Positions 1 to 64,000 of a stretch of 64,000 nt of DNA are shown here, one piece after another. The stretch comes from Plasmodiophora brassicae. Lineage: Eukaryota. A program made the translations under genes and the position numbers. A model generated the notes under the pieces. That model ran no database searches. It worked only from the letters and a program-made list of their open reading frames with translations, and had not been told where the DNA came from. Every line of letters begins with the position of its first letter. Position 1 is the first letter of the stretch. The DNA is taken from the NCBI GenBank assembly GCA_036867785.1, contig CP145420.1, positions 1,116,001 through 1,180,000 on the forward strand, in the 5' to 3' direction.

Positions 1-224
1 AGGATGTGCGACGGTTGGTGCAGGTCGGTCAGGCGCTTCCAGAAGATGGAGAACATGGAGTTGTACGAGTACCGGTCGCGGGTGTCGTGCGAGATCCGCG
101 CCAGCAGGCGCTCGTCGGCCCCGACCGGGTCGTTCGACGTCGCGTCCCGCACGCGCACCTGCACGTCGTCGTAGTCGAGGGCGACCTCCTTCGCCGCCCG
201 CACCAACTTCTTCACCTGGTCCAT
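1..224 (-). CDS. ENTH-domain (epsin-like) protein, 5' end; runs off the window
   Basis: My translation from ATG at 224 is MDQVKKLVRAAKEVALDYDDVQVRVRDATSNDPVGADERLLARISHDTRDRYSYNSMFSIFWKRLTD. It matches the ENTH pattern 'Y...(K/R)VR(E/D)ATSNDP.G...I.WKRL.D'. Not in the ORF track. Confidence 0.85.
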   Translation of the reverse strand, partial: MDQVKKLVRAAKEVALDYDDVQVRVRDATSNDPVGADERLLARISHDTRDRYSYNSMFSIFWKRLTDLHQPSHI

Positions 225-686
225 GGCGACCGGCGCCCCGATCCGTGAACGAACGTGGCAACGGTGCCCGCTGGTCGCGCAGCACTCTGACTCACACTCA
301 CTCACTCACTCACAACAGAGACAGACGAGAGAGAGAGAGGCACAGCGAGCGACCACCGCCGCCGCCGGGGGGGTCCCCGCCCCGCCCCGCCCCATTTTGC
401 CCAGCGGCCACCACTGGACCACTCGGCGCCGGGGCCCGGACTGACCAATGATTACCAGTCCCCACATGACGATCCTCTCTCGCAGGTGCCGACCCCACTC
501 CACAGGCCCCGCCTACTATATACAGCGTTGGACTTATCGACACACACACACTCGACCGCGGTGATTGTACAAGGAGACGGTTTGGTTACGTGTGCCAAGA
601 TTCGTCAGGGTCGCCCCGGGGCGTACCACCACCATGGTACGCCCACCTGGGTCGTGGGTGGGGTACCTGGGGCATTGCATCGCGGC

Positions 687-2129
687 ATGTTGCCGCCGAT
701 AGCGTCGACGGGCGGCGAACCGACGCCGCACCATCACGCGCCGCCGCCGAGTCGGACGCAGCAGCGCCGCCAGGTCCACGATTGGCGGCGGCGGTACGCG
801 AAAGCGAAGCACAGGGCGGACACGATCCGCGCCAAGACCAGCCAGCATCGGCACGCGGACGCGGCCGCAGGGCGAATGCCATCGGCACGGCCGACCACGG
901 AGGACCTCCTGTTCGCCATACCGAGGCGGCACCGGATGGCATCCGATTCGGCCGCCCGTATCGAGCGCCTGCTGAGCAAGGCCGCCGAGCGACGCGCCAA
1001 CCAGTCGGCGGCATTCAGCACCACGCTGCAGGAGCGCCTGCACCGGCTCGATGCCGAGGCGCGGCGCGTCCAGACCGAGGCCGGTGAGCGCCACAGGCAA
1101 CGGCCCCGGGAGACGCCGCCCCGCAAGGTGCCGCCGATGGGCGAGAAACCGCCGACGCCCCCTCAGCAACAGCGTCCATCACCGCCGCCGCCGCCGCCGC
1201 CGCCACCACCACCCCCGGCACAACGCAAAGCGGAACAGCCCAAGGCGCCGGCGCCAGGGGACCCGACCAATCTGTCGAACGTCGAGCGGTTCTTCTACGA
1301 CGAAGAGGTCCGGAGGCGGGCGAAGGAGGAGCGCGATCGACGACGACAGACGCGGCAGGAACGATCCGGCGAGGACGCCATCCGCACGGCGAAGAAGGTC
1401 TGGGAGCGCATGCAGCGAGATGTCGAGGCGAAATGGGCATCGTACAAACCCGCGGTAACCCCAATGGTCCCTGTCGAGTGCCTCGTGTCGTCTGACGCTG
1501 ATTCCCCGGGACAGCAGCAGCAGCAGCAGCAGCAGCAGGGCCATGGGCGCCAGTCGCAGACGTACTCGTGCTCGGCGTCGGCGTCGGATAAATGGGCGAC
1601 GACGCCCGTTCGGGACCTGAAGGCGTTGCTGCGGGGCCTGGGCGTTCCCGACTCCACAATGCTCTGCATGGAGCGCGGCGAGATCATCGCGCTGCTCGAG
1701 AAGAAGAGCGCCGACCAAGCCGCCAAACAGGAACGTGCCGCGCGGCAGAGAGCAGAGGAGGAATGCAACGACCGGTTGCGATCCAAGGTAGTCTGAACCA
1801 GAACGCTGCGGTCCATGCAGCCTTGTCCTCAGTTGCAGGTGCAGATTGTATGCGAAGTGGACGAGTGGAGGAAGAACCGGACGCTGCGCTGGATGCTGAA
1901 CAGCCTGAACAGCGCCGCGCCGGGCCAGGCGCCGTACCTGCCGGCGAACGCATCGTTCGAGACGGTCTGCAAGGTGTACAAGCGGGCGCTGCTGAAGATC
2001 CACCCGGATAAACATATAGGGACGACGCTGGAGTCCTGGTACCGCGCCGAGGAGACCTTCAAGGCCGTCAACGAGTCGTTCAACCAGTACAAGGCCCTGC
2101 ACGAACTGCGCTCTTACATTAAATCATAA
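687..2129 (+). CDS. Auxilin-like / DnaJ-domain protein, 2 exons (intron ~1788-1838)
   Basis: Low-complexity N-terminal part (poly-P, poly-Q) joined through a phase-0 GT..CAG intron to EVDEWRKNRTLRWMLNSL...VCKVYKRALLKIHPDK. This is a C-terminal J domain with HPD in an auxilin-type context. The start codon is inferred. Confidence 0.75.
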
Positions 2130-2287
2130 CACGCCAAGGTGCAGACGCTTCCCGGGACGACGATGACGCCACCAGGTGTCTGTTCGTTTCGCGTGTTACC
2201 CAGTCTGACGTCGGTTATCGGGTTCGTGGGTCCGCGTCGACGCCACACAGCGCTGTCGGTCGGCCGGGCGGATTGGCGGTGCCGGTC

Positions 2288-2971
2288 ATGAACTATTCGG
2301 TCGCGGTCCCGGCCCTCGTTCCGCTAGCGCAGGCGGCAGGACAAGCGGTCGTCGTCGGTTCGGCTGCTGCTGGAGTCGCTGCGGGCGCTCCGATGGCTGC
2401 CCACGATATCCTGGACGCTGCCTCGGAGGTCGACGCCCGCAAGCGCCTCCGGCTGTCCCATCCCGGCCGGATCACAGCGGAAGAGTTCGTCGACGCCCCT
2501 GTTCGGGAGCACGCGATCGTCAGTCAGCAGGCGTCAAGCGTTTATCCTGCTGCAGGCGCCCCCGCCTGGTTCGCGCCCGCCATGGCGGCAGCGCTGGGCC
2601 CCGTCGTGAATCACATGAACCACATAAACGCCAGGCTGGACGGCGTCTGCGCCAGGCTGGACAACACGCGGATCAGGGCCCGGCATGCAAGCCGTGCTGG
2701 CCTCAACACGGTGTTGCTCCCCGTCCTGAAGGAGACGGCTGGCCATCCGGCCGGTCAGACACCCGCCGTGTTCTCTGCCGCAATCCCGGCCGGTGCTGCT
2801 GAATTCCCTGTCGGCGCGCCTCTTCCGGATGTGCCGTTCTTCCCTCGAGCTGGCCTGAGCTCGACGGCACTGAATGCTCTGCCGGGCGCGCATCTCGCGC
2901 GTTTGGAATGGTTCTACAACGTCGATCTCGGTAACCGTTGCTGTCTGATCTCGGTAACCGTTGCTGTCTGA
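2288..2971 (+). CDS. Hypothetical Ala-rich protein, possibly Mug135-like C-terminal (DUF1773) family; left-arm copy, 3' end probably truncated
   Basis: Motifs APAWFAPAMAAAL...LDNTRIRAR...FP...LNAL....LARLEWFY resemble my recollection of Mug135_C proteins. Not verified. Confidence 0.45.
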   Translation: MNYSVAVPALVPLAQAAGQAVVVGSAAAGVAAGAPMAAHDILDAASEVDARKRLRLSHPGRITAEEFVDAPVREHAIVSQQASSVYPAAGAPAWFAPAMAAALGPVVNHMNHINARLDGVCARLDNTRIRARHASRAGLNTVLLPVLKETAGHPAGQTPAVFSAAIPAGAAEFPVGAPLPDVPFFPRAGLSSTALNALPGAHLARLEWFYNVDLGNRCCLISVTVAV

Positions 2972-3611
2972 TCAGACAGCAACGGTTACCGAGATCGACG
3001 TTGTAGAACCATTCCAAACGCGCGAGATGCGCGCCCGGCAGAGCATTCAGTGCCGTCGAGCTCAGGCCAGCTCGAGGGAAGAACGGCACATCCGGAAGAG
3101 GCGCGCCGACAGGGAATTCAGCAGCACCGGCCGGGATTGCGGCAGAGAACATGGCGGGTGTCTGACCGGCCGGATGGCCAGCCGTCTCCTTCAGGACGGG
3201 GAGCAACACCGTGTTGAGGCCAGCACGGCTTGCATGCCGGGCCCTGATCCGCGTGTTGTCCAGCCTGGCGCTTATGTGGTTCATGTGATTCACGACGGGG
3301 CCCAGCGCTGCCGCCATGGCGGGCGCGAACCAGGCGGGGGCGCCTGCAGCAGGATAAACGCTTGACGCCTGCTGACTGACGATCGCGTGCTCCCGAACAT
3401 GGGCGTCGACGAACTCTTCCGCTGTGATCCGGCCGGGGTGGGACAGCCGGAGGCGCTTGCGGGCGTCGACCTCCGAGGCAGCGTCCAGGATGTCCTGGGC
3501 AGCCATCGGAGCGCCCGCAGCGACTCCAGCAGCAGCCGAACCGGCGACGACCGCTTGTCCTGCCGCCTGCGCCAGCGGAACGAGGGCCGGGACCGCGATC
3601 GAGTAGCTCAT
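2972..3611 (-). CDS. Second copy of the same hypothetical protein (right arm); reads through the palindrome axis
   Basis: MSYSIAVPALVPLAQAAGQ... is near-identical to the left copy and has no stop before the axis. Confidence 0.45.
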
Positions 3612-4052
3612 GCCCGGAACCGACAATCCGACCGACGACCGACAGCGCTGCGCGACGGGTTTAGATCTGTTGACCGCACTCGGCACTCCTTTTGGCGTTT
3701 CCATTCATGAAGAGCAGTACAGCAAGGCGTCTGGGGCACGTCCTGACACTCGCTTCTTGCTAGTTGCTGACGTTCTGCTGTCTCGTCTCGAAGCACCCCG
3801 ATTGACTGATCAGCGCCACAACGTCGACCTGGCCCGTCGCCGTCCTCGTCCTGTGCTGTGCGCCATGGTCAATATGGTCAGCCCATACCTGAATACAGAC
3901 GTCCGGCTGTCCGATGCAGACCGGACCGCCCACCGCCCGTCCCCATTGGCAACGCGTACTGATTTACACTGTCGCCAATAGAAATAGCAATCTGTGGAGG
4001 GCTGGCCCCGCTTCCGTCCGGATCGCGGGGACGTCGGCCGTACGGCCACGTC

Positions 4053-4781
4053 ATGTCGACCAGGCGACGTCGTGCTGTCGCGGTGCTCGTCGCGATTTCC
4101 ACATGGACGGCCATCGTCACCGTCCTGTTCCTCGTACTGGCGGTACGGCCGGAACGGTCCGTCTGGGACGTCGGACCCGGACTGGCTCCTGTTCTCCTGG
4201 TCGTACCGGCAAGGGTACTGTCGGGACCCGCCGCCTTTGCTGCAGCAATGGGTGCGCTACGCCGTCGACAATCGGTGTGACCTGTATGGTGAGGAGGTAC
4301 GGCTCCAACGGAACCGTTGTCCATGGCGCCCCGTTCGACATCGGCTTCAAGGCTGACGGTATCGGCCAATGCGACAGCGAGCAAGCGTGCGAAATCACCC
4401 GGGCCGAGTACCCAACCCGGGACACAAAGCCATTCGTATGGTTCGCTGGCTACCAGTACTACGTCGTCGACGTCGACGGCAACGCGTTCTCCATGCGTTT
4501 CCCGCAGCTGAAGCGGATCGGGGCCGTCGTCCTGAAGGCGGGCAGCTTTAAGCAATGGTTCTCGGATCGCGTCCGGCCCTGGGTGCATCACATCCCGATG
4601 AACGCATCCTTGGACGAACCTACCCGATCGCGTAGCCTGGGCCGTCGCGCACCCTGAAGAACCGCAACGGATCAGCGCCCGCGCCGCCGATCTGGCCAAC
4701 ACTCACGTGCGCGACGCCGATGCACGATGTTACCTATTCCGTCTGCTTGTCGAGTACGCGTCGCTGTTCGATGGCACGTAG
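4053..4781 (+). pseudogene. Glycosyltransferase family 90 (CAP10-like) remnant
   Basis: Four segments in successive frames: an N-terminal TM anchor; SYRQGYCRDPPPLLQQWVRYA; DIGF...QC...YQYYVVDVDGNAFSMRF...VLKAGSFKQWFSDRVRPWVHHIP; and DRVAWAVAHPEE..RI...CYLFRLLVEYASL*. The central part is missing. Confidence 0.7.
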
Positions 4782-5083
4782 GTAAACCAGAATGGTCTGC
4801 GCAGACCAGACGGCAATCGCGCTCGACGCGTGCGTTGTTGCGTACGTAGTAGCGTCGCCCTTGGCAGGCGGAGGCCGTTCTGTTGGGCGGTGCCGCCGCG
4901 GCAGTTGCCAGTCGCAATGGAGTAGTTGTCGATGCAGTTCATCATGATGGCGGGCCCAGGCTGCTGCTGGGCGGGTTTTGATGTCGGTTTTTTGGGGCTG
5001 TCAGCGGGCGACAGTCAAAGGACGGGTTCGGGTTGACGACCAGTGATCCGTCTGTGCCCCGGGGGGACGGGGTCAACCACGCC

Positions 5084-5569
5084 ATGGGTCACGACGGTGC
5101 GCATGATGACGGGTACGTCAAGCCACTGCCGATGGTGGCGCTGGGGGCGGGCATCGGTGCCTGCTGGGGCGTGTACAAGGCCATGTGGGGCGACCTGCCC
5201 ATCGGGCGTCCGGGGCGCAACGAACCGTTCCTGAAGAACACGCTCGGGCAGATCGGGCGTAGCATGGGGCTGATGGCCGCCGTCGGCGCCGCATACACCG
5301 TGACGAAGAACTCGCTGGTGTCGATGCGCGGCAAGGACGATGTCTGGAACAAGGTGGGCGCATGCGCGTCGACCGGCGCCGTCATCGGCGTCTACAAGAA
5401 CAGCGTGCGGGTCGCGTTCGGCTGCGGGATCTTCCTCGGCATCGTCGTCCCAAGTGTGGCGGCGCTGACCCGCGTCAGCTTCTTCGAGGACCAGGAACGA
5501 CGCAACTACAAACTGGACCCGTTCGGGCAGGCGCGCCTGATCAAGGCGCAGGAGCAGCAGTGTGAATGA
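5084..5569 (+). CDS. Tim17/Tim22/Tim23/PMP24-family membrane protein (possibly NDUFA11-like)
   Basis: Gly-rich TM helices and the motif SMRGKDDVWNKVGACASTGAVIG. Confidence 0.75.
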   Translation: MGHDGAHDDGYVKPLPMVALGAGIGACWGVYKAMWGDLPIGRPGRNEPFLKNTLGQIGRSMGLMAAVGAAYTVTKNSLVSMRGKDDVWNKVGACASTGAVIGVYKNSVRVAFGCGIFLGIVVPSVAALTRVSFFEDQERRNYKLDPFGQARLIKAQEQQCE

Positions 5570-5723
5570 GGCCAGCGCAATGCATACAAGCGCCCAAGTG
5601 CTGGCCAGGTGGGTGTCCTGCTGCGTGTGACCGACCACGCGCGAGGTATAGGTGCAACGATGGTCCAACGCGTTCGGCACTGATGGTTTCGTACGCGAGG
5701 TGGTGGTGGCGCGCCCACGACGT

Positions 5724-7764
5724 TTACCCTTCGATATTAACGTGCACGATAGGGAGCTGTCCGGCCTTGCCCTGGTGCAGAGAGCTGACCCATGCGTTCC
5801 ACTGCTTGTCCTCCTCGGCTTTCGGCACGATCCTAGGCCAGGCGTTGCTGTAGAAGCGCACGAGGCGCCCACCGGGGATGCGCAGGCGCAGGACCTCGTT
5901 CGGGTCGTACGGCAGTTTCCGGTCGCGAATGTTGGTCAGGATGACGGCGGACACGATCAGCGATAGGACAATGACGGCGAGGATCCATCGGAAGTTCGCA
6001 TCGTAGACGTGGAGCGATTTCACGCCGAGTCGGGCGCTCTCCGCGTCGAATACGGCCGCGAAGGTCAGGCCGCCGATGACGCCCGCGGTCGCCCATGCGG
6101 TCAGTACCATCCTGTGTCCCGCCAACCACTCGTCAGCACGTCGTGGCAATGCTGCCCCATCGGGTACGTACCCGTGTGTGGCCCCCGTGTTCTGGGCGCT
6201 GAACTGGTCGGCCAGGAGCGCAGGTATCGTACCGAACCCGCCGCCGTACCTATTGCCAGTGTCGGCACACGTACGCGGGGCGGCGTGAACGCCCACGACC
6301 GACAACTTACATGAAGGCGACGCCAAAGACGCAGGTCAGGAATGCCGCGTAGTACTGATTGCTGATCGTGATGGGCAGGATGCCGACGAAGATCGCCTGC
6401 GACGCCAGCATGACGATGAACATTGTCTTGCGCCCGACACGATCGGAGATGGTCGAGACGATCAGACGGCCGCCTAGATTGCACCCGCCGAGGATCGCGT
6501 TCACGGTGACGGCCTCGTCGGCGCTTCGACCGAACTGAGCGGTCGCAATCGTCTGGATCTTTGAGATCACCAGCAGGCCTTGTGCCAGGCGATTAGCACT
6601 GGGTCAGGTCGGGCACGCGCGAGTGCGCACCTGCGATGATGTTGCCCAGGAACATGAGCTCAATGAGGAGGAATTCCCTGGAGAAGAGCGCTTCGGAGAG
6701 CGTCATCGTCCAATGCCCCGACGGCTGCGTTTGCTGCCGCGCTGGATCGTCGGTTGCTGCCGAGTTGCGCTCGATGGCTATGACCTGCAGGTTGGGCTTG
6801 CGTTCGAGCTCTTCGGCGCCCTTAATGGACTGGACGCCGACGCCGTCGACGGTGTACCCGGGCGGTGGGATTCGAAGCGTGACGCCGCTGACGACCATGA
6901 TCGTGAAGTAGGCGACGCCCAGCGTCACAAACACCATCGGTAGCGGCAGCACTCTGATCAGCGCCTTCTGCACATCTACGCACAGACGGATCAGATTAAC
7001 GGGCGTCTCTTGGCGTCATCGCCTACAGGATGCGACGATGGATCCGCCCCCGAACCCGCATACTGAAGCAAGGGCGTCGAACCGTTACATCACAGGAACG
7101 CGATTGGCAATCGGCAAACAAGGCGACCACGTACCTGCGAACCCGGCAGCGATGCCTCGACAGTCGGGGAACCACTTCTGCAGTGGCGATACGGGAGAGA
7201 TGTACCCGATGCCGAGCCCCATGCCGCCGACGACACCGTAGCTGATGTAGATGACGGCGATGGATTTCAGGTACACGCCCAGTGCCGTGCCGAGGTTGCC
7301 CAGCGTGAAGAGCGTCGCGCCCAGCAGGACGCCCTTCAGCGGGCCGTTTCTTTCGAGCCATGGACCCAGGATGGCCGCAGTCAGGCCAAGGAACGCCACC
7401 GCAATGTAGAACGTCACTGGAGCGATGTTCAGGTCCACGAGCGTGCCGTTGACGATCGGCGGGTCGTACAGGTATCTCTCGATCGCCGTGTTGAACCCAC
7501 TCCAGGCGTACAGTGACCCGATGCACATCTGATCACGGTCGGTGTGTTCACATGCGGGCGCGTCTGCTAAACGGTAGTGGGGGGACGGCGCGGCAGGCGT
7601 ACCTGGATGAGGAAGGCGGCGGGGAACAGGACGTACCGGCTGAACGGTACGACGGGGACGCCGGGTATCAGCCAGCGCTCCCGCTCGATCTGCCGCTGGC
7701 TACGCTCCATGCCGTGTGTCGTCCAGTGGGCCACGATCGCCTCCTTCACCCTCGCTGCCATCAT
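5724..7764 (-). CDS. MFS transporter, oxalate:formate antiporter (OFA)-like, multi-exon
   Basis: Exon peptides CIGSLYAWSGFN, GMGLGIGYISPVSPLQKWFPD, NLGGRLIVSTISDRVGRK and YGGGFGTIPALLADQF, separated by short GT-AG introns. Confidence 0.88.
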
Positions 7765-8006
7765 GTGTTCAGCTGCGGGGGGTGCCAGCTGTCTCCCAAC
7801 GAGACAGAATGTTGTTATGTGACGAGGTGCCCTGTGCGACGTTCTCACCGAGGGGGATGCGGGTCCGATTCGGAGATATTTGTGGTGACTGGTGGGTGGC
7901 CCTTCTCTGGGGGCGCTGGTGGGGCCTGGAGGCGCGCCCCGCCCCCCATCGGCGCTACCCTACTTACTGCCTCTCTGGCGTCATCCGCAATCGCGCGCCT
8001 CTGTGT

Positions 8007-10205
8007 TTACAACATGACACAGCAGGCAGTGTTCGTGGGCCGACGGCGCCGATCGCCAGCGTCGACGACGTCGTTCGCCCCAGCCTCTGGTTGCATACGG
8101 AGCGTGACCTTGTACCTCGGGATGGCCTGGAACGGGTCCTCGATCCGGATGGCGGCGCCCGGTTCGCTACCCAGGTCGTCGTCCGCGTGACGTCGTCCAG
8201 ACAGGACTTCGCATAGCAGGACGGCGGCAGCGTGCTGCCGACCAGCGATGTCGCCGATTCGTCCTGCGAAATGCCCGGCGGCAACGGGGAACCCTCGTGC
8301 GAGATCGAACTCGGGTCCGTTCCAGAACAGCAGGCGTGGCGTGCAGGACGATGACCCGTCATCACCATATTGGCTGTACGTGGCGACTAGCTGGGCGGCC
8401 CTGCTCAGGTACTTGCGCTCCAGGTCGGCCGACACGATCGCCTCGATCGATGCCACGCTGACGTCTGTGCCGGGGCAGACGCCACAAACGACATCCCTGA
8501 CGACGCGAACCTCTCGGTCGGATGCCAACGTGGCCCTGGGCGATACCGGATCCGTCACATGGTCGCAAGCGGACGCCAGCAGCTGCTGGGCGGTGGTCCC
8601 AGTGCAGGTCGACGGGTCCAACAGGGCATGCCGGACGGCGAAACTGGCAGCAACCGCCGATGGTTGACAATCAGACGTCGCATCCGCCCATCAACGCGCG
8701 AGGGTCGTACTCGAGGGCGGGCAGCAGGTCGCGCTGCTCGTGTCGCAGGAGGCGCTCCCGCAGCAGGTCGTTCTCACGCTGAACCGTCTCGCGATGCTGC
8801 AACAGGGCCAGCACCTTGGCGCTGACGACGTGCGCGCCGTGCTGACGCGCTTCCCGTCGGGGCACCTGTCCGCCGTTCAACAATGTAATTGGCAACCACC
8901 ACGTCGGCATGCGGACACGCCCCCCGACCTGCACAATGGTACGGATACGATCCCAGTCGCGCCTGCCGTTCGTCTGGCGTTCCAGGGCGGACGACAGGCG
9001 GCGAACCTGCTCACGAAGCTGCTCGACCAGCTGGTCGCCGTCGACGATCGCATCATGACGACCAGGGCCACTGGCACGTTGCTGCTGCTGCTCATGCGCG
9101 ACGACGTACTTGGAAGGTTGTGCACGGGTAGCCACAGCCATCGCCTGCCGGGCGTACTCCAACGTTCGCAGCGTGTCCCGCAGGCGACGACGCGGGCCGC
9201 ATTGGACGCACCCGACCAGGACGACACGCGAGCGACCGTCGAGCGCTGGGCGCAACAGGAACGTTAGACGCGATTCCCGCCAGGCGTGGGAGGATCCGCG
9301 AGCGGCCATGTCGCTGATGACACGACCCAGGACAGTCAGCGACATGTTGATGTGGCTGGATTCGCGTGGGTCGGCGCCGCGTCGCTCGCTGCCAGCCAGG
9401 TCCACCATCGTGCACTGGGACAGGCGCCGCCCCTCGCTGTCGCGACACTCCACAACGGCAATGCAATGCGATCGAGACGACGACGCATTCACGGCCGTCT
9501 GCGACGACGTACGTGCCTGCTGCCCGGCGGCAATCACACGTAACAAGTGGTCGCTGGATTCGACCCTGACCGTCGTGCAGGATTCACAGTAGGGGCCCCA
9601 GACCGGGTGCTCGCGCACTCGTAGACGTACCCGCTCCTGCCCTTCGTCGTGTGCCGGCAGCAGCAGATCGAACGGCTGATCGTCGTACACTTCAATCATC
9701 TGCAGGTGCAGCGACCCACCGGAACGCGTCTGACGATCGAGCAAGGCCTCTGCGTCGGACATCGTGTCAGTACTGAACGTCCGACCGACGAACACGACAC
9801 GCGCTGACGTGCTATCCGGGGGATCAGGCCCGGCGAGTCCGGCACACGTCCCATGCAGGTGTGCGTCTTGCCCGAGTTGGTCGTCCCGTACGCCAGCAGG
9901 GCAACGTTAAACCCTTGAGCGATCCAGGACAGGACACCCGGGCCGATCCGTGCGTAGACGTCGTCCTGGGTGGCCTGCGGGCCCAGACAATCGTCGTACA
10001 TGAAGGTACGCAGACGTCGATCCGGGGCCATGCGCACGTCTATACGGCCTCTGGATTCATCGACGACCAGCGGCGGACGGGATAGGAGGGTTCGTATCGG
10101 GCGGACGCGAACGCAGACCCGGAACCGATCAGCACCCGCCTTACCGGTGCCGGGCAACCGGTCCTGGCCGTCGACGTCGACATGGACATCGATGCTGTCC
10201 AGCAT
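8007..10205 (-). CDS. Kinesin motor protein (kinesin-3-like motor), multi-exon, C-terminus ...ACCVML*
   Basis: RVCVRVRP, P-loop GTTNSGKT, LRVREHPVWGPY, NASSSRSH and DLAGSER. Introns at ~9750-9809 and ~8644-8710 join the ORFs in frame. Confidence 0.88.
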
Positions 10206-10417
10206 GGTCACTGCGACCGCCTGCTGGTACCCGCATTATGGATCGCACGGAACAGCCTGTTGCCGTTACGTCGGGACCAGGTGGACGATGCACATGGGTA
10301 GGAGGTACAGGTACACATGACAGCACCGGTCGTGCAGGTCCAGGAGGTAAGTCCCCCCGGCGCTCGGGGTCCGTGACGGAGTCCGTCGCCCCACACGCGC
10401 CACCGCCGCGTCGGCCC

Positions 10418-13400
10418 ATGTCTGCCGAGGCGTTGCTAGCCGCCCTGGCCGCCATCCACGATCCGACTACGCCGGCGCCACTGCGATTACAGGCCACAGC
10501 GCAATGCGAGGCGTTCAAGGCGGCCGGCATAGCGTCCATGCCGGTTGCGCTGCAACTGTGCCGGCGGTCGTCGCCGCAGGCAGGCCGGCACTTTGGCCTG
10601 CAGACCATCATCCACGTCGTCGAACAATGCTGGAACAACCTGTCGCCAGACGATAAGCAGATCATGTGTCAGACGGCGGTGCAATTGTGTCAGGAGGACG
10701 ATACCGGCAGCCGGTTCGTCTGTGAGATGCAGGCCCGTATCATCGTGGAGATCGCCTGCCGTCAGTGGCCGCAGGAGTGGCCCCGTCTGCATGAGATCCT
10801 GCTCGATCTGGCCGCCAGATCTCAGCACAACGCCATTGTCACATGCAGCGTCTTCACCGGACTCGCCGAACTCGTCGTCAAACCCACACAGCCAGGTAGG
10901 GGACGCGCCTGACCCGCATAGTCCGACTCGTGACTGTGTGGCCTCACAGGGCGCGTGTTCCTGCCTGAACGCCGGCGCTTGGAGATTCGACAAGGTCTCG
11001 AGGCGTGCCTACCGGCTGTGAACGCTGCCCTGGGCGGTATGCTGCAGGTCGGGTCGCGAGAGGTCGCTCTGGCGGCCATCACGTGTATCGCGGCGACCGC
11101 CGAATGGGAATCGCACGCCAACCTGGTTGCCAGTCAGATACTGTCGCGCCTGTCGGCCCTGATGACGTCCCGAACGGACTTGTTCGAGTTTGCGGTCGAG
11201 CCGCTGCTGAAGATCTGTTCCAGGCGGCCGCCGTCGCTGACCGACGACCTGGTCGCCGAGCTCATCGCTGTGTGGCGTGCCACTGTTCTGGTCACCAGCA
11301 CCATCCTGCGGTCAGCGCCATTCCCGGACCAGCAGCGCCTGTTGAAGATCGCTGTCGAGCTGCTGGCCGCTCTCAGCCGGTACGCGCACCCGGTATTGCC
11401 GAATGGCAGGTGGCGCCTAGCTAACCCCCCACGTCGTTGCAGGCATCAAATGCAGCCGCTGTTGGACACGAACGACGTGTCCCTGCACCACATGTACCTA
11501 GCGTTACTCGGCGACCTGCTCAAGTACCCGGACGACGCCGATGTCGGTATTACGACGTTGTCCATCTGGCTGCCAGTCATCAAATCCGGCAAGCTCGTCA
11601 GCGCGGAACAGCGACCCGCGTTGCTCACCGAGCTCCTGCAGATCAGCGCCGACAGGTCCGTGTACGAACAACCCGTGTTAATGCGATTTCTGATCAGGGG
11701 GCATTGCAGGGTGATCGCCGGGGCACCATCGACCGGAACGACAGACGAACAGTCGAGGAACGCGCAGCGGTACCGCACGTCGTTGCTGGACATGGTCCGG
11801 GTGGTGGCTGGGGAAGCACCGACCGCCGCCATCCAGGTCGCCGGTGGCCACTGCCTTTGCCTGCTATCGGTGCGCGGCAGCGATGTCGCCCAGGCGCAGT
11901 CGGCGCAGATGATGCTGCAGACGGTCCTTGAGACGCCCGCCATACGACAGATTCTGGCGGGGGAGGCACCCGACAAAGACGGCGTCGAGGCGCTGGCATA
12001 TTCCCTGCTGGTCTCGCTCCTGCAATTGCATTGCGAAGACACCCAACTGCTCATTCGTTACTGCTCTGCATTGTCACATTTCCATGAACTGCTGGGCCGG
12101 CGACCCGATGTCCTCCGTCTGGCCATCGACAAGCTGCTGACCATCAACGATTTGGGTGTGTGCCGTATTGCAGGTCGTGTTGTTCGTGTCGCTGACGCTG
12201 GTATTCCTGTGCAGGATCCGCCGACGTGCCCGATGAGCTCGCGTACCAACGCAAGGCGATCTGCGTGCTGATTGGGTTGGCGAAACGCGCACGCCCCTGT
12301 GCGGTGATGGTGCAGTGGTTCCCGACGCTGTCGCCCGCCGTCATGGCCTTATGCTCGCAGCGGCCCCGGCACGCTGCCCAGCTCATTGAGTTCCTGGTCG
12401 CCATTGCGAACTCGCTGGCGGACCCGCAGCAACGTGTCGCGTACGTGTCCGCCCTGATCGAACCCGACCTGGTCGCCTTTCAGACGATCGTATCGGATAT
12501 GACGTCGTCCCGATTCATGTCGCTGTTCGGTCTGGGACGTGTCGACGGCAAAGTCGCGTTCAATATCGCCCAGGCGAAGGCGTTACGTCCTCAGCTTCGT
12601 CAGGTGCGTGTTTGCTCGTGTGGCAACTGCTGTTTCTAAGGCTGGCCATTTGTAGATCTTGGGTCTGCTGGCTTCGTTCCTGTCGATCCTGCGTACAGCA
12701 TCCGTCGACGAACGCATTTGGACGTCTCTGCTGCCGGGCATTGTGACGCTGACCACCCGCCTGCATGAATTGTACTGTGTCCGGCCGGACGACATGGCAC
12801 CGTCGGCGAATGCCATTCTGGAAGTCAGTCATGGCGATGCACACATCCAGATCCGCAAGATGGTGGGCGACCAGCGATCCGACGTCGAAGCCGATGTGGA
12901 CGTCTCTCGCGCTCAGTTTGGTTCCCTACGTGACCGCCTCTACGGACTGCTAGCTGTCGTCATGCAGGTCCGCCCCGTTGCTGTTGTTGCCTGCCTGCCG
13001 CAATCCCTGTCAGCGTTCTCCATCTGGCGGCTCCAGCCGATCCTGCAGAAAGTCCTGACTCCGTTCCTGGAAAGCCACTGCCCAGTGGAAGACGACATTT
13101 TCGTTCGAGTGTTTGCGCAGGTGGGACCGCGGATGACCTGTCGTCCGCACGACTAATTGAGCGCCATTTCAGGTCGTTCGTGAGATGCTCAACGTGCTAC
13201 GCGTTGCGTGGAACCGTGCCGCCGTACCGCAGGAGCGTGTCTCTGTCGAACGCGATGTCTTTGAGGACAATGCATTACGGGATCTGACCCGCGCCGTGCT
13301 GTCCCTGATTATGTCAACGGTAGCGACCTCAGGATGGGTACCGTTCGCTGAGGCGAACCCGGCTGCGGGTCCGTCTCGAGCAGACGCTGCGTTGGACAGG

Positions 13401-14066
13401 GTCGCATCGTCACCGCCCATACTTCAGGACCTGTTCGCCATCACGTCACTGGCTATCCAGTGTCCGGACTCCCATGCTCAGGTCGGGGCAAATCGTATCG
13501 GTCCGCTGATCATTGAAGCTCATCGGGTTCAACGGCAGAGAAGTGCCTCAATCATTACGTGCCGATTGATTCCTGCGACGGTGGCCTGCGGGTGCCAGCA
13601 GATGGTCGTTGAGATGTGCAGCCTTGTCCTGCGCTCTCTGTCATGTGACGTTACGGGGCATCCCGACCACATTTCAGTGGTCCAGGTGGCTCTGCATCAG
13701 CTGGCCCTGGATCGATCGTCGAACGTGGCGGACTTGCTCAGGACGATACCAGGTGCCGTTCCTCAGGAAGTGGACAGACTGGTCGATGAGTTGAAAGGTG
13801 CGCCTCAATCGACGAAAGTGCTGCGGTCAGGATCGTTCTTGGATTGGTCGATCGCTACATCGTGGACTAACGGTTGCGCCTGCAGGTCGGCGGTGCGTGC
13901 GTTCCTGCTGGCGTACGTCATTGGCAAGCAGTGCGACCGCGCCAATGGGGCCAAAATTGTTGACCTCGATGCGCCATTGGTTTTTGCCGCGAAGCCATCT
14001 CCTACGATCGCTGATGACGACACGCCGATCGTCGCGCTTCACGATTTGCTCGAGTCGCAGACATAA
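10418..14066 (+). CDS. XPO5: Exportin-5-like karyopherin, multi-exon
   Basis: N-terminus ALAAIHDP...RLQATAQCEAFK...RHFGLQ...WNNLS...IVEIACRQWPQEWP is typical of XPO5/Msn5. Consecutive helical ORFs are linked by short introns, with the stop at 14066. Confidence 0.72.
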
Positions 14067-14099
14067 TACATGACAGATAAGTATAGCACACGGACAAAC

Positions 14100-14245
14100 T
14101 GTGATGTCCAAACGGTGATGGTTCATCGAACTGTGTATCGTCGAACCTCCAGCTCCAGCTCCTACCTCGGGATCTGGATTCGTCTTGTCGAATCACCGCT
14201 ATTCTTATCTTTTATAGCTTTGAGGCGGCACATTCCCCTCCTTCA
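14100..14245 (-). mobile_element. 3' LTR (14100-14232) plus PPT of a truncated Gypsy related to element B
   Basis: TG..CA ends. Both ends and the adjacent ttcccctccttc (PPT on minus) resemble the LTR at 30975-31171. Confidence 0.7.
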
Positions 14246-14359
14246 AAGGAATGCTCCCTACAGGGTCCTCAAATACTCATTGGTTGTTCATCATATCCCT
14301 ACTCCGTGGACTTCACCGATATATATTACGGTTTAGACGTTGGCGTGTCTACCGGTACT

Positions 14360-14680
14360 TGGTTTATTTGTGTTTCGCGCTTTCACGCAGTCGCCTCGGT
14401 TTCGGGTCCGAGGACTGTATGGACAACTTGCAGCACGCAAGCAGCGTTCTCCGGCCTGGCAGTGCCGGCCTACCACCTTTTTTGGCATGTCTCCAGAAAT
14501 TTTATAAAGGATACGAAAATTCAACTAAGTGAACGTATCAACACGGGAAGGCCTGAACTTGTAGACCGGACCGCCCAACTAGGCCACGACAGCAGCTGCT
14601 CTCGTGGCCTAGTTGGGCGGTCCGGTCTACAAACTTCGTCCTCATTTTACAAACTTCCTCACAAGTCCGGTGGGCCTCCG
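14360..14680 (-). mobile_element. Degenerate LINE-like 3' end sharing its tail with the SINE
   Basis: Shares ggccggcacNgccaggccgg and cctcgg-N8-ccgagg...gcgcgaaaNacaaataaa with the SINE at 23712/29634. Upstream is a weak C..C..EDE-like remnant. Confidence 0.5.
14560..14631. mobile_element. Solo 72-bp palindromic terminus (TGTAGACCGG...CCGGTCTACA), TSD AACT
   Basis: Near-perfect palindrome flanked by aact at 14556-14559 and 14632-14635. Same unit as the ends of 49930-50251. Confidence 0.85.
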
Positions 14681-15522
14681 CAAACCGTAATATATATTAC
14701 GGTTTAGAGCGAACATTCCTAGACAGCCAGTTACGTTCCTAATCCAAATTATGTTCACGTTAGGAAATCGATTACGACTCCCGCGAGCGGCAGAGCGCGT
14801 CCTGAGTGCGGTTGGAGTTTCATTCTGCCTGTTCTGACTGCACGACTGGTGTTCGCCTGAACCTGAGCGACACAAACCACAAATGTTATGACACGACTGA
14901 CGACGACCAAACCTATCGACAACACGGAGTAGTCGACTGACGTCGACTCCGCGGCGTTTATTTGCGTCCGATATTGCGGACGCTGCAATCAGGGCCATGA
15001 GAGTTATAGTCTCGGTCACGCGGTTACCGCCTGCGGAGCCGCGGTCCTGCCTTGTTCGGATATTTCTTATGGGACTCAGAAATGGCCCGATCCAGGCCGC
15101 CGGTGCCATGGAGGTGCCGAGCGGGCTCCCAGGTGCGTTCCGGTGGGGGATAAGATAACCCTCCCAGTCCACGAGATAATGTAGCGAGTTGCGGATGTAG
15201 CGGGAATCCAATATGTGTGTACCACGTAAAAACGGCTCCTTCTCACCATTGTAGTCCGGGGTCCTATATTTAGCTCCTCATCACCTACGTCAGCATCAGC
15301 ATCCTCCAGATATTCACATGCGCCAGAGATTCATGTGTCGAGATATGCGGGGATCGAGAGCACGCGATCACGTGCGCCGCTGGTGGGAGAGCGGGGTACG
15401 GGATCGATGGTGGATAAACGGCATTCGTCTATTGTGTCACCCGAGGCTTGACGGAAGACACTATAGTGGCCACTACGTGTCGTACGTTGACTCTCCGTGA
15501 ACGACACCGACGACGACACGAC

Positions 15523-18500
15523 ATGGAGCTGACAAGCAGCAGCAGCAGCGGCGGCTCGACAAGCGCTACCATCGTTACGAACGCCGATGCGAGCATCCTG
15601 CCCAAGGCTAACAACCTTGACTCGACATCGATCCTGACGCTGCGCGAGGCGTACAACCGCTACGTCGCCATCTTCGAGGATCGGGAGGCGCAGCAGCCGC
15701 GGGGGCGTCGACTTCGTCCGCAAGGCATCCGGCTGTGCTTCACCGCCGTGCAGTTGAAGGCCATTGCCGAAAATCACCTGGACCTGGACGACGGCGCCGA
15801 GGCGTTGACTGACGAATTGCTGGACGGATGGATCCGAGACCAGGTCAACGCATTGCCCACCAGCCACGGGCTGCGTATTCAGGACATCGAGTCCAAGATC
15901 GCGGATGAGCTTTCGATGGATACCTCGATGTCGACCCTGCGAGATCAAATCGCGTCAATCCCGGACCAGCTGACGGCCATCCAGGACCGCCACGGTTGGA
16001 AGCTGAGCGAGACCGCCGGAGGACGCAAGGCCATGGGGCGCCTGATCGCTGACTCGCTCCAGCCCGGCTACCTCCGCGGTCACGTACAGGCATGGGTCAA
16101 GGAGGACAAGGCCGAACGTGAAGGCAATACCAGGGCGATCGTTCGCGAGGCGCAGGATTGGGCGAGGCACTTCGTCGCGATCGGACGCGCCCGCAACGCA
16201 TCGATCAAGCGTCCTCGGAAGAAGTGTTCCGAACTGCGACTCGCCGACAAGCAGAGCAAGCTGACTCCCGCTGCGACAACTTCAGGTGGACGCCGCGTAC
16301 CAGCCCATCGCCCTGTGCCCGCCAACCGGCAATCGGGCCCACATCCAGTGACCGTGAACGCTCCCAAGCGCAACCGCGAACCGACTGCGACAAGTGACAG
16401 CAGCCAGATGACGGGGACGACTGATGGCAAGCGCGACTTCAAATGCTGGCACTGCTCTGGGCCACATAAGATGTCGATGTGCCCAGAGAAGCCGACGAGA
16501 GAAAGGCGCAATGAGCTCGCACGTCATCATCGGCCCGCAGGCGGACATCATCCCGATGGACGTCGACCGATTAAAGTCGCCAAAACTCGCGCCTACACTG
16601 GGATCCAGCACGTGACACAGCAAGTAGAGATCGAGGGAAGGCGTATCCCTTATGTTCTAGACTCTGGCTGTGATGGGGGAAACCTCATACCTGAACACGT
16701 TGCGAATGAGTTGAAGGGCGCCACGTTCGAGGTTATCGAGCCCCGAGAAATCGCATCAGCCGACGACCAAGTCATTGCCGTCAGCACCCGCATCGTCACC
16801 GTTCCAGTGACGAAACTCGAAACCAAAGCTGGGAATCTCACCCTGTACCATGTTGCCTACTATGTCTGCGACGCTATTCCAGTCATCTTATTCGGCGACA
16901 CACTACTCTCTATGATCGGCATCAGTCCACGTCAGCAACTCGAGGACATGATCGCATCCGGCACCACCGAGTTTGATGCCAGACTATCTGGATGCGCCAT
17001 GTTCGATGTGGAGTCGTTCGACGCCGTCAGTGAAATCGTTGCAAGGATGGCGACGTTGAGCGGCGACACGTATCAGGCGCCACATGTACACGATGCGGCG
17101 GAACCTACCTCCAGTGATGTCGACTTAGGGCCGATCAACGTTCAAGAGATTGAGGCATCCCTCACCCGCCTGATACATCAAGCACGCCTCAACGGCATGT
17201 CTCGTCAAGGGGTTGCACGGCTACGACTCATCCTTCGACGACACGTCAACGAATTCCGCACACAGCTTGGTCAGGACGGTCCCGTCAACATCGAACCTAT
17301 GATTACCAAGCTTCAACCAGACGCCACGCCGTACCGATGCAGACCACGCTCCTACAACCCGAAGCAAAAGGAGTTCCTCGACGAGATGATCAAGATGCTG
17401 TTGGAAAACAATCTGGTCTACCTCAACATGAACTCCAGATGGGCGAGTCCCGTTCTTGTGGTCAAGAAACCGAACGGCAAGGGGTACCGCCTGTGCGTCG
17501 ATCTGCGCCAGGTGAACTCGCGTACGGTACCAACTGCTTGGCCGATGCCCAACATCGAGGCGGCTAGTCGGAAGCTGGCTGGCATGACCTGCTTCTTCAC
17601 GATCGATGCCCACAAGGGGTTCTGGCTCATGCCAATTGCGAAGGAATGCCAGGAGATCTTCTCGTTTATGACCGACGACGGCGTCTACACGCCTACCAGG
17701 AGCATTCAGGGCGCGACCAACTCTGCCTTGCAGTTCCAGGCGCGGATCGGGAAGATCTTCGACGACATGAAGGATCACCTCTTGATATGGATCGACGACC
17801 TGCTGGGATTCGCCAAAACGGAAGACATTCTACTGCATCAGCTTGCACGTGTCTTGGAGCGAGCGCGCGAACGCAACTTGAAGTTCAACCCGGACAAATG
17901 CGTCCTATTCGCTCGAGAGCTGAAGTGGTGTGGGCGCATCTACTCTCGTGATGGAATCCGACACGATCCCGAACGAATCGAGGCGCTGACCAGCATGCCG
18001 CGTCCTAACACTTTCAAAGAGCTACAGCAGTTCATCTGGGCGGCCAACTGGATGCGTACCAGTGTTCCCGGTTACGCGTACATCATCGCCCCGCTCCAGG
18101 AGCTCACGGACAAGGCGAACGAGGAGATGAAGAGAATCCAGTCTTCGTCACCTTCGTCGATTCGGTTACATGATCTTGGATGGACAGACCGGCACAGCAA
18201 GGCCTTCGAGGACATACGCTTTGCGCTGATCCAGCACGTCCAGCTCGCGTACCCGAAGTCTGATCACCAGACATGCTTGTTCACGGACGCCAGTGACCTA
18301 GCATGGGCTGCGGTCATTACCCAGATTCCGAGGGAGGATATCGACCTACCAGTTCATGAACAACGACACGAACCACTTGCTTTCTACGGCAAGCGGTTCT
18401 CTGGCGCTGAGTTGCGATGGTCAACACCGGAGAAGGAGGCAGCCGCCATCATCAAGGCGACTGAACGTGGTGACTTCCTTCTGCAGACGTCGCGTGAATT

Positions 18501-20328
18501 CCTCATGTTCTGCGACCACCGGAACCTCACGTTCATCTTCGCGAAGGACGCTGAGATGAAGAAGCACACCGCTCAGAAAATCGAGCGCTGGGCGCTACAT
18601 CTCCAAGGGTTTGATTACCGTACCAAGGAGATCTCCGGCACTGCCAACGTCTGGGCCGACCTTTTATCTCGATGGGGCGCAGGACGAATCGCACTGGCGT
18701 GCCGGGCAACGCGCATCTTGCAGATGGACGATCTTCGCGTAACGCCGATGACGCATCCCGATTTCCAATGGCCGACTGAGACCGAAATTCGCGAATCGCA
18801 AAGGCTATTGTCGCGTGAAGAGAAAATCGAGGACGGCGTGTTCTTCGATGATGACGCTCGTTTGTGGAAGTCGAAAACGAACGCCGTTCTGATCCCGATT
18901 CACAACGACTGCACCAGCTTGCGCCTACGCATCATGATCATTGGTCATTGTGCCAGTGCTGCTCATCGCGCGTACGACGTTACCAAGGAGGCAATCACAA
19001 CGCGATTCGCTTGGCCGGGCATGGACAAGGACATTCAGCAGATGTGCCAGCAGTGTCTTCATTGCATCACGACGCGGGGAGGAGCGAAGGTTCCGCGTCC
19101 GCTTGGAGAAGCGTTGCATGGCCACATTCCATTCGAGGTCCTGCACATGGATTACTTGTACGTCGAACCAGTTCGAGGAACCGATCATTCTTATAAGTAC
19201 ATCCTCGTGATGAAGGACGACTTCAGTGGTCTCGTCCGATTGATTCCATGCGCCGATGCGACCAGCCGAGTTGCGGCAGAGGCACTATTCCAATGGATTG
19301 CCGACTTCAAAACACCACAATATCTTGTCACCGATGGCGGATCTCACTTTACCGCCGAACTCATCAAGGAGCTGACCAGGCTGCGAGACGTCGAGCATCA
19401 TATAACGTTGGCGTACTGTCCATGGGCAAACGGGACTGTTGAACGCGCCAATCGCACTATCGTTGGCATCCTACGAAGCGTTCTGAGTGAGGGGCAGATC
19501 AGCACGCACAGCTGGCCCTACCTCTGCCCATTGGTGCAACACGCCATCAACCATTCGCCGAGCACACGCCTCGGAGGTTTCGCGCCGTTCACGGTCGTCA
19601 CCAAGTTGAAACCCGAGCACCCTCTGGACAACATCTGGGATCCGGCATGCAATCAGCTGCGGCCGATCTCTCCGGGATGGGTGGCGACGTACCTGTCAGC
19701 ACTGCAGACCGTTATGGACGAACTCCATAAGGTCGTCGATGAAGCCAGGGAGGCGAGGCACGCGTCCAATGTACGGCAACGCTCGCGACACGTGAGGAAG
19801 GCCCAATGCGAGTCGTTCATCCCGGGCGACTACGTCTTGAACGCGAAGCCCGTCCCCGGACCCGCACAGAAGTTGATTGCGCAGTGGCGCGGCCCCTACC
19901 GAGTTGTTCAACGCGTCAATGACCAGGTCTACGAACTCGAAGACCTGTTGACTGCACGGCGCTTCCAAGCACACACGCAACGCATCCGCCGCTATGCGGA
20001 CGCCGATCTCAACATCACCACCGAAATCAAGCAGCACCTTGAGCGGCTTGACCAGCAGTTCCACGTTGACGACCTTCTCGATTGTCGTATCGATCGCGAA
20101 ACTCAGGAGTTGCAGATCAAAGTCGCTTGGTCCGGCTTCGACCCATCTGAGGCTACTTGGGAGCCTGCAGCACTTATCACCGAAGATGTACCGCAGCTTG
20201 TGGAACAACTTATTCGGAAACTGGGCGATACTCATGCACACGTCGCTGCATTGAGGCAATTGATTCCGGCGCCGAAACGCTCTCGCACTCGGAATGCAAC
20301 ATCGCATCGAAATAAGCGACGATCTTAA
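15523..20328 (+). CDS. Gag-Pol polyprotein of Gypsy A (intact)
   Basis: Zn knuckle CWHCSGPHKMSMC, PR LDSG, RT WIDD, RNase H FTDAS, IN HHCC plus D-D-E (HMDY, VTDGG, VERAN), GPY, chromodomain VAWSGFDPSEATWEP. Confidence 0.95.
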   Translation: MELTSSSSSGGSTSATIVTNADASILPKANNLDSTSILTLREAYNRYVAIFEDREAQQPRGRRLRPQGIRLCFTAVQLKAIAENHLDLDDGAEALTDELLDGWIRDQVNALPTSHGLRIQDIESKIADELSMDTSMSTLRDQIASIPDQLTAIQDRHGWKLSETAGGRKAMGRLIADSLQPGYLRGHVQAWVKEDKAEREGNTRAIVREAQDWARHFVAIGRARNASIKRPRKKCSELRLADKQSKLTPAATTSGGRRVPAHRPVPANRQSGPHPVTVNAPKRNREPTATSDSSQMTGTTDGKRDFKCWHCSGPHKMSMCPEKPTRERRNELARHHRPAGGHHPDGRRPIKVAKTRAYTGIQHVTQQVEIEGRRIPYVLDSGCDGGNLIPEHVANELKGATFEVIEPREIASADDQVIAVSTRIVTVPVTKLETKAGNLTLYHVAYYVCDAIPVILFGDTLLSMIGISPRQQLEDMIASGTTEFDARLSGCAMFDVESFDAVSEIVARMATLSGDTYQAPHVHDAAEPTSSDVDLGPINVQEIEASLTRLIHQARLNGMSRQGVARLRLILRRHVNEFRTQLGQDGPVNIEPMITKLQPDATPYRCRPRSYNPKQKEFLDEMIKMLLENNLVYLNMNSRWASPVLVVKKPNGKGYRLCVDLRQVNSRTVPTAWPMPNIEAASRKLAGMTCFFTIDAHKGFWLMPIAKECQEIFSFMTDDGVYTPTRSIQGATNSALQFQARIGKIFDDMKDHLLIWIDDLLGFAKTEDILLHQLARVLERARERNLKFNPDKCVLFARELKWCGRIYSRDGIRHDPERIEALTSMPRPNTFKELQQFIWAANWMRTSVPGYAYIIAPLQELTDKANEEMKRIQSSSPSSIRLHDLGWTDRHSKAFEDIRFALIQHVQLAYPKSDHQTCLFTDASDLAWAAVITQIPREDIDLPVHEQRHEPLAFYGKRFSGAELRWSTPEKEAAAIIKATERGDFLLQTSREFLMFCDHRNLTFIFAKDAEMKKHTAQKIERWALHLQGFDYRTKEISGTANVWADLLSRWGAGRIALACRATRILQMDDLRVTPMTHPDFQWPTETEIRESQRLLSREEKIEDGVFFDDDARLWKSKTNAVLIPIHNDCTSLRLRIMIIGHCASAAHRAYDVTKEAITTRFAWPGMDKDIQQMCQQCLHCITTRGGAKVPRPLGEALHGHIPFEVLHMDYLYVEPVRGTDHSYKYILVMKDDFSGLVRLIPCADATSRVAAEALFQWIADFKTPQYLVTDGGSHFTAELIKELTRLRDVEHHITLAYCPWANGTVERANRTIVGILRSVLSEGQISTHSWPYLCPLVQHAINHSPSTRLGGFAPFTVVTKLKPEHPLDNIWDPACNQLRPISPGWVATYLSALQTVMDELHKVVDEAREARHASNVRQRSRHVRKAQCESFIPGDYVLNAKPVPGPAQKLIAQWRGPYRVVQRVNDQVYELEDLLTARRFQAHTQRIRRYADADLNITTEIKQHLERLDQQFHVDDLLDCRIDRETQELQIKVAWSGFDPSEATWEPAALITEDVPQLVEQLIRKLGDTHAHVAALRQLIPAPKRSRTRNATSHRNKRRS

Positions 20329-20453
20329 CCTGTACCATCACTCTGAATTAATCTCGATACCGTATCTGTTCGCGGGTGGACGATACGATGATGATCATGA
20401 TCATGGATTGGTCTCTCATGACAATCCAACCTGGTTGACGGCAACGTAACCAT

Positions 20454-20604
20454 GGTTCGACTTGGCTGGTTGCTTTGGGCACCACGGTCGGTTTGACTTG
20501 GCTGGTTGCTCGGTGCACCACGGTCAAAGTTCGGTTCGACTTGGCTGGTTGCCCACGGGACCACGGTCGATTTGACCTGGCTGGTTGCCATGTGCACCAC
20601 GGTC
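20454..20604 (+). repeat. Four ~36-bp tandem units in the 3' UTR of Gypsy A
   Basis: Approximate unit ggttYgacttggctggttgc-N6-caccacggtc, four copies. Confidence 0.85.
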
Positions 20605-21959
20605 AATGTTGTTCGATGGACTACGTGCTGTCCATCTCGCGAGGCATTCGGCAGCATCTATTAAGTTCCTCTTCACCGCAGGATTGACTCTGTCAGGGAG
20701 TACTGATGTCGAGGCTCCTGTTGCGCTGGGGGTCCACCCATGGGGGTCGGCCGCTGAGCTAGGTGAATGACACTTTCTAGATGTATATGGACCGGGCTCC
20801 ACCCATGGGGGTCGAGCGCACCATTGCTGATGTCGTCGTTTGCTACTTTGCACTCGGTCAAGGTACCTGAGGTTCTTTGATACGCTAAATCGTGTATGCA
20901 TAGGTGGAAGACGGTCTCGAAGAGGGTGTCCGTAAATGGATTTTCCACCGATTTGTCCCATGGGGTTACAAGGTGGTTTTTAGTGAGTAGTGGGTGTTCT
21001 GCACTCGAGTCTCACACTACCCTGCGTCTTCGTCCGTCATTCTCCTCTCGACTGCTCCTCTGACTCCGGTTCTGAGTTCGGGAAAAGGCAGTGTAGTCCG
21101 GGGTCCTATATTTAGCTCCTCATCACCTACGTCAGCATCAGCATCCTCCAGATATTCACATGCGCCAGAGATTCATGTGTCGAGATATGCGGGGATCGAG
21201 AGCACGCGATCACGTGCGCCGCTGGTGGGAGAGCGGGGTACGGGATCGATGGTGGATAAACGGCATTCGTCTATTGTGTCACCCGAGGCTTGACGGAAGA
21301 CACTATACCATCGATGACTAAGGGAGGAGGAGGCGGTTGCGTGTGTCCCGAAATTACGTTTGGAACGTGCGGTTCGAGCAGGGACACATGAAACACGTCA
21401 TGGATCTTCATGGCCGGCGTCAATTCGAGTTGAACGGCAACGGGGTTGACGATATGGCGGATGCGAAACGGTCCCATAAGGGGAAAGTCAAGCTTCGCTC
21501 ACGGTCGGTGCGTGGACAGTCCCTGGCGCCGCGACACGACGAAATCCCCGACGCGGTAAAGACGGTGTGGCATCCGACGTGCGTCCGCCGTCCGTTTCAT
21601 GTTGGCGATGGCCTTTTGGAGACGCGCGTGTAGCACCTGGCGGATTTGGTCCATGTGCGGGGCACGTTCCTCAGCTGACGGATTGACATGACCGGCCGCA
21701 CGGGTCGTAACTCGTATGCACGCGGATGGAATCCGTAGTTGACGTAGAACGGAGACGTGCCCGACGGAATGCTTGGCGTTGTTGTACGCGAATTCTGCCA
21801 ACGGTAAGAATCCTAGCCAGTCATTCTGCAGGTAGTTGATGAAACACCGTAGGTATTGCTCCAGGACCTGATTAACGCGCTCAGTCTGACCGTCGGACTC
21901 GGGATGTCGCGAGGAAGGCAGGTTTCGCTGCATACCTAGGCTGTGCAACTGGAATGGCA

Positions 21960-22120
21960 TTGTACAGCACTTGGCAGGGTCCAGTGCTGGTTTTCCTTGG
22001 ATGCATTCAAGGGCTTTTGGCTGATGCCGCTAGCAAAGGAACGTCAGGAGATGTTCTCGTTCGCAACGACAGCGGAGTATTCACACCAACCAGAACAAGA
22101 AGGTGCGGTAAACGCGAATA
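21960..22120 (+). pseudogene. Short Gypsy RT fragment (A/D/E-like)
   Basis: WFSLDAFKGFWLMPLAKERQEMFSF. Confidence 0.75.
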
Positions 22121-23711
22121 TTTTGCTATCCCTGGACGCCGCTGGACACGCAGTTGAACTTCACTGTAACCAACAGACACCAGCAACGGTAACGAATATC
22201 TGTATTCCACTAGTACACGCTCTCGACGGACTCCGTCTCGTTTTCGCCTTCTTCAGCGCGCTCAGTCAACACCCAGATGACCTGAACGACGATGTCCGGG
22301 TATTTGAGTCCGCGCACATCGCGCTGCAACGCCTTCGGATAAACATTCGAGGCGAGTGGCATCTCAATGATCGCAGTCCGTCGCTCCTTAGCAGCGTAGA
22401 AGCCCATCAATGCTTGCGATTGTGGACAACTTAACAAAGCGGCGGCGTCAGACTTCTTCGTCGGGCTTGCAGGCCCGTTCCTTCAGATGTATCAAGAACC
22501 TGCTGCCATCCGCCGAGACCTGGCCACGAACATCCATGGTCATGACGTTCTTTGCCACGATCATGTAATGTTTGTTATCAGCTAGGTTCGACATAGGGAA
22601 TCAAGTCGTAGAGCACATCGCCCATTGTGCAGTCGGCGCTGATTCGATTCTCCTTGTCATACGAAGAGCAGGCGCCCGCTTGCCTGCTCCTCGTTGGTGT
22701 TAATGACGTCGGCCTCGAACCAGTCCTCGTCCGTTTCCTTCCGGGGGTGTCAAGAGGTGTCTCCCCGGCCTCCTCTGCCTCGTCATCCAAGAAATTATCC
22801 CCTGAGCATATGAGTAAATGAGCACTGCTCACAATCAGCAGCAGGAAGATATCATACTCCTCGACTTCAACGCGGTTCACATCTGCTTGATCTTGGTGTC
22901 CAACTTCGTAGAGGAGAACGGGTCGAAGAGAGGATTGATCCGCTTAACGGGTTTGCCCGTCAGCGGCGCGACTTCGCTGTCCTCCTGGAGGAGCACCTTT
23001 TCGAGCGCTTCGTCGTGCGATGTCGTCCACACATCCCCGCGAGGTTGGTGGCCCATGCACTCAGCGCAGCTGGTTGCAGTACTGGCTGCGGTCTCGAGGG
23101 AGGCGGCGGCATTACAAGGGCGCTGTTTCGGGGCCTGATAACTGCTGTCGGATCAGGATCCATTCCGGGTCGGGAGCTCATTTCGGACACCCTTTCGGAT
23201 CGGTAACCTGGACGGTAGATGAATGCATACACGTGTCCACGCTGCAAACGGTCTGGACGGCAAAATCGTCTCGGACGTCTAAAACGTTTTAGACGTCTAG
23301 CACGTTCTCTCTCAAACTTCAACGGCGTATATCGATACAACCAGGCGGTGTTCAAGACTTCCGACTTGTGAGTCAATGACAGGACAATGGGGAGCAGTTT
23401 TCGGGTTTCACTTTAGGTGTCTTGGCATTGAGAGGAATAATTTCTCATTGTTAGCTCGCGGCCGCGCCGCTCCAGAGGCGCTGGTCGAAATTGGCGCGCA
23501 GATGCTCAGGTATCTGGAGATAAACCACCGTCTACTGGGGACGTCACTGGCCTAGACGTTTTAGACGTCTAGGACGTCTAAAACGTCTTGTTCGTCTAAA
23601 ACGTTTTTGATGTCCAAAACGTTTTGCCAGCAGACGAACATTTCTTGCCGGTCCTCGGCTTACCGCACGCACAGCGCACTTTGGACAGCGACAAGCGCGG
23701 TTGGCCTGATC

Positions 23712-24199
23712 AGTTAGTTTAGTTAGTTTAGTTTTATTTGTTTTTCGCGCTTTTCTTCACGCAGGCGCCTCGGTCTCGAGTCCGAGGATCGAAGGTTCAG
23801 CAGCAGAACGCCAACATCACCCGGCCTGGCCGTGCCGGCCCGTCACCTTTGTACTGGGTTCATCGCGCCTTGGACGATATCGGAACGGGACGTGATTCGC
23901 TCAGACTTGTCGACTGCACTCTTGTCGTACCTCTTTCGCCATACCGCCTATTCCGGGGAGCCGACATACACTTGTTACGGGCCGTTCTTTTACCTTCCAG
24001 ACGCTCAAGCGAGACCCCTAATGGCTCTGGCACTTTGGGCTGCCTGATCAATAAACACATCCCTTCAACATTTACGGCTGTTGGTCACCGGGACATTTTT
24101 TGGGGGAGATCGTGCCTCGAACTGGGGACCTTGCGGTCCCACGACTGCTTGCTGACCTGCTGGTACTCCTGACCAGCTAGGTCACTGGGGCAGCGCCCC
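23712..24199 (-). mobile_element. tRNA-derived SINE, copy 1
   Basis: 13-bp TSD ggttggcctgatc. Minus-strand head has A-box-like TGACCTAGCTGG and B-box-like AGTTCGAGGC. Tail is aataaaa plus (AAACT)-type repeats. Confidence 0.85.
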
Positions 24200-24256
24200 G
24201 GTTGGCCTGATCGAATTGCGCGGGCATTTGTCACGGCATTCGCCTGGAGGGGCGCG

Positions 24257-24593
24257 ATGGTACTGGATGATGCTACAGTGTTTATCTCGCTGGCGCGTTC
24301 GGTGATCGGTGTCCCGAGGGCACGCACCTCATCTCCGTACTTTCAAAGGAAATTCAAGGCCTTTTTCGGTGTAAGTTTGCGTGCATGCCTTCGTGTCTGG
24401 CTCGATGTACGCTTTGCTGGTCCCGAGCGCCCATCCCATCAACACCTGTTCTGGGCCTTGCATATGCTGAAGCAGTATCCCTCTGAGGAGGTCGGGTGCC
24501 GCGTCTTCAGTGTGACCGAGAAGACCTTCCGACACTGGTCCTGGGTGGTTATCAAGAGGAACGCAAACCTTGACTACTTACCTGTCCGTATTG
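24257..24593 (+). pseudogene. Harbinger/ISL2EU-like transposase N-terminal fragment
   Basis: RKFKAFFGVS...HLFWALHMLKQYPSEE...EKTFRHWSWVVI resembles the HTH region upstream of DDE_Tnp_4. Cut by the Copia insertion. Confidence 0.55.
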
Positions 24594-27500
24594 TGTCAGA
24601 CTTTCGCCCAGTAGCTCCAGCTTCGATCGGGATGCCCTCGGAACATTCCGAGAGGCAACTAACCTGCGGACTGCGCGATACATAAAAATTATTTCTGGTG
24701 TTGTATTGCGTCGAGGCGGACCGTCCACTTCTGTCAGATTAACAGTCGTAAGAGGCGCTGCGATGTCGGACGGGACGGTCGATCCGGTGGGCAAGAAGGG
24801 CATGGGGTCGCTTGCCCGGATCAGGGACGCGGCCGAAGACTTCAAGGAAGCGTTCGTCACCGACACACTGGAATCACTGAGGCCCGAGCACGAGCTCGCG
24901 CGAGAGGCGGTCGTCAACAGCATCAATCGCATGGCTGTCTGCAAGCAAAATTGGACACGAGCGATGAGGGCACTGAAGCTCGAGGACGATGATGACGTTG
25001 ATGTCGTCGCTGCCATGATGCTGACCATGCGAATGACGGAGGACTGGATGGAACTTCTAGAGGACATGTACTGCGATCGCCTAGGGGTCAGGAGGAAGCG
25101 AACGCAAGCATCGGAGCGGGCGCAGGCATTGCGATCGAACCCTGAAACAGTTACGCGATGGGAAGAACTGATGTCCAAGATTACCCAGAAGGGGACGGTG
25201 ATGACGGAGGAATTCCAGATTTCGATTTTGAGGAACCGAATGTTGAGACGCTACGACTTGGATGTCAAGGACTTCGAGACTAAGGGTGAGCTGTTCAAGC
25301 ACTGCATTGCCAAGGACCCTAAAGGCATGCGATCGAGCAAGAGGGACGGCAAGAAAGAGGATGACGAAGACACGGTGATGTTCACCCTGAGGAACGGGAA
25401 GAAGGTCAACCTGGCCACCGTTAAATGTCACCGATGCAACCAGATGGGACACTTTCAATGGATGAGAGACAAGTGCAATAAGGCCGGCAGTGACGACGGC
25501 AAAAGTGAGGACGGAGAGATGTTCATGACGGTCAAGGACAAGGGCAAGTTCGACGAGGACATCTGGGTGAATGACGACGCAGCCCCGTGGCATGTTTGCA
25601 ATTCGCGGGAGGCATTCGTGGACATGGACGAATGCCAAGGCAAGGTACTGGGAGGCGACAAAGAGTATGAGGGCGCCGACATCGCGGGGATCGGGACCGT
25701 GCGCATCACGACGAAGAGCGGCAATCAGATCACGCTTAATGAGACGCGCTACGTGCCGAGCTTCAAGACCAATCTCATATCCGGTCAAAGAGTGATTGAC
25801 ATGGGATGTACAGTGAGGGGAGACAAGACAAGATTGGAGTACATGCGCAAGGGCAAAGTGGTGCTAAGCATGTCGCGATACAAAGGGTACTGGGCGCTAA
25901 GGGCAACCCCGAAACTTCAGTCGGTTCTATTCGGACAACCTGGACCGGCGGTGTCGCTGAGCACGTGGCACGAACGCTTTGGACATGCATCGTATGACAA
26001 GCTGATGAAGTTGATCAAAGAAGAATCGTGCGAGGGCCTGAACGCGTCGGACGTCAAGGCACCTGAGGGGAAGTGTGTCGATTGCTATATCGGGAAAAGC
26101 AAACGGCAAGCATTCGTGAAAGAAGGCGACGAGGCGAAGGAAATCGGAGAGGTGATACACGCGGACATCAGTGGCAAGTTCTCTGTCAGGGGACGGAGTG
26201 GGAACTGGTACTTCTCTGTACTCCGAGACAAGAAGAGTCGACATGGGTGGGTCAAGCTGATCAAGCGGAAAAGCGAAGCGGGCCAGCACTTCATGGAATT
26301 CAAGCCCTGGTTCGAGCGCCAGACGGGGAGGAAGATCAGAAGGTACGCCAACGACAAGGGAGGCGAATTCGTGTCAAAGGAACTGCGGGAGTATTTGAGC
26401 GCTGAGGGCATCGAGATTTGGGAGACCAACACTGCCACACCGAATGAGAACGGACTTGCCGAACGATACGTGGGGATGATCAAGGACATGGCGACTACGA
26501 ATCACGAACGATCAGGCCTACCGAGAATGTTCTGGGATGATGCCGTGGAACACGCTGGAGTCATCACACCACTGCTGCCGACGAACAAAGTAGAAGACGG
26601 GAAGACACCATTCGAGATCATCCACAACCGGAAGCCGCGAGTTTCACAACTGAGACCATTCGGATGTCAGGCGATCGTGTACCAGTCGAAAGACACGCGA
26701 AGGAGTTCGAGATCAAAAGCGAAGGGCATCGAAGGAGTGATGATCGGGTATGCGCCCAGCCGCCCAGGGTACAAAATCTACATCACAACGTCCAAGAAGG
26801 AAGAGACAAAGGCGAAGTTGATCATGAACGAGATGGCAATGTTCGCTGACGCCGAACCCGACGTGGGAATGCAGGACGTAATGAACGAAGTCATGTTCCA
26901 ACAGACCAAGGCGAGTGAGGTACCACTACCAACATCGTACGAAGAGGCGATCGCGAATGAGAATTGGAAAAGAGCAATCGAGGACGAGCAAGAGGCCATG
27001 AGAAACCGCGACGTGTTCCGACTGATGCCATTACCGACGGGTCGAAAGGCATTGAAATGCGACTACGTCTACAAGGCGAAAGCGAATCCTGATGGATCCG
27101 TGAGCAAGTATAAGGCGCGACTTGTTGCGAAGGGGTACGACCAGGTGAAGGTGATTGACTACGTGGACACCTTTGCACCGGTGGCAAAGCTAGCAACTCT
27201 GAGGCTGCTGATTGCGTTGAAGGTGATACGGCGGTATACCGCCTGGCAAAGGGACGTCAAAACGGCATTCCTGTACGCCGACTTGAAGGAGGACGTATAC
27301 ATCCAACAACCAAAACGCATGGAAGACGATGACCACCCGGACTGGGTGTGGAAGTTGAATAAGTCGATCTACGGCCTGAAACAAGCATCGGTCGAGTTCT
27401 ACAAGCATCTAGTGACCGCGTTCCTGAAGGGCGGATTTGAACAATGCAAGAGTGATCCGTGTCTGCTGAAGAAGGTCGACGGTGACGATGTCGTGTTCGT

Positions 27501-28625
27501 GGCGTTTCATGTCGACGACATTCCGATCGTGGGGAGCTCAACCCGGATTATGCTCGAGGCTGACCAAGTGCTGAAAGACAACTTCACGGTCGAGGAGAGC
27601 GAGTTCGAATGGATGCTGGGGATCAACATGAAGTGGTCGCCAGACGGAGGCGTGCATCTTAGCCAAGAATCGTTCGTCGAGATGCTCCTGACCAAGTTCC
27701 ATATGACCAGCGCCAAGGGTGCAAACACACCAATGCAGAAGGGCGAGACGATATCGGCACGGGGGAGCCCAAGGACCGACGATGAGCGGATAGAGTCCAA
27801 GCGGCTACCATATCGAGAGTTAGTCGGTTCCTTGTTGTATCTCACCGGTACGAGACCCGACATCGCGTTTGTGGTGGGACGACTGTGCCGTTTCATGGGC
27901 TGCTACGGCGCGAACCACTACGAGGCAGCCAAGCGAGTGCTACGGTATTTGAAGACGACGAAGGACATGGCGTTGAAATACCCTTGCTGTGAACAGAGCG
28001 AACAGCTGAAACTCATCGTGGACTCCGATCACGCAGGATGTCCCGACACCGGAAGGTCCACGACCGGGTATATGATCAAGTTTGGTGAATGCATGATCAC
28101 GTGGAAATCCGTGCTGCAGAAGACTGTGGCGCTGTCGACCACCGAGGCCGAGTACATGGCCCTATGCAGTGGGGTGCGCGAGCTATTGTGGGTGAAGCAG
28201 GTGTGTGAGTTTCTTCAGGTCAAATTTGAAGGACCGATCGCGGTGTTCACGGACAACACTGGAGCGATGGCCATTTCGAACCACCAAGGGGATGACCTGC
28301 GTGGGAGGACCAAGCATATGAACGTGCGCTACCACTTCACGAAAGAACAAGTACATGCAGGAACCATCAAGCTGCACCATGTACCGAGCACGAGGAACGT
28401 TGCGGACATCCTCACGAAGCCACTCACGAGGGATGCATTCGAGGGGCATCGTGCGAAGATCCCGATCGATTCTGCGGGGGAGTGTCAGACTTTCGCCCAG
28501 TAGCTCCAGCTTCGATCGGGATGCCCTCGGAACATTCCGAGAGGCAACTAACCTGCGGACTGCGCGATACATAAAAATTATTTCTGGTGTTGTATTGCGT
28601 CGAGGCGGACCGTCCACTTCTGTCA
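24594..28625 (+). mobile_element. Copia LTR retrotransposon
   Basis: LTRs 24594-24736 and 28483-28625 (143 bp, identical by eye), TSD TATTG, PBS gattaacagtcgta, PPT gcgggggag. Confidence 0.97.
24763..28503 (+). CDS. Copia Gag-Pol (PR-IN-RT-RH order)
   Basis: WHERFGH..C..C, IHADISG, NDKGGEF, NGLAER, YKARLVAKG, DVKTAFL, HVDD, VALSTTEAEY, ADILTKPL. The stop lies inside the 3' LTR. Confidence 0.93.
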   Translation: MSDGTVDPVGKKGMGSLARIRDAAEDFKEAFVTDTLESLRPEHELAREAVVNSINRMAVCKQNWTRAMRALKLEDDDDVDVVAAMMLTMRMTEDWMELLEDMYCDRLGVRRKRTQASERAQALRSNPETVTRWEELMSKITQKGTVMTEEFQISILRNRMLRRYDLDVKDFETKGELFKHCIAKDPKGMRSSKRDGKKEDDEDTVMFTLRNGKKVNLATVKCHRCNQMGHFQWMRDKCNKAGSDDGKSEDGEMFMTVKDKGKFDEDIWVNDDAAPWHVCNSREAFVDMDECQGKVLGGDKEYEGADIAGIGTVRITTKSGNQITLNETRYVPSFKTNLISGQRVIDMGCTVRGDKTRLEYMRKGKVVLSMSRYKGYWALRATPKLQSVLFGQPGPAVSLSTWHERFGHASYDKLMKLIKEESCEGLNASDVKAPEGKCVDCYIGKSKRQAFVKEGDEAKEIGEVIHADISGKFSVRGRSGNWYFSVLRDKKSRHGWVKLIKRKSEAGQHFMEFKPWFERQTGRKIRRYANDKGGEFVSKELREYLSAEGIEIWETNTATPNENGLAERYVGMIKDMATTNHERSGLPRMFWDDAVEHAGVITPLLPTNKVEDGKTPFEIIHNRKPRVSQLRPFGCQAIVYQSKDTRRSSRSKAKGIEGVMIGYAPSRPGYKIYITTSKKEETKAKLIMNEMAMFADAEPDVGMQDVMNEVMFQQTKASEVPLPTSYEEAIANENWKRAIEDEQEAMRNRDVFRLMPLPTGRKALKCDYVYKAKANPDGSVSKYKARLVAKGYDQVKVIDYVDTFAPVAKLATLRLLIALKVIRRYTAWQRDVKTAFLYADLKEDVYIQQPKRMEDDDHPDWVWKLNKSIYGLKQASVEFYKHLVTAFLKGGFEQCKSDPCLLKKVDGDDVVFVAFHVDDIPIVGSSTRIMLEADQVLKDNFTVEESEFEWMLGINMKWSPDGGVHLSQESFVEMLLTKFHMTSAKGANTPMQKGETISARGSPRTDDERIESKRLPYRELVGSLLYLTGTRPDIAFVVGRLCRFMGCYGANHYEAAKRVLRYLKTTKDMALKYPCCEQSEQLKLIVDSDHAGCPDTGRSTTGYMIKFGECMITWKSVLQKTVALSTTEAEYMALCSGVRELLWVKQVCEFLQVKFEGPIAVFTDNTGAMAISNHQGDDLRGRTKHMNVRYHFTKEQVHAGTIKLHHVPSTRNVADILTKPLTRDAFEGHRAKIPIDSAGECQTFAQ

Positions 28626-29148
28626 TATTGCACATCACCGTCGTCATGCTAATACTGAATGTGACCAGATTCAATGGGGTCAGCGTTTTGAGAATTGGGA
28701 CAGAAAAGTACCATCGTGCTCTGTTGACGGGGTCGATTTCTGGGTTCTGGAAAGCCACCCCTTCAGCACAGGTGACTTCTCGCATAGGCTCAAACAGGCA
28801 GCGCTGCGATACTGTGACGACCAAACACGATGAGTCAACCACACGGATTGACCGACTGAGGTCGGTCCGCGCCGTGGAAGTTTATTGTACCTAGTGCGCT
28901 ACGAAGGAGCCCAATTTAATAGTCCCCTTCTATCCGCACCGGGAACGGGCTGCGGGCTTGTCTGGGTGGAAGCGTTTGGTGAGGCTTAGCAAGAACTGCT
29001 TCATCATTAGGCGACAGTCTGTACTCCAGTCGACGAGTCAGGGCGTCAGGTTTCCAATGAACGAAATCAACTTCGCTAAGGAATTGGGGTGAATGAATCT
29101 GTCTTCGATCTAGCTTGTCGGCAAACGCACGTGCGGCGGCGTCCAGGA

Positions 29149-29459
29149 ACATCACCGACGGGAGTTCGAGCCTCCTCGAAGTCCGCCGTGGACGGAGAGT
29201 TTTGGGGAGGATGGTAGATAGTACGGACGCGCCAGGCACGAGAGCAGGTCTGCGAGTCGTCTACACGGGTAGGAGGCGGACATCGCTCGATCGTCGGGGG
29301 GGTACGAGCTTCCCCGGTGAGATGTTTTGTAGACCGGACCGCCCAACTAGGCCACGGGAGCAGCTGCTCTCGCTCTCGTGGCCTAGTTGGCGGTCCGGTC
29401 TACAAAACATCTCACCGACGGGAGTTCGAGCCTCCTCGAAGTCCGCCGTGGACGGAGAG
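29149..29459. mobile_element. Tandem fragment of the palindrome-ended element (internal - palindrome - internal)
   Basis: The internal sequence of 50000-50181 is followed by one palindrome (~29328-29404), then the internal sequence starts again. Confidence 0.85.
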
Positions 29460-29633
29460 ATCGGGGTTGAGAAACGCGGTCGAGGGTGATGAGGCCTGGT
29501 CATCTACTAACTTAGCAAAATGTGCAAAGAAGGACTCGGCGGGCGCTTTCAAGGGCGGGTCCCCGCAGAGACGCTCGAACACAGCTGTGGTATTGGAAAA
29601 TACGGCCACCCAACTAGGATCCAGGTCAGGGCG

Positions 29634-30118
29634 AGTTAATTTAGTTTAGTTTTATTTGTTTTTCGCGCTTTTTCATGACGCAGGCGCCTCGGTCTCGAGT
29701 CCGAGGATCGAAGGTTCAGCAGCAGAACGCCAACATCACCCGGCCTGGCCGTGCCGGCCCGTCACCTTTGTACTGGGTTCATCGCGCCTTGGATGATATC
29801 GGAACGGGACGTGATTCGCTCGGACTTGTCGACTGCACTCTTGTCGTACCTCTTTCGCCATACCGCCTATGCCGGGGAGCCGACATACACTTGTTACGGG
29901 CCGTTCTTTTACCTTCCAGACGCTCAAGCGAGACCCCTAATGGCTCTGGCACTTTGGGCTGCCTGATCAGTAAACACACCCCTTCAACATTTACGGCTGT
30001 TGGTCACCGGGACATTTTTTGGGGGAGATCGTGCCTCGAACTGGGGACCTTGCGGTCCCACGACTGCTTGCTGACCTGCTGGTACTCCTGACCAGCTAGG
30101 TCACTGGGGCAGCGCCCC
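29634..30118 (-). mobile_element. tRNA-derived SINE, copy 2
   Basis: Near-identical to 23712-24199, with a different 13-bp TSD ccaggtcagggcg. Confidence 0.85.
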
Positions 30119-31369
30119 CCAGGTCAGGGCGACAATGGTTGCGAACATCAGAAGATTGAGGCTGTGACCGTCTCGGAAGCCACCATTGGAGGGAGGCGGC
30201 GGGAGCGGCGGGAGAGATCGTCTCACCCCTCATCGAACGGGGCCCCAGTTCCGGAAGGAGGACATAAGGGGCGTGGACTCGGAGCCCGAACGGGGCAATG
30301 ATAAGTGATCGGTGTGGCTGGGGGCAACAGTATCTTTGAAGGCGGCGGCCCCCGGGGAGCTACCATAATCGAAAGCGGAAGGGCTCGGCCTGTCGTCGAC
30401 GGCAGCAATGGCAATGTGGCAGTCCGGGTGGTCGTCGTTAGCTACGGAAGCCAGCTTGCCGTCGACAAACGCGGATGTAAGCGGCAACGTTTCGAGTGAT
30501 TCAGCTGAAGGGATGGCACACGCAGGCGCAGGAACGCTTCGTGAAGGAGGTGAGACCCCATCCGAGAGACTATTCCCGCGCTTCACTGTTGCAAATGGTC
30601 CCGCCGAAGAGACAAAGGACCCAGACTCATGGACGTCTCGTGTACGGCGTGACATCCCCACGAGGGTATCTCCGCGGCGCTGTAGGCGGCGCTGACGCCA
30701 ATCGATATCTGGGTTTGTATCCGCCAACCAAGGCAGCCCAAGAACGACAGGGTGTTGAGGCGAGTGGATCATGTTCAGGACGACGTCACTGTCGAAACAT
30801 CCGTCGACGGTAGCACGTAGCGGGACGGTTTCCTGAGTTACTGGAGACAGGTGTCGCCCGTCGATGACGCGAACAGGAATGGCACGCGATTTAGAGCGAA
30901 CCGGCGTTTTCAGGCAGGACGCAATAAAATGCCCAACTTCGCGATAATAGTGGCAAGCCAGGGGTTGTGCCCTTTGTGACGTCCTAACGGTGATGGTTTA
31001 TCGAACCGTGTGCGTAGTCGTCTGTGTCCTCGACCTGCAGCTCCCACGGACGCCGTGCCGACGCCGTGCGGACTCCGTGCCGACGCCGTGCGGACTCCGT
31101 GCATGTCCGTCATTCTTAGGGCGGCCAGCCGGATCACAGCTATTCTTGTCTTATAGCTTGGAGCCGGCACATTCCCCTCCTTCAAAGAAATGCTCCTCCT
31201 TGCAGGTGTCTTCAGTGGTGGTGTATCGTAATCATTTCTCCTCCTTAATATAGTCTAATTAACATAATTAAGTCTCAATCTTCGTAGAACACAGTTTTGG
31301 CTTCTGTCGTCACATGGCCATCGGCATTAAAATAACCCAGCGCGCATCCGGGAAAAAAGCATGACTAGC

Positions 31370-34300
31370 CTACTGGACTCCTTCCGCCTTAAGTAACTCC
31401 TTAACCTCATCAGCAAGGAAGTGTTTCTCCTTCCTCATCCTGGCTGCATGGGTCTTCACCATCGTTGGTACATCCTTCGCCAACCTGCAGATTGGCTCCC
31501 ATGAATTCTCAGCCTCAGAGAAGCCCTTCCATCCGATCAACAATTCCAATTCCCCTGTCTCTGGACTATGCCTGCAGTCCTTGAAGACCTCAATGGCGAA
31601 ACGCTCATTGTCATAATCCATCTGTCGCTTCAATTCCTCAGTGGCATTCAGTTTGCCATGCTCATAGAGGCGACCGCGGTCCCCGTGAACGGTTCGCGTG
31701 TCCGTCTCATTGAACATATTCCTCACCTCGTAGGTGTAGTTCTCGTGGCTATCAGTTATTTGATATAGGCCCCGCCACTTCATAAAGAGCTTCTTGCCCG
31801 GAACCTTACCCGGTTCAGGCAATCCAATAAGCACATAGTCACCGATCTGAAAGTTCGGTGCAGTTGCTCGTCGGTACGCGTCGCTCCTCTTCCTGTGTAC
31901 GGCTCGGATATTTCTCGATTGCTTCACTGCTCCCTTGTGCATTTCATTCAGCGACGTCTGCAGTTGCATGACTAGCTCCTGAATATGCTCCTTTGAGAGT
32001 GTAGCTTCCCCATACTTCTCATCCCCTGGCCTCTTGAACACTTGTTTCAGCGGGTTGTCTGGTTGACGTCCCATCATCACTGTCACCGGCGCATTCCCGT
32101 TGGTACGCGCCTGCGACCTGTGATTGATCGTGTGTTCAATGTTGTGGTTCAACCATGGCCAGTCGTGTTTGTCCCACTGCAATTCAGACAGAAGTGCTCT
32201 GACTAGTTGCAAGTAGTTCCTGTTGATCACCTCGATCGATCCATTACTGTAATGCCCATAGGCAACAGTCGGGTGATGAGCAAATCCGCATGGACGCGCC
32301 AGATCCTTTACAACGTTTGCCAAAAAGCAAGACGCCATGTCTGACACCATCAACTCAAACGTTCCGAAGATAGCCCTCCATTCGAGCAGTGCCTCTACAG
32401 TGGTTTCTGAATTGGGGATATGGTCAGGAGTAATCTTGACCATGCCAGACAGATCGTCCCTGATTATCAGGTTCCATTGCAGATCATGCCTTCCACCCTT
32501 CTCAGCCGGCATCATGTACAGCCAATCCAAGTGAATCACCTGATTCGGCCTTACACCATGAACAACAGCTGTTCCCAGTGGCCTGGGAATCCTAACCCCG
32601 CCCCTTGTCGGTAGACAGTTCAAACACGCGTTGCAGAACTTCCTCATGTCCTCATCGCAGTGAGCCCAATGGCAGAACTCCCCCAACTTCCTCAACGAGG
32701 CCTTCAGTCCTAGATGCCCACTGTTTCCGCCCGCATGAGCAATAGCGCATAGCTGCAGCTTCAGCTCGTTGCATTCGTCTAGTATGATCCCTTGTCCCTT
32801 CCCTGTGACGAAGAGATCATCACCATTCTTCGGTCGTTTCATTCCTCTGAGCCATTTCTTCTGTGCCTTACGGATTTCGTCCACGGTCGGCCATTGGAAT
32901 TCCTTCCTTTGTAACGGCCGTACCCGATATCCGTCCTCAACTTGAAGCGTAATCCTCCTGATCGTGCGTACCTCTAGGTGCTGGTCATCAGGTCCACCGT
33001 CCGGTGCACCCCACCGCGTCATCAGATCCGACCACACATTGTCCTCCCCCGCAATGTGTTCAATGACGTAGTTGACCCTCTGTATGTCCAGTGCCCATCG
33101 TTGCAGTTTCTGCGCCGTTGGCTTTGACACGTCCGTTGGTGAGAATATCCTCACGAGGTTCCTATGATCGGTGAACAGACGAAACTGCTCGTTGGTTGTA
33201 AAGAGATAGTCCAGTTTGTCAATTCCATCCTTGATCGCGAACCCTTCCTTCTCCACCGTGGACCAGTTCCGCTCTGGGCCCGCGAACTTGTGTCCGACGA
33301 AACCCAGCGGTTCATGTCGCTGCCCATGCACTGGTTTACCCAAATCCTCAGGCGGAATCTGTGTGACTACCGCCGCGCTGTTGACCTCATTTGCATCCGA
33401 AAATAGGCATTGGATCCGGTCCTTTCGCGGGTACGCTAGTTGGACCGCGTCCGCCACTGCCATCTTCAGTTTCTCGAATGCCAGCGCATGTTCGGGTGAC
33501 CATCCATATTTGCACAATCGCACCCTCCTGGCAATGGCTTTCGTCCTGCCAGGTTGGTCCCTCATCGCATCCTCATATATCCTCTGCAACAGGTGTACCT
33601 TCCTGTTGTACTCAGGGATGGACCTGCTCATCCACTGAGTTGCCATTAGGAATTGTTGAAAGTCCCTTGCTGTCCTCGGCTGTGGGATCGCCATCAAAGC
33701 TTCGATCCTCGCTGGATCGTGCCTTGCCCCTTCTGGCGTGAATATCCTCCCACAGAACCTAACCTCTGTCGTGAAGAGCTCACACTTCTCCACGTTGAAC
33801 TTGATGTTATGCCGTTCGGCTAGCATCAGAGTTCGTTCCAACGTTCGGAACCAATCATCCTCCCTCTGGGCATGCCCCATTAGATCATCGATCCATATGA
33901 TTAGTTTGTGAAACATCAGTTCCCCGAACACCTCAAACATCCTCCCTTGATACTGAGGGGCGGAGTTCATTCCCCCCTGCATCGACCTCGTTGGCTTATA
34001 CACCCCCTTATCTGTCATGAAGGAGAAGATCTCCTGACACGCTTCATCCAGCGGCATCATCCAGAAGCCTTTGAACGCGTCTAGCTTAAACCAGAACCTC
34101 GAGCCTGCCAGGTTCCTCAGTATCGCCTCCTGATGTGGCATAAGCCACGCCACGGCGACACATTTGGCATTAACAGCTCTGAGATCAACACAGAACCGCT
34201 TTCCGCCCCCTGGCTTCGTCACCACCACCACCGGTGAAGCCCACTTCGCGTTGTAGTTTTCAACGACGAGGCCGTACTTCTTCAATTGGGCAACGAATTC

Positions 34301-34654
34301 CTCCATGAAAGCACTGTCCTCCATACTGTACTTTCTGGCTCGGCACCTGTAAGGTTCCGCCTCTGGTTTCAGCTCCGTGACAAATGGTGTAACCCTGGCT
34401 GGACCATCGGGTCCAACGCTCATACGCCAAACGTCCCTGTACCTCTTGACGAGCTTCCGCAGCGATTTTGCCATCGCCTGCGGTAGGCCATTCCTCAATG
34501 CGCGCTCGACCATCCCGTCCATCTCCCTTTCCAGGGAGTCTGTGGAATCTGCCCCGATCCTCACATCCTCTGTTTCCTCTTCCTCCCCTTCCCAGAGAGG
34601 TGGCACCTCATTTGCCATATTGTGCACTTCATCCATGACGTCATTCCCCTTCAT
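31370..34654 (-). CDS. Gypsy B RT-RNase H-integrase-chromodomain
   Basis: WIDD, FSDAN, HAGGNSGH...CNAC, HLDWLY, VSD, SIEVIN, GWKGFSEAENSWEP. Confidence 0.9.
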   Translation of the reverse strand: MKGNDVMDEVHNMANEVPPLWEGEEEETEDVRIGADSTDSLEREMDGMVERALRNGLPQAMAKSLRKLVKRYRDVWRMSVGPDGPARVTPFVTELKPEAEPYRCRARKYSMEDSAFMEEFVAQLKKYGLVVENYNAKWASPVVVVTKPGGGKRFCVDLRAVNAKCVAVAWLMPHQEAILRNLAGSRFWFKLDAFKGFWMMPLDEACQEIFSFMTDKGVYKPTRSMQGGMNSAPQYQGRMFEVFGELMFHKLIIWIDDLMGHAQREDDWFRTLERTLMLAERHNIKFNVEKCELFTTEVRFCGRIFTPEGARHDPARIEALMAIPQPRTARDFQQFLMATQWMSRSIPEYNRKVHLLQRIYEDAMRDQPGRTKAIARRVRLCKYGWSPEHALAFEKLKMAVADAVQLAYPRKDRIQCLFSDANEVNSAAVVTQIPPEDLGKPVHGQRHEPLGFVGHKFAGPERNWSTVEKEGFAIKDGIDKLDYLFTTNEQFRLFTDHRNLVRIFSPTDVSKPTAQKLQRWALDIQRVNYVIEHIAGEDNVWSDLMTRWGAPDGGPDDQHLEVRTIRRITLQVEDGYRVRPLQRKEFQWPTVDEIRKAQKKWLRGMKRPKNGDDLFVTGKGQGIILDECNELKLQLCAIAHAGGNSGHLGLKASLRKLGEFCHWAHCDEDMRKFCNACLNCLPTRGGVRIPRPLGTAVVHGVRPNQVIHLDWLYMMPAEKGGRHDLQWNLIIRDDLSGMVKITPDHIPNSETTVEALLEWRAIFGTFELMVSDMASCFLANVVKDLARPCGFAHHPTVAYGHYSNGSIEVINRNYLQLVRALLSELQWDKHDWPWLNHNIEHTINHRSQARTNGNAPVTVMMGRQPDNPLKQVFKRPGDEKYGEATLSKEHIQELVMQLQTSLNEMHKGAVKQSRNIRAVHRKRSDAYRRATAPNFQIGDYVLIGLPEPGKVPGKKLFMKWRGLYQITDSHENYTYEVRNMFNETDTRTVHGDRGRLYEHGKLNATEELKRQMDYDNERFAIEVFKDCRHSPETGELELLIGWKGFSEAENSWEPICRLAKDVPTMVKTHAARMRKEKHFLADEVKELLKAEGVQ

Positions 34655-36054
34655 CGGCGTGTGCTCTTAATGAGTACGTCCAGGGCCTTCTTTGGGTGGA
34701 TACCCAAGTCGTCAAGCAGCCTCAAACCTAGGATAATTTCCTTTTCAGGAATGTCCCATACGAGGCATCGGCGCCGGCGAGTGATCAGTTCGCCTGCCGT
34801 CGTCTTCAGTCCCAGATCCAGTGTCATCAGATGGTAGGCTGTGTGCTTCGTTTCTCTGTCTACCAAACAGAACGTTTCCGGCTTCTGGAGTTTCTCCATT
34901 GTTAACAATGGGTCCCTTTCCATCAGCTCGCGCGCTATGGTCAATGGCATCAGAACATCAACCGATGTCGCTCCACTGTCCAGAAAAGTCCCAACGTAGT
35001 CTTCCTCATGTCCGTTAATACGAACGACTACTTGGCCCCCTGTCCTCCGCGCCTCCTCTGACACCCTTCCTACCACTGGAATCCATGGGTACTCCGATAG
35101 GTCCTCTTTATCAGATTCCTGAATCCCTCTGGCCCTACGGGATCCATCCCTTCCCGTTGGCACCTTGCGGCGATCCTTCAGCAGGTCTGCAACCTGTTTC
35201 TTTGTAGGCTTCTTCGGGCAACGAAACGCTGGATGCCCAACCTCCTCGCAATTGAAGCATCGCAGGTCCTTCCGGTGTCGTTTCGTGTCCCGGCCTCCAT
35301 CGCCTCCGTCATCCGTCTGCGCCCCTCGCTTCTTCGAGGTGGGTTTGACCTTTCCCTTCCCCTTGCCGTCCTCCCGTCCCGGCTCCGCGTACAACATCGT
35401 CTCCTCATACGATGCTGCACGCTCCTTAAGGACTCGATAGAACTCCATCGGGTCCTTCTGGAGCTCGGTCTGGCGCTTCATGACGAGGGTCCGCATGAGC
35501 GCTTGCAAACCGGATGGGCGCACAGCACCCAATAGGTACTTGACCAGGTTCTTCCGTCCCTCGCGGGACGTGAAAAGGTCCTGCCACCCGTTGCGCGCGA
35601 CCAATTCCTCGTACTGCTGCACGAGGTTCACGACCCTTGCCGCCGGTGTGGTGATGGTAAGCTTCATCGCCAGCTTGCGCATCTCCCGGTCGATGTTCGC
35701 GTCCGTCGAGCGATCCTGTTCCAGATGCCTCTTCATCCAGTCCATCAGGTCGCTCTCCGTCACCCTCTCGGCGTCCTTGCCGAGTTCCCACGTGCAGATC
35801 GCCCTGAGCAGACCGGGGTCGATCATACTCTTCACTGATCGCGGGATCTGGCCCTTGGCGTTCGGATCGTCCCGGAAGTGATTCCGATACGTCTTCAGCT
35901 CGGCCATGAACGTCGTGACGGTTTTGCGGTCCATGCTCTTCAAGGTCGGCGCCTTGTTCATCTGCAGGACGATCGTTGAGCCTTGCACGCTCCGTCCTTG
36001 TTGTCGATCGTCGACGTCATCTTCCAACAGCATCTCCTGCGCGGTGGTCACCAT
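34651..36054 (-). CDS. Gypsy B Gag-protease
   Basis: CFNCEEVGHPAFRC zinc knuckle and FLDSGA. Confidence 0.85.
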   Translation of the reverse strand: MVTTAQEMLLEDDVDDRQQGRSVQGSTIVLQMNKAPTLKSMDRKTVTTFMAELKTYRNHFRDDPNAKGQIPRSVKSMIDPGLLRAICTWELGKDAERVTESDLMDWMKRHLEQDRSTDANIDREMRKLAMKLTITTPAARVVNLVQQYEELVARNGWQDLFTSREGRKNLVKYLLGAVRPSGLQALMRTLVMKRQTELQKDPMEFYRVLKERAASYEETMLYAEPGREDGKGKGKVKPTSKKRGAQTDDGGDGGRDTKRHRKDLRCFNCEEVGHPAFRCPKKPTKKQVADLLKDRRKVPTGRDGSRRARGIQESDKEDLSEYPWIPVVGRVSEEARRTGGQVVVRINGHEEDYVGTFLDSGATSVDVLMPLTIARELMERDPLLTMEKLQKPETFCLVDRETKHTAYHLMTLDLGLKTTAGELITRRRRCLVWDIPEKEIILGLRLLDDLGIHPKKALDVLIKSTRR

Positions 36055-36894
36055 CGCGTCCTTCTTTGAAACCTTCCCCGAAAGGATGTTCAAGAGATCT
36101 CTGTGACGTCCTAACGGTGATGGTTTATCGAACCGTGTGCGTAGTCGTCTGTGTCCTCGACCTGCAGCTCCCACGGACGCCGTGCCGACGCCGTGCGGAC
36201 TCCGTGCATGTCCGTCATTCTTAGGGCGGCCAGCCGGATCACAGCTATTCTTGTCTTATAGCTTGGAGCCGGCACACCTTGCATCACCGCCAGCGTTGAT
36301 GGCGGCGATTGGGTATTTCGACTCAAGATGAGCCGCCATCTCGAGAATTTTGTCGTAGTCTCTGAAGTTGTAGAAGAAGAGCGCCTCGGAGAGCGCAGGG
36401 TTCATCGAGAGGCGGAACGTTTCCGCCAAGCGGGCCGGATTGAGTCTGTACAATGGGTCAAGTCGTTGAAGGTCCTTGTACAAGCGTTGGAAGGCCAGTG
36501 CTGTAGTCAGTCTCGAGCTCTCGAGCCAATATCCCAATGAGTTTTATCATCCATCCCATCCACGGCGTCGGCCATGCCATCACAGTGGAGCTAAATCCGT
36601 GCAGGCCCCCTTTCCTCAGGACAGCAGGACCCCGTTCTCCTCAGGACAGCAGCATCTTGAGGTCGGGCACGAAATATAGAGCCCCGCTCTACACTGCCTT
36701 TCTCCGAACTCGTGCCCGGAACCAGCAACATCATCATCGTGCCCGGCGAAGATAGAGAAGACGGCGAAGGGTAGTGTGAGACTCGGAATCATCCAATACT
36801 CACTAAAACCCACCTTGTAACCCCATGGGAAAAATCGGTGGAAAATCCATTTACGGACACCCTTGCCACCGCCACCACCATGAACTAGCCGAGA

Positions 36895-37839
36895 TGTCGA
36901 GGATCATGTCGTACCACCGGCACACGGTGATGCCGTGACAGTGAGCGACTGCGTAACGTCCACGGCACAGGCTCCGCCACCGACGCAGTTGTCGGTAACG
37001 GCTTGGCAAGCCCCTGTTACATAGCGCTACGTCGTCGCCGTCTCACGCCGATGTCGGTCGGAATAAATCACTTCGTTATCGTCTTCATTAGATTAACAGT
37101 CGTACGCGTTCTACGCGCTTCGAGGCGGCGAGCCCACCGGCGCCCTGCGCGCCGGTGCCATCCAGTGCCAGTCCCGCGTCATTGCGTCTCTGCCCTGACC
37201 CTGCTTCTGCACAACGCGCCACGAACGCCCGCTCGAGTCCGCGCCACGCGCAAGAGAGTCCAGGCAGATCGCGCCAGCAAGGCAGGCCGTCATTAAGGGG
37301 ATCCAGAACCAGTACCTGGACGTAAGCGCCAGGCGTACGCCGGTCGTACGGGCCTCAATCGCTTGCCTCAATCGCTTCGCAAGATAACGTTGTCCGTCGG
37401 CGCCATCCGCGTCGACGTCGTCCTGAGCCAGATCCAACACCCTGCGTTGTCTCGTCGACCCCGCCTCAGCAATCGTGCCATTCGTGTCACCTCTAGCCAC
37501 GGTCCGTCTCGCGCCGCGTCAACGAGCCAAGGCCTATGAGCACGTGCAAGGCAGTGTTGTTCATGATCCAGAGTCAAGGGTCCAGCCGGGACATATCCGT
37601 TCGACCGTCTTCCGCATGCAACCGCGTGCCGTTGGAGGGGGCGTGTCGAGGATCATGTCGTACCACCGGCACACGGTGACGCCGTGACAGTGCGCGACTG
37701 CGTAACGTCCACGGCAGAGGCTCCGTCACTGACGCAGTTGTCGGTAACGGCTTGGCAAGCCCCTGTTACATAGCGCTACGTCGTCGCCGTCTCACGCCGA
37801 TGTCGGTCGGAATAAATCACTTCGTTATCGTCTTCATTA
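36895..37839 (+). mobile_element. TRIM-like non-autonomous Copia-type element
   Basis: 196-bp LTRs at 36895-37090 and 37644-37839, PBS gattaacagtcgtacgcg (same core as the Copia), PPT ggagggggcg, flanked by GAGA. No recognisable coding region. Confidence 0.88.
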
Positions 37840-38838
37840 GAGATGGAGATACATGAACTGACGAAGACATCGGCGATGGGGCGCTCGACCCAGATGGGTG
37901 GAGCCCGGTCCATATACACCCGAAAAGTATCATTCACCTAGCTCAGCGCCCGACACAGATGCGTGGACCCCCAGCGCAACAGAGTCTCGATGGTCAGAAC
38001 GCCCTGACCAGAGTCAAATCTGCGGTGACGAGTGACTTAACGGATGCTGCCGAATGTCCCGTGACACAACGATATTGATGAGGCCACCTGTGTGACTACC
38101 CATCGAATAACGTGATGGCCTCTCAGAGGAGCGCCATAAACCGTGGTTGCATGATCGCATAACAACCAGGTTGACTGATTCCATTGACTTGCATGAAAAC
38201 CAGTTGCAATGGTCCCAACTATTTGAGAACCGGGCCCACAATTATTGAGGACCATGATCATGATCATCCTCGTATCGTCCAGTACAGAACGGATACGGTT
38301 GCGTCGTCCTTCCGGTCCCGACGGTACTGAATAAGCGTGCTTGACGGTTGACTCTTGCGCAACCACAAACCGTAAACACTGTACAGGCATTGCCATTCAT
38401 TCCTAATGCCGTCGTCGCTGCTTCCGCTTTGTCTGGCGTTGCGCGTTACTCGCTCGCTTTGATGCTGGGGCGAAACGACGTAGAGCTTCCGCTTGTGGAT
38501 GATTGTCTCCCAGACGTCTTATGAGCTGGTGCACTAACTCGTGGACGTCCTCATAGATGATATGTGCAGGTTCCCACGTCGCCTCCTCAAGATCAAACCC
38601 AGACCACGATACCTTGATTTGCAGTTCTTGCGTGTCTCGATCGATACGACAATCCAATAGGTCGTCCACAATCAAATGCTGGTCAGTGTGTTGAAGGTGG
38701 CGCTTCAAATCGACGGTCATGTTCAAGTCAGCGTCTGCATATCGTCGAATTCGTTGCGTATGTGCGTTGAAGCGTCGTTCAGATAATGGGTTCTCCAACT
38801 CATACACCTGCTCGTTGATTTGCTTGACAACTCGATAC

Positions 38839-39033
38839 TGATGAAGACGATAACGAAGTGATTTATTCCACTGACATCGGCGCGAGACGATGGCGACGTA
38901 ACGCAGTGTAACAGGGCTTGCCAAAGCCGTTACCGGCAACGGCGACGGTGGCGGAGCCTCTGTTGTGGACGTGACACAGCCGCGCACAGTCACAGCGTCA
39001 TCGTGTGCCGGTGGTAGGACATGGTCCTCGACA
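38839..39033 (-). mobile_element. Solo LTR related to the TRIM LTR
   Basis: TG..CA ends, TSD GATAC. The reverse complement aligns to 36895-37090. Confidence 0.88.
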
Positions 39034-39388
39034 GATACGGTCCCCGCCACTGCGCTATCAGCTTCTGCGCAGGACTCTTGAGTCGTCGTCGTCGTTGCTC
39101 AACATTGGCAGCATGTCGCTGTGCCTTCGCTTCATCGACGGCCTTGTGGATCTCGTCGAGAGTCTCTTGCAACATCTGCACGTATTTGGTGAATCCCTCC
39201 GGTGGTACTCGTCGACACTGTCTTTCTGCTGGGTCCCAGATCTGGTCAAGCGGGCTTTCCGGTAAACGTCCCGTGATAACCGTAAATGGCGCGTAGCCGT
39301 TGAGTCGTCGACTTGGTGTGTGGTTGATGACATGCTGAACAACAGGACATAAGTACGGCCAGTTGTGCGTGCTAATCTGGGCCTCGTT

Positions 39389-39571
39389 TGAGAAAGACAA
39401 TAATGGAGTTGATATATTACGTACGGCGTGTGCGGCGGACGTTACAGTGGCGACGTAGTCGCCGACGGTGTAACGGTTGCCAACGCCGGCGGGCACGGGT
39501 CGCGGAGTGCGTGACGGCGTTCACGTGCTGCAGGCATGTGCTGCTGGTCGTAGTGGATACGTTGTTCGACA
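39389..39571 (-). mobile_element. Solo LTR
   Basis: TG..CA ends, TSD TCGTT, interrupts the F integrase. Orientation inferred. Confidence 0.8.
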
Positions 39572-40639
39572 TCGTTCAGGACTGATCGCATGACGTTAAG
39601 CACAGTGCGGTTCGCGCGTTCCACCGTACCGTTAGCCCACGGACAATATGCCGTTGTGATGTGATGCTGAACATCTCGTAGCCGGGTAAGCTCCTCCATG
39701 ACTTCTGCAGTGAAGTGTGAACCCCCGTCCGTGACCAGGTACTCGGGCGTCGCGAAATCAGCAATCCACTGGTTCAGAGCTTCCGCAGCAACACGACTTG
39801 TCGCTTCAGCTGATGGAATCAGACGAACATAACCACTGAAGTCGTCCTTCAAGAGCAGGTTATACTTGTACTTGTGGTCCGCGCCCCTGACAGGCTCCAC
39901 GTATAGATAGTCCATGGTGAGTACGTCGAACGGCTGGTGACCATGTAATGCTTCACCGAGCGGCCGAGGAACTTTCTTACCACCGCGTGTCGTGATGCAA
40001 TGCAGGCATTGCTGACACATCGCTTCAATGTCCTGATTGATCTTGGTCCAGAAGAAGCGCTCCGTGATCATCTGCTTGGTTACTTCCGACGCACGATGAC
40101 CAGCTCTTGCGCATTGGCCAATGACCAGGATTCGAAGGCGTAGACTCTTGCAGTCTTGATGACACGGAATAAGAACGGCTTTGCTCTCGTTCTTCCACAG
40201 ACGATCAGCTTCATCGAAGGACACCCCGTCCTCTATCTTTTCCTCTCGTGACAGAACGCGTTGCGAATCGCGGATCTCCTTTTCGGTCGGCCAGCTGAAT
40301 TCAGGATGTTGCCGAGGAGTGACTCGCAAATCGTCCATCTGCATGATGCGCGTTGCTCTACATGACAGTGCGATGCGACCAGCTCCCATCGGGTCAGAAG
40401 GTCCGCCCATACGTTGTCGGTTCCAGCGATCTCCTTCATCTTGTAGCTGAAGCCTTGTAGATGCAATGACCATCGCTCTAGGTAGCTTCTGCGCCGTATG
40501 CTTCTTGATCTCCGAGTTCCGGTCGAAGATGAACGTCAGATTGCGATGATCGCAGCAGGAACTCCCGGGATGTCTGCAGTAGGAAATCACCGCGCTGCGT
40601 AGCGTTGATGATCGCGGCTGCCTCCTTCTCGATGTCTTC

Positions 40640-41768
40640 CTTTTGTGATGCATGGCCTACAAAGCGCGCTCTGGGACCGCGTTTGGGCGACGGCAGCTCG
40701 ACTCACCACCCTTTGCTACTGTTCGAGTCCCAATCTGCTCCAGTTTCGCGAAGATTTTGCATCGACTGTAACACTGCTACTTCTACAGGTGGCCGAGATA
40801 GATATGAAGTTACTCTCAAGTCGTAAATTCCATTTGCTGGCTCACCTGCCAGTCAATGTTGCCGACTTCGGTCTTCCAGCAGGATTTGTAACGGAGAGCT
40901 TCGAGTCGAACAACGCCGCCACGCGGTCTGTGCTGATCAACTCCAACAGGCAAGCGTCGTCACGTGACACGGCCATCACGTTTGCGCAGTCAGAGACGAT
41001 TCGGCATGTTGCGTCCGGTGGCTGGTGGCTAAGCGAACATGGCCGGTGGACCCATGCCGGGTCAAAGTTACGAGCCGAGTTCGACCAACCAGGTATGAAA
41101 TGCTTACTTGGATACAGGGAACCTGAACTGTGCCGCTTCCACTGGAAGCCTTGGTCGGCCATCGGTCAGCAATTGCCCGTCAGGGACTGGACGTTCTCTG
41201 CTCCGCTGGATGATCGGCACCAATCAGCTGACCACTATCAACTGTACAAAGCCTTCGACAGTCCAAACCCGTCTATCGGCAAGGTCAAGGTGGGCAACTT
41301 CGTCGCTATCGAAGATCGGTTTGTAGCTCGCGTCGTTGGCCTGGCACATTTCACATTTCAGTGCACGTCGTGGACGAGCAGAAAGCTTGGGCGTGACGAT
41401 GTCGGTTGTCGTCCAAAACTGCCAGGTTACTGGAGAGCTCTATAATCTGTGTCCCATTTTGACGACGCTCAACACACAACGATGTATTGCCCCGAAAACA
41501 ATATCCGGAATTTTTAATGTCCAACATGCTTGCGCATTTGATCGGGTGCGGCACGAGCAAACCTGTCCATTGCCTGGATCGAACCACGTTCCTCGTTAAC
41601 GTGCACTGCATCGAGACGCCAATGGCTAGAACAATGTTCCCCATGAAGTCGCCGCTGTTGATTTCGATGCTGAATCAGCTCGCGTCTGGGCACTTCACGC
41701 CAAGAGAATGGCGTTGCACGAGGCTACCAGGCAGCGTAAACGAGGTCGTGATCCACCAGTCTGAATAA
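40640..41768 (+). pseudogene. CACTA/CMC-like transposase C-terminal remnant
   Basis: KFHLLAHLP..V..FG....F.TESFESNN...SNRQASSRD....RHVASGGWW, and after a frameshift IFNVQHAC. Confidence 0.65.
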
Positions 41769-42276
41769 GAAACTACTGGGGTCTAACCCGTTTTATCCTG
41801 AACGACGAATCGGACATTGAGTCCCTGTGTTTCGGGTAAATCCATGTTTTCTGGTTGTCTCATCAGTCATCAGCCTTAAAGTTATGGCGGCGCTGTCATG
41901 GAACCTATAATTAGAAAAGGGGCCCGAAACGAATTTATCTCCAAGGTGACGCGTCGAGGCCGCGGTGTCGTCAAGGAGAGGAGACTGAGACTGCACTGTG
42001 ATTTCGGGAGTCGTTCGCCATCAAGGTACCTTGTGTTGATGTCCCGCGCGTCGCCTCCGTTTAATGTTGCAAACAGATGCCCAGCAAGTATGACATCATA
42101 TTGAATTCGCCCGCGCCGCGGACGTTGGTTCGCAAGCGACCGCATGCGTCGACGGTTGACGCAACAGCCGCTGGGCTGGCCGGGCCATCAACCACGTCTT
42201 CCGCTGCTTCGACTGAGGAGGAAGGCGTCCAGGAGCTTTTAGTGAAAGTCCTGCAGCGACTTGACAATCAAGCCAC

Positions 42277-42390
42277 TGCTCTACAGTCAATCCAAAACGA
42301 GCAAATGAGCCAGTGTCGTTTGGAGACAAGCATGCTCTACAGTCAATCCAAAACGAGCAAATGAGCCAGTGTCGTTTGGAGACAAGCATG
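42277..42390 (+). repeat. 56-bp perfect tandem duplication
   Basis: tgctctacagtcaatcc...gagacaagca occurs twice. Confidence 0.9.
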
Positions 42391-42603
42391 CACAAGACTT
42401 ACATTGTCAACTGGACGGTTCCTAAGGGCATCTCCAACGCTGAGCTATACGCAAACGTTATACCCTTAGCCCCGCACTTTTGGCCACAACGCTGGTCTAA
42501 GAGCCAATCTATGAGCTAAGCGGTAACTTTTGAGTTATGCGGGACCGTATAGCTCCAGCATAACTCAGGAGCCACGGAGTTGCGCAGTATCTGTGTGGCT
42601 GTG

Positions 42604-43353
42604 ATGGCTCGTGGCAAGAAGTGGAGCGACGATGAGGATCAAAGCCTTGCTACATCCTATGTCAGTGTGAGCGTCGACCCGAAGCTAGGAGCCGACCAGA
42701 AAGCTGTAGACTTCTGGTCCAACGTCCTACAGCACTTCCGTACGTTCCAACCGGGCACTGTTCGCACTGTCAACGCATTGTACAATCGCTGGAAGGACAT
42801 TCACACCTGCGTCGGTAAGTTTGCCGGTTACTACGATACGGTGAAGTCTACCGCGCGTTCTGGCTGGTCCGAGGAGGAATACTATGAAGAAGCGCAGCGC
42901 ATGTATGGAGAGCTTGAGGGAGATCCATTCACGTTCTTCGTTCAATGGCAGTATCTGCGAGAAAAGCTGCCGACGTTCGCGGCGGCACTCACCCCATCGT
43001 CGAAGCGGTCAAAACGTGCTCATGATGAAATTGCTGATGATGACGCGGCCACGTCTTCTCTTGAAGAATCGCACGAGTCTCCAGTTGATCTGTCCCAACG
43101 TCCTATGAGTTCCAAGAAAGCTAAAGCGCTTGCGGCCGGGTCGCTTCCAGACAAGGCGATGGAGGCCTTCGTGCATGAGCCACGAGAACGAAACAAATTG
43201 TTAGCAGAGCAGAATCGCATCGCGGCTGAGGAGCAAGAAATCGCATTGTTCTCTGTCGATACTTCCACAATGGATGATGTGTGCCGACAGTATTTCGAAG
43301 AGAAACGTGCAAAGGTGATGGAAGCAATGCTAAAAGGACGCGGGAAAGGCTAA
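42604..43353 (+). CDS. Myb/SANT-like, NAM-associated accessory protein of PIF/Harbinger
   Basis: WSDDEDQSL...SVDP..GADQK...FW...RT..AL.NRW..I...V.KF...SG...F.F...W..LR. Confidence 0.85.
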   Translation: MARGKKWSDDEDQSLATSYVSVSVDPKLGADQKAVDFWSNVLQHFRTFQPGTVRTVNALYNRWKDIHTCVGKFAGYYDTVKSTARSGWSEEEYYEEAQRMYGELEGDPFTFFVQWQYLREKLPTFAAALTPSSKRSKRAHDEIADDDAATSSLEESHESPVDLSQRPMSSKKAKALAAGSLPDKAMEAFVHEPRERNKLLAEQNRIAAEEQEIALFSVDTSTMDDVCRQYFEEKRAKVMEAMLKGRGKG

Positions 43354-44182
43354 CATACCAACATTACATGTGTTTACTTCTCTCGCCCTGCCAGGACCCA
43401 ATTATGTTCAACCAGTCTGCTTGTACTTCCTCCGTACCACTTCGTTTGCAAATTTGCATCCCAAAAAAAGCGGTTACGGCGCTGCCGCCACCCGTTTGTG
43501 CGCGATCTGGCGCGCATGCCAACAACCGCTACGCAAAGCGTTTGGTCTCTACTCTACTCCGGTCGACAATAACTGCAGGCAGTAATAATGATGAGAGTAT
43601 GCTTCAACCAGGTCTGTATTGTTCATAAGCTGAATTCCGAAAGTCAGCATTTGTCCTTCTCTGTGAGCGCCGCCTGATAAATATGTCAGTCAAGCTGATC
43701 AAGAACATTATGATGTCAATACAAATTCTTGGGTACCTGTTGCAGATGGGTGTCATGTTTTGTTTCAAGAACGAGTTCAAGATCGCACTCAAGTGCCAAT
43801 GGAAGCTCCCCGACGCGATTCAGATGGTCCTTATGCATATGTGGCAACGGATAGTCGTTACCGCCATTTGCCTGCATAATGGCGATCATACACTCTTGAT
43901 GAGTCAGGAAGACCTTATTCAAGGTATCAGACGACACCGCGTCGAATGATGCACGAACAGCATTGACAAGCTGATCCAGGTTAGTGGGAGCCTCGGTATA
44001 CTGCAGTGATTGGATAGACTTGAAGTAGTCTAGATCCAACACGTTCAGATCAGGGCTATTCGGTGGTTGCCTGCGGATCCGTATATCGAGGCCAGTCGCC
44101 CTAACGGCCTCGCGAAACTCCTCATCGCTGTTGTTAATGTGACAGGTCGCGCCGTCCGATTGCAACCATATTGTCTCCTGAG

Positions 44183-47100
44183 TGTCAGGCGTCGACATAG
44201 CAGGTCGGCGCCGGAATAAAGTCCGTGCGAGCGGGGACCGACGGCAGTCGGTCAACGCGTCGTCGAATAGTCGTCACAGTTTGACCGACCTTCACCATGG
44301 ACACTCGTGGAACCCAACGCAACCGCGATCACCAGGACCCCGACGAGGAGCCATTGAACACACACCCTTATCGGCGCTGACCAGCACGATCGCGGCGATC
44401 GTAGCAGAGGCGCTCCAGGCACAGCGCGCCGACATCGACGCCATGCTCCGGCAGCAGCGCGCTGAGATCTTGGCGCAGGTCGCCGCCAGCCCGTCCATCG
44501 TCCCCAAGACCGGAACCGTTGATCCTGATCGACCGCCGACTCCCTTGTCGACCATATCGTACTCGACACCAGTCCGGCTGCACACGTTCACGGGCGATGA
44601 CTCGGTCGATCCAATGTCTGCGACGACGTGGTTCGACGAGTTTTGCCGCTTCGCTGACGCGGATCCGACGTCAACGGCACCGCTGTCGAATGCGGCCAGG
44701 AGCCTGTTGGCGTCGAGCCTGGACGGCGTGGCGCTGAAGCTGTACGTGGCTATCAAGCCATCGTCCCCGCAGGCCCTCAAGACAATGCTCCTGGAGAACT
44801 TTCCGGAGATCACTGCCGCGCGCGCCAAGGCTGAATTCGACGCCCTGCGCCAGACGGGCCCGTTTGCCGGGCATCTCGTGGAGTTTCGTCGCCGCTACTT
44901 TGTCGCTGTCGCCCGCGACCCGGACTGCCGTCTAAGCGACTCCTCGCTGGCCGAGAAGCTGCGCACATCGCTGACCCCTGCGCTGGCCGAGGAGCTGTAC
45001 AAGTGGCAGCTGCGCAGCTTCTCCGCCATGGTGGATAAGGCGGTCCACTGGCGCCGCTGTTCCCGGTGCCGTCGACTGCGATTTTGAACGTGGCCACAAG
45101 CGCGCTGCAGCCGCTGACCGACGAGGAGCGGGACCGTTGTCGCCGCGAAGGCCGCTGTTTTCGCTGTCGCGAACCGGCACACATGGCGAACCAGTGCCCC
45201 CGGTTCCAGCCGGGAAATGTTCGCGGGTGATCCGAGCCGGGTTCGCGGATCGCCCACTACATGACGACATTCTTGAACCCGATTGCCTCTTTATCTCTTC
45301 TATTTATTCCAGCGTACGATTCGTCCCGTCTGTCACTGTCCCCATTCAGCTATTTATCGCATCACGTGTCATCTCGACTAAGGCCCTTATCGATTGTGGC
45401 GCTACGCCTTCGTTCGTCGACTGGTCCTTCGCTCGGTCGAACGACATTCCCTGCGTTGCGAAGCAGCAGGCGATTGCTGTCAAAGTGGTTGATGGCAGGG
45501 CCCTACCGCCGGTGTCGCAGGAGACGCTACCCATGGCTGTGAGGGTCGACGGTCAGTTCCAGGACAGCAACTTGATTTTGAATGTGATCCGCGCTCCCAA
45601 CCATCCCATCCTTCTCGGGATGCCGTGGCTCGAACGCCATAATCCGGTGATCGACTGGCGTCAGCGATCTGCTGCCCGCCGTGACTCGGCGACCCCAACA
45701 TCGACACCGGCTCCGCCACGTCGCTCACCTCTACAGTATCGACGCTAGACAAGGTCGACCCCATGATTCCGGTAGGCGAGAGCCGAGTCGCTGAGGGAGC
45801 TTCTCGCCCGTCGGATCCTCCTGCGTTCACCTTGGACCAGCGCTCCGATGCCTGCTCTCCGCGTCAACAGCGAACTGATGGCGGTCCCGTCTTGTCGGCC
45901 GTGACCCACACCCCAGCCTCTGTGGCGGCTGAATCGTGGGTCACATCTGGCCTTCGATTATGTTTTGTGGGCCTGTGGCTGGTTTGCATAGCGCTACTGC
46001 CTCTCCTTGTCTGTCTCTGCTCCGGCGCCCTTGTCGCCTGGATCTTTCGGCTCGCGCTACTGGGATGCGGTTTCGGCGCTTGTTTCGCCTGGAGTTCCTT
46101 GTCCGCACCCCTGAACGGTTGCCGACCCACCGTCCGCGATGGGCCTGTCAACCCAGCCGCGACCGAGGGCCCCGCGTCTGCAAACGTGGCCACGTCGTCG
46201 ACTTCTGCCGCGAGTCTATCTCCAGTTCGATCCGGTCATTCGTGCGATCGCCGGCCAGCCGAATGGCGTGGTGGGTGCCGCCGCCCACCCCTTAGCCGGC
46301 GCAGCATGGCAACCGTTACCACCGAGGCCGCAACCCCGACTACATCTCCCGATGCGTTATGGGTTCGGCGCGGTGTCGTCTTATGGGGTCTGCTTCGCGA
46401 TGCTCGCCAGCAACTTTCCGAACGGCAAGCGGCTACTCAGATCCTCGCCTCGGCAGCCCTCCTGCGCGCATGGGAAACCAGGCGAGACGCTGCCTTTGAG
46501 GCCTGGCTGGACACTTCACCTTGTGACCGGACACCTTGGCCGCCTTTCGACGAACCTGCGTCCGCGACCGGGGTGGATTCCGACGCCCACGACGACGAAG
46601 TCGTTGGTGCTGCAGCCGTGCCGCAAGACCCCGCATGCATCGACGTTTGCGCGCTCGATATCGATGCATTCCTGGATGCGGCTGCGGAGGACGGTTCGGC
46701 GTGTTACGCGGTCCACACGATGTGGACACCGCTCGAAGAACCAGACGACTCGCCCCATCTTCCAGACAAGTACGCTGAGTTTACGGATGTCTTCGACGAA
46801 ACCGGGGCCACGTCCTTACCTGCTCATCGCCCATACGACTGTTGTATCGACCTGAAACCGGACATGGAATCCCCGTTTGGTCGCTTGTACGGGCTATCTC
46901 CGAGGGAAAAAGTTGCATTCAAACAGTACCTGAAGGCAAACTTGGAATCGGGGTTCATTCGTCCATCGAAGTCGTCAGCGGGGGCACCGATCCTCTTCGC
47001 AAAAAAGAAGGATGGCTCTCTCCGCCTCTGTGTCGACTATCGGGGCCTGAATGCGGCTACCGTGAAGAACCGCTACCCGATACCTCTCATCGACCAGATC

Positions 47101-49849
47101 CTGGCGCAACTGAGCGCGGCGCGCGTGTTCACGAAGATTGACCTTCGTGGCGCTTACAACCAGATCCGTATCCGTGACGGTGACGAATGGAAAACCGCGT
47201 TCCGCACGCCATACGGCCTGTTCGAGTACCTGGTGATGCCTTTCGGGCTGTCCAACGGCCCGGCAGCATTTCAAGGCTTTATGAACGATCTATTCCGGGA
47301 TTATGTTGACGTATTCGTTGTCGTCTATCTCGACGACATCCTCGTGTTCTCTCGCGACGCACAGGAGCACGAACGGCACGTTAAACTCGTCCTCGACCGC
47401 CTACGACAGGCCAATCTGAGCGCGAAGCTTTCGAAGTGCTCCTTCGACGCTCGGGAAGTCGAGTTCCTGGGCTACGTCATCTCCGCTGCAGGAGTTCGCC
47501 TCGATCAGTCCCGTGTGGATACCATATTGGCGTGGGAACCACCCAAGGACGCGAACGGCGTCCGCGTCTTCCTGGGCTTCGCGAATTTCTACCGCAAATT
47601 CATTCCTCACTTCGGCGAGATTGCTCTACCGTTAACCAATCTTACTCGTGAAGACGTCGCCTTCCGCTGGACTGATCGGGAACAGGACGCCTTCCGCTCC
47701 TTACAAGCCGCCTTTACGTCGGCCCCAGTCCTGGCCCACTTTCACCCCGATCGGCCCTGCGAGGTGGAGACCGACGCGTCGGACTTCGCTATTGCTATGG
47801 TCCTCTCCCAGCGGGACGCGGACGATGAGCTGCGACCACTCGCGTTCTACTCTCGTAAGTTGACGAAGGAGGAGCTCAACTACAAGATTCACGATAAGGA
47901 GATGTTAGCGATTGTTCAGTCGTTTGAGAAGTGGCGCCAGTTCCTCGATTCCGCGCAGCACCAGACCCTGGTCCACAGTGATCACCGGAACCTGGATTAC
48001 TTCCTCAGCACGCAGAAACTCTCCCGGCGGCAAGCGCGGTGGTCCGAGCTGTTGGGCGAATTCGATTTTCGTATCCAACACCGCCCTGGACGACTTCACG
48101 GAAAGGCGGACGCCCTGTCCCGTCGACCAGAGTACCAGCCCTCGCGCGAGGAAGAAGAGATGGTCCAACGCTCCCTCCGCATGCTGTCTCCGGACCATTT
48201 TCTTCCCGGCCCGCTCGGGCATACCATCAGCGCCTTGCAGCCGGAGAACAGCTCGGTACCCTTGATTGAGCGCATTCGGCGGCAGCAGGCGACGGATGCC
48301 TATGTCGCGAAGATGAAGGCACTCGTCGACACTCCGAAAGGACGCCGCTTCCGATTAATCGACGGCCTGCTCTACAGGGATCACCGTCTCATCGTTGTCG
48401 GGGACGATTGCAAGCTCGAGATCCTTCAGATCTTGCATGACTCGCCCGCCGCTGGTCATCTCGGTTTGTGGAAGACTTTGCGCTTAGTCCAACGCGAGTT
48501 CTGGTGGTGCCAGCTCCGGTCGTATGTCAAGGACTACGTCGCGTCCTGTGACACCTGCCGGCGATGTAAGATACCACGTCACAAGCCCGCTGGCCTTCTT
48601 ACACCGTTACCACTTCCGACAGCGCTCTGGTCGTCCATTTCGATGGACTTCATCGTCAAACTTCCACGATCCATCGGGTTCGATTCAATACTGGTGGTTG
48701 TTGATCGTTTCTCTAAGATGGCGCACTTCATCCCATGTAACGAGACGACGACGGCGGCCCAGCTGGCGGACCTGTTCCTCTGCAACATCTTCCGTTTGCA
48801 CGGGCTGCCGACCGACATCGTCTCCGACAGGGGACCCCAGTTCATATCGAAGGTTTGGAAGCAACTGCTGAACCGGCTCGGTGTCCAGCGGAATCTGTCT
48901 TCGGCGCGTCACCCAGAATCGGATGGCCAAACGGAGCGGGTCAACCAGACCTCGAGCAGTACCTACGAACGTACGTAAATTTCCAGCAGGATGATTGGGC
49001 CTCTTGGTTGCCCATCGCCGAATTCGCGTACAATGACGCCTGTCACTCATCGACGGGGATGTCCCCGTTCTTCGCCAATTACAGGTATCACCCGGCGTTC
49101 CACGATCTACGATCGCGAACCTCCTCATCTTCGAATCCGTCAGCGGATGAGCGCGCGGAGTTCCTGCACACGCTACGCACAGTGCTGAAGCAGAACCTGT
49201 CCAACGCGATCCACGCGATGAAGCGCTTCGCCGATGCTCTTCGCAGCCCGCACCCGTCCTACAAGCCCGGCGATCTGGTAATGCTACGGAAGGGGGCCTT
49301 ACGAACGGGCCGACCTTGTGACAAACTCGACGTCCGTATGTTAGGCCCATATCCCGTAGCGAAAGTCATCAACGCCGTTGCGTACGAGCTCGAGTTGCCG
49401 CCGACCTGTCGGATCCACAATGTGTTCCATGCGTCCCTTCTGGAACCGTACGTCGCCAGCGTCATACCCGGCCGCCACCAGCCGCCACCAGATCCTATCG
49501 TGGTCGATGGGGAGGCGGAACCCCTCTACCTAGTCAACAACATCCTGGACTCAAGGTACCGACGGGGGCGTCTTCAGTATTTGATCGATTGGGAGGGCTA
49601 CCCGCCGTCCGAGAGGACATGGGAACCGGCCGGAACGCTTTGTGGCACGGGAGGGATGGATCAAGCAATAGCAGAGTTCCACACTCTCCACCCGGCGAAA
49701 CCTGGACCCGCACAACGGCGCCGGAAAACGTCCCGTTAACAGGACAGTCGTAGTGTCAGGCGTCGACATAGCAGGTCGGCGCCGGAATAAAGTCCGTGCG
49801 AGCGGGGACCGACGGCAGTGGGTCAACGCGTCGTCGTATAGTCGTGACA
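44183..49849 (+). mobile_element. Gypsy C: Ty3/Tf2-like chromovirus, frameshifted
   Basis: 96-bp LTRs at 44183-44278 and 49754-49849 (3 mismatches), TSD CTGAG. CFRCREPAHMANQC, LIDCGA, YLDD, ETDAS, SDRGPQF, QYLIDWEGY. Confidence 0.95.
45212..45281 (+). promoter_or_regulatory. -1 ribosomal frameshift signal (G GGA AAT plus predicted pseudoknot)
   Basis: Heptamer in the gag frame, 6-nt spacer, stem 45225-45234/45246-45255. Loop cgggttc is complementary to gaacccg at 45275-45281. Confidence 0.75.
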
Positions 49850-49929
49850 CTGAGCATGAGCTTTCGGCCATTTCGACGCAATGGCAGGTAGAAGTTCGTC
49901 GACAACTTTACGCCGAAAGACATCTTTGG

Positions 49930-50251
49930 TGTAGACCGGACCGCCCACTAGGCCACGAGAGCAGCTGCTCTCGTGGCCTAGTGGGCGGTCCGGTCTACAA
50001 AACATCTCACCGACGGGAGTTCGAGCCTCCTCGAAGTCCGCCGTGGACGGAGAGTTTTGGGGAGGATGGTAGATAGTACGGACGCGCCAGGCACGAGAGC
50101 AGGTCTGCGAGTCGTCTACACGGGTAGGCGGCGGACATCGCTCGATCGTCGGGGGGCTCGAGCTTCCCCGGTGAGATGTTTTGTAGACCGGACCGCCCAC
50201 TAGGCCACGAGAGCAGCTGCTCTCGTGGCCTAGTGGGCGGTCCGGTCTACA
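49930..50251. mobile_element. 322-bp non-coding element with perfect 70-bp palindromes at both ends, TSD TTGG
   Basis: Palindromes at 49930-49999 and 50182-50251. Excision restores the mariner frame (SITKDVF). Confidence 0.92.
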
Positions 50252-52199
50252 TTGGTTATGGACTTAACGCACTTCGTTTCAACAGTACCAGATGGCCGGT
50301 TCTTGCTGCTTCGGCGCGCGGTTTGCTGCTCAACGAAAGGGAAGCATCCGATCTTCCCGTCAAACCAAGTGCCGTTAACATAATCCAGACGGGGACGAGC
50401 AACCGCCACTAGGAACATCGCATGCGTGAGATAGTTAATGTTGGTCGAAGTTCGACATGGATCATCCTCCCCCGGGGCCATGTAGTAGCTCGAACTCGTC
50501 TCCGTCATATTGAACTGCTTTTCGTCGGCGTGGATGAGATTGGACATGTCACAGAAGTGTGGTGTTCCGAGCAACGTGCTGGTTGCATCGACGAAACGTA
50601 CGCAATAGAGCTGCCGCAGCAGTTTGTGAAACGGCGTCAGATGCGGTTTGAGCCGAACGCTGTGATGCACGATGCACCCTTCTTTAACGCGGCGGCTGAC
50701 AGTGGAGACGGGCATGGCGAGTGCGCCGGCAAGCGCTCTTATACTCTTTCGACGACTGTGCGGGATTGCCATCAGCACACCAGGATTGACCAGATTTTTG
50801 GCTCGTCCAGCATGGCCACGCTTCCTCGACTTTACGTTGGCCATTCGCGCGCCGGTATCGAGAGACTCCACCGCTCGAGCCCAGATACGACTCACCGTCG
50901 CGACTGAGACTTCGAAAACCCGGACTGCCTCGCTCATGCGGCCGTGGTCTAGCCGCCACTCTCCGTCGCAGTACTGTAAGAGATATTCGTACACCTCCTG
51001 TCTCTGGTCGTTGGTCAGATTGGGTCTGCGGTTGGTCCCCTGGACACGACGTTCAGGTGCTGGAGCTTCGGGGAACGACATGCAGCCTCCACGCAGTTCG
51101 AAGCGCCCGCCAAAAAAAAATCAAATTTGCAAAAGAAGTGGTACGGAGGAAGTAGATCGTAGTGACTGAAACAGGACCGGATGGCCTTCATTCTCGTAAG
51201 TTGCGCAGCCAGACATTCTTTCGGGAACTGGTTGGCCAAGGCTTTGACGTTGACGTGTGGCCGCTCATTTTCACGGGAGGATGCGGGGATGACCGTTATT
51301 ACGCTGATGACTGCTTTGCAGTAGATGGATAATTGAAGGGGTTAGTGGAACGAGCGGTCGTGTAATATCTGGAATGTTCAGTGGAGAATACCGTATAGAC
51401 GTGCAAGCCTCATGCTAGGTGGCAGTCCTATTGTATATAATGATGGGCCGTGAGTGAGTAGGAATACCATTCCACATGTATCTACTTTAGCGGGACCAGG
51501 GTATGACCGAACCGTCAGAATTCGTCGACCGTAAAAGTCACCGCCAAATCGGACATTTGCGTAGACAAAAGCTGGCACCAAAGTGCGCAGAGTGTCCACG
51601 TAGTGTCCGCCGTGAAATGTACGGACACTTGCCAAGTGTACGTGGGACACTATCTTTGGCGATGAAGTACTCGGCCTGTATTGCGAGTCTTGTGAAGAAC
51701 ACAAAATCATCTTCTTATGCACGTCTAGATTTACATTATGACCTGCCGATGATAAAAATTCAATAAGACAAGGGTGAGAAAAACGCTGACAAACAACCCG
51801 GCGCATCGCGAGTGTACCGAAGTGTACAGCCGCAGCACTTGATATAAAAATTGATATTACTGTTTGTCAAGTATCCCAATTAAAAGAGGAGAGCTCTACA
51901 TTATGGTATTCTGTTCAAGCATAGTCGACTTCTCAGTCAGCCAGTTTACTCTAGTGAACTCGAGGGAGTGCAGTGACACGTGATTCTGTAGTGTCCGCCG
52001 TGAAATGTCCGCGAGTGTCCATGTAACTACAGAGACACTTGCGCCCCGTCGAAGTCCGGACTGGCCAAATGGATCCTGGGCGTACTTGTGACTGGTCAGC
52101 AATCAGTCAATCACTCCAACCTCAACAGGCTGCGTTGGATGATGGGCTTTGCAGCAGAGAACCAGTTCCGGCGTAGTTATGTTTCAGAATACTCTCTTT

Positions 52200-53390
52200 C
52201 AGTACAACCTGGACAATGCTATCAACAACGAATGCCATAATTCTTATGCACACGTATTTATTACAGATATCTTCTGTACGCGATGCGCGCGTTTCCACAT
52301 CACATGCAAAAAATCGTGCATTCCCGCATCCTCCGGCGAGAACGCTGATCGTAATCGAACACTTGAGGGACGCGGCCTTCTCGTTCATCCTCGACAATCA
52401 TGTTGTGTAGGATTATGCAGGAGGTTATGATACTGGACAACTTGGCGCGAACCATTGCCTGGCTGGGTTTCGTAGAATCTCGAATCGGCTCTGGATTACT
52501 TCGAACGCTCGTTGAACGTCTTTGCGGGCACCTTCTTGGCGTTTCGCGAATCGCTTCTGCTTGGCATTCTGCGGTTCAGCAATAGTCGGTATGAAGATGG
52601 ACCACTTGGGGTAGATCCCATCCGTAAGGAAGTACGGTTGAGAGTAGTGGTTACCAGCGACAGTGTACGGCACTTGAGGCAAGTCGTCGTTAATGATAGC
52701 GTGCATTAGTGGAGATCGCTGTAAGACGTTGACGTCGTTCATTGAGCCAGGCATGCCAAAGAAAGCATGCCATATCCATAGATCACGCGACGCAACGGCT
52801 TCAAGGATAATCGAAGTTCCCTTAACCCCTTTGTAGGCGGCTTGCCAGGCTTTAGGACACTTATCCCATTCTCAGTGGTAGCAATCGAGGGACCCTATCA
52901 TACCTGGGAAGCCTCGGCGACAGTTTTCTTTCATCAGCCTCTGGACGTCTTCTTGTGTCGGCGTCCGCAGGTATTTTCCTCCATACTTGGCGATAACAGC
53001 GGAACAGAAGTGCTCCAGGCATTCGTTAGCAGACGATTCGCCTATACGCACGTACTCGTCGACATAGTCGGCAGTCACCCCGTAGCTGAGGATTCGGATG
53101 GCCGCCACCACCTTCTGCAAAGGGCTCAACCCTGGATTGCCCAAGGCGTCAACCTTCTGCTGAAAATAGTCGTCTTGCTCCAGAACGCCAGCGACGATCT
53201 TCAGGAACAGTCGCCGCCTCATCCTGAAGCGACGTCGAAACAAGCGGTCGTTATAAACGGGTTTTTTGCAGAAGTAGTCCTTGTAAATCCTAGCATGACC
53301 ATCAACAGGGTCACGTTCCCTGACAGACATCGTGTGAGTAACATGTCCGATCCGGTATCTGATTCTTGACCTATGCATACAGATTGGGAG
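52200..53390 (-). pseudogene. PIF/Harbinger (Plant_tran) DDE transposase, disrupted
   Basis: FRRRFRMRR, GFPGMIGSLDCYH*, ILEAVAS..LWIWHAFFGMPGSMNDVNVL, LTDGIYP, RKDVQRAF, CIILHNMIVEDE. Contains an internal stop and frameshifts. Ends are approximate. Confidence 0.88.
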
Positions 53391-56300
53391 ACCGTCCAGG
53401 CCTCGAGCCGCCAAACTTTCTTGCAGGCTCGCAGGACGATAGGAAGGAGAGCATTGTATGCGCTGCTCCCAGATCATCCTCGACCCAACTTTGTTGACGG
53501 AATCGTTTCAGCCATCGAGATCTTCCACGACCAGTCCCCATTGCAGAGATGATGTGGGGCCCGCCACCACCAACCATTGTAGAGCGGGGCTCTATATTTA
53601 GCGTCTCGTGCCCGACCTCAAGATGCTGCTGTCCTGAGGAGGGGGTCCTGCTGTCCTGAGGAAAGGGGGCCTGCACGGATTTAGCTCCACTGTGATGGCA
53701 GGGCCGACGCCGTGGATGGGATGGATGATAAAGCTCATTGGGATATTGGCTCGAGACTGACTACAGTGCGCACTCTGTCTGATCCCACACGTCTGACTTC
53801 GTCCCGCACCACGTCGAGACGCTGCGCCATGGCATCGGAGAAGACGTCCAGCACGGACGAGCATATTGGTGTCAAGGACGCGGATGTCAGCATCCTGCCA
53901 CGGGTCGCGAAGTTGGACTCCACATCCATCTTGAAGTTGAAAGAGCAGTACGATCGATGTTGTGCAGTGGTGATCGACCGTGAGGGCAACCGTCCGGAAG
54001 CCGCGAGGATCAAGCCTCAAGCGATACGATTCTGCTTTACCACGCCGCAGCTGACCTGCATCGCGTTGAATCACCTGTTCCTGACCAATGTCGACCTGCT
54101 GACAGAGGACGACCTGGAAGGATGGATCGAAGCGCAGATCAAAAAAGCTTCCAGCGAGTCATGGCCTGACGACCCAAGACATTGAGGCCAAAATCGCGAG
54201 TGAGCTGTCGATGGACACCAGCCTCCCGACTCTGAGGGATCAAGTTCAGTCGATCCTGGACCGCATGACTGAAATCCAGTGGAGACGAGGCTGGCAGCAC
54301 ATGCGCGAAACAGTCGGTGGGCGTAGAGCCCTTGGCCGTTTGCTGGTTGATACGCTTCAACCATGGAGGCTACGTGACTTCACAAGGCACTGGGTCAAGG
54401 AGGACAAGTCCAAGCGCGGGGGACCTGAAGGCGATTATGAAGCAAGTGCAGGAGTGGATCGCGCACAAGGTCGCTGTCAACGGTTCCGCCCAGATTGGTG
54501 GCGTATCCAAGAAGACCTGCGCCGAGCTTCGTCTGAACGACCGCAGCCACAAGTATCAGGTGGCGATCACGTCGGGGGGACGACGCGTTCGGGAACATCG
54601 TCCTCCTCCTCTGAATCGGCCGACCCGTCGCGTGAGCAGCAGACACCTGCTACGAAGGTCAAGTCGCCTGGAGAACCAACGGTACAGTTCATACCCCCTA
54701 GCGTGTCGACGGCCGAGAATGAGACAGCGTCGAGCACGAAGTGGACACGCGACACTGCAGCTGAACGTAAAGGCGCCAAGATCACGTGTTGGAACTGTGC
54801 GGGGCCGCACAGTTTAAAGGAGTGTCCGACGAAGCCGTCCAAGGAGAAGTGCTATGAGCTTGTTCGCGCCAACCATCGCCCGATAAAGATCCAGAAGACT
54901 AACGGGTACGCTGAGACTGTCGATGATCTACAACGCGTAGTGCTGGAAGGCATACGTGTTCCGTACGAGTTGGATTCCGGCTGCCGCGGAGGCAACATCA
55001 TGCCTGGCCATATCGCTGTCCAGTTGAAAGAGGCCACGTTCCGTGACGTTCAGCAACGAGACGTCACCTCAGCAGAAGGCAAAGTTATCGGAACCATAAC
55101 GCGCACGGTGCAAGTTCCAATCACGATCCTGGAGACCGAAGTTGGCAATTTGACGCTGTATCATGTGACCTACTACGTTTGCGACGAGATTCCTGTGATC
55201 CTGTTCGGTGACAATCTGCTAACGACTCTCGGCATCAATCCGCGTCAGCAACTCGAGAACATCATCGCGTCAGGATGCACCAAGATGGATACGCTCTCAG
55301 GATGTGCCGCAGTCGATGTCGATTGTATCGAGACCGTGAGGCGAATTGCCGCGAGAATGGCAACGTTGCGAGGAGATCACTACCCAGTACCAGAGTCGGA
55401 CTCTATGGAACCATCGTCAAGTGAAGTTGACTTGGGACCGATAAATGCTCACGAGATCGAAGCTTCTTGTAACCGGATGGTACACCAAGCACGTCTCAAT
55501 GGCATGTCTCGTCAAGGAGTTGCTAAGCTACGATTGATCTTGCGACGACATCTGAACGAATTCCGCACGCGTCTGGGTCAAGACAAGCCTGTCGATGTCG
55601 AACCGATGGTAACACAACTCAATCAGGACGCTACTCCGTACCGGTGCAAGCCTCGGTTCTACAATCCTAAGCAGAAGGAGTTCCTAGACGACATGATCAG
55701 TATGCTGAAGGAGAACGGTCTTGTCTACATGAACATGAACTCGCGATGGGCAAGTCCAGTCCTAGTCGTCAAGAAACCGAAAGGCGATGGCTATCGTCTA
55801 TGTGTCGATCTTCGCCAAGTGAACGCACGGTGTGTTCCCACAGCATGGCCGATGCCGAATGTTGAGGCTGTTACGCGCAAGCTCTCCGGCATGACTTGTT
55901 TCTTCACGATTGATGCTTTCAAGGGCTTCTGGTTGATGCCTTTGGCTAAGGAGTGTCAGGAAATCTTCAGCTTCATGACGGACGACGCTGTATTCACGCC
56001 TACGAGGAGCATTCAAGGGGGAATGAATTCGGCGGTTCAGTTCCACGCCCGAATGGCTGCTATCTTCGACGACATGAAGGAGAATTTGCTCATCTGGATT
56101 GACGAGATACTCGGATTCGCGAGGTCGGAGGAAGACCTTCTTCATCAACTGACACGAGTGTTGGAGCGGTGTCGCGAGCGCAACCTGAAGCTGAACCCGA
56201 ACAAGTGCACGTTGTTCGCTCGCGAGTTGAAGTGGTGCGGCAGGATATACTCGCGAGAAGGAGTTCGGCATGATCCAGAACGCATCGAGGCGCTGACCAG

Positions 56301-56990
56301 CATGCCACGCCCGAAGACCGCTAAGGACCTGCAGCAGTTTCTGTGGGCGGCCAACTGGATGCGTACCCACGTACCCGGCTACGCAAGTATAGTACGACCG
56401 CTGCAAGAGCTGCTTGACATTGCCAACGAGGAGCTGATGCGCATTCGATCATCACCGCCATCATGTGTCTCGCTGGACGCACTGGGCTGGTCCGATCAGC
56501 ACAGCAAGTCATTCGAGGACGTGCGCTTCGCTTTGATTCAACACGTTCAGCTGGCATTTCCGAAGGAGGATTATCAGACCTGTCTGTTCACGGACGCCAG
56601 TGATGCAGCATGGTCGGCGGTGGTTACGCAGATCCCGATGGAGGACGTCAACCTGCCTGTATGCGAACAACGACATGTACCTCTCGCATTCTAGGGCAAG
56701 CGCTTCTCAGGTGCAGAGATCCGATGGCCTACGATCGAGAAGGAGGCAGCCGCGATCATCAACGCTACGCAGCGCGGTTATTTCCTACTGCATACATCCC
56801 GGGAGTTCCTGCTATACTGCGATCATCGCAATCTGACGTTCATCTTCGACCGGAACTCGGAGATCAAGAAGCATACGGCGCAGAAGCTAGAGCGATGGGC
56901 ATTGCATCTACAAGGCTTCAGCTACAAGATAAAGGAGATCGCTGGAACCGACAACGTATGGGCAGACCTCTTGACTCGATGGGAAGCTGG

Positions 56991-59900
56991 TGTAGTCCCG
57001 TGTCTGCAGACTCTTGACGGCACGTAATGACACAGAAACAGAATGACGTTTATCAATCGCATCGTCACGACGACGTCAGCCTCGCCACGTCATCGTGCTA
57101 AATCGGGGCACGCAGTTTGTCTAAATATAGTCCAGGACCGTCAGGTCAAGTGGCAGCACGTTGATGTAGGGAACGAGACGCTATAAATAGAGCCCCGCTC
57201 TACACTGCCTTTCTCCAAACTCGTGACCGGAATCATCGTGAGCACGTAGTACGTAGATGGTGAAGTTGACAGAAGGTAGTGTGAGACTCGGAATCACCCA
57301 ATACTCACTAAAAACCACCTTGTAACCCCAAGGGAAAAATCGGTGGAAAATCCATTTACGGACACCCTTGCCACCAAACACCATCGGTGCAACGAAGACA
57401 TCAGCGATGGTGCGCTCGACCCACATAGGTGGAGCCCGGTCCATATACATCTGAAAAGTATCATTCACCTAACTCAGCGGCCGACCCACATAGGTGGACC
57501 CCCAGCGCAACAGAGTCTCGATAGCCAGTACGCCCTGACCAGAGTCAACTGCGGTGAAGAGGAACTTAACAGACGCTGCCGACTGCCTCGTGATCGTAAC
57601 GTATCAATGAGGTCACCGTCATGACCCATCGAGGAACGTATTGGCCTCTCATAGGAGTGCCATAAACCATAGTCGCATGACGTCCATGACAACCAGGTTA
57701 ACTGATCCCATGACGTCCATGAAAATCAGTGAAGCGGGTCCCAACGTTTTGAGTACCCGGTCCTCAGCTATAGAAGACCATGATCCAGATCATCTTCGTA
57801 ACGTTCACCATGAACCGATACGGTGGCGTCGTCCGTGATTAGGTCCCGACGCAACGTAGGAAGCGTATACGATTGTTGATTCCTACGAACCCAACAACCG
57901 TAAATCATGGATACCTTGCACCCATACCTAATGTTTTGTTCGTCGCTTCCGTTGCGCTTGTCGCTTTCACGTATTCGTACGCTTTTGCATCGGCGCCATT
58001 TCTCGTAACGCCTCCACTTGCGGATGATAATCTCCGAGACGTCGTATAAGCTTCTGGACTAGTTCGGGAACATCTTCGTAGATGACACGAGCAGGTTCCC
58101 ACGTTGCTTCCGCCTCGTCGAATCCAGACCATAGAACCTTGATCTGAAGTTCTTGCGTTTCTCGATCCACTCGACAGTCCAGTAGATCGTCCACCAACAG
58201 CTGGTTATCAGCGTGCTGGAGTTGACGCTTGAGATCGACGGTCATGTTCAGATCGGCGTCAGCGTATCGTCGAATTCGTTGTGAGTGTGCGTTGAAGTGT
58301 CGTTCAGTGAGCGGGTCTTCCAGCTCGTACACTTGATCGTTGATCATCTTGACGACTCGATATGGGCCTCGCCACTGGGCTATCAACTTCTGAGCAGGAC
58401 CCGGTACCGGTTTTGCGTTGAGCACGTAGTCGCCAACGATGAACGATTCGTAGTGGCTCTTGTTCAGGCGTCGTCGCTGTTGTCGCACATTAGACGCATG
58501 CCGTTGTGCCTTTGCTTCATCAACGGCCTTGTGAATCTCGTCGAGGACCTCTTGTAACGTCGGCACATACTTGGCGAATCCTTCAGGTGGTATGCGTCGC
58601 CATTGTCTCTCCTTCGGATCCCAGATCTGGTCGAGCGGGCTTTCTGGCGAACGCCCCGTGACGACCGTGATCGGCGCGTAACCGTTGAGACGTCGACTTG
58701 GCGTGTGATTAATGACGTGCTGAACGACTGGACACAAGTACGGCCAGTTGTGCGTCGTAATCTGGGCCTCGTTCAGGATCGAACGCATGACGTTGAGCAC
58801 AGTGCGGTTTGCGCGCTCCACCGTGCCATTGGCCCATGGACAGTATGCAGTCGTGATGTGATGCTGAACATCTCGTAACCTGGTAAGCTCCTCCATGATT
58901 TCCGCCGTGAAGTGTGAACCACCGTCCGTGACCAGGTACTCAGGCGTCGCGAAATCAGCAATCCACTGATTCAGAGCTTCCGTAGCAACACGACTTGTCG
59001 CCTCAGCTGATGGGATCAGGCGTACGTAGCCGCTGAAGTCGTCCTTCAAGAGCAGGATGTACGTGTACTGGTGGTCCGTGCCCCTGACTGGCTCCACGTA
59101 GAGGTAATCCATGGTGAGCACGTCGAACGGCTTGTGGCCATGCAACGCTTCACCAAGTGGTCTTGGAACTTTCTTACCACCGCGTGTCGTAATGCAATGC
59201 AGACATTGCTGGCACATCGCTTGAATGTCCTGACTGATCTTCTTCCAGGCGAAGCGCTCCATGATCATCTGCTTGGTTACGTCGTACGCACGATGACCAG
59301 CGCTCGCGCAATGACCAATAATCAGGATCCGTAGTCGTAGACTCTTGCAGTCCAGATGGCATGGGATGAGAACAGCTTTGTCCTCGTTCTTCCACAAACG
59401 ATCAGCTTCGTCGAAGTAGACGCCATTGTCAATCTTCTCGTCCCGTGACAGTACTCGCTGTGCATCGCGAATCTCCGTCTCCGTCGGCCAGCTAAACTCA
59501 GGATGCTGTCGAGGAGTGACTCGCAAGTCGTCAAGCTCCATGATGCGTGCTGCTCGACATGACAAGGCGATACGACCGGCGCCCCATCTTGTCAGCAGGT
59601 CAGCCCAGACGTTGTCCTCTCCGGCGATGCTCTTCGTCTGGTAGCGGAACCCCTGCAGGTGCAACGCCCAACGTTCCAGCTTCTGGGCGGTGTGCTTCTT
59701 CATTTCGGAGTCCTGACTGAAAATGAACGTCAGATTGCGATGATCGGTATAGAGTAGGAACTCTCGTGATGTCTGAAGCAGGAAGTCCCCGCGTTCCGTG
59801 GCGTAGATGATCGCGGCCGCCTCCTTCTCGGGCGTAGACCATCGTAGTTCTGAACCAGCGAAGCGTTTGCCGTAGAACGCGAGAGGTTCGTGACGTTGAT

Positions 59901-62900
59901 CGCAAACAGGCAGGTCGATATCCTCCAACGGGATCTGCGTGATGACAGCTGCCCATGCCGTTTCACTTGCGTCGGTGAATAGGCATGTCTGGTAGTTCGA
60001 CTTCGGGTAGGCCAGCTGAACGTGTTGAATCAGGGCGAACCGTATGTCCGTAAATGACTTGTTGTGCTGGTCACTCCAACCCAACGCGTCAAGCGTGATC
60101 GATGATGGCGTTGCGGATCGAATACGCTTCAACTCGTCATTGGCCCGATCGATAATGTCTTGTAGTGGACGGATGATACAGGGATAGCCGGGTATGTGAG
60201 TACGCATCCAGTTGGCCGCCCATAGGAACTGCTGCAACTCCTTGACAGTTCGCGGACGCGACATGGTCGTAAGCGCTTCGATACGTTCTGGGTCGTGTCG
60301 TACACCATCACGTGAGTAGATTCGCCCGCACCACTTCAGTTCACGAGCGAATAACGTGCACTTGCCCGGATTCAGTTTCACATTGCGTTCACGACATCTC
60401 TCAAGAACCCGCGTCAGCTGATGTAGCAGGTCGTCCTCTGACTTTGCGAATCCAAGGAGGTCGTCGATCCATATCAGCAGATTGTCCTTCATGTCGTCGA
60501 AGATCGCTGCCATCCGAGCATGAAATTGAATTGCCGAGTTCATGCCTCCTTGAATACTCCTCGTAGGCGTATAGACAGCGTCGTCCGTCATGAAGCTGAA
60601 CATTTCTTGGCATTCCTTTGCCAAAGGCATTAGCCAGAAGCCTTTGAACGCGTCGATCGTGAAGAAGCATGTCATGCCAGCAAGCTTGCGCGTGACCGCC
60701 TCCACGTTAGGCATCGGCCAGGCGGTGGGGACACACCGCGCGTTGACCTGGCGTAGGTCGACACATAGACGGTAGCCGTCGCCCTTCGGTTTCTTTACGA
60801 CTAAGACGGGACTTGCCCAGCGAGAGTTCATGTTCATGTAGATGAGACCGTTCTCCTTGAGCATTTTGACCATATCGTCAAGGAATTCCTTCTGCTTCGG
60901 GTTGTAGAACCGCGGCTTGCACCGGTAAGGCGTAACATCCGGCTTCAGCTGCGTTACCATCGGTTCGACATCGACAGGCTTATCTTGCCCCAGCCGCGTA
61001 CGGAATTCGTTCAGGTGTCGTCGCAATATCAGACGTAGTCGACTAACTCCATGTCGGGACATTCCGTTGAGGCGTGCTTGATGCACCATTCGATTGCACG
61101 ACGTTTCGATCTCGTGCACGTTGATTGGTCCCAGGTCGACTTCACTTGAAGATGGCTCAGCGGAGTCTGGTTCCTGAGGGGCTTGAAAGTAGTCGCTTCC
61201 AAGCGTTGCCATTCTAGCAGCAATGCGCCGCACAGTCTCGATTGAATCGACGTCGACTGCCGCACATCCTGACAGCGTGTCCATCTCGGTACATCCTGAT
61301 GCGATGATGTTCTCCAGCTGCTTATGCGGGTTGATGCCAAGCGCAGATAGAAGATTGTCACCGAACAGGATCACTGGAATCGTGTCGCAGACGTAGTAGG
61401 TCACATGGTACAGCTTAAGGTTGCCAACCTCGGTCTCCAGAGTCGTGACTGGAACTTGTACCATTCTCGTGATCGTCCCGATGACCTTGCCCTCCGCGGA
61501 AGAGATTTCTCGTGGCTGGACGTCGCGAAATGTGGCATCATTCAACTGGTCAGCGATATGGCCAGGTATGATATTTCCACCACGACAGCCCGAATCCAGT
61601 TCGTAGGGAACGCGCATGCCTTCCAGCACTACCCGTTGCAAATCGTCCTCAGTCCCAGTGTACCCGTCAGTCTTCTGGACCTTTATAGGGCGATTGGCGC
61701 GGACAAGCTCAATGCAGCGCTCCTTCGATGGTTTCGTTGGGCAGACTCGCAACCCGTGGTCGCCGCCGCAATTCCAGCAAGTGATCTTGCCGGCGTTCTT
61801 CTTCTCAGGGTCGTCGTCCCTCCGTCGCTTTGTCGCATTCCCGTTCGCTTGTGCTTCAGGATCTCGAGCCTCCACTTTCGTAGCGTTCGGCTGCGTGCTG
61901 AGAACCGTAGCGGGCTTCGGACGGGTCGGTCGGTTCGAGGGTGGCGGGCGATGCTGCGCGACGCGTCGACCGCCAGCTGTCACCGTCACCTGGTATTTGT
62001 GACTCTTGTCACTAAGGCGTAGTTCGGCACAGGTCTTGTTCGACACTCCCGCGATCTGCGCGGAGCCTTGCACGAAGACCTTGTATCGGACCCATTCCAA
62101 GGCGTGCTTCATGATGCCCTTCAAGTCACCCTCCCGGTTGGTCTTATCGTCTTTCACCCATTGCCGCACATGGTCCCGTAATGGCCATGGCTGAAGTGTG
62201 TCCACCAACAATCGGCCAAGTGCTCGGCGTCCACCGGTCGTGTCTCGTAGGTGAAGCCATCCGCGCTTCCACTGGATCTCCGTCATCCGATCCAAGATGG
62301 ACTGCACTTGGTCCTTCAACGTAGGGAGGTTCACGTCCATCGACAGCTCCTTGGACATCTTGACTTCGATGTCCTGCGTCGTGAGCCCATGGCTGGCCGG
62401 AAGACTCTTGATCTGGCCGTCGATCCACCCTTCGAGTTCCTCATCAGTCAGCATGTCGACGCTGCGAAGGAAAAGGTGGTTCAGTGCAATGGACGTCAGC
62501 TGTGGCGTCGTGAAGCAGAAGCGGATTGCTTGCGGCTTGATCCTAGCTTCCTCAGGACGTTGTCCTTCGCGGTCAGTCACGACAGCACAGTAGCGATCAT
62601 ACCGCTCCTTCAACTTCAGGATCGACGTAGAATCCAGCTTCGTCGCGTGCGGAAGAATGCTGAGGTTTGCCGAGCTCTTGAAACCGCCGACGTTCGCGCC
62701 TTGCGACTGAGATGCCATGACGTTGTAAACAGTTGCGACGCTCCGCCGCCCGTTAACGTGTAGCGTGTACGTGTGGTTGGACGTATACGTAGGGGTGGGA
62801 CGTAGTGCGCACTGTAGTCCCGTGTCTGCAGACTCTTGACGGCACGTAATGACACAGAAACAGAATGACGTTTATCAATCGCATCGTCACGACGACGTCA

Positions 62901-63026
62901 GCCTCGCCACGTCATCGTGCTAAATCGGGGCACGCAGTTTGTCTAAATATAGTCCAGGACCGTCAGGTCAAGTGGCAGCACGTTGATGTAGGGAACGAGA
63001 CGCTATAAATAGAGCCCCGCTCTACA
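56991..63026 (-). mobile_element. Gypsy D: full-length chromodomain LTR retrotransposon
   Basis: 214-bp LTRs at 56991-57204 and 62813-63026 (identical by eye), TSD CTGG, PPT ggagaaaggcag. Confidence 0.97.
57967..62718 (-). CDS. Gag-Pol polyprotein of Gypsy D (intact, 1583 aa)
   Basis: CWNCGGDHGLRVC, LDSG, WIDD, FTDAS, HHCC/DDE, GPY and chromodomain. Confidence 0.95.
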   Translation of the reverse strand: MASQSQGANVGGFKSSANLSILPHATKLDSTSILKLKERYDRYCAVVTDREGQRPEEARIKPQAIRFCFTTPQLTSIALNHLFLRSVDMLTDEELEGWIDGQIKSLPASHGLTTQDIEVKMSKELSMDVNLPTLKDQVQSILDRMTEIQWKRGWLHLRDTTGGRRALGRLLVDTLQPWPLRDHVRQWVKDDKTNREGDLKGIMKHALEWVRYKVFVQGSAQIAGVSNKTCAELRLSDKSHKYQVTVTAGGRRVAQHRPPPSNRPTRPKPATVLSTQPNATKVEARDPEAQANGNATKRRRDDDPEKKNAGKITCWNCGGDHGLRVCPTKPSKERCIELVRANRPIKVQKTDGYTGTEDDLQRVVLEGMRVPYELDSGCRGGNIIPGHIADQLNDATFRDVQPREISSAEGKVIGTITRMVQVPVTTLETEVGNLKLYHVTYYVCDTIPVILFGDNLLSALGINPHKQLENIIASGCTEMDTLSGCAAVDVDSIETVRRIAARMATLGSDYFQAPQEPDSAEPSSSEVDLGPINVHEIETSCNRMVHQARLNGMSRHGVSRLRLILRRHLNEFRTRLGQDKPVDVEPMVTQLKPDVTPYRCKPRFYNPKQKEFLDDMVKMLKENGLIYMNMNSRWASPVLVVKKPKGDGYRLCVDLRQVNARCVPTAWPMPNVEAVTRKLAGMTCFFTIDAFKGFWLMPLAKECQEMFSFMTDDAVYTPTRSIQGGMNSAIQFHARMAAIFDDMKDNLLIWIDDLLGFAKSEDDLLHQLTRVLERCRERNVKLNPGKCTLFARELKWCGRIYSRDGVRHDPERIEALTTMSRPRTVKELQQFLWAANWMRTHIPGYPCIIRPLQDIIDRANDELKRIRSATPSSITLDALGWSDQHNKSFTDIRFALIQHVQLAYPKSNYQTCLFTDASETAWAAVITQIPLEDIDLPVCDQRHEPLAFYGKRFAGSELRWSTPEKEAAAIIYATERGDFLLQTSREFLLYTDHRNLTFIFSQDSEMKKHTAQKLERWALHLQGFRYQTKSIAGEDNVWADLLTRWGAGRIALSCRAARIMELDDLRVTPRQHPEFSWPTETEIRDAQRVLSRDEKIDNGVYFDEADRLWKNEDKAVLIPCHLDCKSLRLRILIIGHCASAGHRAYDVTKQMIMERFAWKKISQDIQAMCQQCLHCITTRGGKKVPRPLGEALHGHKPFDVLTMDYLYVEPVRGTDHQYTYILLLKDDFSGYVRLIPSAEATSRVATEALNQWIADFATPEYLVTDGGSHFTAEIMEELTRLRDVQHHITTAYCPWANGTVERANRTVLNVMRSILNEAQITTHNWPYLCPVVQHVINHTPSRRLNGYAPITVVTGRSPESPLDQIWDPKERQWRRIPPEGFAKYVPTLQEVLDEIHKAVDEAKAQRHASNVRQQRRRLNKSHYESFIVGDYVLNAKPVPGPAQKLIAQWRGPYRVVKMINDQVYELEDPLTERHFNAHSQRIRRYADADLNMTVDLKRQLQHADNQLLVDDLLDCRVDRETQELQIKVLWSGFDEAEATWEPARVIYEDVPELVQKLIRRLGDYHPQVEALREMAPMQKRTNT

Positions 63027-64000
63027 CTGGTCGCATCGCACTGTCATGTAGAGCAACGCGCATCATGCAGATGGACGATTTGCGAGTCACTCCTCGGCAA
63101 CATCCTGAATTCAGCTGGCCGACCGAAAAGGAGATCCGCGATTCGCAACGCTTTCTGTCACGAGAGGAGAAGATCGAGGACGGGGTATACTTCGATGAAG
63201 CTGATCGTCTGTGGAAGAACGAGAGCAAAGCCGTTCTTATTCCTTGTCATCAAGACTGCAAGAGTCTACGCCTTCGAATCCTGGTCATTGGCCATTGCGC
63301 AAGAGCTGGTCATCGTGCGTCGGAAGTAACCAAGCAGATGATCACGGAGCGCTTCTTCTGGACCAAGATCAATCAGGACATTGAAGCGATGTGTCAGCAA
63401 TGCCTGCATTGCATCACGACACGCGGTGGTAAGAAAGTTCCTCGGCCGCTCGGTGAAGCATTACACGGTCACCAGCCGTTCGACGTACTCACGATGGACT
63501 ATCTCTATGTGGAGCCTGTCAGGGGCGCGGACCACAAGTACAAGTATATCCTGCTCTTGAAGGACGACTTCAGTGGTTATGTTCGTCTGATTCCATCAGC
63601 TGAAGCGACAAGTCGTGTTGCTGCGGAAGCTCTGAATCAGTGGATAGCCGATTTCGCGACGCCCGAGTACCTGGTCACGGACGGTGGTTCACACTTCACT
63701 GCAGAAGTCATGGAGGAGCTTACCCGGCTACGAGGTGTTCAGCATCACATCACAACGGCATATTGTCCGTGGGCTAACGGCACGGTGGAACGCGCGAACG
63801 GCACGGTGCTCAACGTCATGCGATCAGTCCTGAACGAGGCCCAGATTGGCACGCACAACTGGCCGTACTTATGTCCTGTTGTTCAGCATGTCATCAACCA
63901 CACACCAAGTCGACGACTCAACGGCTACGCGCCATTCACGGTTATCACGGGACGTTCACCGGAAAGCCCGCTTGACCAGATCTGGGACCCAGTAGAAAGA

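Follow-up and report, generated by a model that had tools for sequence, protein, structure and literature searches.

A genuine palindrome of two Tdk1/Mug135-related gene copies in Plasmodiophora brassicae, a candidate hairpin-RNA locus

Within a 64,000-nucleotide stretch of the Plasmodiophora brassicae genome (contig CP145420.1, positions 1,116,001 to 1,180,000; hereafter the window), a ~1.4-kb inverted duplication is present in which two copies of one open reading frame (ORF) converge at an axis between positions 2971 and 2972. This palindrome is a genuine chromosomal inverted duplication rather than an assembly artifact, and the duplicated gene belongs to a ~200-amino acid protein family related to Tdk1/Mug135 of S. 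pombe. The explanation that we favor, and hold at roughly even confidence, is that the locus is an inverted duplication of two truncated Tdk1/Mug135-like genes, fused at a GATC, from which a read-through minus-strand transcript gives rise to a putative siRNA hairpin.

An inverted-repeat scan identified three nested repeats around the axis, which falls in the middle of a GATC (2970-2973; Table 1). Alignment of one arm to the other revealed a total of 16 substitutions, together with a 21-nt and a 23-nt stretch found in the left arm only and a 1-nt gap at position 2262. Specifically, substitution density rises with distance from the axis, from 0% (0-200 nt) to 0.37% (200-470 nt), 3.3% (470-650 nt) and 12% (650-724 nt), and the inner 470 nt of the arms contain one substitution (2768/3152), one 23-nt tandem duplication and one 21-nt indel; the probability that one or fewer of the 16 substitutions would fall within these inner 470 nt is 1.6e-6. 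An earlier note, made from this DNA alone, had described convergent gene copies, an outward gradient of identity, the lone inner substitution, the duplication and the indel; the arm alignment reproduces each of these, and the structure is also seen in independent data, such that the observation as a whole is confirmed. The accompanying description of the palindrome as spacerless holds at the axis, where the 25+25-nt core has a spacer of 0, but is less apt for the longer arms, since the 23-nt duplication permits an alternative view, returned by both the repeat scan and the RNA fold, in which 302-nt arms surround an effective 19-nt loop; in another isolate the loop is 31 nt. With regard to the 21-nt stretch, the doubled ARLD motif that it completes is also found in the P. 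brassicae paralogue P0002, and because this paralogue shares the motif, it is the right arm that has probably lost the stretch, by slippage between 12-nt repeats.

Table 1. Features of the palindrome and its left flank (positions are those of the window).
Feature	Position	Strand	Details	Basis
J-domain ORF, left flank	1815..2129	+	PF00226, E 1e-5, below curated cut-off	
Intron, 61 nt	2057..2117	-	GT..AG	X9 contig joint 2054/2116, CT..AC with cut +2
Left arm	2241..2971	+	Arm homology starts ~2241-2265	Repeat scan and arm alignment
Right arm	2972..3657	-		Repeat scan and arm alignment
Outer nested inverted repeat	2265-2641/3258-3634		377 nt, 96%	Repeat scan
Long inner inverted repeat	2649-2950/2970-3271		302 nt, reported as 100%	Repeat scan
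Perfect palindromic core, 50 nt	2947-2971/2972-2996	.	25+25 nt, 0 nt between arms	
Left gene copy	2288..2971	+	227 aa; TGA stop 2969-2971 abuts axis; family homology ends ~2932 (...LEWFYNVDLG)	
Right gene copy	2703..3611	-	Family start codon at 3611; homology ends ~2988; stop 2703-2705	
Left-arm-only stretch, 21 nt	2628..2648	+	Encodes second half of ARLDGVC-ARLD	
Tandem duplication, 23 nt, left arm only	2924..2969	+	Units 2924-2946 and 2947-2969	
Center segment replaced by a single C	2906..2984	.	79 nt; leaves 31-nt asymmetric loop	X10 isolate
Segment skipped in RNA contig	2308..3612	-	1305 nt; joint 2307->3613 at CCCGG microhomology	X9 contig

In a plausible course of events, replication would first have switched template, or folded back, at the GATC, which is self-complementary, and the gene would thereby have been copied backwards; the break may have fallen inside a last intron, since it follows G|GTAAC. 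Later arm-to-arm conversion from the center would have kept the inner 470 nt near-identical while the outer ends drifted, and the changes recorded at the center, namely the 23-nt duplication in one isolate and, in a second isolate, the loss of 79 nt with a C in their place, would be what unstable palindromes usually undergo. The earlier proposal of conversion or cruciform repair following spacer loss fits the gradient but is itself inferential.

Long perfect DNA palindromes can resolve by deletion of the center. Such palindromes, their resolution and fold-back inverted duplications have been the subject of published work (PMC3300023, PMC3315005, PMC10766186). The P. brassicae locus resembles these systems in its spacerless repeat, in the central deletion of another isolate, which is asymmetric and filled by 1 nt, and in microhomology at its junctions, namely CCCGG at the 1305-nt skip and GATC at the axis. 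As a point of difference, the P. brassicae palindrome persists across isolates of a natural haploid/diploid parasite and displays an identity gradient pointing to repeated homogenization. As such, the locus represents a natural case of a spacerless palindrome surviving and changing, through homogenization from the center outward and through central deletion and duplication variants, and one that can be typed across many sequenced isolates.

Independent sequence data consisted of contigs from public sequencing runs, 20/24 of which contain part of the window stretch; four runs from four studies (X1, X9, X10 and X13) were used. None of the runs is recorded as RNA, and two, X9 and X13, were guessed to be RNA, X9 showing splicing. 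In contigs from these two runs, cover of the right arm extends as far as the axis. In X9, one and the same contig contains the 61-nt intron, which overlaps the 3' end of the J-domain ORF in antisense orientation and sets the direction of the transcript as the minus strand, and a joint between positions 2307 and 3613, near the base of the stem. Canonical splicing of the latter joint was rejected, as 0/6 registers within the 5-nt overlap give GT..AG or CT..AC. The joint is known from one contig of one run, and contigs do not show single molecules; it fits a read-through hairpin transcript across which reverse transcriptase skipped or, equally well, a DNA deletion allele. The transcription envisaged in the earlier note is partly supported, by the right-arm cover to the axis and by the spliced minus-strand contig, and the joint across the palindrome is also explained by a deletion allele; with an artifact excluded and transcription evident in part, the earlier interpretation overall is partly supported.

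According to the explanation favored here, the minus-strand transcript would run through the axis, across the whole left arm and into the left flank because the right copy has lost its terminator, and the resulting read-through RNA would fold into a ~690-bp hairpin (the predicted RNA fold of the palindrome is -1614 kcal/mol). Given the presence of AGOs and a Drosha-like enzyme and the absence of an RdRP, this hairpin would be a natural source of 21-nt siRNAs that might act on paralogues. The published account of P. brassicae RNAi describes PbAGO1/2, a Drosha-like PbDRL cutting long dsRNA, no RdRP, 21-nt phased siRNAs and a palindromic region of the genome that yields miRNAs, while the source of siRNA precursors is termed "unclear" (PMC13547706). 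Since AGO/Drosha-like RNAi is present and RdRP is absent, a candidate hairpin-siRNA role for the palindrome is plausible, and transcribed palindromes are the simplest candidate for the precursor source which that account leaves open. The window palindrome is an unusually clean instance, comprising a recognizable protein gene with near-perfect arms, a center that varies between isolates and RNA evidence.

A close comparison is with the hairpin and palindromic small-RNA loci of isolate PbJS, for which 435 PHAS, 49 hc-siRNA and 234 miRNA entries are cataloged in the coordinates of its own assembly (PMC13547706). These loci belong to the same organism, palindromes are reported to give rise to 21-nt RNAs there, and fold-back transcripts are an obvious source of dsRNA because P. 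brassicae has no RdRP; the window locus differs in being a protein gene and in having arms far longer than most precursors in the examined portion of Table S8 (PMC13547706). Four miRNA sequences from the tables of that report gave 0 matches each in the window, and a comparison by eye of 200/234 listed miRNA species (~215 rows) with the arms, which is unreliable, gave no match (PMC13547706). When metagenomes were searched with 35 nt of arm sequence, 0 loci were returned.

Potential targets of such a hairpin are suggested by two observations. Firstly, paralogues are 71-72% identical in protein. Secondly, a 37-nt unitig (2282-2318) displays ~2.5x the flank depth in both X1 and X10, and as it has 4 mismatches to the right arm, additional copies may be expected elsewhere, although depth is not copy number. 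The raised depth hints at identical stretches at other sites, which would be possible trans targets of the arms.

Hairpin RNA is also produced by maize Mu killer and by young MIRNA genes of plants, which are inverted duplications of the gene or transposon that they target. The P. brassicae palindrome is like them if it, too, was born from inverted duplication of its future target, with long arm-to-target similarity, and unlike them in having no spacer, whereas those loci have spacers and proven small RNAs. A further parallel is provided by the hpRNA loci of Drosophila, which arose when a protein gene was duplicated in inverted orientation and among which Nmy and Tmy silence the Dox family of meiotic drivers (PMC10292708, PMC10317233). 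The systems share a coding gene with its inverted duplicate, candidate transcription across the arms, paralogues as possible targets, and a source gene whose family includes a proven meiotic driver. By contrast, the P. brassicae arms are fused without a loop in a rhizarian with a Drosha-like enzyme in place of Dicer, the locus is known from DNA and putative RNA contigs rather than from small RNAs, and P. brassicae is not known to have driver activity.

The similarity to Drosophila invites a more specific proposal, to which we accord a small probability, namely that a Tdk1-like selfish killer gene gave rise to the palindrome as its hairpin-RNA suppressor, an inverted and truncated copy of the driver family, with 21-nt siRNAs made by PbDRL from the ~690-bp hairpin restraining intact paralogues. 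If true, it would parallel Nmy/Tmy-Dox in a rhizarian whose RNAi operates without Dicer and RdRP, and would suggest an origin for the siRNA precursors, a point that the 2026 RNAi paper leaves open (PMC13547706).

An alternative to the putative siRNA hairpin, unlikely yet deserving of serious consideration, is that the palindrome is a structural scar: a real fold-back duplication would have inactivated or duplicated a dispensable gene, with incidental transcription and no silencing role. Before the indel, the arms differ by 5 non-synonymous and 4 synonymous changes, and there is in addition a V/M difference at 2768; judged from these counts, the differences look near neutral, a pattern compatible with decay as well as with an RNA role, and this, like the variation of the center between isolates, is what a scar would be expected to show. 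The inner arms, however, stay near-identical, and given the RNase III and AGOs of this organism a hairpin RNA would be diced regardless of its use (PMC13547706).

Whether the locus is a pair of functional protein genes was considered from the two copies themselves. Both ORFs are open, with 227 and 221 family residues uninterrupted by a stop, and translation of them is therefore possible. Homologues extend ~17-19 residues beyond ...LEWFYN(V/I)DLG, and these last residues are missing from both window copies, in agreement with the earlier remark that neither copy has an obvious native 3' end; the frame of the right copy continues past the axis and reads left-arm sequence in antisense, adding ~90 unrelated residues. 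Sex-chromosome palindromes of mammals harbor coding copies that are preserved by arm-to-arm conversion, and the P. brassicae locus might by the same token be a pair of working protein genes. The open frames, the left stop placed exactly at the axis and a confident AlphaFold model of the window protein (mean pLDDT 88.7) speak for such a pair, but we regard it as improbable, as the Tdk1-like C-terminal domain of homologues ends in a helix that is missing from both copies, the right copy runs on into unrelated residues and changes of the non-synonymous kind occur as often as synonymous ones.

The relationship of this gene to Tdk1 is evident at the level of the family. Among 68 aligned family members, 11 match PF08593 (Mug135_C/DUF1773; gathering score 23.8 bits) at E<=0.001, and relative P0008 attains 73.1 bits. 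The two window copies have no Pfam match; PF08593 was not matched by either at E<=1, nor by the left copy to E<=10. A structural link is provided by homologue P0005, which shares ~41-42% identity with the window protein across the full length: the model of its residues 92-236 (pLDDT 92.3) superposes on Tdk1 chain 9ja6_A with Z 8.5 and rmsd 3.3 A over 123/145 residues, and on 9ja5_A with Z 7.7, while the next chain reaches only Z 3.7. A Foldseek search with the P0005 model also placed 9ja5_A at the top, but weakly (E 1.1). The window protein's own model matched Tdk1 at Z 5.6, rmsd 8.4 A and rank 16; Foldseek with this whole model returned nothing at E<=0.001, and searching the PDB with a sequence profile yielded 9 chance-level rows (best E 0.11), with Tdk1 not among them. 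The model of P0005 indicates that the family has a Tdk1-like fold, consisting of a stalk helix together with a C-terminal domain that is globular. The earlier guess of Mug135_C/DUF1773 accordingly stands for the superfamily and falls short, under Pfam, for the window protein itself. In comparison with S. pombe Tdk1, the stalk helix and C-terminal domain of the family superpose and some members match PF08593, whereas identity is ~10% and the window proteins are ~130 residues shorter, without the last helix and without a Pfam match. S. pombe Tdk1 (= Mug135) is a single-gene killer meiotic driver with structures in PDB entries 9ja5 and 9ja6, and killing and drive are known only for this S. pombe protein (PMC11551393). 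Membership in the Tdk1 superfamily thus gives rise to the testable idea that a crop parasite harbors both a selfish gene family and a hairpin derived from that family.

That the palindrome is physically real is demonstrated by contigs of all four runs, which between them reproduce both outer flank-to-arm junctions and the arm-specific alleles. X1 DNA contigs spanning 1900-2311 and 3532-4000 have 0 differences from the window, each carrying the alleles of its own arm joined to its own flank. An X10 DNA contig runs from the left flank into the left arm as far as 2311, with left-specific alleles and the same left junction as X1, and an X9 contig (2983-3642) carries right-specific alleles with 0 differences. 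Contig cover is absent between 2319 and 3531 in X1, on 3051-3293 and to the right of 3351 in X10, and on the left-arm-specific 2326-2641 in X9 and X13; such gaps in cover prove nothing. Bridging of a junction was defined as 31 letters on both sides. In what we take to be a contig graph of k=31, a contig at a perfect palindrome must end (k-1)/2 = 15 nt past the axis, and an X13 contig (2957-3137, 0 differences) terminates exactly there, its bridge being shorter than 31 letters. Among the runs examined, no contig bridges the window's own axis by 31 letters on each side, and the 23-nt duplication is not confirmed by a contig of any run. X10 represents another isolate, with SNPs, whose contigs cover 2289-2899; in it, a 103-nt contig composed of 2870-2905, a C and 2985-3050 has reverse-complementary ends, with 36 and 66 letters per side, and thereby bridges the inverted junction itself at a variant center. 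The depth of the X10 inner-arm contig approximates that of the flank and is not double. An assembly or sequencing artifact, whether from the merging of haplotypes or from a long read that is a fold-back chimera, can be set aside as highly improbable: spacerless palindromes are a classic artifact of long reads, and neither the 23-nt duplication nor the exact axis is bridged, but the arms are told apart by 16 substitutions as well as indels, both arm versions occur on their own flanks in short-read contigs of other studies, the inverted junction is bridged in X10 and the X13 contig stops at the axis plus 15 nt.

Within the window, similarity to the family is confined to the two arms. A foldback transposon was considered and rejected, as the arms are a cellular-type gene and, from a reading of the sequence, no target-site duplication is seen at 2241/3657. 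The flanking genes comprise the J-domain ORF, Tim17, MFS and kinesin, in keeping with the earlier description of a setting amid housekeeping genes; that description does not extend to the wider neighborhood, where a ~50-kb LTR-retrotransposon island begins 12 kb from the palindrome.

Three nested inverted repeats recovered by a repeat search share a single centre at 2971/2972, the middle of a GATC, with arm homology extending out to 2241/3657 through a weaker 22-nt pair (86%), and each palindrome arm consists of an ORF directed toward this axis (see the table). Global alignment of the arms identifies 16 substitutions and a 1-nt gap at 2262. Two further differences are confined to the left arm: a stretch of 21 nt (2628-2648) that the right arm lacks, and a 23-nt tandem duplication (2924-2946 and 2947-2969). 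The substitutions number 0, 1, 6, and 9 at 0-200, 200-470, 470-650, and 650-724 nt from the axis, respectively, an outward gradient of 0-0.4-3-12%, and if they were uniformly distributed, at most one of the 16 would fall within the inner 470 nt with a probability of 1.6e-6. Alignment and substitution density thus establish the accuracy of the earlier note, which described two facing gene copies whose identity falls outward, near-identical inner arms, and both indels. Its description of the axis as spacerless holds for the core arms, with the nuance that the 23-nt duplication permits the long arms to pair around a 19-nt loop, the same loop used in the predicted RNA fold of the 1441 nt (-1614 kcal/mol).

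Coordinates of features in the window
Feature	Position	Strand	Remarks
Palindrome core	2947-2971/2972-2996		perfect 25+25 nt, 0 nt between arms (repeat search)
Inverted repeat, 302-nt arms	2649-2950/2970-3271		given as 100% (repeat search)
Inverted repeat, 377-nt arms	2265-2641/3258-3634		96% (repeat search)
Left gene copy	2288-2971	+	227 aa; terminal TGA adjoins axis
Right gene copy	family start codon 3611, stop 2703	-	frame crosses axis into left-arm antisense
Intron, 61 nt, GT..AG	2057-2117	-	RNA antisense to 3' end of J-domain ORF
436-aa ORF	within 486-2129	+	poly-Q (CAG run 1513-1538) and poly-P
J-domain ORF	1815-2129	+	104 aa, J domain C-terminal; starts 18 nt after 436-aa ORF
LTR retrotransposon island, ~50 kb	15500-64000
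Gypsy ORFs with chromodomains	15523-20328, 57967-62718, 31370-34654, 45763-48978, 54211-56694
Copia element	24763-28503
Inverted repeat, 83 nt	49930-50012/50169-50251		perfect; 156-nt loop; inside repeat island

Independent evidence for this structure comes from public sequencing runs, 20 of the 24 listed (8 studies) matching part of 2000-3900. Four runs, each from a different study, supplied contigs that were aligned to 1900-4000 at a likeness of at least 97%: X1 and X10 (presumed DNA) and X9 and X13 (guessed to be RNA, no run being recorded as such). Firstly, X1 provides a contig that enters the left arm from its flank and ends at 2311, and a second that starts at 3532 and continues into the right flank; both show 0 differences, and each has the specific alleles of the arm it covers. 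Secondly, X10, another isolate, marked by SNPs and by 3 nt inserted in the flank, provides contigs spanning 2289-2899 and a 103-nt contig composed of 2870-2905, one C, and 2985-3050; since 2985-3050 is the reverse complement of 2870-2935, the latter is a hairpin loop with both ends on the same arm contig, and it bridges the inverted junction by 36 and 66 letters, a bridge being defined as 31 letters on both sides. The X10 centre differs from that of the window, 79 nt being replaced by C to give a 31-nt asymmetric loop. Additionally, an X13 contig (2957-3137, 0 differences) ends exactly 15 nt past the window axis and, falling below the bridge threshold, was not counted; given a contig word length that we take to be 31, no contig can extend further into the perfect palindrome, since the word 2957-2987 and its left neighbour are reverse complements of each other. 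Because short-read contigs from other studies join arm-specific alleles to their own flanks, the X1 flank contigs and X10 junction exclude a fold-back read or merged haplotypes, outcomes that the earlier note named as refuting. Taken as a structure alone, the locus is very probably genuine: a truncated Tdk1-like gene duplicated in inverted orientation.

Some observations fit this picture less well. The 23-nt duplication was not seen in the contigs of the four runs, and right-arm contigs of X13 and X9 cross 2996/2997 without the branch expected from it, so these isolates may lack it. Inner-arm contig depth in X10 is 43.9, against 42.4 in the flank, though the arm is walked twice and depth is not equal to copy number; library loss of snap-back fragments or a mixed population could account for the shortfall.

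A word-based homologue search returned 8 proteins, including three of P. brassicae, namely P0002 (134 aa), which corresponds to the C-terminal half of a paralogue, P0003 (125 aa), which corresponds to an N-terminal half, and P0004 (309 aa), as well as P0005 (236 aa) of the chytrid Zopfochytrium, Aphanomyces proteins, and one JGI protein with PF08593. Consistent with the earlier remark that neither copy has a native 3' end, alignment and TBLASTN show both matching the family through LEWFYNVDLG, to 2932 and 2988, and lacking the terminal ~17-19 residues (xxxxSRRxxLxxFLxx) present in P0002, P0005, P0006, and P0007. Homology breaks after G|GTAAC, which resembles a splice donor, so the axis may lie inside a last intron. 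Searched by profile, 1.84 billion representatives yielded 417 family proteins at E<=0.001, 111 at E<=1e-10, and 16 at E<=1e-30, mostly of 180-250 aa and matched end to end. The suggested assignment to Mug135_C/DUF1773 is borne out for the family, in which 11 of 68 aligned members match PF08593 and 11 of 68 match DUF3294 (E<=0.001), but not for the window proteins, which yielded nothing relevant in Pfam at E<=1 (both copies) or E<=10 (left copy). The protein-atlas clusters nearest to P0005 are named Mug135-like (0.94). PMC11551393 equates mug135 of S. pombe with tdk1, a killer meiotic driver made up of a single gene; DUF1773/PF08593 is carried by the C-terminal domain of its product, whose structure has been solved.

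Tdk1 was not recovered from the PDB by sequence profile. When residues 92-236 of P0005 were modelled with the family alignment (pLDDT 92.3) and compared with all 48,161 representative chains, Tdk1 ranked first (9ja6_A, Z 8.5, rmsd 3.3 A, 123 aligned; 9ja5_A, Z 7.7; next chain, Z 3.7), and Foldseek placed 9ja5_A at the top, weakly (E 1.1). For the window protein model (pLDDT 88.7), Tdk1 ranked 16th (Z 5.6, rmsd 8.4 A) and Foldseek found no match. Judged from these models, the stalk-plus-C-terminal-domain fold of Tdk1 is common to the family, of which the window copies are divergent, truncated members. The family also occurs in Pythium, a chytrid, and many fungi, and Aphanomyces astaci carries two members (P0007, P0009) on a single contig, their locus tags H257_02820 and H257_02822 being two apart; such a patchy spread would suit a selfish or mobile gene. 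Short unitigs at ~2.5x flank depth were observed at 2282-2318 (37 nt, X1 and X10) and 3294-3351 (58 nt, X10). Since the other arm departs from the former at 4 sites, the genome probably holds additional copies of the first codons of this gene at other places; the annotated paralogue P0003 is not among them, as it has a different 10th residue.

With regard to transcription, the X9 contig 2983-3642 carries right-arm alleles with 0 differences, indicating that the right copy is expressed. A 706-nt X9 contig contains a 61-nt joint with ends CT..AC once the cut is moved 2 places, that is, a minus-strand GT..AG intron, and therefore derives from RNA spliced in the right-copy direction, an antisense transcript of the J-domain gene that arrives from the palindrome side. 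The 436-aa and J-domain ORFs probably belong to a single gene, separated by an intron or a change of frame. The 706-nt contig also jumps from 2307 to 3613-3642, omitting 1305 nt, at a joint supported by one contig of one run. This joint falls within a 5-nt repeat, CCCGG (2308-2312, 3613-3617), and lies inward of the stem ends by 42 and 22 nt. Canonical splicing was rejected, none of six registers offering canonical ends. A joint of this kind marks a hairpin skipped by a polymerase: reverse transcriptase, for which such skipping is a known artefact, could have acted on a transcript with both arms, or DNA replication could have produced a deletion allele that was then transcribed. The transcription anticipated from sequence is partly supported, by the right-copy contig and by the contig linking the flanks, whose joint reads equally well as a deletion allele. 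Read-through from the right copy into the left arm would be expected, as this copy lacks its own terminator.

PMC13547706 describes a P. brassicae small-RNA population in which 90% are 21 nt long and phased, show 2-nt offsets and favour a 5' C, silencing mediated by two AGOs, and long dsRNA processed into 21-mers by PbDRL, a Drosha-like RNase III, in an organism with neither Dicer nor RdRP. The paper states that how siRNA precursors are generated 'remains unclear', attributes miRNAs to a palindromic region (Fig. 2G), and lists 435 PHAS, 49 hc-siRNA, and 234 miRNA entries in its own assembly coordinates (Tables S6-S8). That the palindrome yields siRNAs at all is slightly less likely than not.

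Building on a real inverted duplication, an isolate-variable centre, an expressed right copy, and an RNA contig linking the flanks across the stem base, we propose that the gene was copied backwards through a template switch at the self-complementary GATC; a slip of the same kind could also have produced the 23-nt duplication, which starts and ends at GATC. Repeated arm-to-arm conversion initiated at the centre would yield the observed gradient, and arm differences in X10 where window arms match (branch at 2684/2685; 2900/3020) suggest that homogenisation continued after the isolates split. Read-through hairpin RNA would then be diced to siRNAs, possibly acting on paralogues. For this chain as a whole, from real palindrome to siRNAs, we consider the case evenly balanced. 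A scar without any role is an unlikely alternative reading of the same duplication. Improbable is a conversion-protected pair of working genes, given that the last helix is missing and the arm changes are near-neutral (5 non-synonymous and 4 synonymous before the indel, plus V/M at 2768). By analogy with Nmy/Tmy, hairpin suppressors of Dox in Drosophila simulans as presented in PMC10292708 and PMC10317233, the palindrome might have arisen from a selfish family of Tdk1-like killers and now act as their hairpin suppressor, which we likewise hold to be a long shot. An assembly artefact is scarcely credible.

Among the matches listed for literature on Plasmodiophora inverted repeats/siRNA, Mug135, and P. 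brassicae Dicer/Argonaute, we know of no report of this locus. Hairpin loci arising from inverted gene duplication and palindromic small-RNA loci in P. brassicae are already known; unusual here are the Tdk1-like content and the near-spacerless, polymorphic centre. Elsewhere in the window, GC falls from ~64% to ~54% at the edge of the retrotransposon island, whose copies share many long inverted matches (e.g., 811 nt at 97%, 39572-40382 vs 63027-63837), and the 83-nt inverted repeat within it is, by its sequence, a second candidate hairpin locus (49930-50251).

What the first reader, a model, noticed from the sequence alone, without database searches (positions are those of the whole stretch)
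15465..15474. Four Gypsy elements replace the tRNA primer-binding site with a position-fixed, sequence-variable 10-bp palindrome
Seen: starting at the last base of the 5' LTR, A has AGTGGCCACT (15465-15474), E has AGTGCGCACT (53765-53774), D has AGTGCGCACT (62804-62813, minus) and the distant family B has AGAGATCTCT (36093-36102, minus). These are three different sequences, all perfect palindromes in the same register. None reads as a convincing tRNA-3'-end PBS (A's GTGG is confined to the palindrome), and I saw no Tf1-type match inside the LTRs. Known: LTR elements normally prime on tRNA 3' ends, tRNA halves, or Tf1-type self-annealing; HIV dimerises through a palindromic DIS. Inference: two genomic RNAs pair through the palindrome, and a cut at its 3' side would leave a 3'-OH pointing exactly into the partner's U5, giving tRNA-independent dimer priming. 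A and D are intact with identical LTRs, so the mechanism was working recently. I cannot tell whether related WIDD-type lineages have been described with this feature.
Basis: partly seen in the sequence, partly recalled or inferred. Interest (0 to 1): 0.85.

Follow-up and report, generated by a model that had tools for sequence, protein, structure and literature searches.

The report
Palindromic primer site in Gypsy retrotransposons
A large group of Gypsy-type jumping genes carries, exactly where the usual tRNA primer site should sit, a short sequence that differs between lineages but is always a perfect palindrome, which points to an unusual, still unproven way of starting DNA copying.

Summary
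All four sites are perfect palindromes that start at the last base of the 5' LTR. The LTR ends were fixed independently, by the LTR pairs and the target-site duplications.

The same layout is present in 25 of 84 related contigs from metagenomes and MAGs. That includes 3 of the 3 hold-out contigs that carry a 5' region. There are 13 different palindrome cores. On an RT tree, one clade of 24 rows (SH-aLRT 100) holds only palindrome bearers, with at least 12 changes of core sequence. Self-complementarity is therefore under selection, not a particular sequence.

No TGG tRNA signature is present except in A. No Tf1-type complement lies inside the LTRs. There is no conserved second hairpin arm.

The feature is not tied to the WIDD motif, since YxDD lineages of the clade have it too. 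It is also not unprecedented. [quoted passage not shown]

Priming between two paired RNAs is the most coherent explanation, but it is inference only. Verdict: a real feature and a new variant of a known kind.

The parts
15250..15465 (+). Element A, 5' LTR (TGTAG...ACTATA, 216 bp); TSD CCAT at 15246-15249
   Evidence: the DNA-run unitig spans exactly 15250-15465
15464..15475 (+).
15523..20328 (+). Element A gag-pol ORF, 1601 aa: PR, RT (IWIDD), RNase H, IN, chromodomain
21080..21091 (+). Element A polypurine tract GGGAAAAGGCAG, directly before the 3' LTR
21092..21307 (+). Element A 3' LTR, identical to the 5' LTR; TSD CCAT at 21308-21311
62813..63026 (-). Element D 5' LTR (TGTAG...CTACA); TSD CCAG at 63027-63030
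62804..62813 (-). Element D palindrome AGTGCGCACT
57967..62718 (-). Element D gag-pol ORF, 1583 aa
56991..57204 (-). Element D 3' LTR; TSD CCAG at 56987-56990
53578..53765 (+). Element E 5' LTR. E is split by the insertion of D and runs off the end of the window
53765..53774 (+). Element E palindrome AGTGCGCACT
36102..36276 (-). Element B 5' LTR (TGTGCC...GTCACA, 175 bp); TSD AAGG
36093..36102 (-). Element B palindrome AGAGATCTCT
30975..31171 (-). Element B 3' LTR (197 bp, with a 22-nt insertion relative to the 5' LTR)
36502..36693 (-). 3' LTR of the truncated relative F. It fixes the E-type LTR end at ...CTACA
15413..15419 (+). GATAAAC box, conserved in the LTRs of A, D, E and F 47-53 nt before the LTR end. 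It is a candidate poly(A) signal and/or TATA-like box. Contigs from two RNA-type runs break just downstream of it (15418/15420 and 15438/15441)

Best explanation
The 10-14-nt perfect palindrome occupies the primer-binding position of these chromodomain Ty3/Gypsy elements.

In LTR elements the LTR end marks where minus-strand DNA synthesis begins (established model, recalled). The RNA that primes synthesis must therefore end in a sequence complementary to the 5' part of the palindrome. Because the site is a palindrome, that primer sequence is the palindrome itself.

The only RNA expected to keep pace with 13 different cores is the element's own RNA. I therefore propose these steps:
1. Two copies of the genomic RNA pair through the palindrome.
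2. A Tf1-like RNase H cut at or near the 3' edge of the palindrome leaves a 3'-OH facing the partner's short U5.
3. Reverse transcriptase extends that end into U5 and R. If both partners are cut, each primes on the other. RNase H would then remove the copied R-U5 RNA and leave only the palindrome RNA as a short primer.
4. Plus-strand synthesis copies that primer and regenerates the site.

What is shown: the position, the perfect symmetry, the covariation, and the absence of tRNA-type and Tf1-type signatures. What is inferred: the pairing between two RNAs, the cut and the priming.
For: **Register.** Where the LTR end is fixed by the LTR pair, the palindrome starts at the last LTR base (or within 1-3 nt of it) in 8 of 8 elements of the clade:
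- A, D, B, and E (through F) in the window.
- L046, L058 and L060.
- L082.

**Spread.**
- 22 of 80 metagenome loci carry such a palindrome at most 150 nt before a long ORF.
- 3 of the 3 hold-out MAG contigs that have a 5' region carry it too.
- C|A-start palindromes run at only 0.16 per kb in the background.

**Covariation.**
- 12 cores are seen among 24 distinct sites. Pairs 1-4 each show 3-4 different base-pair types. Pairing then falls away sharply: 18/24 at pair 6, 7/24 at pair 7, 0/24 at pair 8.
- A 13th core, AAAGCGCTTT, turned up in L081.
- On the RT tree the 24-row clade (SH-aLRT 100) is all bearers, with at least 12 core changes.

**No room for another primer site.** The gag ATG follows the palindrome by only 7-8 nt in L031 and L004.

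**No Tf1-type complement** inside the LTRs.

**Contrasting outgroup.** L073, which has a YMDD RT, has ca|GT|TGGGCG..., a TGG-type site, and no palindrome.

**Different cores side by side.** Families that share one genome carry different cores (GGCC, GCGC, GATC). This fits recognition of self.

**The element is transcribed and R+U5 is short.**
- Three RNA-type runs hold about 85% of A's sampled words.
- In two studies the contigs break inside the LTR at 15418/15420 and restart at 15441/15438.
- In those runs the 5' flank has no cover, and LTR depth roughly equals internal depth rather than twice it.
Against: - No experiment or read-level datum shows a dimer, a cleavage or a primer. Only contigs were available, and they cannot show RNA ends.
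- The RNA label of those runs is the tool's guess. One of them (X15) bridges the whole LTR.
- Host tRNAs and tRNA fragments could not be compared.
- A 10-12-bp AU-rich duplex is weak without a chaperone. In the one Pfam scan, at E <= 0.001, no zinc-knuckle family matched any of the five proteins scanned.
- Dyad symmetry beyond the palindrome is not general: mean z is -0.3 over 23 sites. There is therefore no conserved larger structure to mark a cleavage site.
- In MMTV, palindromes inside the PBS turned out not to be needed for dimerisation (PMC8096270, passages). A palindrome at a PBS does not by itself prove dimer function.
- L069, which lies outside the main clade, has a palindrome about 450 nt before its ORF. 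Its role is unclear.
Confidence: 0.45

Rival explanations
1. The palindrome is only a dimerisation or packaging signal, a DIS placed at the U5 border. Minus-strand synthesis would then be primed by something not yet identified, for example a very short match to a cellular RNA.
For: - Palindromes that pair two genomic RNAs are well known in retroviruses (HIV-1 DIS, recalled).
- PBS palindromes have been discussed for MMTV and HIV-2 (PMC8096270).
- Cofold predicts that the palindrome pairs between two strands in 12 of the 13 leaders tested (not L028). The energy gain beat every one of 100 shuffles only in A and D.
Against: - The palindrome begins at the LTR's last base in every lineage. That is the place fixed by the 3' end of the primer, so the primer must pair here.
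- The ATG follows after 7-8 nt in some lineages, which leaves no separate primer site.
- No alternative primer candidate was found.
Confidence: 0.2
2. The site works within one RNA molecule, as proposed for the GalEa Conserved Hairpin Site. The palindrome would sit at the tip or in one arm of a hairpin that RT recognises as its initiation structure.
For: - In A, B and L012 the end of U5 and the leader fold into hairpins of about 19-22 bp with the palindrome at the apex (z = -2.0, -3.2 and -1.6).
- GalEa elements pair their palindrome with a second motif downstream (PMC5445492, section 10).
Against: - No conserved second copy or complement lies downstream. Best matches are 5-9 of 10 at scattered distances.
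- Flank complementarity is absent on average: mean z is -0.3, and 12 of 23 sites have z at or below 0.
- A perfect palindrome with no loop cannot fully fold on itself.
- A cut hairpin leaves no template for copying U5.
Confidence: 0.12
3. The palindrome acts as double-stranded DNA, as a binding site for a dimeric protein (integrase, a host factor or a transcription factor), or it helps plus-strand transfer.
For: Many cores look like classic dimer-protein or restriction-type sites (GAATTC, GTTAAC, GATATC, AGATCT). The site also lies next to the end that integrase recognises.
Against: - Protein recognition should conserve the sequence. Here the sequence changes at least 12 times while the symmetry is kept.
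- The site lies outside the LTR, so it is absent from the 3' end of the DNA that integrase handles.
Confidence: 0.08
4. This is ordinary priming by a host tRNA 3' end or an internal tRNA fragment, and the palindromy is incidental.
For: - Element A reads G-TGG-CC two bases after the LTR.
- Use of internal tRNA fragments is known for copia and Ty5 (recalled) and was proposed for FunCo1 (PMC5445492).
Against: - 12 of the 13 cores have no TGG next to the LTR.
- Thirteen different perfect palindromes cannot all be images of tRNA segments.
- The L073 outgroup shows what a TGG-type site looks like in these contigs.
- Not fully testable here: no host genome or tRNA set is available.
Confidence: 0.05

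Closest known systems
Conserved Hairpin Site of fungal GalEa Ty1/Copia elements (Donnart et al. 2017, BMC Genomics 18:410, PMC5445492; I read section 10 and passages of the discussion, not the supplements)
   Same: - There is no tRNA-type PBS.
- A 9-nt motif directly after the 5' LTR is palindromic once the LTR's final A is counted. That is the same register and the same 10-nt size.
- Variants keep the symmetry.
- RT has an unusual residue before DD (QTDD there, often WIDD here).
- The authors found no Tf1-type complement and left the mechanism open.
   Different: - That case is in the Copia superfamily in Pezizomycotina. This one is in chromodomain Gypsy elements whose nearest named relatives are Plasmodiophora proteins, plus environmental contigs.
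- GalEa has essentially two cores (85% of families). Here there are 13.
- GalEa has a conserved second motif 12-41 nt downstream with a fixed A/A mismatch. None is found here.
Tf1/sushi-type self-priming (Tf1, Tf2, Maggy, Skippy, CfT-1, Boty; listed in PMC6934838; mechanism as summarised in PMC5445492 and PMC5006619, plus recall)
   Same: - Both are Ty3/Gypsy chromoviruses that do not use tRNA.
- The primer would come from the element's own RNA after an RNase H-type cut.
- The duplex length is similar (about 11 nt in Tf1, recalled; 10-14 nt here).
   Different: - Tf1 pairs the first bases of its transcript with a non-palindromic PBS within one molecule.
- Here no complement lies inside the LTR. 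Primer and site are the same sequence, which calls for two molecules.
Retroviral dimer initiation sites and PBS palindromes (HIV-1 DIS, recalled; MMTV and HIV-2 PBS palindromes, PMC8096270 passages)
   Same: A short palindrome in the 5' leader that can pair two genomic RNAs.
   Different: - In retroviruses the DIS sits in a hairpin loop and exists alongside a tRNA PBS.
- The MMTV PBS palindromes come from the tRNA sequence and were not needed for dimerisation.
- Here the palindrome is the only element at the primer position.
Skipper elements of dictyostelids (PMC5006619, passages)
   Same: Chromodomain Gypsy elements that lost the TGG-type PBS, show no Tf1-type complement, and are suspected of a new kind of self-priming.
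   Different: Skipper has a polypyrimidine stretch after the LTR, not a palindrome.

Membership tests
Ty3/Gypsy chromovirus | A single polyprotein with the order PR, RT, RNase H, IN and a C-terminal chromodomain, flanked by LTRs with TG..CA ends and a short TSD | tested here: met
   Pfam RVT_1, RT_RNaseH, rve, Integrase_H2C2 and Chromo match in A, D and B. A's LTR ends TA rather than CA.
tRNA-primed LTR element (canonical PBS) | TGG within a few nt of the LTR end, opening a run of 8-18 nt complementary to the 3' end of a host tRNA | tested here: not met
   TGG next to the LTR is seen only in A. It is absent in 12 of the 13 cores.
tRNA-primed LTR element (canonical PBS) | Complementarity to any host tRNA, including internal fragments | not testable with these tools
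   No genome is held. The window has no tRNA gene and no Rfam match.
Tf1/sushi self-priming group | The sequence just after the LTR is complementary to the first bases of the transcript, inside the LTR | tested here: not met
   There is no exact complement of 6 nt or more in A, D or B, and only 6-nt hits in E. In A, folding with G-U pairs allowed pairs the start of the fragment, which was set at 15438 (the putative RNA 5' end), with positions 21-35 nt past the LTR end, not next to it.
GalEa-type Conserved Hairpin Site | The post-LTR motif is palindromic when the LTR's final A is included | tested here: met
GalEa-type Conserved Hairpin Site | A second conserved motif 12-41 nt downstream, the inverse complement of the first, with a fixed A/A mismatch | tested here: not met
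   Over 26 sites the best downstream matches are 5-9 of 10, at positions +10 to +70, with no common place.
GalEa-type Conserved Hairpin Site | Membership of the GalEa Copia clade (pol order IN before RT, RVT_2) | tested here: not met
   The elements have RVT_1 followed by rve and chromo, which is the Gypsy order.
Retroviral-type DIS | A palindrome displayed in the loop of a conserved hairpin, separate from the PBS | tested here: not met
   There is no conserved flanking stem, and the palindrome itself sits at the PBS position.

The most novel reading that the evidence does not exclude
Reverse transcription in this clade starts by reciprocal priming between two co-packaged genomic RNAs that pair through the palindrome. 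This would be a third mode of LTR-element priming, beside tRNA priming and Tf1-type self-priming within one molecule. It would have arisen at least twice: in these protist chromoviruses and in fungal GalEa Copia elements. Each family's private palindrome would act as a self-recognition code.
Probability: 0.4. Interest if true: 0.85.

Novelty: new variant of a known kind. Interest (0 to 1): 0.68.

Why it matters
How LTR elements start cDNA synthesis is settled for tRNA priming and for Tf1. The palindromic site of GalEa Copia elements has had no explanation since 2017.

This finding shows the same architecture in a large and old clade of Gypsy elements. Thirteen cores and at least 12 compensatory switches show that self-complementarity itself is what selection keeps. 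That narrows the possible primers to the element's own RNA.

It also supplies intact, transcribed elements (A and D) for a direct test. In practice, LTR annotation tools that require a tRNA-type PBS may mis-score such elements.

Tried and rejected
- **Whole genome and host tRNAs:** not available. ARAGORN found no tRNA in the window and Rfam found nothing.
- **Tf1-type complement inside the LTRs:** none.
- **GalEa-type second motif:** none.
- **Extended dyad of U5 and leader around the palindrome:** striking in A, B and L012, but not general. Mean z is -0.3 over 23 sites, so I dropped it as a defining feature.
- **Link to the WIDD motif:** rejected.
- **Viral contigs:** no relatives, either with one protein or with the alignment.
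- **Earlier findings of this scan:** nothing.
- **MAFFT alignment of the 30-mers:** it lined the sites up on the CA border rather than on the centre. I therefore counted pairs in a script instead of with the count of structure pairs.
- **Direct repeats in L007 and L033:** these are duplicated coding sequence, not LTRs, so they were not used.
- **Sequencing runs:** all are kept as contigs, so RNA starts, RNA ends and a cut at the palindrome could not be looked for. The break in the contigs of X9 and X12 is only a weak hint. No variant letters at 15465-15474 are among the listed differences, but 50 rows were not shown.
- **Literature:** 'palindromic PBS' gave 0 papers. 'chromovirus + primer binding site + palindrom' gave 5 papers; I saw only the listing and none looked relevant. 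A five-term search gave 8 papers; I read passages of two and neither describes this feature. 'Conserved Hairpin Site' gave 2 papers. The Plasmodiophora + retrotransposon + LTR search listed host-plant and population papers; I saw only the listing.

Full report
**1. What is in the window**

I fixed the LTR ends without using the palindromes.
- A has two identical 216-bp LTRs, 15250-15465 and 21092-21307, flanked by CCAT.
- D has identical LTRs, 62813-63026 and 56991-57204, flanked by CCAG.
- B has LTRs 36102-36276 and 30975-31171 (88.8% identical, with a 22-nt indel), flanked by AAGG.
- E has only its 5' LTR in the window. D is inserted into E, and E then runs off the end. The end of E's LTR matches the 3' LTR of a truncated relative, F.

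In each element the first base of the palindrome is the last base of the LTR. In A the perfect palindrome is 12 nt long (15464-15475), because the LTR ends TA instead of CA.

A, D and B are chromodomain Ty3/Gypsy elements with RVT_1, RNase H, rve and Chromo domains. Their RT motif is IWIDD. The best named protein relative is a Plasmodiophora brassicae protein at 71% identity. More distant named relatives are from oomycetes, and most relatives are unnamed metagenome proteins.

**2. Is it more than chance?**

Perfect palindromes of 10 nt or more occur at 1.3 per kb in 336 kb of related loci, and at about 1.6 per kb in the window (by subtraction). One in a fixed register is therefore expected about once in 700 trials per lineage.

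**3. Relatives from elsewhere**

An alignment of 27 polyproteins was used to scan metagenome contigs. Of 559 pattern matches, 372 encoded relatives, and the best 80 loci were kept.

Where a pair of LTR copies defines the LTR end, three loci of the clade show a palindrome that starts at the last LTR base, or within 1-3 nt of it:
- L046: AATAACGTTATT.
- L058: ATATTAATAT.
- L060: AAAGTAATTACTTT. Its border is ambiguous by up to three A's.

The distant L073 (YMDD, 26% identity) instead has ca|GT|TGGGCG..., a TGG-type site.

I then scanned the leaders before long ORFs. In all, 22 of the 80 loci have a perfect palindrome of 10-14 nt that begins with the A of a terminal CA (TA in L001, L002, L007 and L018), 6-142 nt before an ATG that opens 300 codons or more.
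- L069 is doubtful, because its palindrome lies about 450 nt before the ORF.
- Most of the other 58 loci are fragments that start inside pol. I did not establish for each of them whether a leader is present.
- Among the 10 loci with an unbroken ORF of 1400 aa or more and a closed start, six have the palindrome within 200 nt before the ATG (L001, L003, L012, L019, L028, L033). L058 has it at its LTR end, before a separate gag ORF. L064, L067 and L069 do not have it there.

As a hold-out test I scanned the prokaryote genome collection, where such elements can only be contaminant contigs. Four loci came back, and all three that have a 5' region carry the palindrome:
- L081: AAAGCGCTTT, a new core.
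- L082: ATTGATCAAT. Here the repeat 234-333 = 4913-5012 puts the LTR end exactly on the first palindrome base.
- L083: AGTAATTACT.

**4. Covariation**

I centred 26 sites on the palindrome, which gave 24 distinct 30-mers.
- Pairs 1-5 are complementary by construction, but pairs 1-4 each use 3-4 different base-pair types.
- Pairing then falls to 18/24, 7/24 and 0/24 at pairs 6-8, and to 2-9 of 24 further out. The symmetric unit is therefore compact and sharply bounded.
- There are 12 cores in this set, and 13 once L081 is added.

I built an RT tree of 31 rows. L060 was left out because its RT match was too short.
- The tree has a clade of 24 rows with SH-aLRT 100 in which every row bears a palindrome.
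- Parsimony needs at least 12 changes of core within the bearers.
- The rows outside that clade are G, L064/L067 and L072/L073/L075, which have none, and L069.

Each change of core needs at least two matched substitutions. Selection is therefore on self-complementarity, not on a sequence.

**5. What it is not**

- **Not tied to WIDD.** Bearers include RTs reading VYLDD, QYVDD, VYIDD, LYLDD, LYIDD and LYVDD.
- **Not a Tf1-type site.** No exact complement of 6 nt or more to the post-LTR 30 nt lies inside the LTRs of A, D or B. E has only two 6-nt hits.
- **Not a tRNA 3'-end site.** Only A has TGG next to the LTR. Internal tRNA fragments could not be excluded directly, because no genome is held and the window has no tRNA gene. 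Thirteen perfect palindromes cannot all mirror tRNA segments, however.
- **Not a GalEa-type two-motif hairpin.** The best downstream matches to the core are 5-9 of 10, at scattered distances.
- **Not part of a conserved larger stem.** A, B and L012 fold into long hairpins with the palindrome at the tip, but over 23 sites the flanks are no more complementary than shuffled flanks, with a mean z of -0.3.

**6. Expression and the ends of the RNA (weak evidence)**

Eighteen runs hold half or more of A's sampled words. Several are guessed to be RNA. I laid four runs on 15100-21085.
- The DNA run X1 gives a unitig that spans exactly 15250-15465 at about twice the internal depth.
- In X9 and X12, which come from two studies, a contig runs from the 3' internal region through AGGCAG into the LTR and stops at 15418 or 15420. 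The next contig starts at 15441 or 15438.
- The depth bins add up with nothing in between.
- X12 and X15 have no cover of the 5' flank, and in these runs LTR depth roughly equals internal depth.

This is what RNA would give if the repeat shared by both RNA ends (R) is shorter than the 31-nt word. The RNA start and the poly(A) site would then both lie about 25-75 nt before the LTR end, near a GATAAA box that is conserved in A, D, E and F. X15 bridges the LTR, and contigs cannot show true ends, so this stays a hint.

**7. Mechanism**

By the standard model of LTR formation (recalled), U5 ends where the primer's 3' end pairs. The palindrome starts on that base in all lineages. In L031 and L004 the ATG follows after 7-8 nt, so the palindrome is itself the primer site.

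A primer that pairs with a palindrome has the sequence of the palindrome. An RNA that tracks 13 cores can hardly be anything but the element's own RNA. A perfect palindrome with no loop cannot pair with itself within one molecule, which leaves pairing between two RNAs.

A cut at the 3' edge, as the Tf1 RNase H makes in its RNA-RNA duplex (recalled), would give a 3'-OH that faces the partner's U5. If both partners are cut, each primes on the other. RNase H then removes the copied R-U5 RNA and leaves the protected palindrome as a 10-14-nt primer, which plus-strand synthesis copies back. If one primer base is retained, the LTR would end on the A, as observed. All of this is inference.

My confidence, by step:
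- The site is functional and selected for symmetry: about 0.95.
- It is the initiation site: about 0.75.
- The mechanism is dimer cross-priming: about 0.45.

**8. What is known**

Donnart et al. 2017 (PMC5445492; I read section 10 and passages of the discussion, but could not see the supplements) reported the following for fungal GalEa Copia elements:
- They lack a PBS.
[quoted passage not shown] It reads CTGATCAGT or CTAATTAGT in 85% of families.
- A complementary second motif lies 12-41 bp downstream.
- The RT motif is QTDD.
- The authors found no Tf1-type complement, noted the likeness to a DIS, and said no known model fits.

Skipper elements lack a PBS in a different way (PMC5006619). My searches found no paper describing a palindromic primer site in Gypsy elements, within a library that misses most subscription journals.

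**9. Verdict**

The feature is real, under selection and widespread. It is a Gypsy counterpart of the GalEa site without the second motif, so I class it as a new variant of a known kind.

Noticed in passing
window 49930-50251 (related copy at 29148-29460): A 322-bp unit has the same 70-nt perfect palindrome at both ends (49930-49999 and 50182-50251). It starts TGTAG and ends CTACA, like the LTRs of A, D and E. It encloses 182 bp whose own ends are inverted repeats, and it is flanked by TTGG on both sides, a 4-bp duplication like those of A and D. It may be a small non-autonomous element moved by the same integrase. An imperfect copy of the palindrome lies at 29327-29405.
   Followed up: partly
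window 23716-24199 and 29634-30118: The two 485-bp repeats around the Copia ORF (24706-28503) are each flanked by their own 13-bp direct repeat (GGTTGGCCTGATC and CCAGGTCAGGGCG). They look like two separate insertions of a short element, not the LTRs of the Copia.
   Followed up: partly
window 44183-49849: Element G is a distant Gypsy (about 25% identity) with 96-bp LTRs and a 5-bp duplication, CTGAG. It has no palindrome after the LTR. Instead, the post-LTR GTTTGACCGAC is complementary to 9 nt inside the LTR (positions 65-73), which may be a Tf1-type arrangement.
   Followed up: partly
window 15833-16244: Contigs of all three RNA-type runs (three studies) join 15833 to 16244, skipping 410 nt inside gag of A. 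The DNA run does not show this. The ends are CC..CG, not GT..AG. It could be a deleted copy or an unusual splice.
   Followed up: no
window 14100-14232 (minus strand): A B-like LTR remnant is preceded by the family's polypurine tract and followed by unrelated sequence. It is probably the 3' end of an old, truncated copy.
   Followed up: no
window 15265-15272, 63005-63012, 53593-53600: A strong TATA-like box (TATATTTA or TATTTATA) about 15 nt from the 5' end of the LTRs of A, D and E is conserved. The RNA-type contigs nevertheless suggest that transcripts start much further downstream, so its role is unclear.
   Followed up: no
L082 5040-5049: CTACATGTAG, the sequence expected where an LTR end abuts an LTR start, lies 28 nt beyond the 3' LTR of this contig.
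   Followed up: no

Follow-up and report, generated by a model that had tools for sequence, protein, structure and literature searches.

A Ty1/Copia retrotransposon and a short element with LTRs but no coding capacity (TRIM), both from the clubroot pathogen Plasmodiophora brassicae, probably possess a site at which a 3'-truncated ('half') tRNA-Asn(GUU) binds as primer, as judged from the complementarity of the bases next to their 5' LTRs. In the Copia element, the predicted site GATTAACAGTCGTA (24737..24750, + strand) begins with the first base after the LTR and is antisense to standard positions 27-40 of tRNA-Asn(GUU), and in the TRIM the predicted site GATTAACAGTCGTACGCG (37091..37108, + strand) is antisense to standard positions 23-40. 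All coordinates refer to the window, i.e., the whole stretch of 64,000 nucleotides analysed here (contig CP145420.1, positions 1,116,001 to 1,180,000 of the forward strand). Direct comparison of the sequences shows the sites, where they are placed, that they pair exactly with tRNA-Asn genes of the eukaryote type, and that their register is the one of published half-tRNA sites.

The Copia element, the TRIM and their surroundings

The window is G+C-rich overall and eukaryotic in character. Its first 12 kb have a G+C content of 63-67% and contain ordinary genes, e.g., for a kinesin; beyond them, the G+C content is ~54% in a stretch that is dense in LTR retrotransposons. The Copia element (24594-28625, + strand) exhibits LTRs with TG..CA ends, a target site duplication, a polypurine tract and one open frame. 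Its 5' LTR (TGTCAG...CTGTCA, 143 nt, 24594..24736) is identical at 143/143 positions to the 3' LTR (28483..28625), which is adjoined by the polypurine tract GCGGGGGAG as read from the sequence (28474..28482), and the duplicated TATTG is located at 24589..24593 on the left and at 28626..28630 on the right side, all on the + strand. The gag-pol reading frame (24763..28503, + strand, ATG at 24763) extends over 1246 aa without interruption, and Pfam revealed the domains gag_pre-integrs (residues 461-509), SH3_retrovirus (684-754) and RVT_2 (813-1055, 2e-55) as well as Pol_BBD. As gag_pre-integrs and SH3_retrovirus, the domains on the integrase side, precede RVT_2, integrase is encoded before reverse transcriptase, which is the Copia order. 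On the basis of the domains, their order and the 5-bp duplication the element is a Ty1/Copia LTR retrotransposon. Identical LTRs and an open frame identify it as recently active, and with all 143 LTR positions conserved and the frame intact its primer site has been used recently as well. A second copy of the protein, named as originating from Plasmodiophora brassicae, is 96% identical; the next relatives outside the host are only ~35% identical, and a search for relatives in viral contigs yielded none. The sequencing runs in which the unique part of the window occurs bear the label of one organism or of plant metagenomes, in keeping with a parasite of plant roots.

The Copia element is bracketed by two copies of a ~485-bp repeat (23716-24199 and 29634-30118) that are 98% identical to each other. 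Nesting of the Copia element in an outer LTR element was considered and rejected, because a different 13-bp duplication flanks each of the repeat copies (GGTTGGCCTGATC and CCAGGTCAGGGCG, respectively) and they are therefore separate insertions. When read on the minus strand, one end of the repeat consists of a TAAAC/TAACT-like simple repeat, and the repeat has the appearance of a SINE or some other retroposon of the non-LTR type. Palindromic MITE-like repeats of ~70-80 nt (TGTAGACCGGACCGCCC...) are present at 14559-14633, 29327-29406, 49930-49999 and 50182-50251. An Rfam match to mir-187 at 29325-29404 (34.7 bits, gathering score 58) corresponds to one of these hairpins and not to a microRNA.

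The second element (36895-37839, + strand) comprises 945 bp with an internal part of 553 nt. Its 5' LTR (TGTCGAGG...CTTCATTA, 196 nt, 36895..37090) and its 3' LTR (37644..37839) are identical at 191/196 positions, and a polypurine-rich, in fact G-rich, tract GGAGGGGGCG (37634..37643) adjoins the latter, all on the + strand. GAGA is found on either side of the element. A solo LTR of the same family (38839..39033, - strand, ~86% identical, ending in ...CATCA) is flanked on both sides by GTATC, and this clean 5-bp duplication confirms the end of the TRIM LTR, fixing it at the base that precedes the primer site motif. Among 13 stop-free frames of at least 60 aa overlapping the element, the five longest, which are solely or mostly internal, did not match any Pfam family at E<=0.01. 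With a size below ~1 kb, two LTRs, a primer site, a polypurine tract and no coding capacity, the element is a TRIM. A tRNA-derived pol III promoter sequence within the LTR, the hallmark of Helenus elements, was not detected in it (ARAGORN called 0 genes in the window, and Rfam at E<=1 gave no tRNA match in 36895-37839). Just upstream, the stretch 36676-36870 is 86% identical to 57187-57375, a region at the left LTR copy of chromovirus B and immediately beyond it, such that the TRIM lies beside, or is inserted into, an older gypsy copy.

The related chromoviruses A (15247-21307, + strand) and B (56991-63029, - strand) encode proteins of 1634-1636 aa with chromodomains. In chromovirus A the LTR is followed by G and TGGCCACTACG, which could be a site of the tRNA 3'-end type; in chromovirus B, the LTRs of which are identical at 217/217 positions, it is followed by G and TGCGCACTACG, with two bases swapped relative to A. 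The notion that no LTR element of the window uses a TGG site was dropped, since gypsy element A has G and TGGCC... after its LTR. A further gypsy/chromovirus (44183-49849, + strand; 96-nt LTRs, SH3_Tf2-1 domain and chromodomain) continues after its 5' LTR with GTTTGACCGACC..., including the 9 nt TTGACCGAC that can pair with its own LTR at position 64, and it may be self-priming in a Tf1-like manner. In gypsy element C (30972-36276, - strand) the 5' LTR is followed by GAGATCTCTTGAACATCC, which lacks TGG and, read by eye, might correspond to the antisense of an anticodon loop that has CAA as its anticodon.

The shared junction motif and its match to tRNA-Asn

Two copies of the 14-mer GATTAACAGTCGTA are present in the window (24737-24750 and 37091-37104), on the + strand in both cases, and not a single further site was found in the window when up to two mismatches were allowed. 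In 100 shuffles searched with at most two mismatches, the mean number of matches was 0.27 and at least two matches occurred in 3/100, a statistic that addresses a different question than an exact 14-mer placed at two LTR junctions. In the Copia element as well as in the TRIM, the motif starts with the first base past the 5' LTR, the limits of which were fixed independently. The position directly next to both 5' LTRs, which had been pointed out in the initial annotation, was thereby confirmed, and an exact 14-mer at two defined LTR junctions is not a chance event. Within the window, the Copia element and the TRIM are the two elements that have the site, while the solo LTR of the TRIM family has no primer site. 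Outside the site the LTRs are dissimilar, as had also been noted before: their global alignment gave a score of -25 compared with -33.9 +/- 5.4 for 200 shuffles, and the single BLAST match between the two elements at E<1 is a 15-nt segment, the only one in common, that consists of the final LTR base and the motif. The LTRs belong to unrelated families.

To trace the motif in tRNA genes, the reverse complement of the 18 nt from the TRIM was scanned in public metagenome contigs, with genes called by ARAGORN. Seven loci were obtained, four of them (4/7) within ARAGORN tRNA-Asn(gtt) genes. Another locus (L005) is cut by the contig end and appears tRNA-Asn-like when read by eye, without an ARAGORN call, and the remaining two (L001 and L006) are not associated with a tRNA and look like chance matches. 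The tRNA-Asn genes at loci L003, L004 and L007 have one common sequence of eukaryotic nuclear appearance. A second query, the 17-nt anticodon arm with the closing stem completed by inference, was searched in viral contigs and gave 63 loci, 53 of which lie in tRNA-Asn(gtt) genes, three in intron-type 'Ile(aat)' calls and seven in an uncalled but tRNA-like context. These contexts establish the sequence as diagnostic of the tRNA-Asn anticodon arm.

Relative to the L004 gene, the Copia site pairs exactly with index 28-41 (standard positions 27-40) and the TRIM site exactly with index 24-41 (standard positions 23-40), and the complement occupies the same positions in the genes of L003, L004 and L007. 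In both elements the pairing ends precisely at the LTR edge. The match to the tRNA arm is longer in the TRIM (18 nt, 37091-37108) than in the Copia element (14 nt); the four additional bases correspond to the D-stem and position 26 of tRNA-Asn and are an independent sign of a tRNA template. Taken together, the matches to tRNA-Asn genes and the stop at the LTR edge support the earlier proposal that the site is the antisense of the tRNA-Asn(GUU) anticodon arm, ending four bases past the anticodon.

A better fit to the 3' end of some other tRNA, which would have spoken against this proposal, was not found. TGG does not follow the 5' LTR in either the Copia element or the TRIM, which excludes the 3' end of a mature tRNA as the primer. 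Self-priming was likewise rejected, as no stretch of at least 7 nt of either site is complementary to the element's own LTR, and between the Copia LTR and the ATG at 24763 no other candidate primer site is present. Judged by sequence features, i.e., a site antisense to the anticodon stem-loop, an end near position 40 and no complement to a CCA end, both elements would fall into the half-tRNA class. The shared 14-mer could in principle also be a packaging or dimerisation signal or the remnant of a recombination event, and a short hairpin (CGCG TTCTA CGCG) that overlaps the TRIM site would fit such a role. The position next to the LTR, the exact identity with a tRNA arm, the agreement with the published half-tRNA register and the fact that the Copia leader offers no alternative primer site nevertheless render a function other than priming hardly credible.

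Host tRNA-Asn and the proposed priming mechanism

For a comparison with the host, contigs of four DNA runs from the host species (X3, X5, X6 and X13) were aligned to the L004 tRNA-Asn gene, which yields counts of differences rather than letters. The runs X6, X13 and X3 each contain a contig of 74-75 nt with a word depth of 319-992. Such a short, deep contig of 74-75 nt is the signature of a multicopy gene with differing flanks and is tRNA-Asn-like. It differs from index 7-63 of L004 at 6/57 letters without gaps, the places of the differences being available as counts, and continues beyond index 63 with 12 letters that were read as the rest of the T stem and the acceptor stem. By subtraction, the pieces from X5 assign two differences to index 7-29 and four to index 30-59. 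Because the 12-letter 3' tail must pair with it, at least two of these four fall in the T stem. It follows from the counts by segment that the 18-nt target in the host could hold 0 to 4 differences. The D loop varies already among the metagenome tRNA-Asn genes and could absorb the two differences in index 7-29, and there is a slight hint that at index 29 the major host form has the same letter as the reference (from a 30-letter overlap in X5 and a minor piece with one additional difference, assuming assembler words of 31 letters). The counts would therefore fit an identical anticodon arm, a compatibility that falls short of proof of an exact host match.

The same counts can be turned around to argue that the site is of the tRNA-Asn type but mirrors the tRNA of another organism, the elements having been acquired horizontally and the tRNA-Asn of the host matching imperfectly. 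Compared with the metagenome tRNA that fits the sites, the host contig does show 6 differences over 57 aligned positions, with up to four differences possible in the 18-nt target, and nearest non-host relatives that are ~35% identical place the Copia element in an isolated lineage. On the other hand, differences in the D-loop and T-stem can account for those counted in the host, and identical Copia LTRs, a protein copy with 96% identity, the TRIM and the solo LTR testify that the family has cycled in this genome. In each replication cycle of an LTR element, the site receives a copy of a portion of the primer. Mismatches to the host tRNA should for that reason not persist, and a foreign template is considered unlikely.

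Still less probable is a primer with the same arm that is not cytosolic tRNA-Asn, e.g., an organellar tRNA-Asn or the transcript of a tRNA-derived repeat. A candidate for such an RNA is a second, low-depth type of contig in X6 and X13, with A+T-rich flanks, that covers index 19-59 with 8 other letters. This type is, however, more diverged and ~35 to 165 times below the depth of the main contig in the same runs. Furthermore, the four extra bases of the TRIM site fit the G+C D-stem of a nuclear-type tRNA, and neither ARAGORN nor Rfam detected a tRNA gene or tRNA-like repeat in the window, so that we regard an RNA of this kind as a very improbable primer.

With cytosolic tRNA-Asn of the host as the preferred primer, we infer cleavage, priming and mobilisation in trans as follows. 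A cut behind standard position 40, in the 3' strand of the anticodon stem, would leave a 5' fragment of the tRNA. With its newly formed 3' end, this fragment would anneal beside U5, over 14 nt in the Copia element and over 18 nt in the TRIM, and the Copia reverse transcriptase would extend the fragment into the LTR, giving rise to minus-strand strong-stop DNA. The TRIM would be copied in trans by the Copia element at 24594-28625 or a close relative, which would explain why it keeps the same primer site despite different LTRs. Copying by this element or a relative is probable, since the TRIM lacks coding capacity, shares the site of the Copia element, has LTR tips (TGTC...) resembling those of the latter and, as documented by the solo LTR of its family, likewise gives a 5-bp duplication.

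Comparison with known half-tRNA primed elements

In the initial annotation, tRNA-Asn had been regarded as an undescribed half-primer. This is not correct. Section 3.6 of Kojima 2024 (PMC10886601) reports that tRNA-Asn-GTT was chosen once as a primer in the Helenus TRIMs of fungi, and eight internal sequences from Puccinia and Uromyces in its DataS1 agree, starting with (c)GATTAACAGTCGAA or caATTAACAGTCGAA (Helenus-3_PGr, Helenus-2B_PSt, LTR-2_PSt, Helenus-3/9/9B_PHord, Helenus-4_PHor and Helenus-2_UVF). According to the same section, the anticodon loop of a tRNA serves as primer for the majority of Helenus TRIMs in fungi and for the Copia elements that are their partners, and 5-bp duplications are formed. 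Its primer lists first name Tyr, Ile, Asp and iMet and later Asn-GTT, Ile-AAT, Tyr-GTA and iMet-CAT; it may be that 'Asp' was written in error for Asn, and the DataS1 sequences support Asn. The register proposed for the sites in Plasmodiophora brassicae is borne out by the internal starts of iMet-type (ggttatgagccc) and Asn-type ((c)gattaacagtcgaa) Helenus elements given there.

As far as they are described in that source, the Asn-type Helenus elements of rust fungi resemble the elements analysed here in that the same arm of tRNA-Asn(GTT) is addressed in the same register. They, too, are LTR elements that do not code for proteins, have 5-bp duplications and are thought to be moved by Copia partners with different LTRs (PMC10886601). 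There are also differences. In Helenus, the LTRs include a tRNA-like sequence of the pol III type, whereas ARAGORN and Rfam found none in the TRIM; the hosts are fungi in one case and a rhizarian protist in the other; and the sites are one stem base apart, reading ..GTCGTA in Plasmodiophora brassicae and ..GTCGAA in Helenus. A difference of one base is expected if each site follows the stem of its own host. In addition, an autonomous Asn-type Copia element is present here, while Copia-6_PHord, possibly the same thing, is listed in PMC10886601 as 'tRNA-Asp'.

A full-text search of the literature for the sequence strings of the site gave no match, and a search for primer sites of LTR or Copia elements from Plasmodiophora found no report among the papers listed. 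The present case is probably the first one of a tRNA-Asn half-primer noted in a rhizarian, and the host lineage and the intact autonomous Asn-type partner may be new. With regard to origin, we lean slightly towards recruitment of the tRNA-Asn 5' half by a rhizarian Copia element independently of the rust-fungus elements, a TRIM being taken along; the contrast of ..GTCGTA with ..GTCGAA fits sites that each track their own host tRNA. Transfer of an Asn-primed Copia element between the two lineages of plant biotrophs is, by comparison, highly unlikely. If recruitment was indeed independent, tRNA fragments ending at position 40 would form a pool of primers common to eukaryotes in general, and Copia reverse transcriptases would switch freely within it. 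The present case extends the short list of putative users of a cut tRNA-Asn by a second, distant lineage of hosts and by an autonomous element that appears to be intact. For practical purposes, annotation pipelines that seek only complements of tRNA 3' ends will miss such primer sites, and a common site offers a simple means of matching TRIMs to autonomous partners in this genome.

The best-known parallels are copia from Drosophila and Ty5 from yeast, for which priming from the anticodon arm of initiator tRNA-Met is described in the parts of PMC5371799 and PMC10886601 that bear on them. They likewise belong to the Copia superfamily, and their site beside U5 forms the antisense of the anticodon arm, with its end four bases past the anticodon; they use tRNA-iMet in place of the tRNA-Asn predicted here. 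Further half-tRNA lineages are found among plant Copia elements, with Osser, Bryco and Gymco-II assigned to 1/2 tRNA-Met and Bianca to 1/2 tRNA-Ile (PMC6317226), and among fungal ones, with an internal tRNA-Lys site in FunCo1 (PMC5445492) and Tyr, Ile and iMet anticodon-arm primers in Copia families of Puccinia (PMC10886601). In the portion of the plant survey that deals with primer types, tRNA-Asn is listed only among the 3'-end primers, with 2% of the elements (PMC6317226). For an autonomous element, tRNA-Asn is not reported for these plant and fungal half-tRNA lineages in the sections of the sources cited, whereas it is the predicted primer of the Copia element described here. The plant and fungal half-tRNA lineages show that Copia elements switch among anticodon-arm primers, and the sites in Plasmodiophora brassicae support anticodon-arm priming as a flexible and recurrent Copia trait rather than a peculiarity of initiator tRNA-Met.

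Follow-up and report, generated by a model that had tools for sequence, protein, structure and literature searches.

A parvovirus or AAV ITR combines a terminal palindrome with a short non-palindromic D segment that recurs in inverted orientation at the other end, and concatemers of such genomes give internal-palindrome-internal junctions. A TRIM in the classical definition carries a PBS beside its 5' repeat and a PPT beside its 3' repeat. Passages of PMC2836005 give Ginger1 transposons TIRs of 40-270 bp, a 4-bp TSD (CCGG in 75% of cases, CCGT/ACGG in 24%) and TGTNR ends like those of Gypsy LTRs, and give Ginger2 transposons TIRs of 50-180 bp, a 4-bp TSD, TGTNR ends and an RTATAY target; non-autonomous Ginger copies with the same ends are also mentioned there. 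Excerpts of a second source list TSDs of 4 bp (Ginger1), 4-5 bp (Ginger2) and 3-6 bp (LTR elements), and TGT...ACA ends for IS481EU (PMC10045372). In the available part of PMC4717578, TRIMs are recognised operationally by a length of less than 1,500 bp, by complete and solo copies with different TSDs and by the absence of retrotransposon proteins; they have TSDs of 4-6 bp, sizes down to 292 bp and commonly form tandem arrays. Their solo-repeat and tandem L3I2-type forms are put down to unequal crossing over in the same text (PMC4717578; also, in the parts available, PMC6934838 and PMC4528315).

The window analysed here, 64,000 nt of Plasmodiophora brassicae (assembly GCA_036867785.1, contig CP145420.1, positions 1,116,001 to 1,180,000), contains a small element whose termini are perfect palindromes of 70 nt, termed P, and which can be read in the terms of each of these systems. 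The full copy (49930-50251) spans 322 bp and consists of P, a 182-nt internal part and a second P. Each P equals its own reverse complement, and the left (49930-49999) and right (50182-50251) copies are identical; because P is palindromic, the ends are simultaneously LTR-like direct repeats and inverted repeats, as the initial annotation had recognised. The same annotation correctly described a P-internal-P arrangement between two copies of TTGG and an inversion running inward past P. The latter amounts to 13 nt and results in a terminal inverted repeat of 83 nt at 100% identity (49930-50012 / 50169-50181 plus P), beyond which about 22 further bases are imperfectly inverted. The ends of the element read TGTAG...CTACA (Table 1).

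Table 1. Features of the P element, its relatives in the window, the interrupted gene and the LTR elements used for comparison.
Feature	Position	Strand	Description or evidence
Left TSD TTGG	49926..49929	.	sequence; empty-site joint in 4/4 runs skips 326 = 322+4
Left P, perfect palindrome, TGTAGACCGG...CCGGTCTACA	49930..49999	.	equals own reverse complement; identical to right P
13-nt inward inverted-repeat extension, AAACATCTCACCG	50000..50012	+	repeat search
P*, decayed third P, centre of internal region	50074..50137 (about)	+	local alignment
Inverted partner of 13-nt extension, CGGTGAGATGTTT	50169..50181	+	repeat search
Right P, identical to left P	50182..50251	.	repeat search
Right TSD TTGG	50252..50255	.	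sequence; empty-site joint
Solo P, 72-nt subtype, mirrored +A/+T, one arm mismatch	14560..14631	.	AACT at 14556-14559 and 14632-14635
Truncated tandem fragment: internal 2-182, 77-nt P variant (29328-29404), internal 1-55	29149..29459	+	alignment
Interrupted Tc1/mariner-like transposase fragment	49850..51120	-	99% identical to Plasmodiophora brassicae protein; also truncated at 49849/49850 by Gypsy
Gypsy A, comparator	15250..21307	+	216-bp LTRs TGTAGTCCGGGG...CACTATA; TSD CCAT; PBS TGGCCACTACG; PPT GGGAAAAGGCAG
Second Gypsy, comparator	56991..63029	-	LTRs TGTAGAGCGGGG...GGGACTACA; TSD CCAG in element orientation
Third LTR element	30975-36276		LTR ends TGTGACG...GGCACA; TSD CCTT
G5, Gypsy chromovirus	44183-49849		96-bp LTRs TGTCA...TGACA, 96.9% identical; 5-bp TSD CTGAG
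Copia	23716-30118		485-bp LTRs; GGTTGGCCTGATC both sides of 5' LTR, CAGGTCAGGGCGA both sides of 3' LTR

At the centre of the internal region lies P*, which shares an 11-nt exact stretch, CACGAGAGCAG, with P and aligns to it locally with a score of 50, compared to 28.4 +/- 3.9 for shuffled sequences (maximum 45; 0 of 500 reach 50). Judged by this alignment, the 322-bp form is best described as a probable composite, P - x - P* - y - P, with two intact ends and one decayed centre. The internal decayed copy and the division of P into subtypes of 70 and 72 nt are newly found parts of the anatomy. As single-stranded DNA, the element folds with an energy of -154.5 kcal/mol versus -62.7 +/- 4.3 for shuffles (z = -21.5), and alignment with its reverse complement gives 75% identity across 339 columns, a likeness due to P and the approximately 35 nt beside it. 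The idea that the whole element is one palindrome was dropped, the internal core being no more self-complementary than shuffles (240 of 300 core shuffles reach its score). Within the window, the 28-nt core of P has 3 matches (0.00 expected) and TGTAGWCCGG has 10 (0.20 expected), eight of which are P ends and two the starts of the Gypsy A LTRs; chance does not account for these matches.

The element is non-coding: its only ORFs are stop-to-stop frames of 73-146 aa that run through the palindromes, none with a family match. The internal part has no similarity to any LTR element in the window, and a search of the element against Rfam finds no known RNA or ribozyme; everything listed falls below threshold and merely resembles hairpins, namely miRNA precursors and a single bacterial sRNA at 15-34 bits versus gathering thresholds of 60-98. 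Next to P there is no TGG-type PBS in either orientation, host tRNA genes lying outside this comparison. A self-priming site is also lacking in the 25 nt beside P, which match the complement of P over at most 5 nt (4-5), as opposed to 9 nt in G5. In that chromovirus, whose integrase bears SH3_Tf2-1 and chromo domains and for which a TGG-type PBS was sought and not found, the 9 nt directly after the 5' LTR (TTGACCGAC) are the complement of a stretch within the LTR, which suggests that G5 may prime by itself in a Tf1-like manner. Where a PPT would be expected, the P element has 7-8 purines in a 15-nt stretch that ends in TGTTT, compared with 10-12 of 15 in four of four LTR elements of the window. 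The ORF scan and these comparisons with local LTR elements thus agree with the initial annotation that neither PBS nor PPT nor a convincing ORF is present.

A closer tie to Gypsy A had been proposed from the start of P and from the 4-bp TSDs of both. TGTAG and a 4-bp TSD are indeed common to the two, but the likeness goes little further: in the 7 bases that follow TGTAG, P agrees with either Gypsy LTR start at 4, which is near chance, and the idea that P mimics the end of the Gypsy A LTR specifically was rejected on this 4/7 agreement beyond a TGTAG that is class-wide. A CCNN pattern among the TSDs, also proposed, holds for the LTR elements with a 4-bp TSD, all three of which display the CC../..GG target pattern (p about 0.004), but for only one of the two P insertions (p about 0.29), and one contig flank beyond the element begins GATA.

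Two other forms occur in the window, and both had been identified correctly, down to the AACT on either side of the solo P and the internal-P-internal junction. The solo P (14560-14631) is a single mismatch away from a perfect palindrome. The tandem fragment (29149-29459) lies in the 3' untranslated part of the Copia element, between the pol ORF and the 3' LTR; its ends are abrupt, and a target duplication was looked for there and not found. The same Copia carries a duplication of 24615-24740, the start of its ORF, at 28504-28629, after pol, and its flank repeats together with this internal duplication may reflect recombination or template switching. Since the 3' region that holds the 29.3-kb fragment also holds the duplicated 5' piece, capture of the fragment by RT template switching is possible. 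Immediately upstream of the Copia, 23232-23623 consists of repeated GACGTCTAAAACGTT-like motifs.

The 70- and 72-nt subtypes of P are distinguished by an extra A in the left arm and, at the mirror position of the right arm, an extra T. This mirrored indel is found in the solo P and in both arms of the 29.3-kb copy, and is variant in public-run contigs at all four mirrored places; the remaining differences between P copies are unmirrored. As a single compensated change (n=1), it is suggestive of arm-to-arm homogenisation.

The full copy interrupts a Tc1/mariner-like gene, whose minus-strand ORF (50230-51120) shares 99% identity with a protein assigned by name to Plasmodiophora brassicae. Once the element and one TTGG are taken out, this ORF continues across the site and lengthens from 296 to 323 aa (stop to stop). 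The claim that removal restores a mariner ORF therefore stands as far as the reading frame is concerned, but the gene remains cut about 80 bp further on, at the Gypsy LTR end at 49849, and the ORF is no more than Tc1/mariner-like: Pfam reports DUF7769 and weak HTH matches only, its relatives carry DUF7769 and HTH_Tnp_Tc3_2, with one named 'Tc1-like transposase DDE', and it has no match among PDB sequences.

Contigs of four public runs, from four studies, aligned on 49700-50500 (801 nt) number 142, 123, 149 and 44, and the stretch or part of it occurs in 20 of the 24 listed runs (10 studies). An empty-site joint, 49925 to 50252, is present in each of the four runs and skips 326 bases, that is, the element and one TTGG; a 570-nt contig of run X6, for example, covers 49850-49925 and 50252-50500. 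Other contigs depart exactly at the ends of the element, before 49930 (three in X8) and after 50251 (three in X3 and one in X6), into flanks that are mutually unlike (agreement 0.54-0.61). With an exact empty site and unlike flanks at both ends, the family is mobile and multi-copy; the condition named at the outset as fatal, that only the three copies of the window exist, fails, as contigs in several runs leave the element ends into unlike flanks.

Between 4 and 56 contigs per run fit two places of the 801-nt stretch, and run X17 has low cover over the left half of the left P, probably an effect of palindrome assembly. In all three DNA runs, the summed contig word depth, which is not equivalent to copy number, is higher in P bins than in internal bins and far higher in both than in the flanks; it is thus likely that there are more P copies than two per internal part. 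Outside these runs, a 27-nt P pattern, which fits the 72-nt subtype alone, has no match in metagenome or prokaryote genome contigs; an 18-nt end pattern has none in viral contigs and matches 44 metagenome loci, each of them over at most 20 nt, as expected by chance. A literature search of partial coverage, with Repbase outside it, found nothing on this element or on small non-coding elements, MITE, TRIM or Ginger in Plasmodiophora.

The surrounding window is a block of nested LTR elements, in agreement with the dominance of Gypsy and Copia in the 11-14% repeat fraction of P. brassicae that is given in the available part of a 2026 bioRxiv preprint. The repeat classes named in the consulted text of this population-genomics preprint, which reports 55 complete assemblies, are Gypsy, Copia, DNA transposons, LINEs and Helitrons only, and 'MITE', 'palindrom' and 'inverted repeat' do not occur in that text. 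Among the 25 long ORFs of the window, the sole clear host gene is a kinesin motor domain ORF (8671-9906, minus strand; Pfam E = 3.5e-42), which a protein atlas places no finer than eukaryote. The ORF at 52872-53507 (minus strand) has a weak Plant_tran (PIF/Harbinger-type) match (E = 6.5e-07), pointing to a second DNA transposon class in the block. Near the 3' end of Gypsy A, at 20454-20610, a unit is repeated three times at a spacing of 36-43 nt. A near-perfect palindrome of about 1.37 kb, whose ends are not TGTAG, occupies 2265-3634; its inner arms (2649-2950 / 2970-3271), 302 nt long and separated by 19 nt, show 100% complementarity, its outer arms (2265-2641 / 3258-3634) are 96% complementary, and it could be either a true inverted duplication or a long-read fold-back assembly artefact.

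With a probability of roughly 55%, the P element is a non-autonomous, MITE-like DNA element whose P modules are mobilised in trans by an integrase-type DDE enzyme. P would then be the functional end module, consisting of two 35-bp terminal inverted repeats placed back to back; a trans-acting enzyme of the retroviral-integrase DDE type would attach each ...CTACA-3' end to a target phosphate, the two phosphates lying 4 bp from one another, and this 4-bp stagger would produce the 4-bp duplication. A Ginger-like transposase may provide this activity; a Gypsy integrase is a less simple candidate. P being palindromic, its copies at the two ends are direct repeats as well, and ordinary unequal recombination between them could yield both a solo P with its duplication retained and P-internal-P-internal arrays, as in LTR elements; a solo P, bearing both ends, might also move alone. 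Of the earlier proposal of a non-autonomous parasite of the Gypsy integrase or of a Ginger-type transposase, the non-autonomous character is retained and the TGTAG ends and 4-bp TSD fit the DDE class, but the link to one Gypsy family is weak.

Several observations argue for such a MITE-like element, from which we infer both the class of the enzyme and movement at the DNA level. Its two insertions have distinct, true 4-bp duplications (TTGG and AACT), and duplications of this kind, differing in sequence, point to a DDE enzyme, not an HUH nickase. In its perfect 83-nt TIR, TGTAG ends and 4-bp TSD, the element agrees with the values cited above for Ginger1 and Ginger2, and also with the TSD lengths tabulated for integrase-type enzymes in PMC10045372. 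The exact empty site in four of four runs, together with the unlike flanks, counts in the same direction, as do the lack of a tRNA-type or self-priming PBS and of a PPT, and the decayed P inside the element; the excess of P-bin over internal-bin depth is consistent with extra solo P copies. On the other side of the balance, no autonomous transposon with P ends and no Ginger-type transposase is present in the window, where all rve/H2C2 ORFs fall in LTR elements or their fragments. TTGG and AACT lie outside the target preferences that those passages report for Ginger1 and Ginger2, no link between Ginger and Plasmodiophora was found in the literature covered, and no footprint of excision was seen. 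The mirrored A/T indel requires arm-to-arm correction or copying, which goes beyond plain cut-and-paste, and the possible template-switch capture of the 29.3-kb fragment likewise weighs against the MITE-like reading.

An alternative in which the P element is a miniature LTR retroelement of the TRIM type, transcribed, converted to DNA by reverse transcription inside Gypsy particles and then integrated by the Gypsy integrase, is unlikely. P would then be a 70-bp LTR, the solo P a solo LTR and the 29.3-kb piece a remnant of a tandemly arrayed TRIM. All three operational features set out in the available part of PMC4717578 are found here, and the 4-bp TSD, the 322-bp size and the tandem form are in line with the TSDs of 4-6 bp, the lower size of 292 bp and the common arrays described in it. 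Local Gypsy families start with TGTAG and make 4-bp TSDs, one local Gypsy has LTRs of just 96 bp, and the P pair is identical, like the LTRs of a young insertion. In a probable RNA run, the type of which is guessed, internal-part contigs are far deeper in word depth, a poor measure, than the flanks; this depth would suit an RNA-based life cycle and to that extent counts, weakly, for a TRIM and against a MITE-like element. The same depth and the Copia-embedded fragment are weak hints that RNA of the element exists and may enter retroelement particles. These points face the lack of any PBS, whether tRNA-type or self-priming, and of a PPT; the 13+22-nt inverted extension and the central P*, which have no role in an LTR life cycle; a palindromic LTR, in which distinct U3, R and U5 are not obvious; and the mirrored indel of P, which LTR regeneration leaves unexplained.

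Quite improbable, too, is the proposal that P elements parasitise nothing but the integration step, in which case palindromic DNAs with Gypsy-type ends would be made by fold-back and then inserted by the integrase of an LTR retrotransposon. If true, this would be a third lifestyle between MITEs, which depend on cut-and-paste, and TRIMs, which depend on full retrotransposition, and it would explain both the fit to the two definitions and the indel mirrored in the arms of P.

The underlying route of fold-back, hairpin-primed synthesis, whereby one P arm is copied from the other and the palindromic-ended DNA is subsequently inserted by an integrase, is very improbable in its own right; either self-primed strong-stop cDNA or rolling-hairpin replication could serve as its model. 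P with its 13-nt extension is reminiscent of a palindromic ITR with a D-like segment, and the order P-x-P*-y-P, in which the end-proximal parts of x and y are inverted relative to each other, is one that a dimer around a second palindrome might show. The A/T indel is mirrored in both arms, in the window and among contig variants, and a Gypsy of the self-priming type seems to be present in the same genome. However, neither a Rep/HUH gene nor a hairpin-ended or circular molecule was observed, and no Rep-like family is found among the 25 long ORFs of the window. The mirrored change is a single one (n=1), close inverted repeats can be homogenised by ordinary repair, the self-complementarity of the internal core is not significant (240/300, as above), and a parent LTR with an end matching a P arm is absent from the window.

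That the element is SINE-like and derived from a tRNA, with an RNA polymerase III promoter made of a box A within the right P arm and a box B further inside, has next to no probability: TGGCCTAGTGG (49974-49984) fits the box A consensus, a perfect T-arm (GGGAG-TTCGAGC-CTCCT) is found at 50015-50031 at the canonical 48-nt spacing from 49967, and TTTT is seen by eye at 50055-50058, but a tRNA or SINE origin was largely rejected, as ARAGORN finds nothing by default and is at noise under relaxed settings (59 matches in the window versus 43-57 in 5 shuffles), Rfam has no tRNA match, the putative 95-nt RNA is no more stably folded than shuffled sequence (z = -0.65), and a fixed 4-bp TSD with exact TIR ends is not a SINE feature.

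In summary, the P element is a real multi-copy curiosity and not a new kind of biology. It nonetheless comes from Rhizaria, whose mobile elements are scarcely described, and constitutes a warning case for annotation, in that one pipeline would call it a MITE and another a TRIM or LTR element. If the family is active, as the identical P pair and the co-occurrence of filled and empty sites support, it could provide inexpensive insertion markers with which to type isolates of this crop pathogen, and could show whether integrase-type enzymes are exploitable without reverse transcription.

Among known systems, the solo P resembles MiHsmar1, an approximately 80-bp palindromic MITE of the human Hsmar1 mariner made of two TIRs and little else; MiHsmar1 is of the Tc1/mariner type, with a TA duplication, and is not known to serve as the end module of a larger composite. 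The parvoviral junction architecture that had been suggested for the 29.3-kb copy is there as described, with a palindrome and a 13-nt inward extension, but neither hairpin priming nor a parvovirus-like mechanism has direct support: in contrast to parvovirus and AAV DNA, the P element is chromosomal, 322 bp long and non-coding, is flanked by a true target duplication and has no evident Rep/HUH gene or nick site.

Like the TRIMs of the consulted literature, the P element is small and protein-less, has terminal direct repeats and a 4-bp TSD, and exists in solo and tandem forms. Unlike TRIMs, it has neither PBS nor PPT, its terminal repeats are also inverted, with the inversion extending 13 nt beyond the 'LTR', and a decayed third repeat lies inside. 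It had been thought to fit neither the MITE nor the TRIM definition; rather, because P is palindromic, it formally fits the operational definition of each, being small and non-coding with TIR, TSD and copies at different sites as a MITE is, and departs from the classical definition of TRIMs in PBS and PPT. With respect to Ginger1 and Ginger2, its duplications, TTGG and AACT (n=2), along with the GATA flank, differ from CCGG/CCGT and RTATAY, although they are too few for a logo; moreover, the available passages of PMC2836005 and PMC10045372 describe no self-palindromy of Ginger TIRs, as opposed to those of P, and make no mention of oomycetes or Phytophthora. What the P element shares with the Ginger transposons of these passages is an 83-bp TIR, a 4-bp TSD and TGTAG...CTACA ends that fit TGTNR...YNACA.
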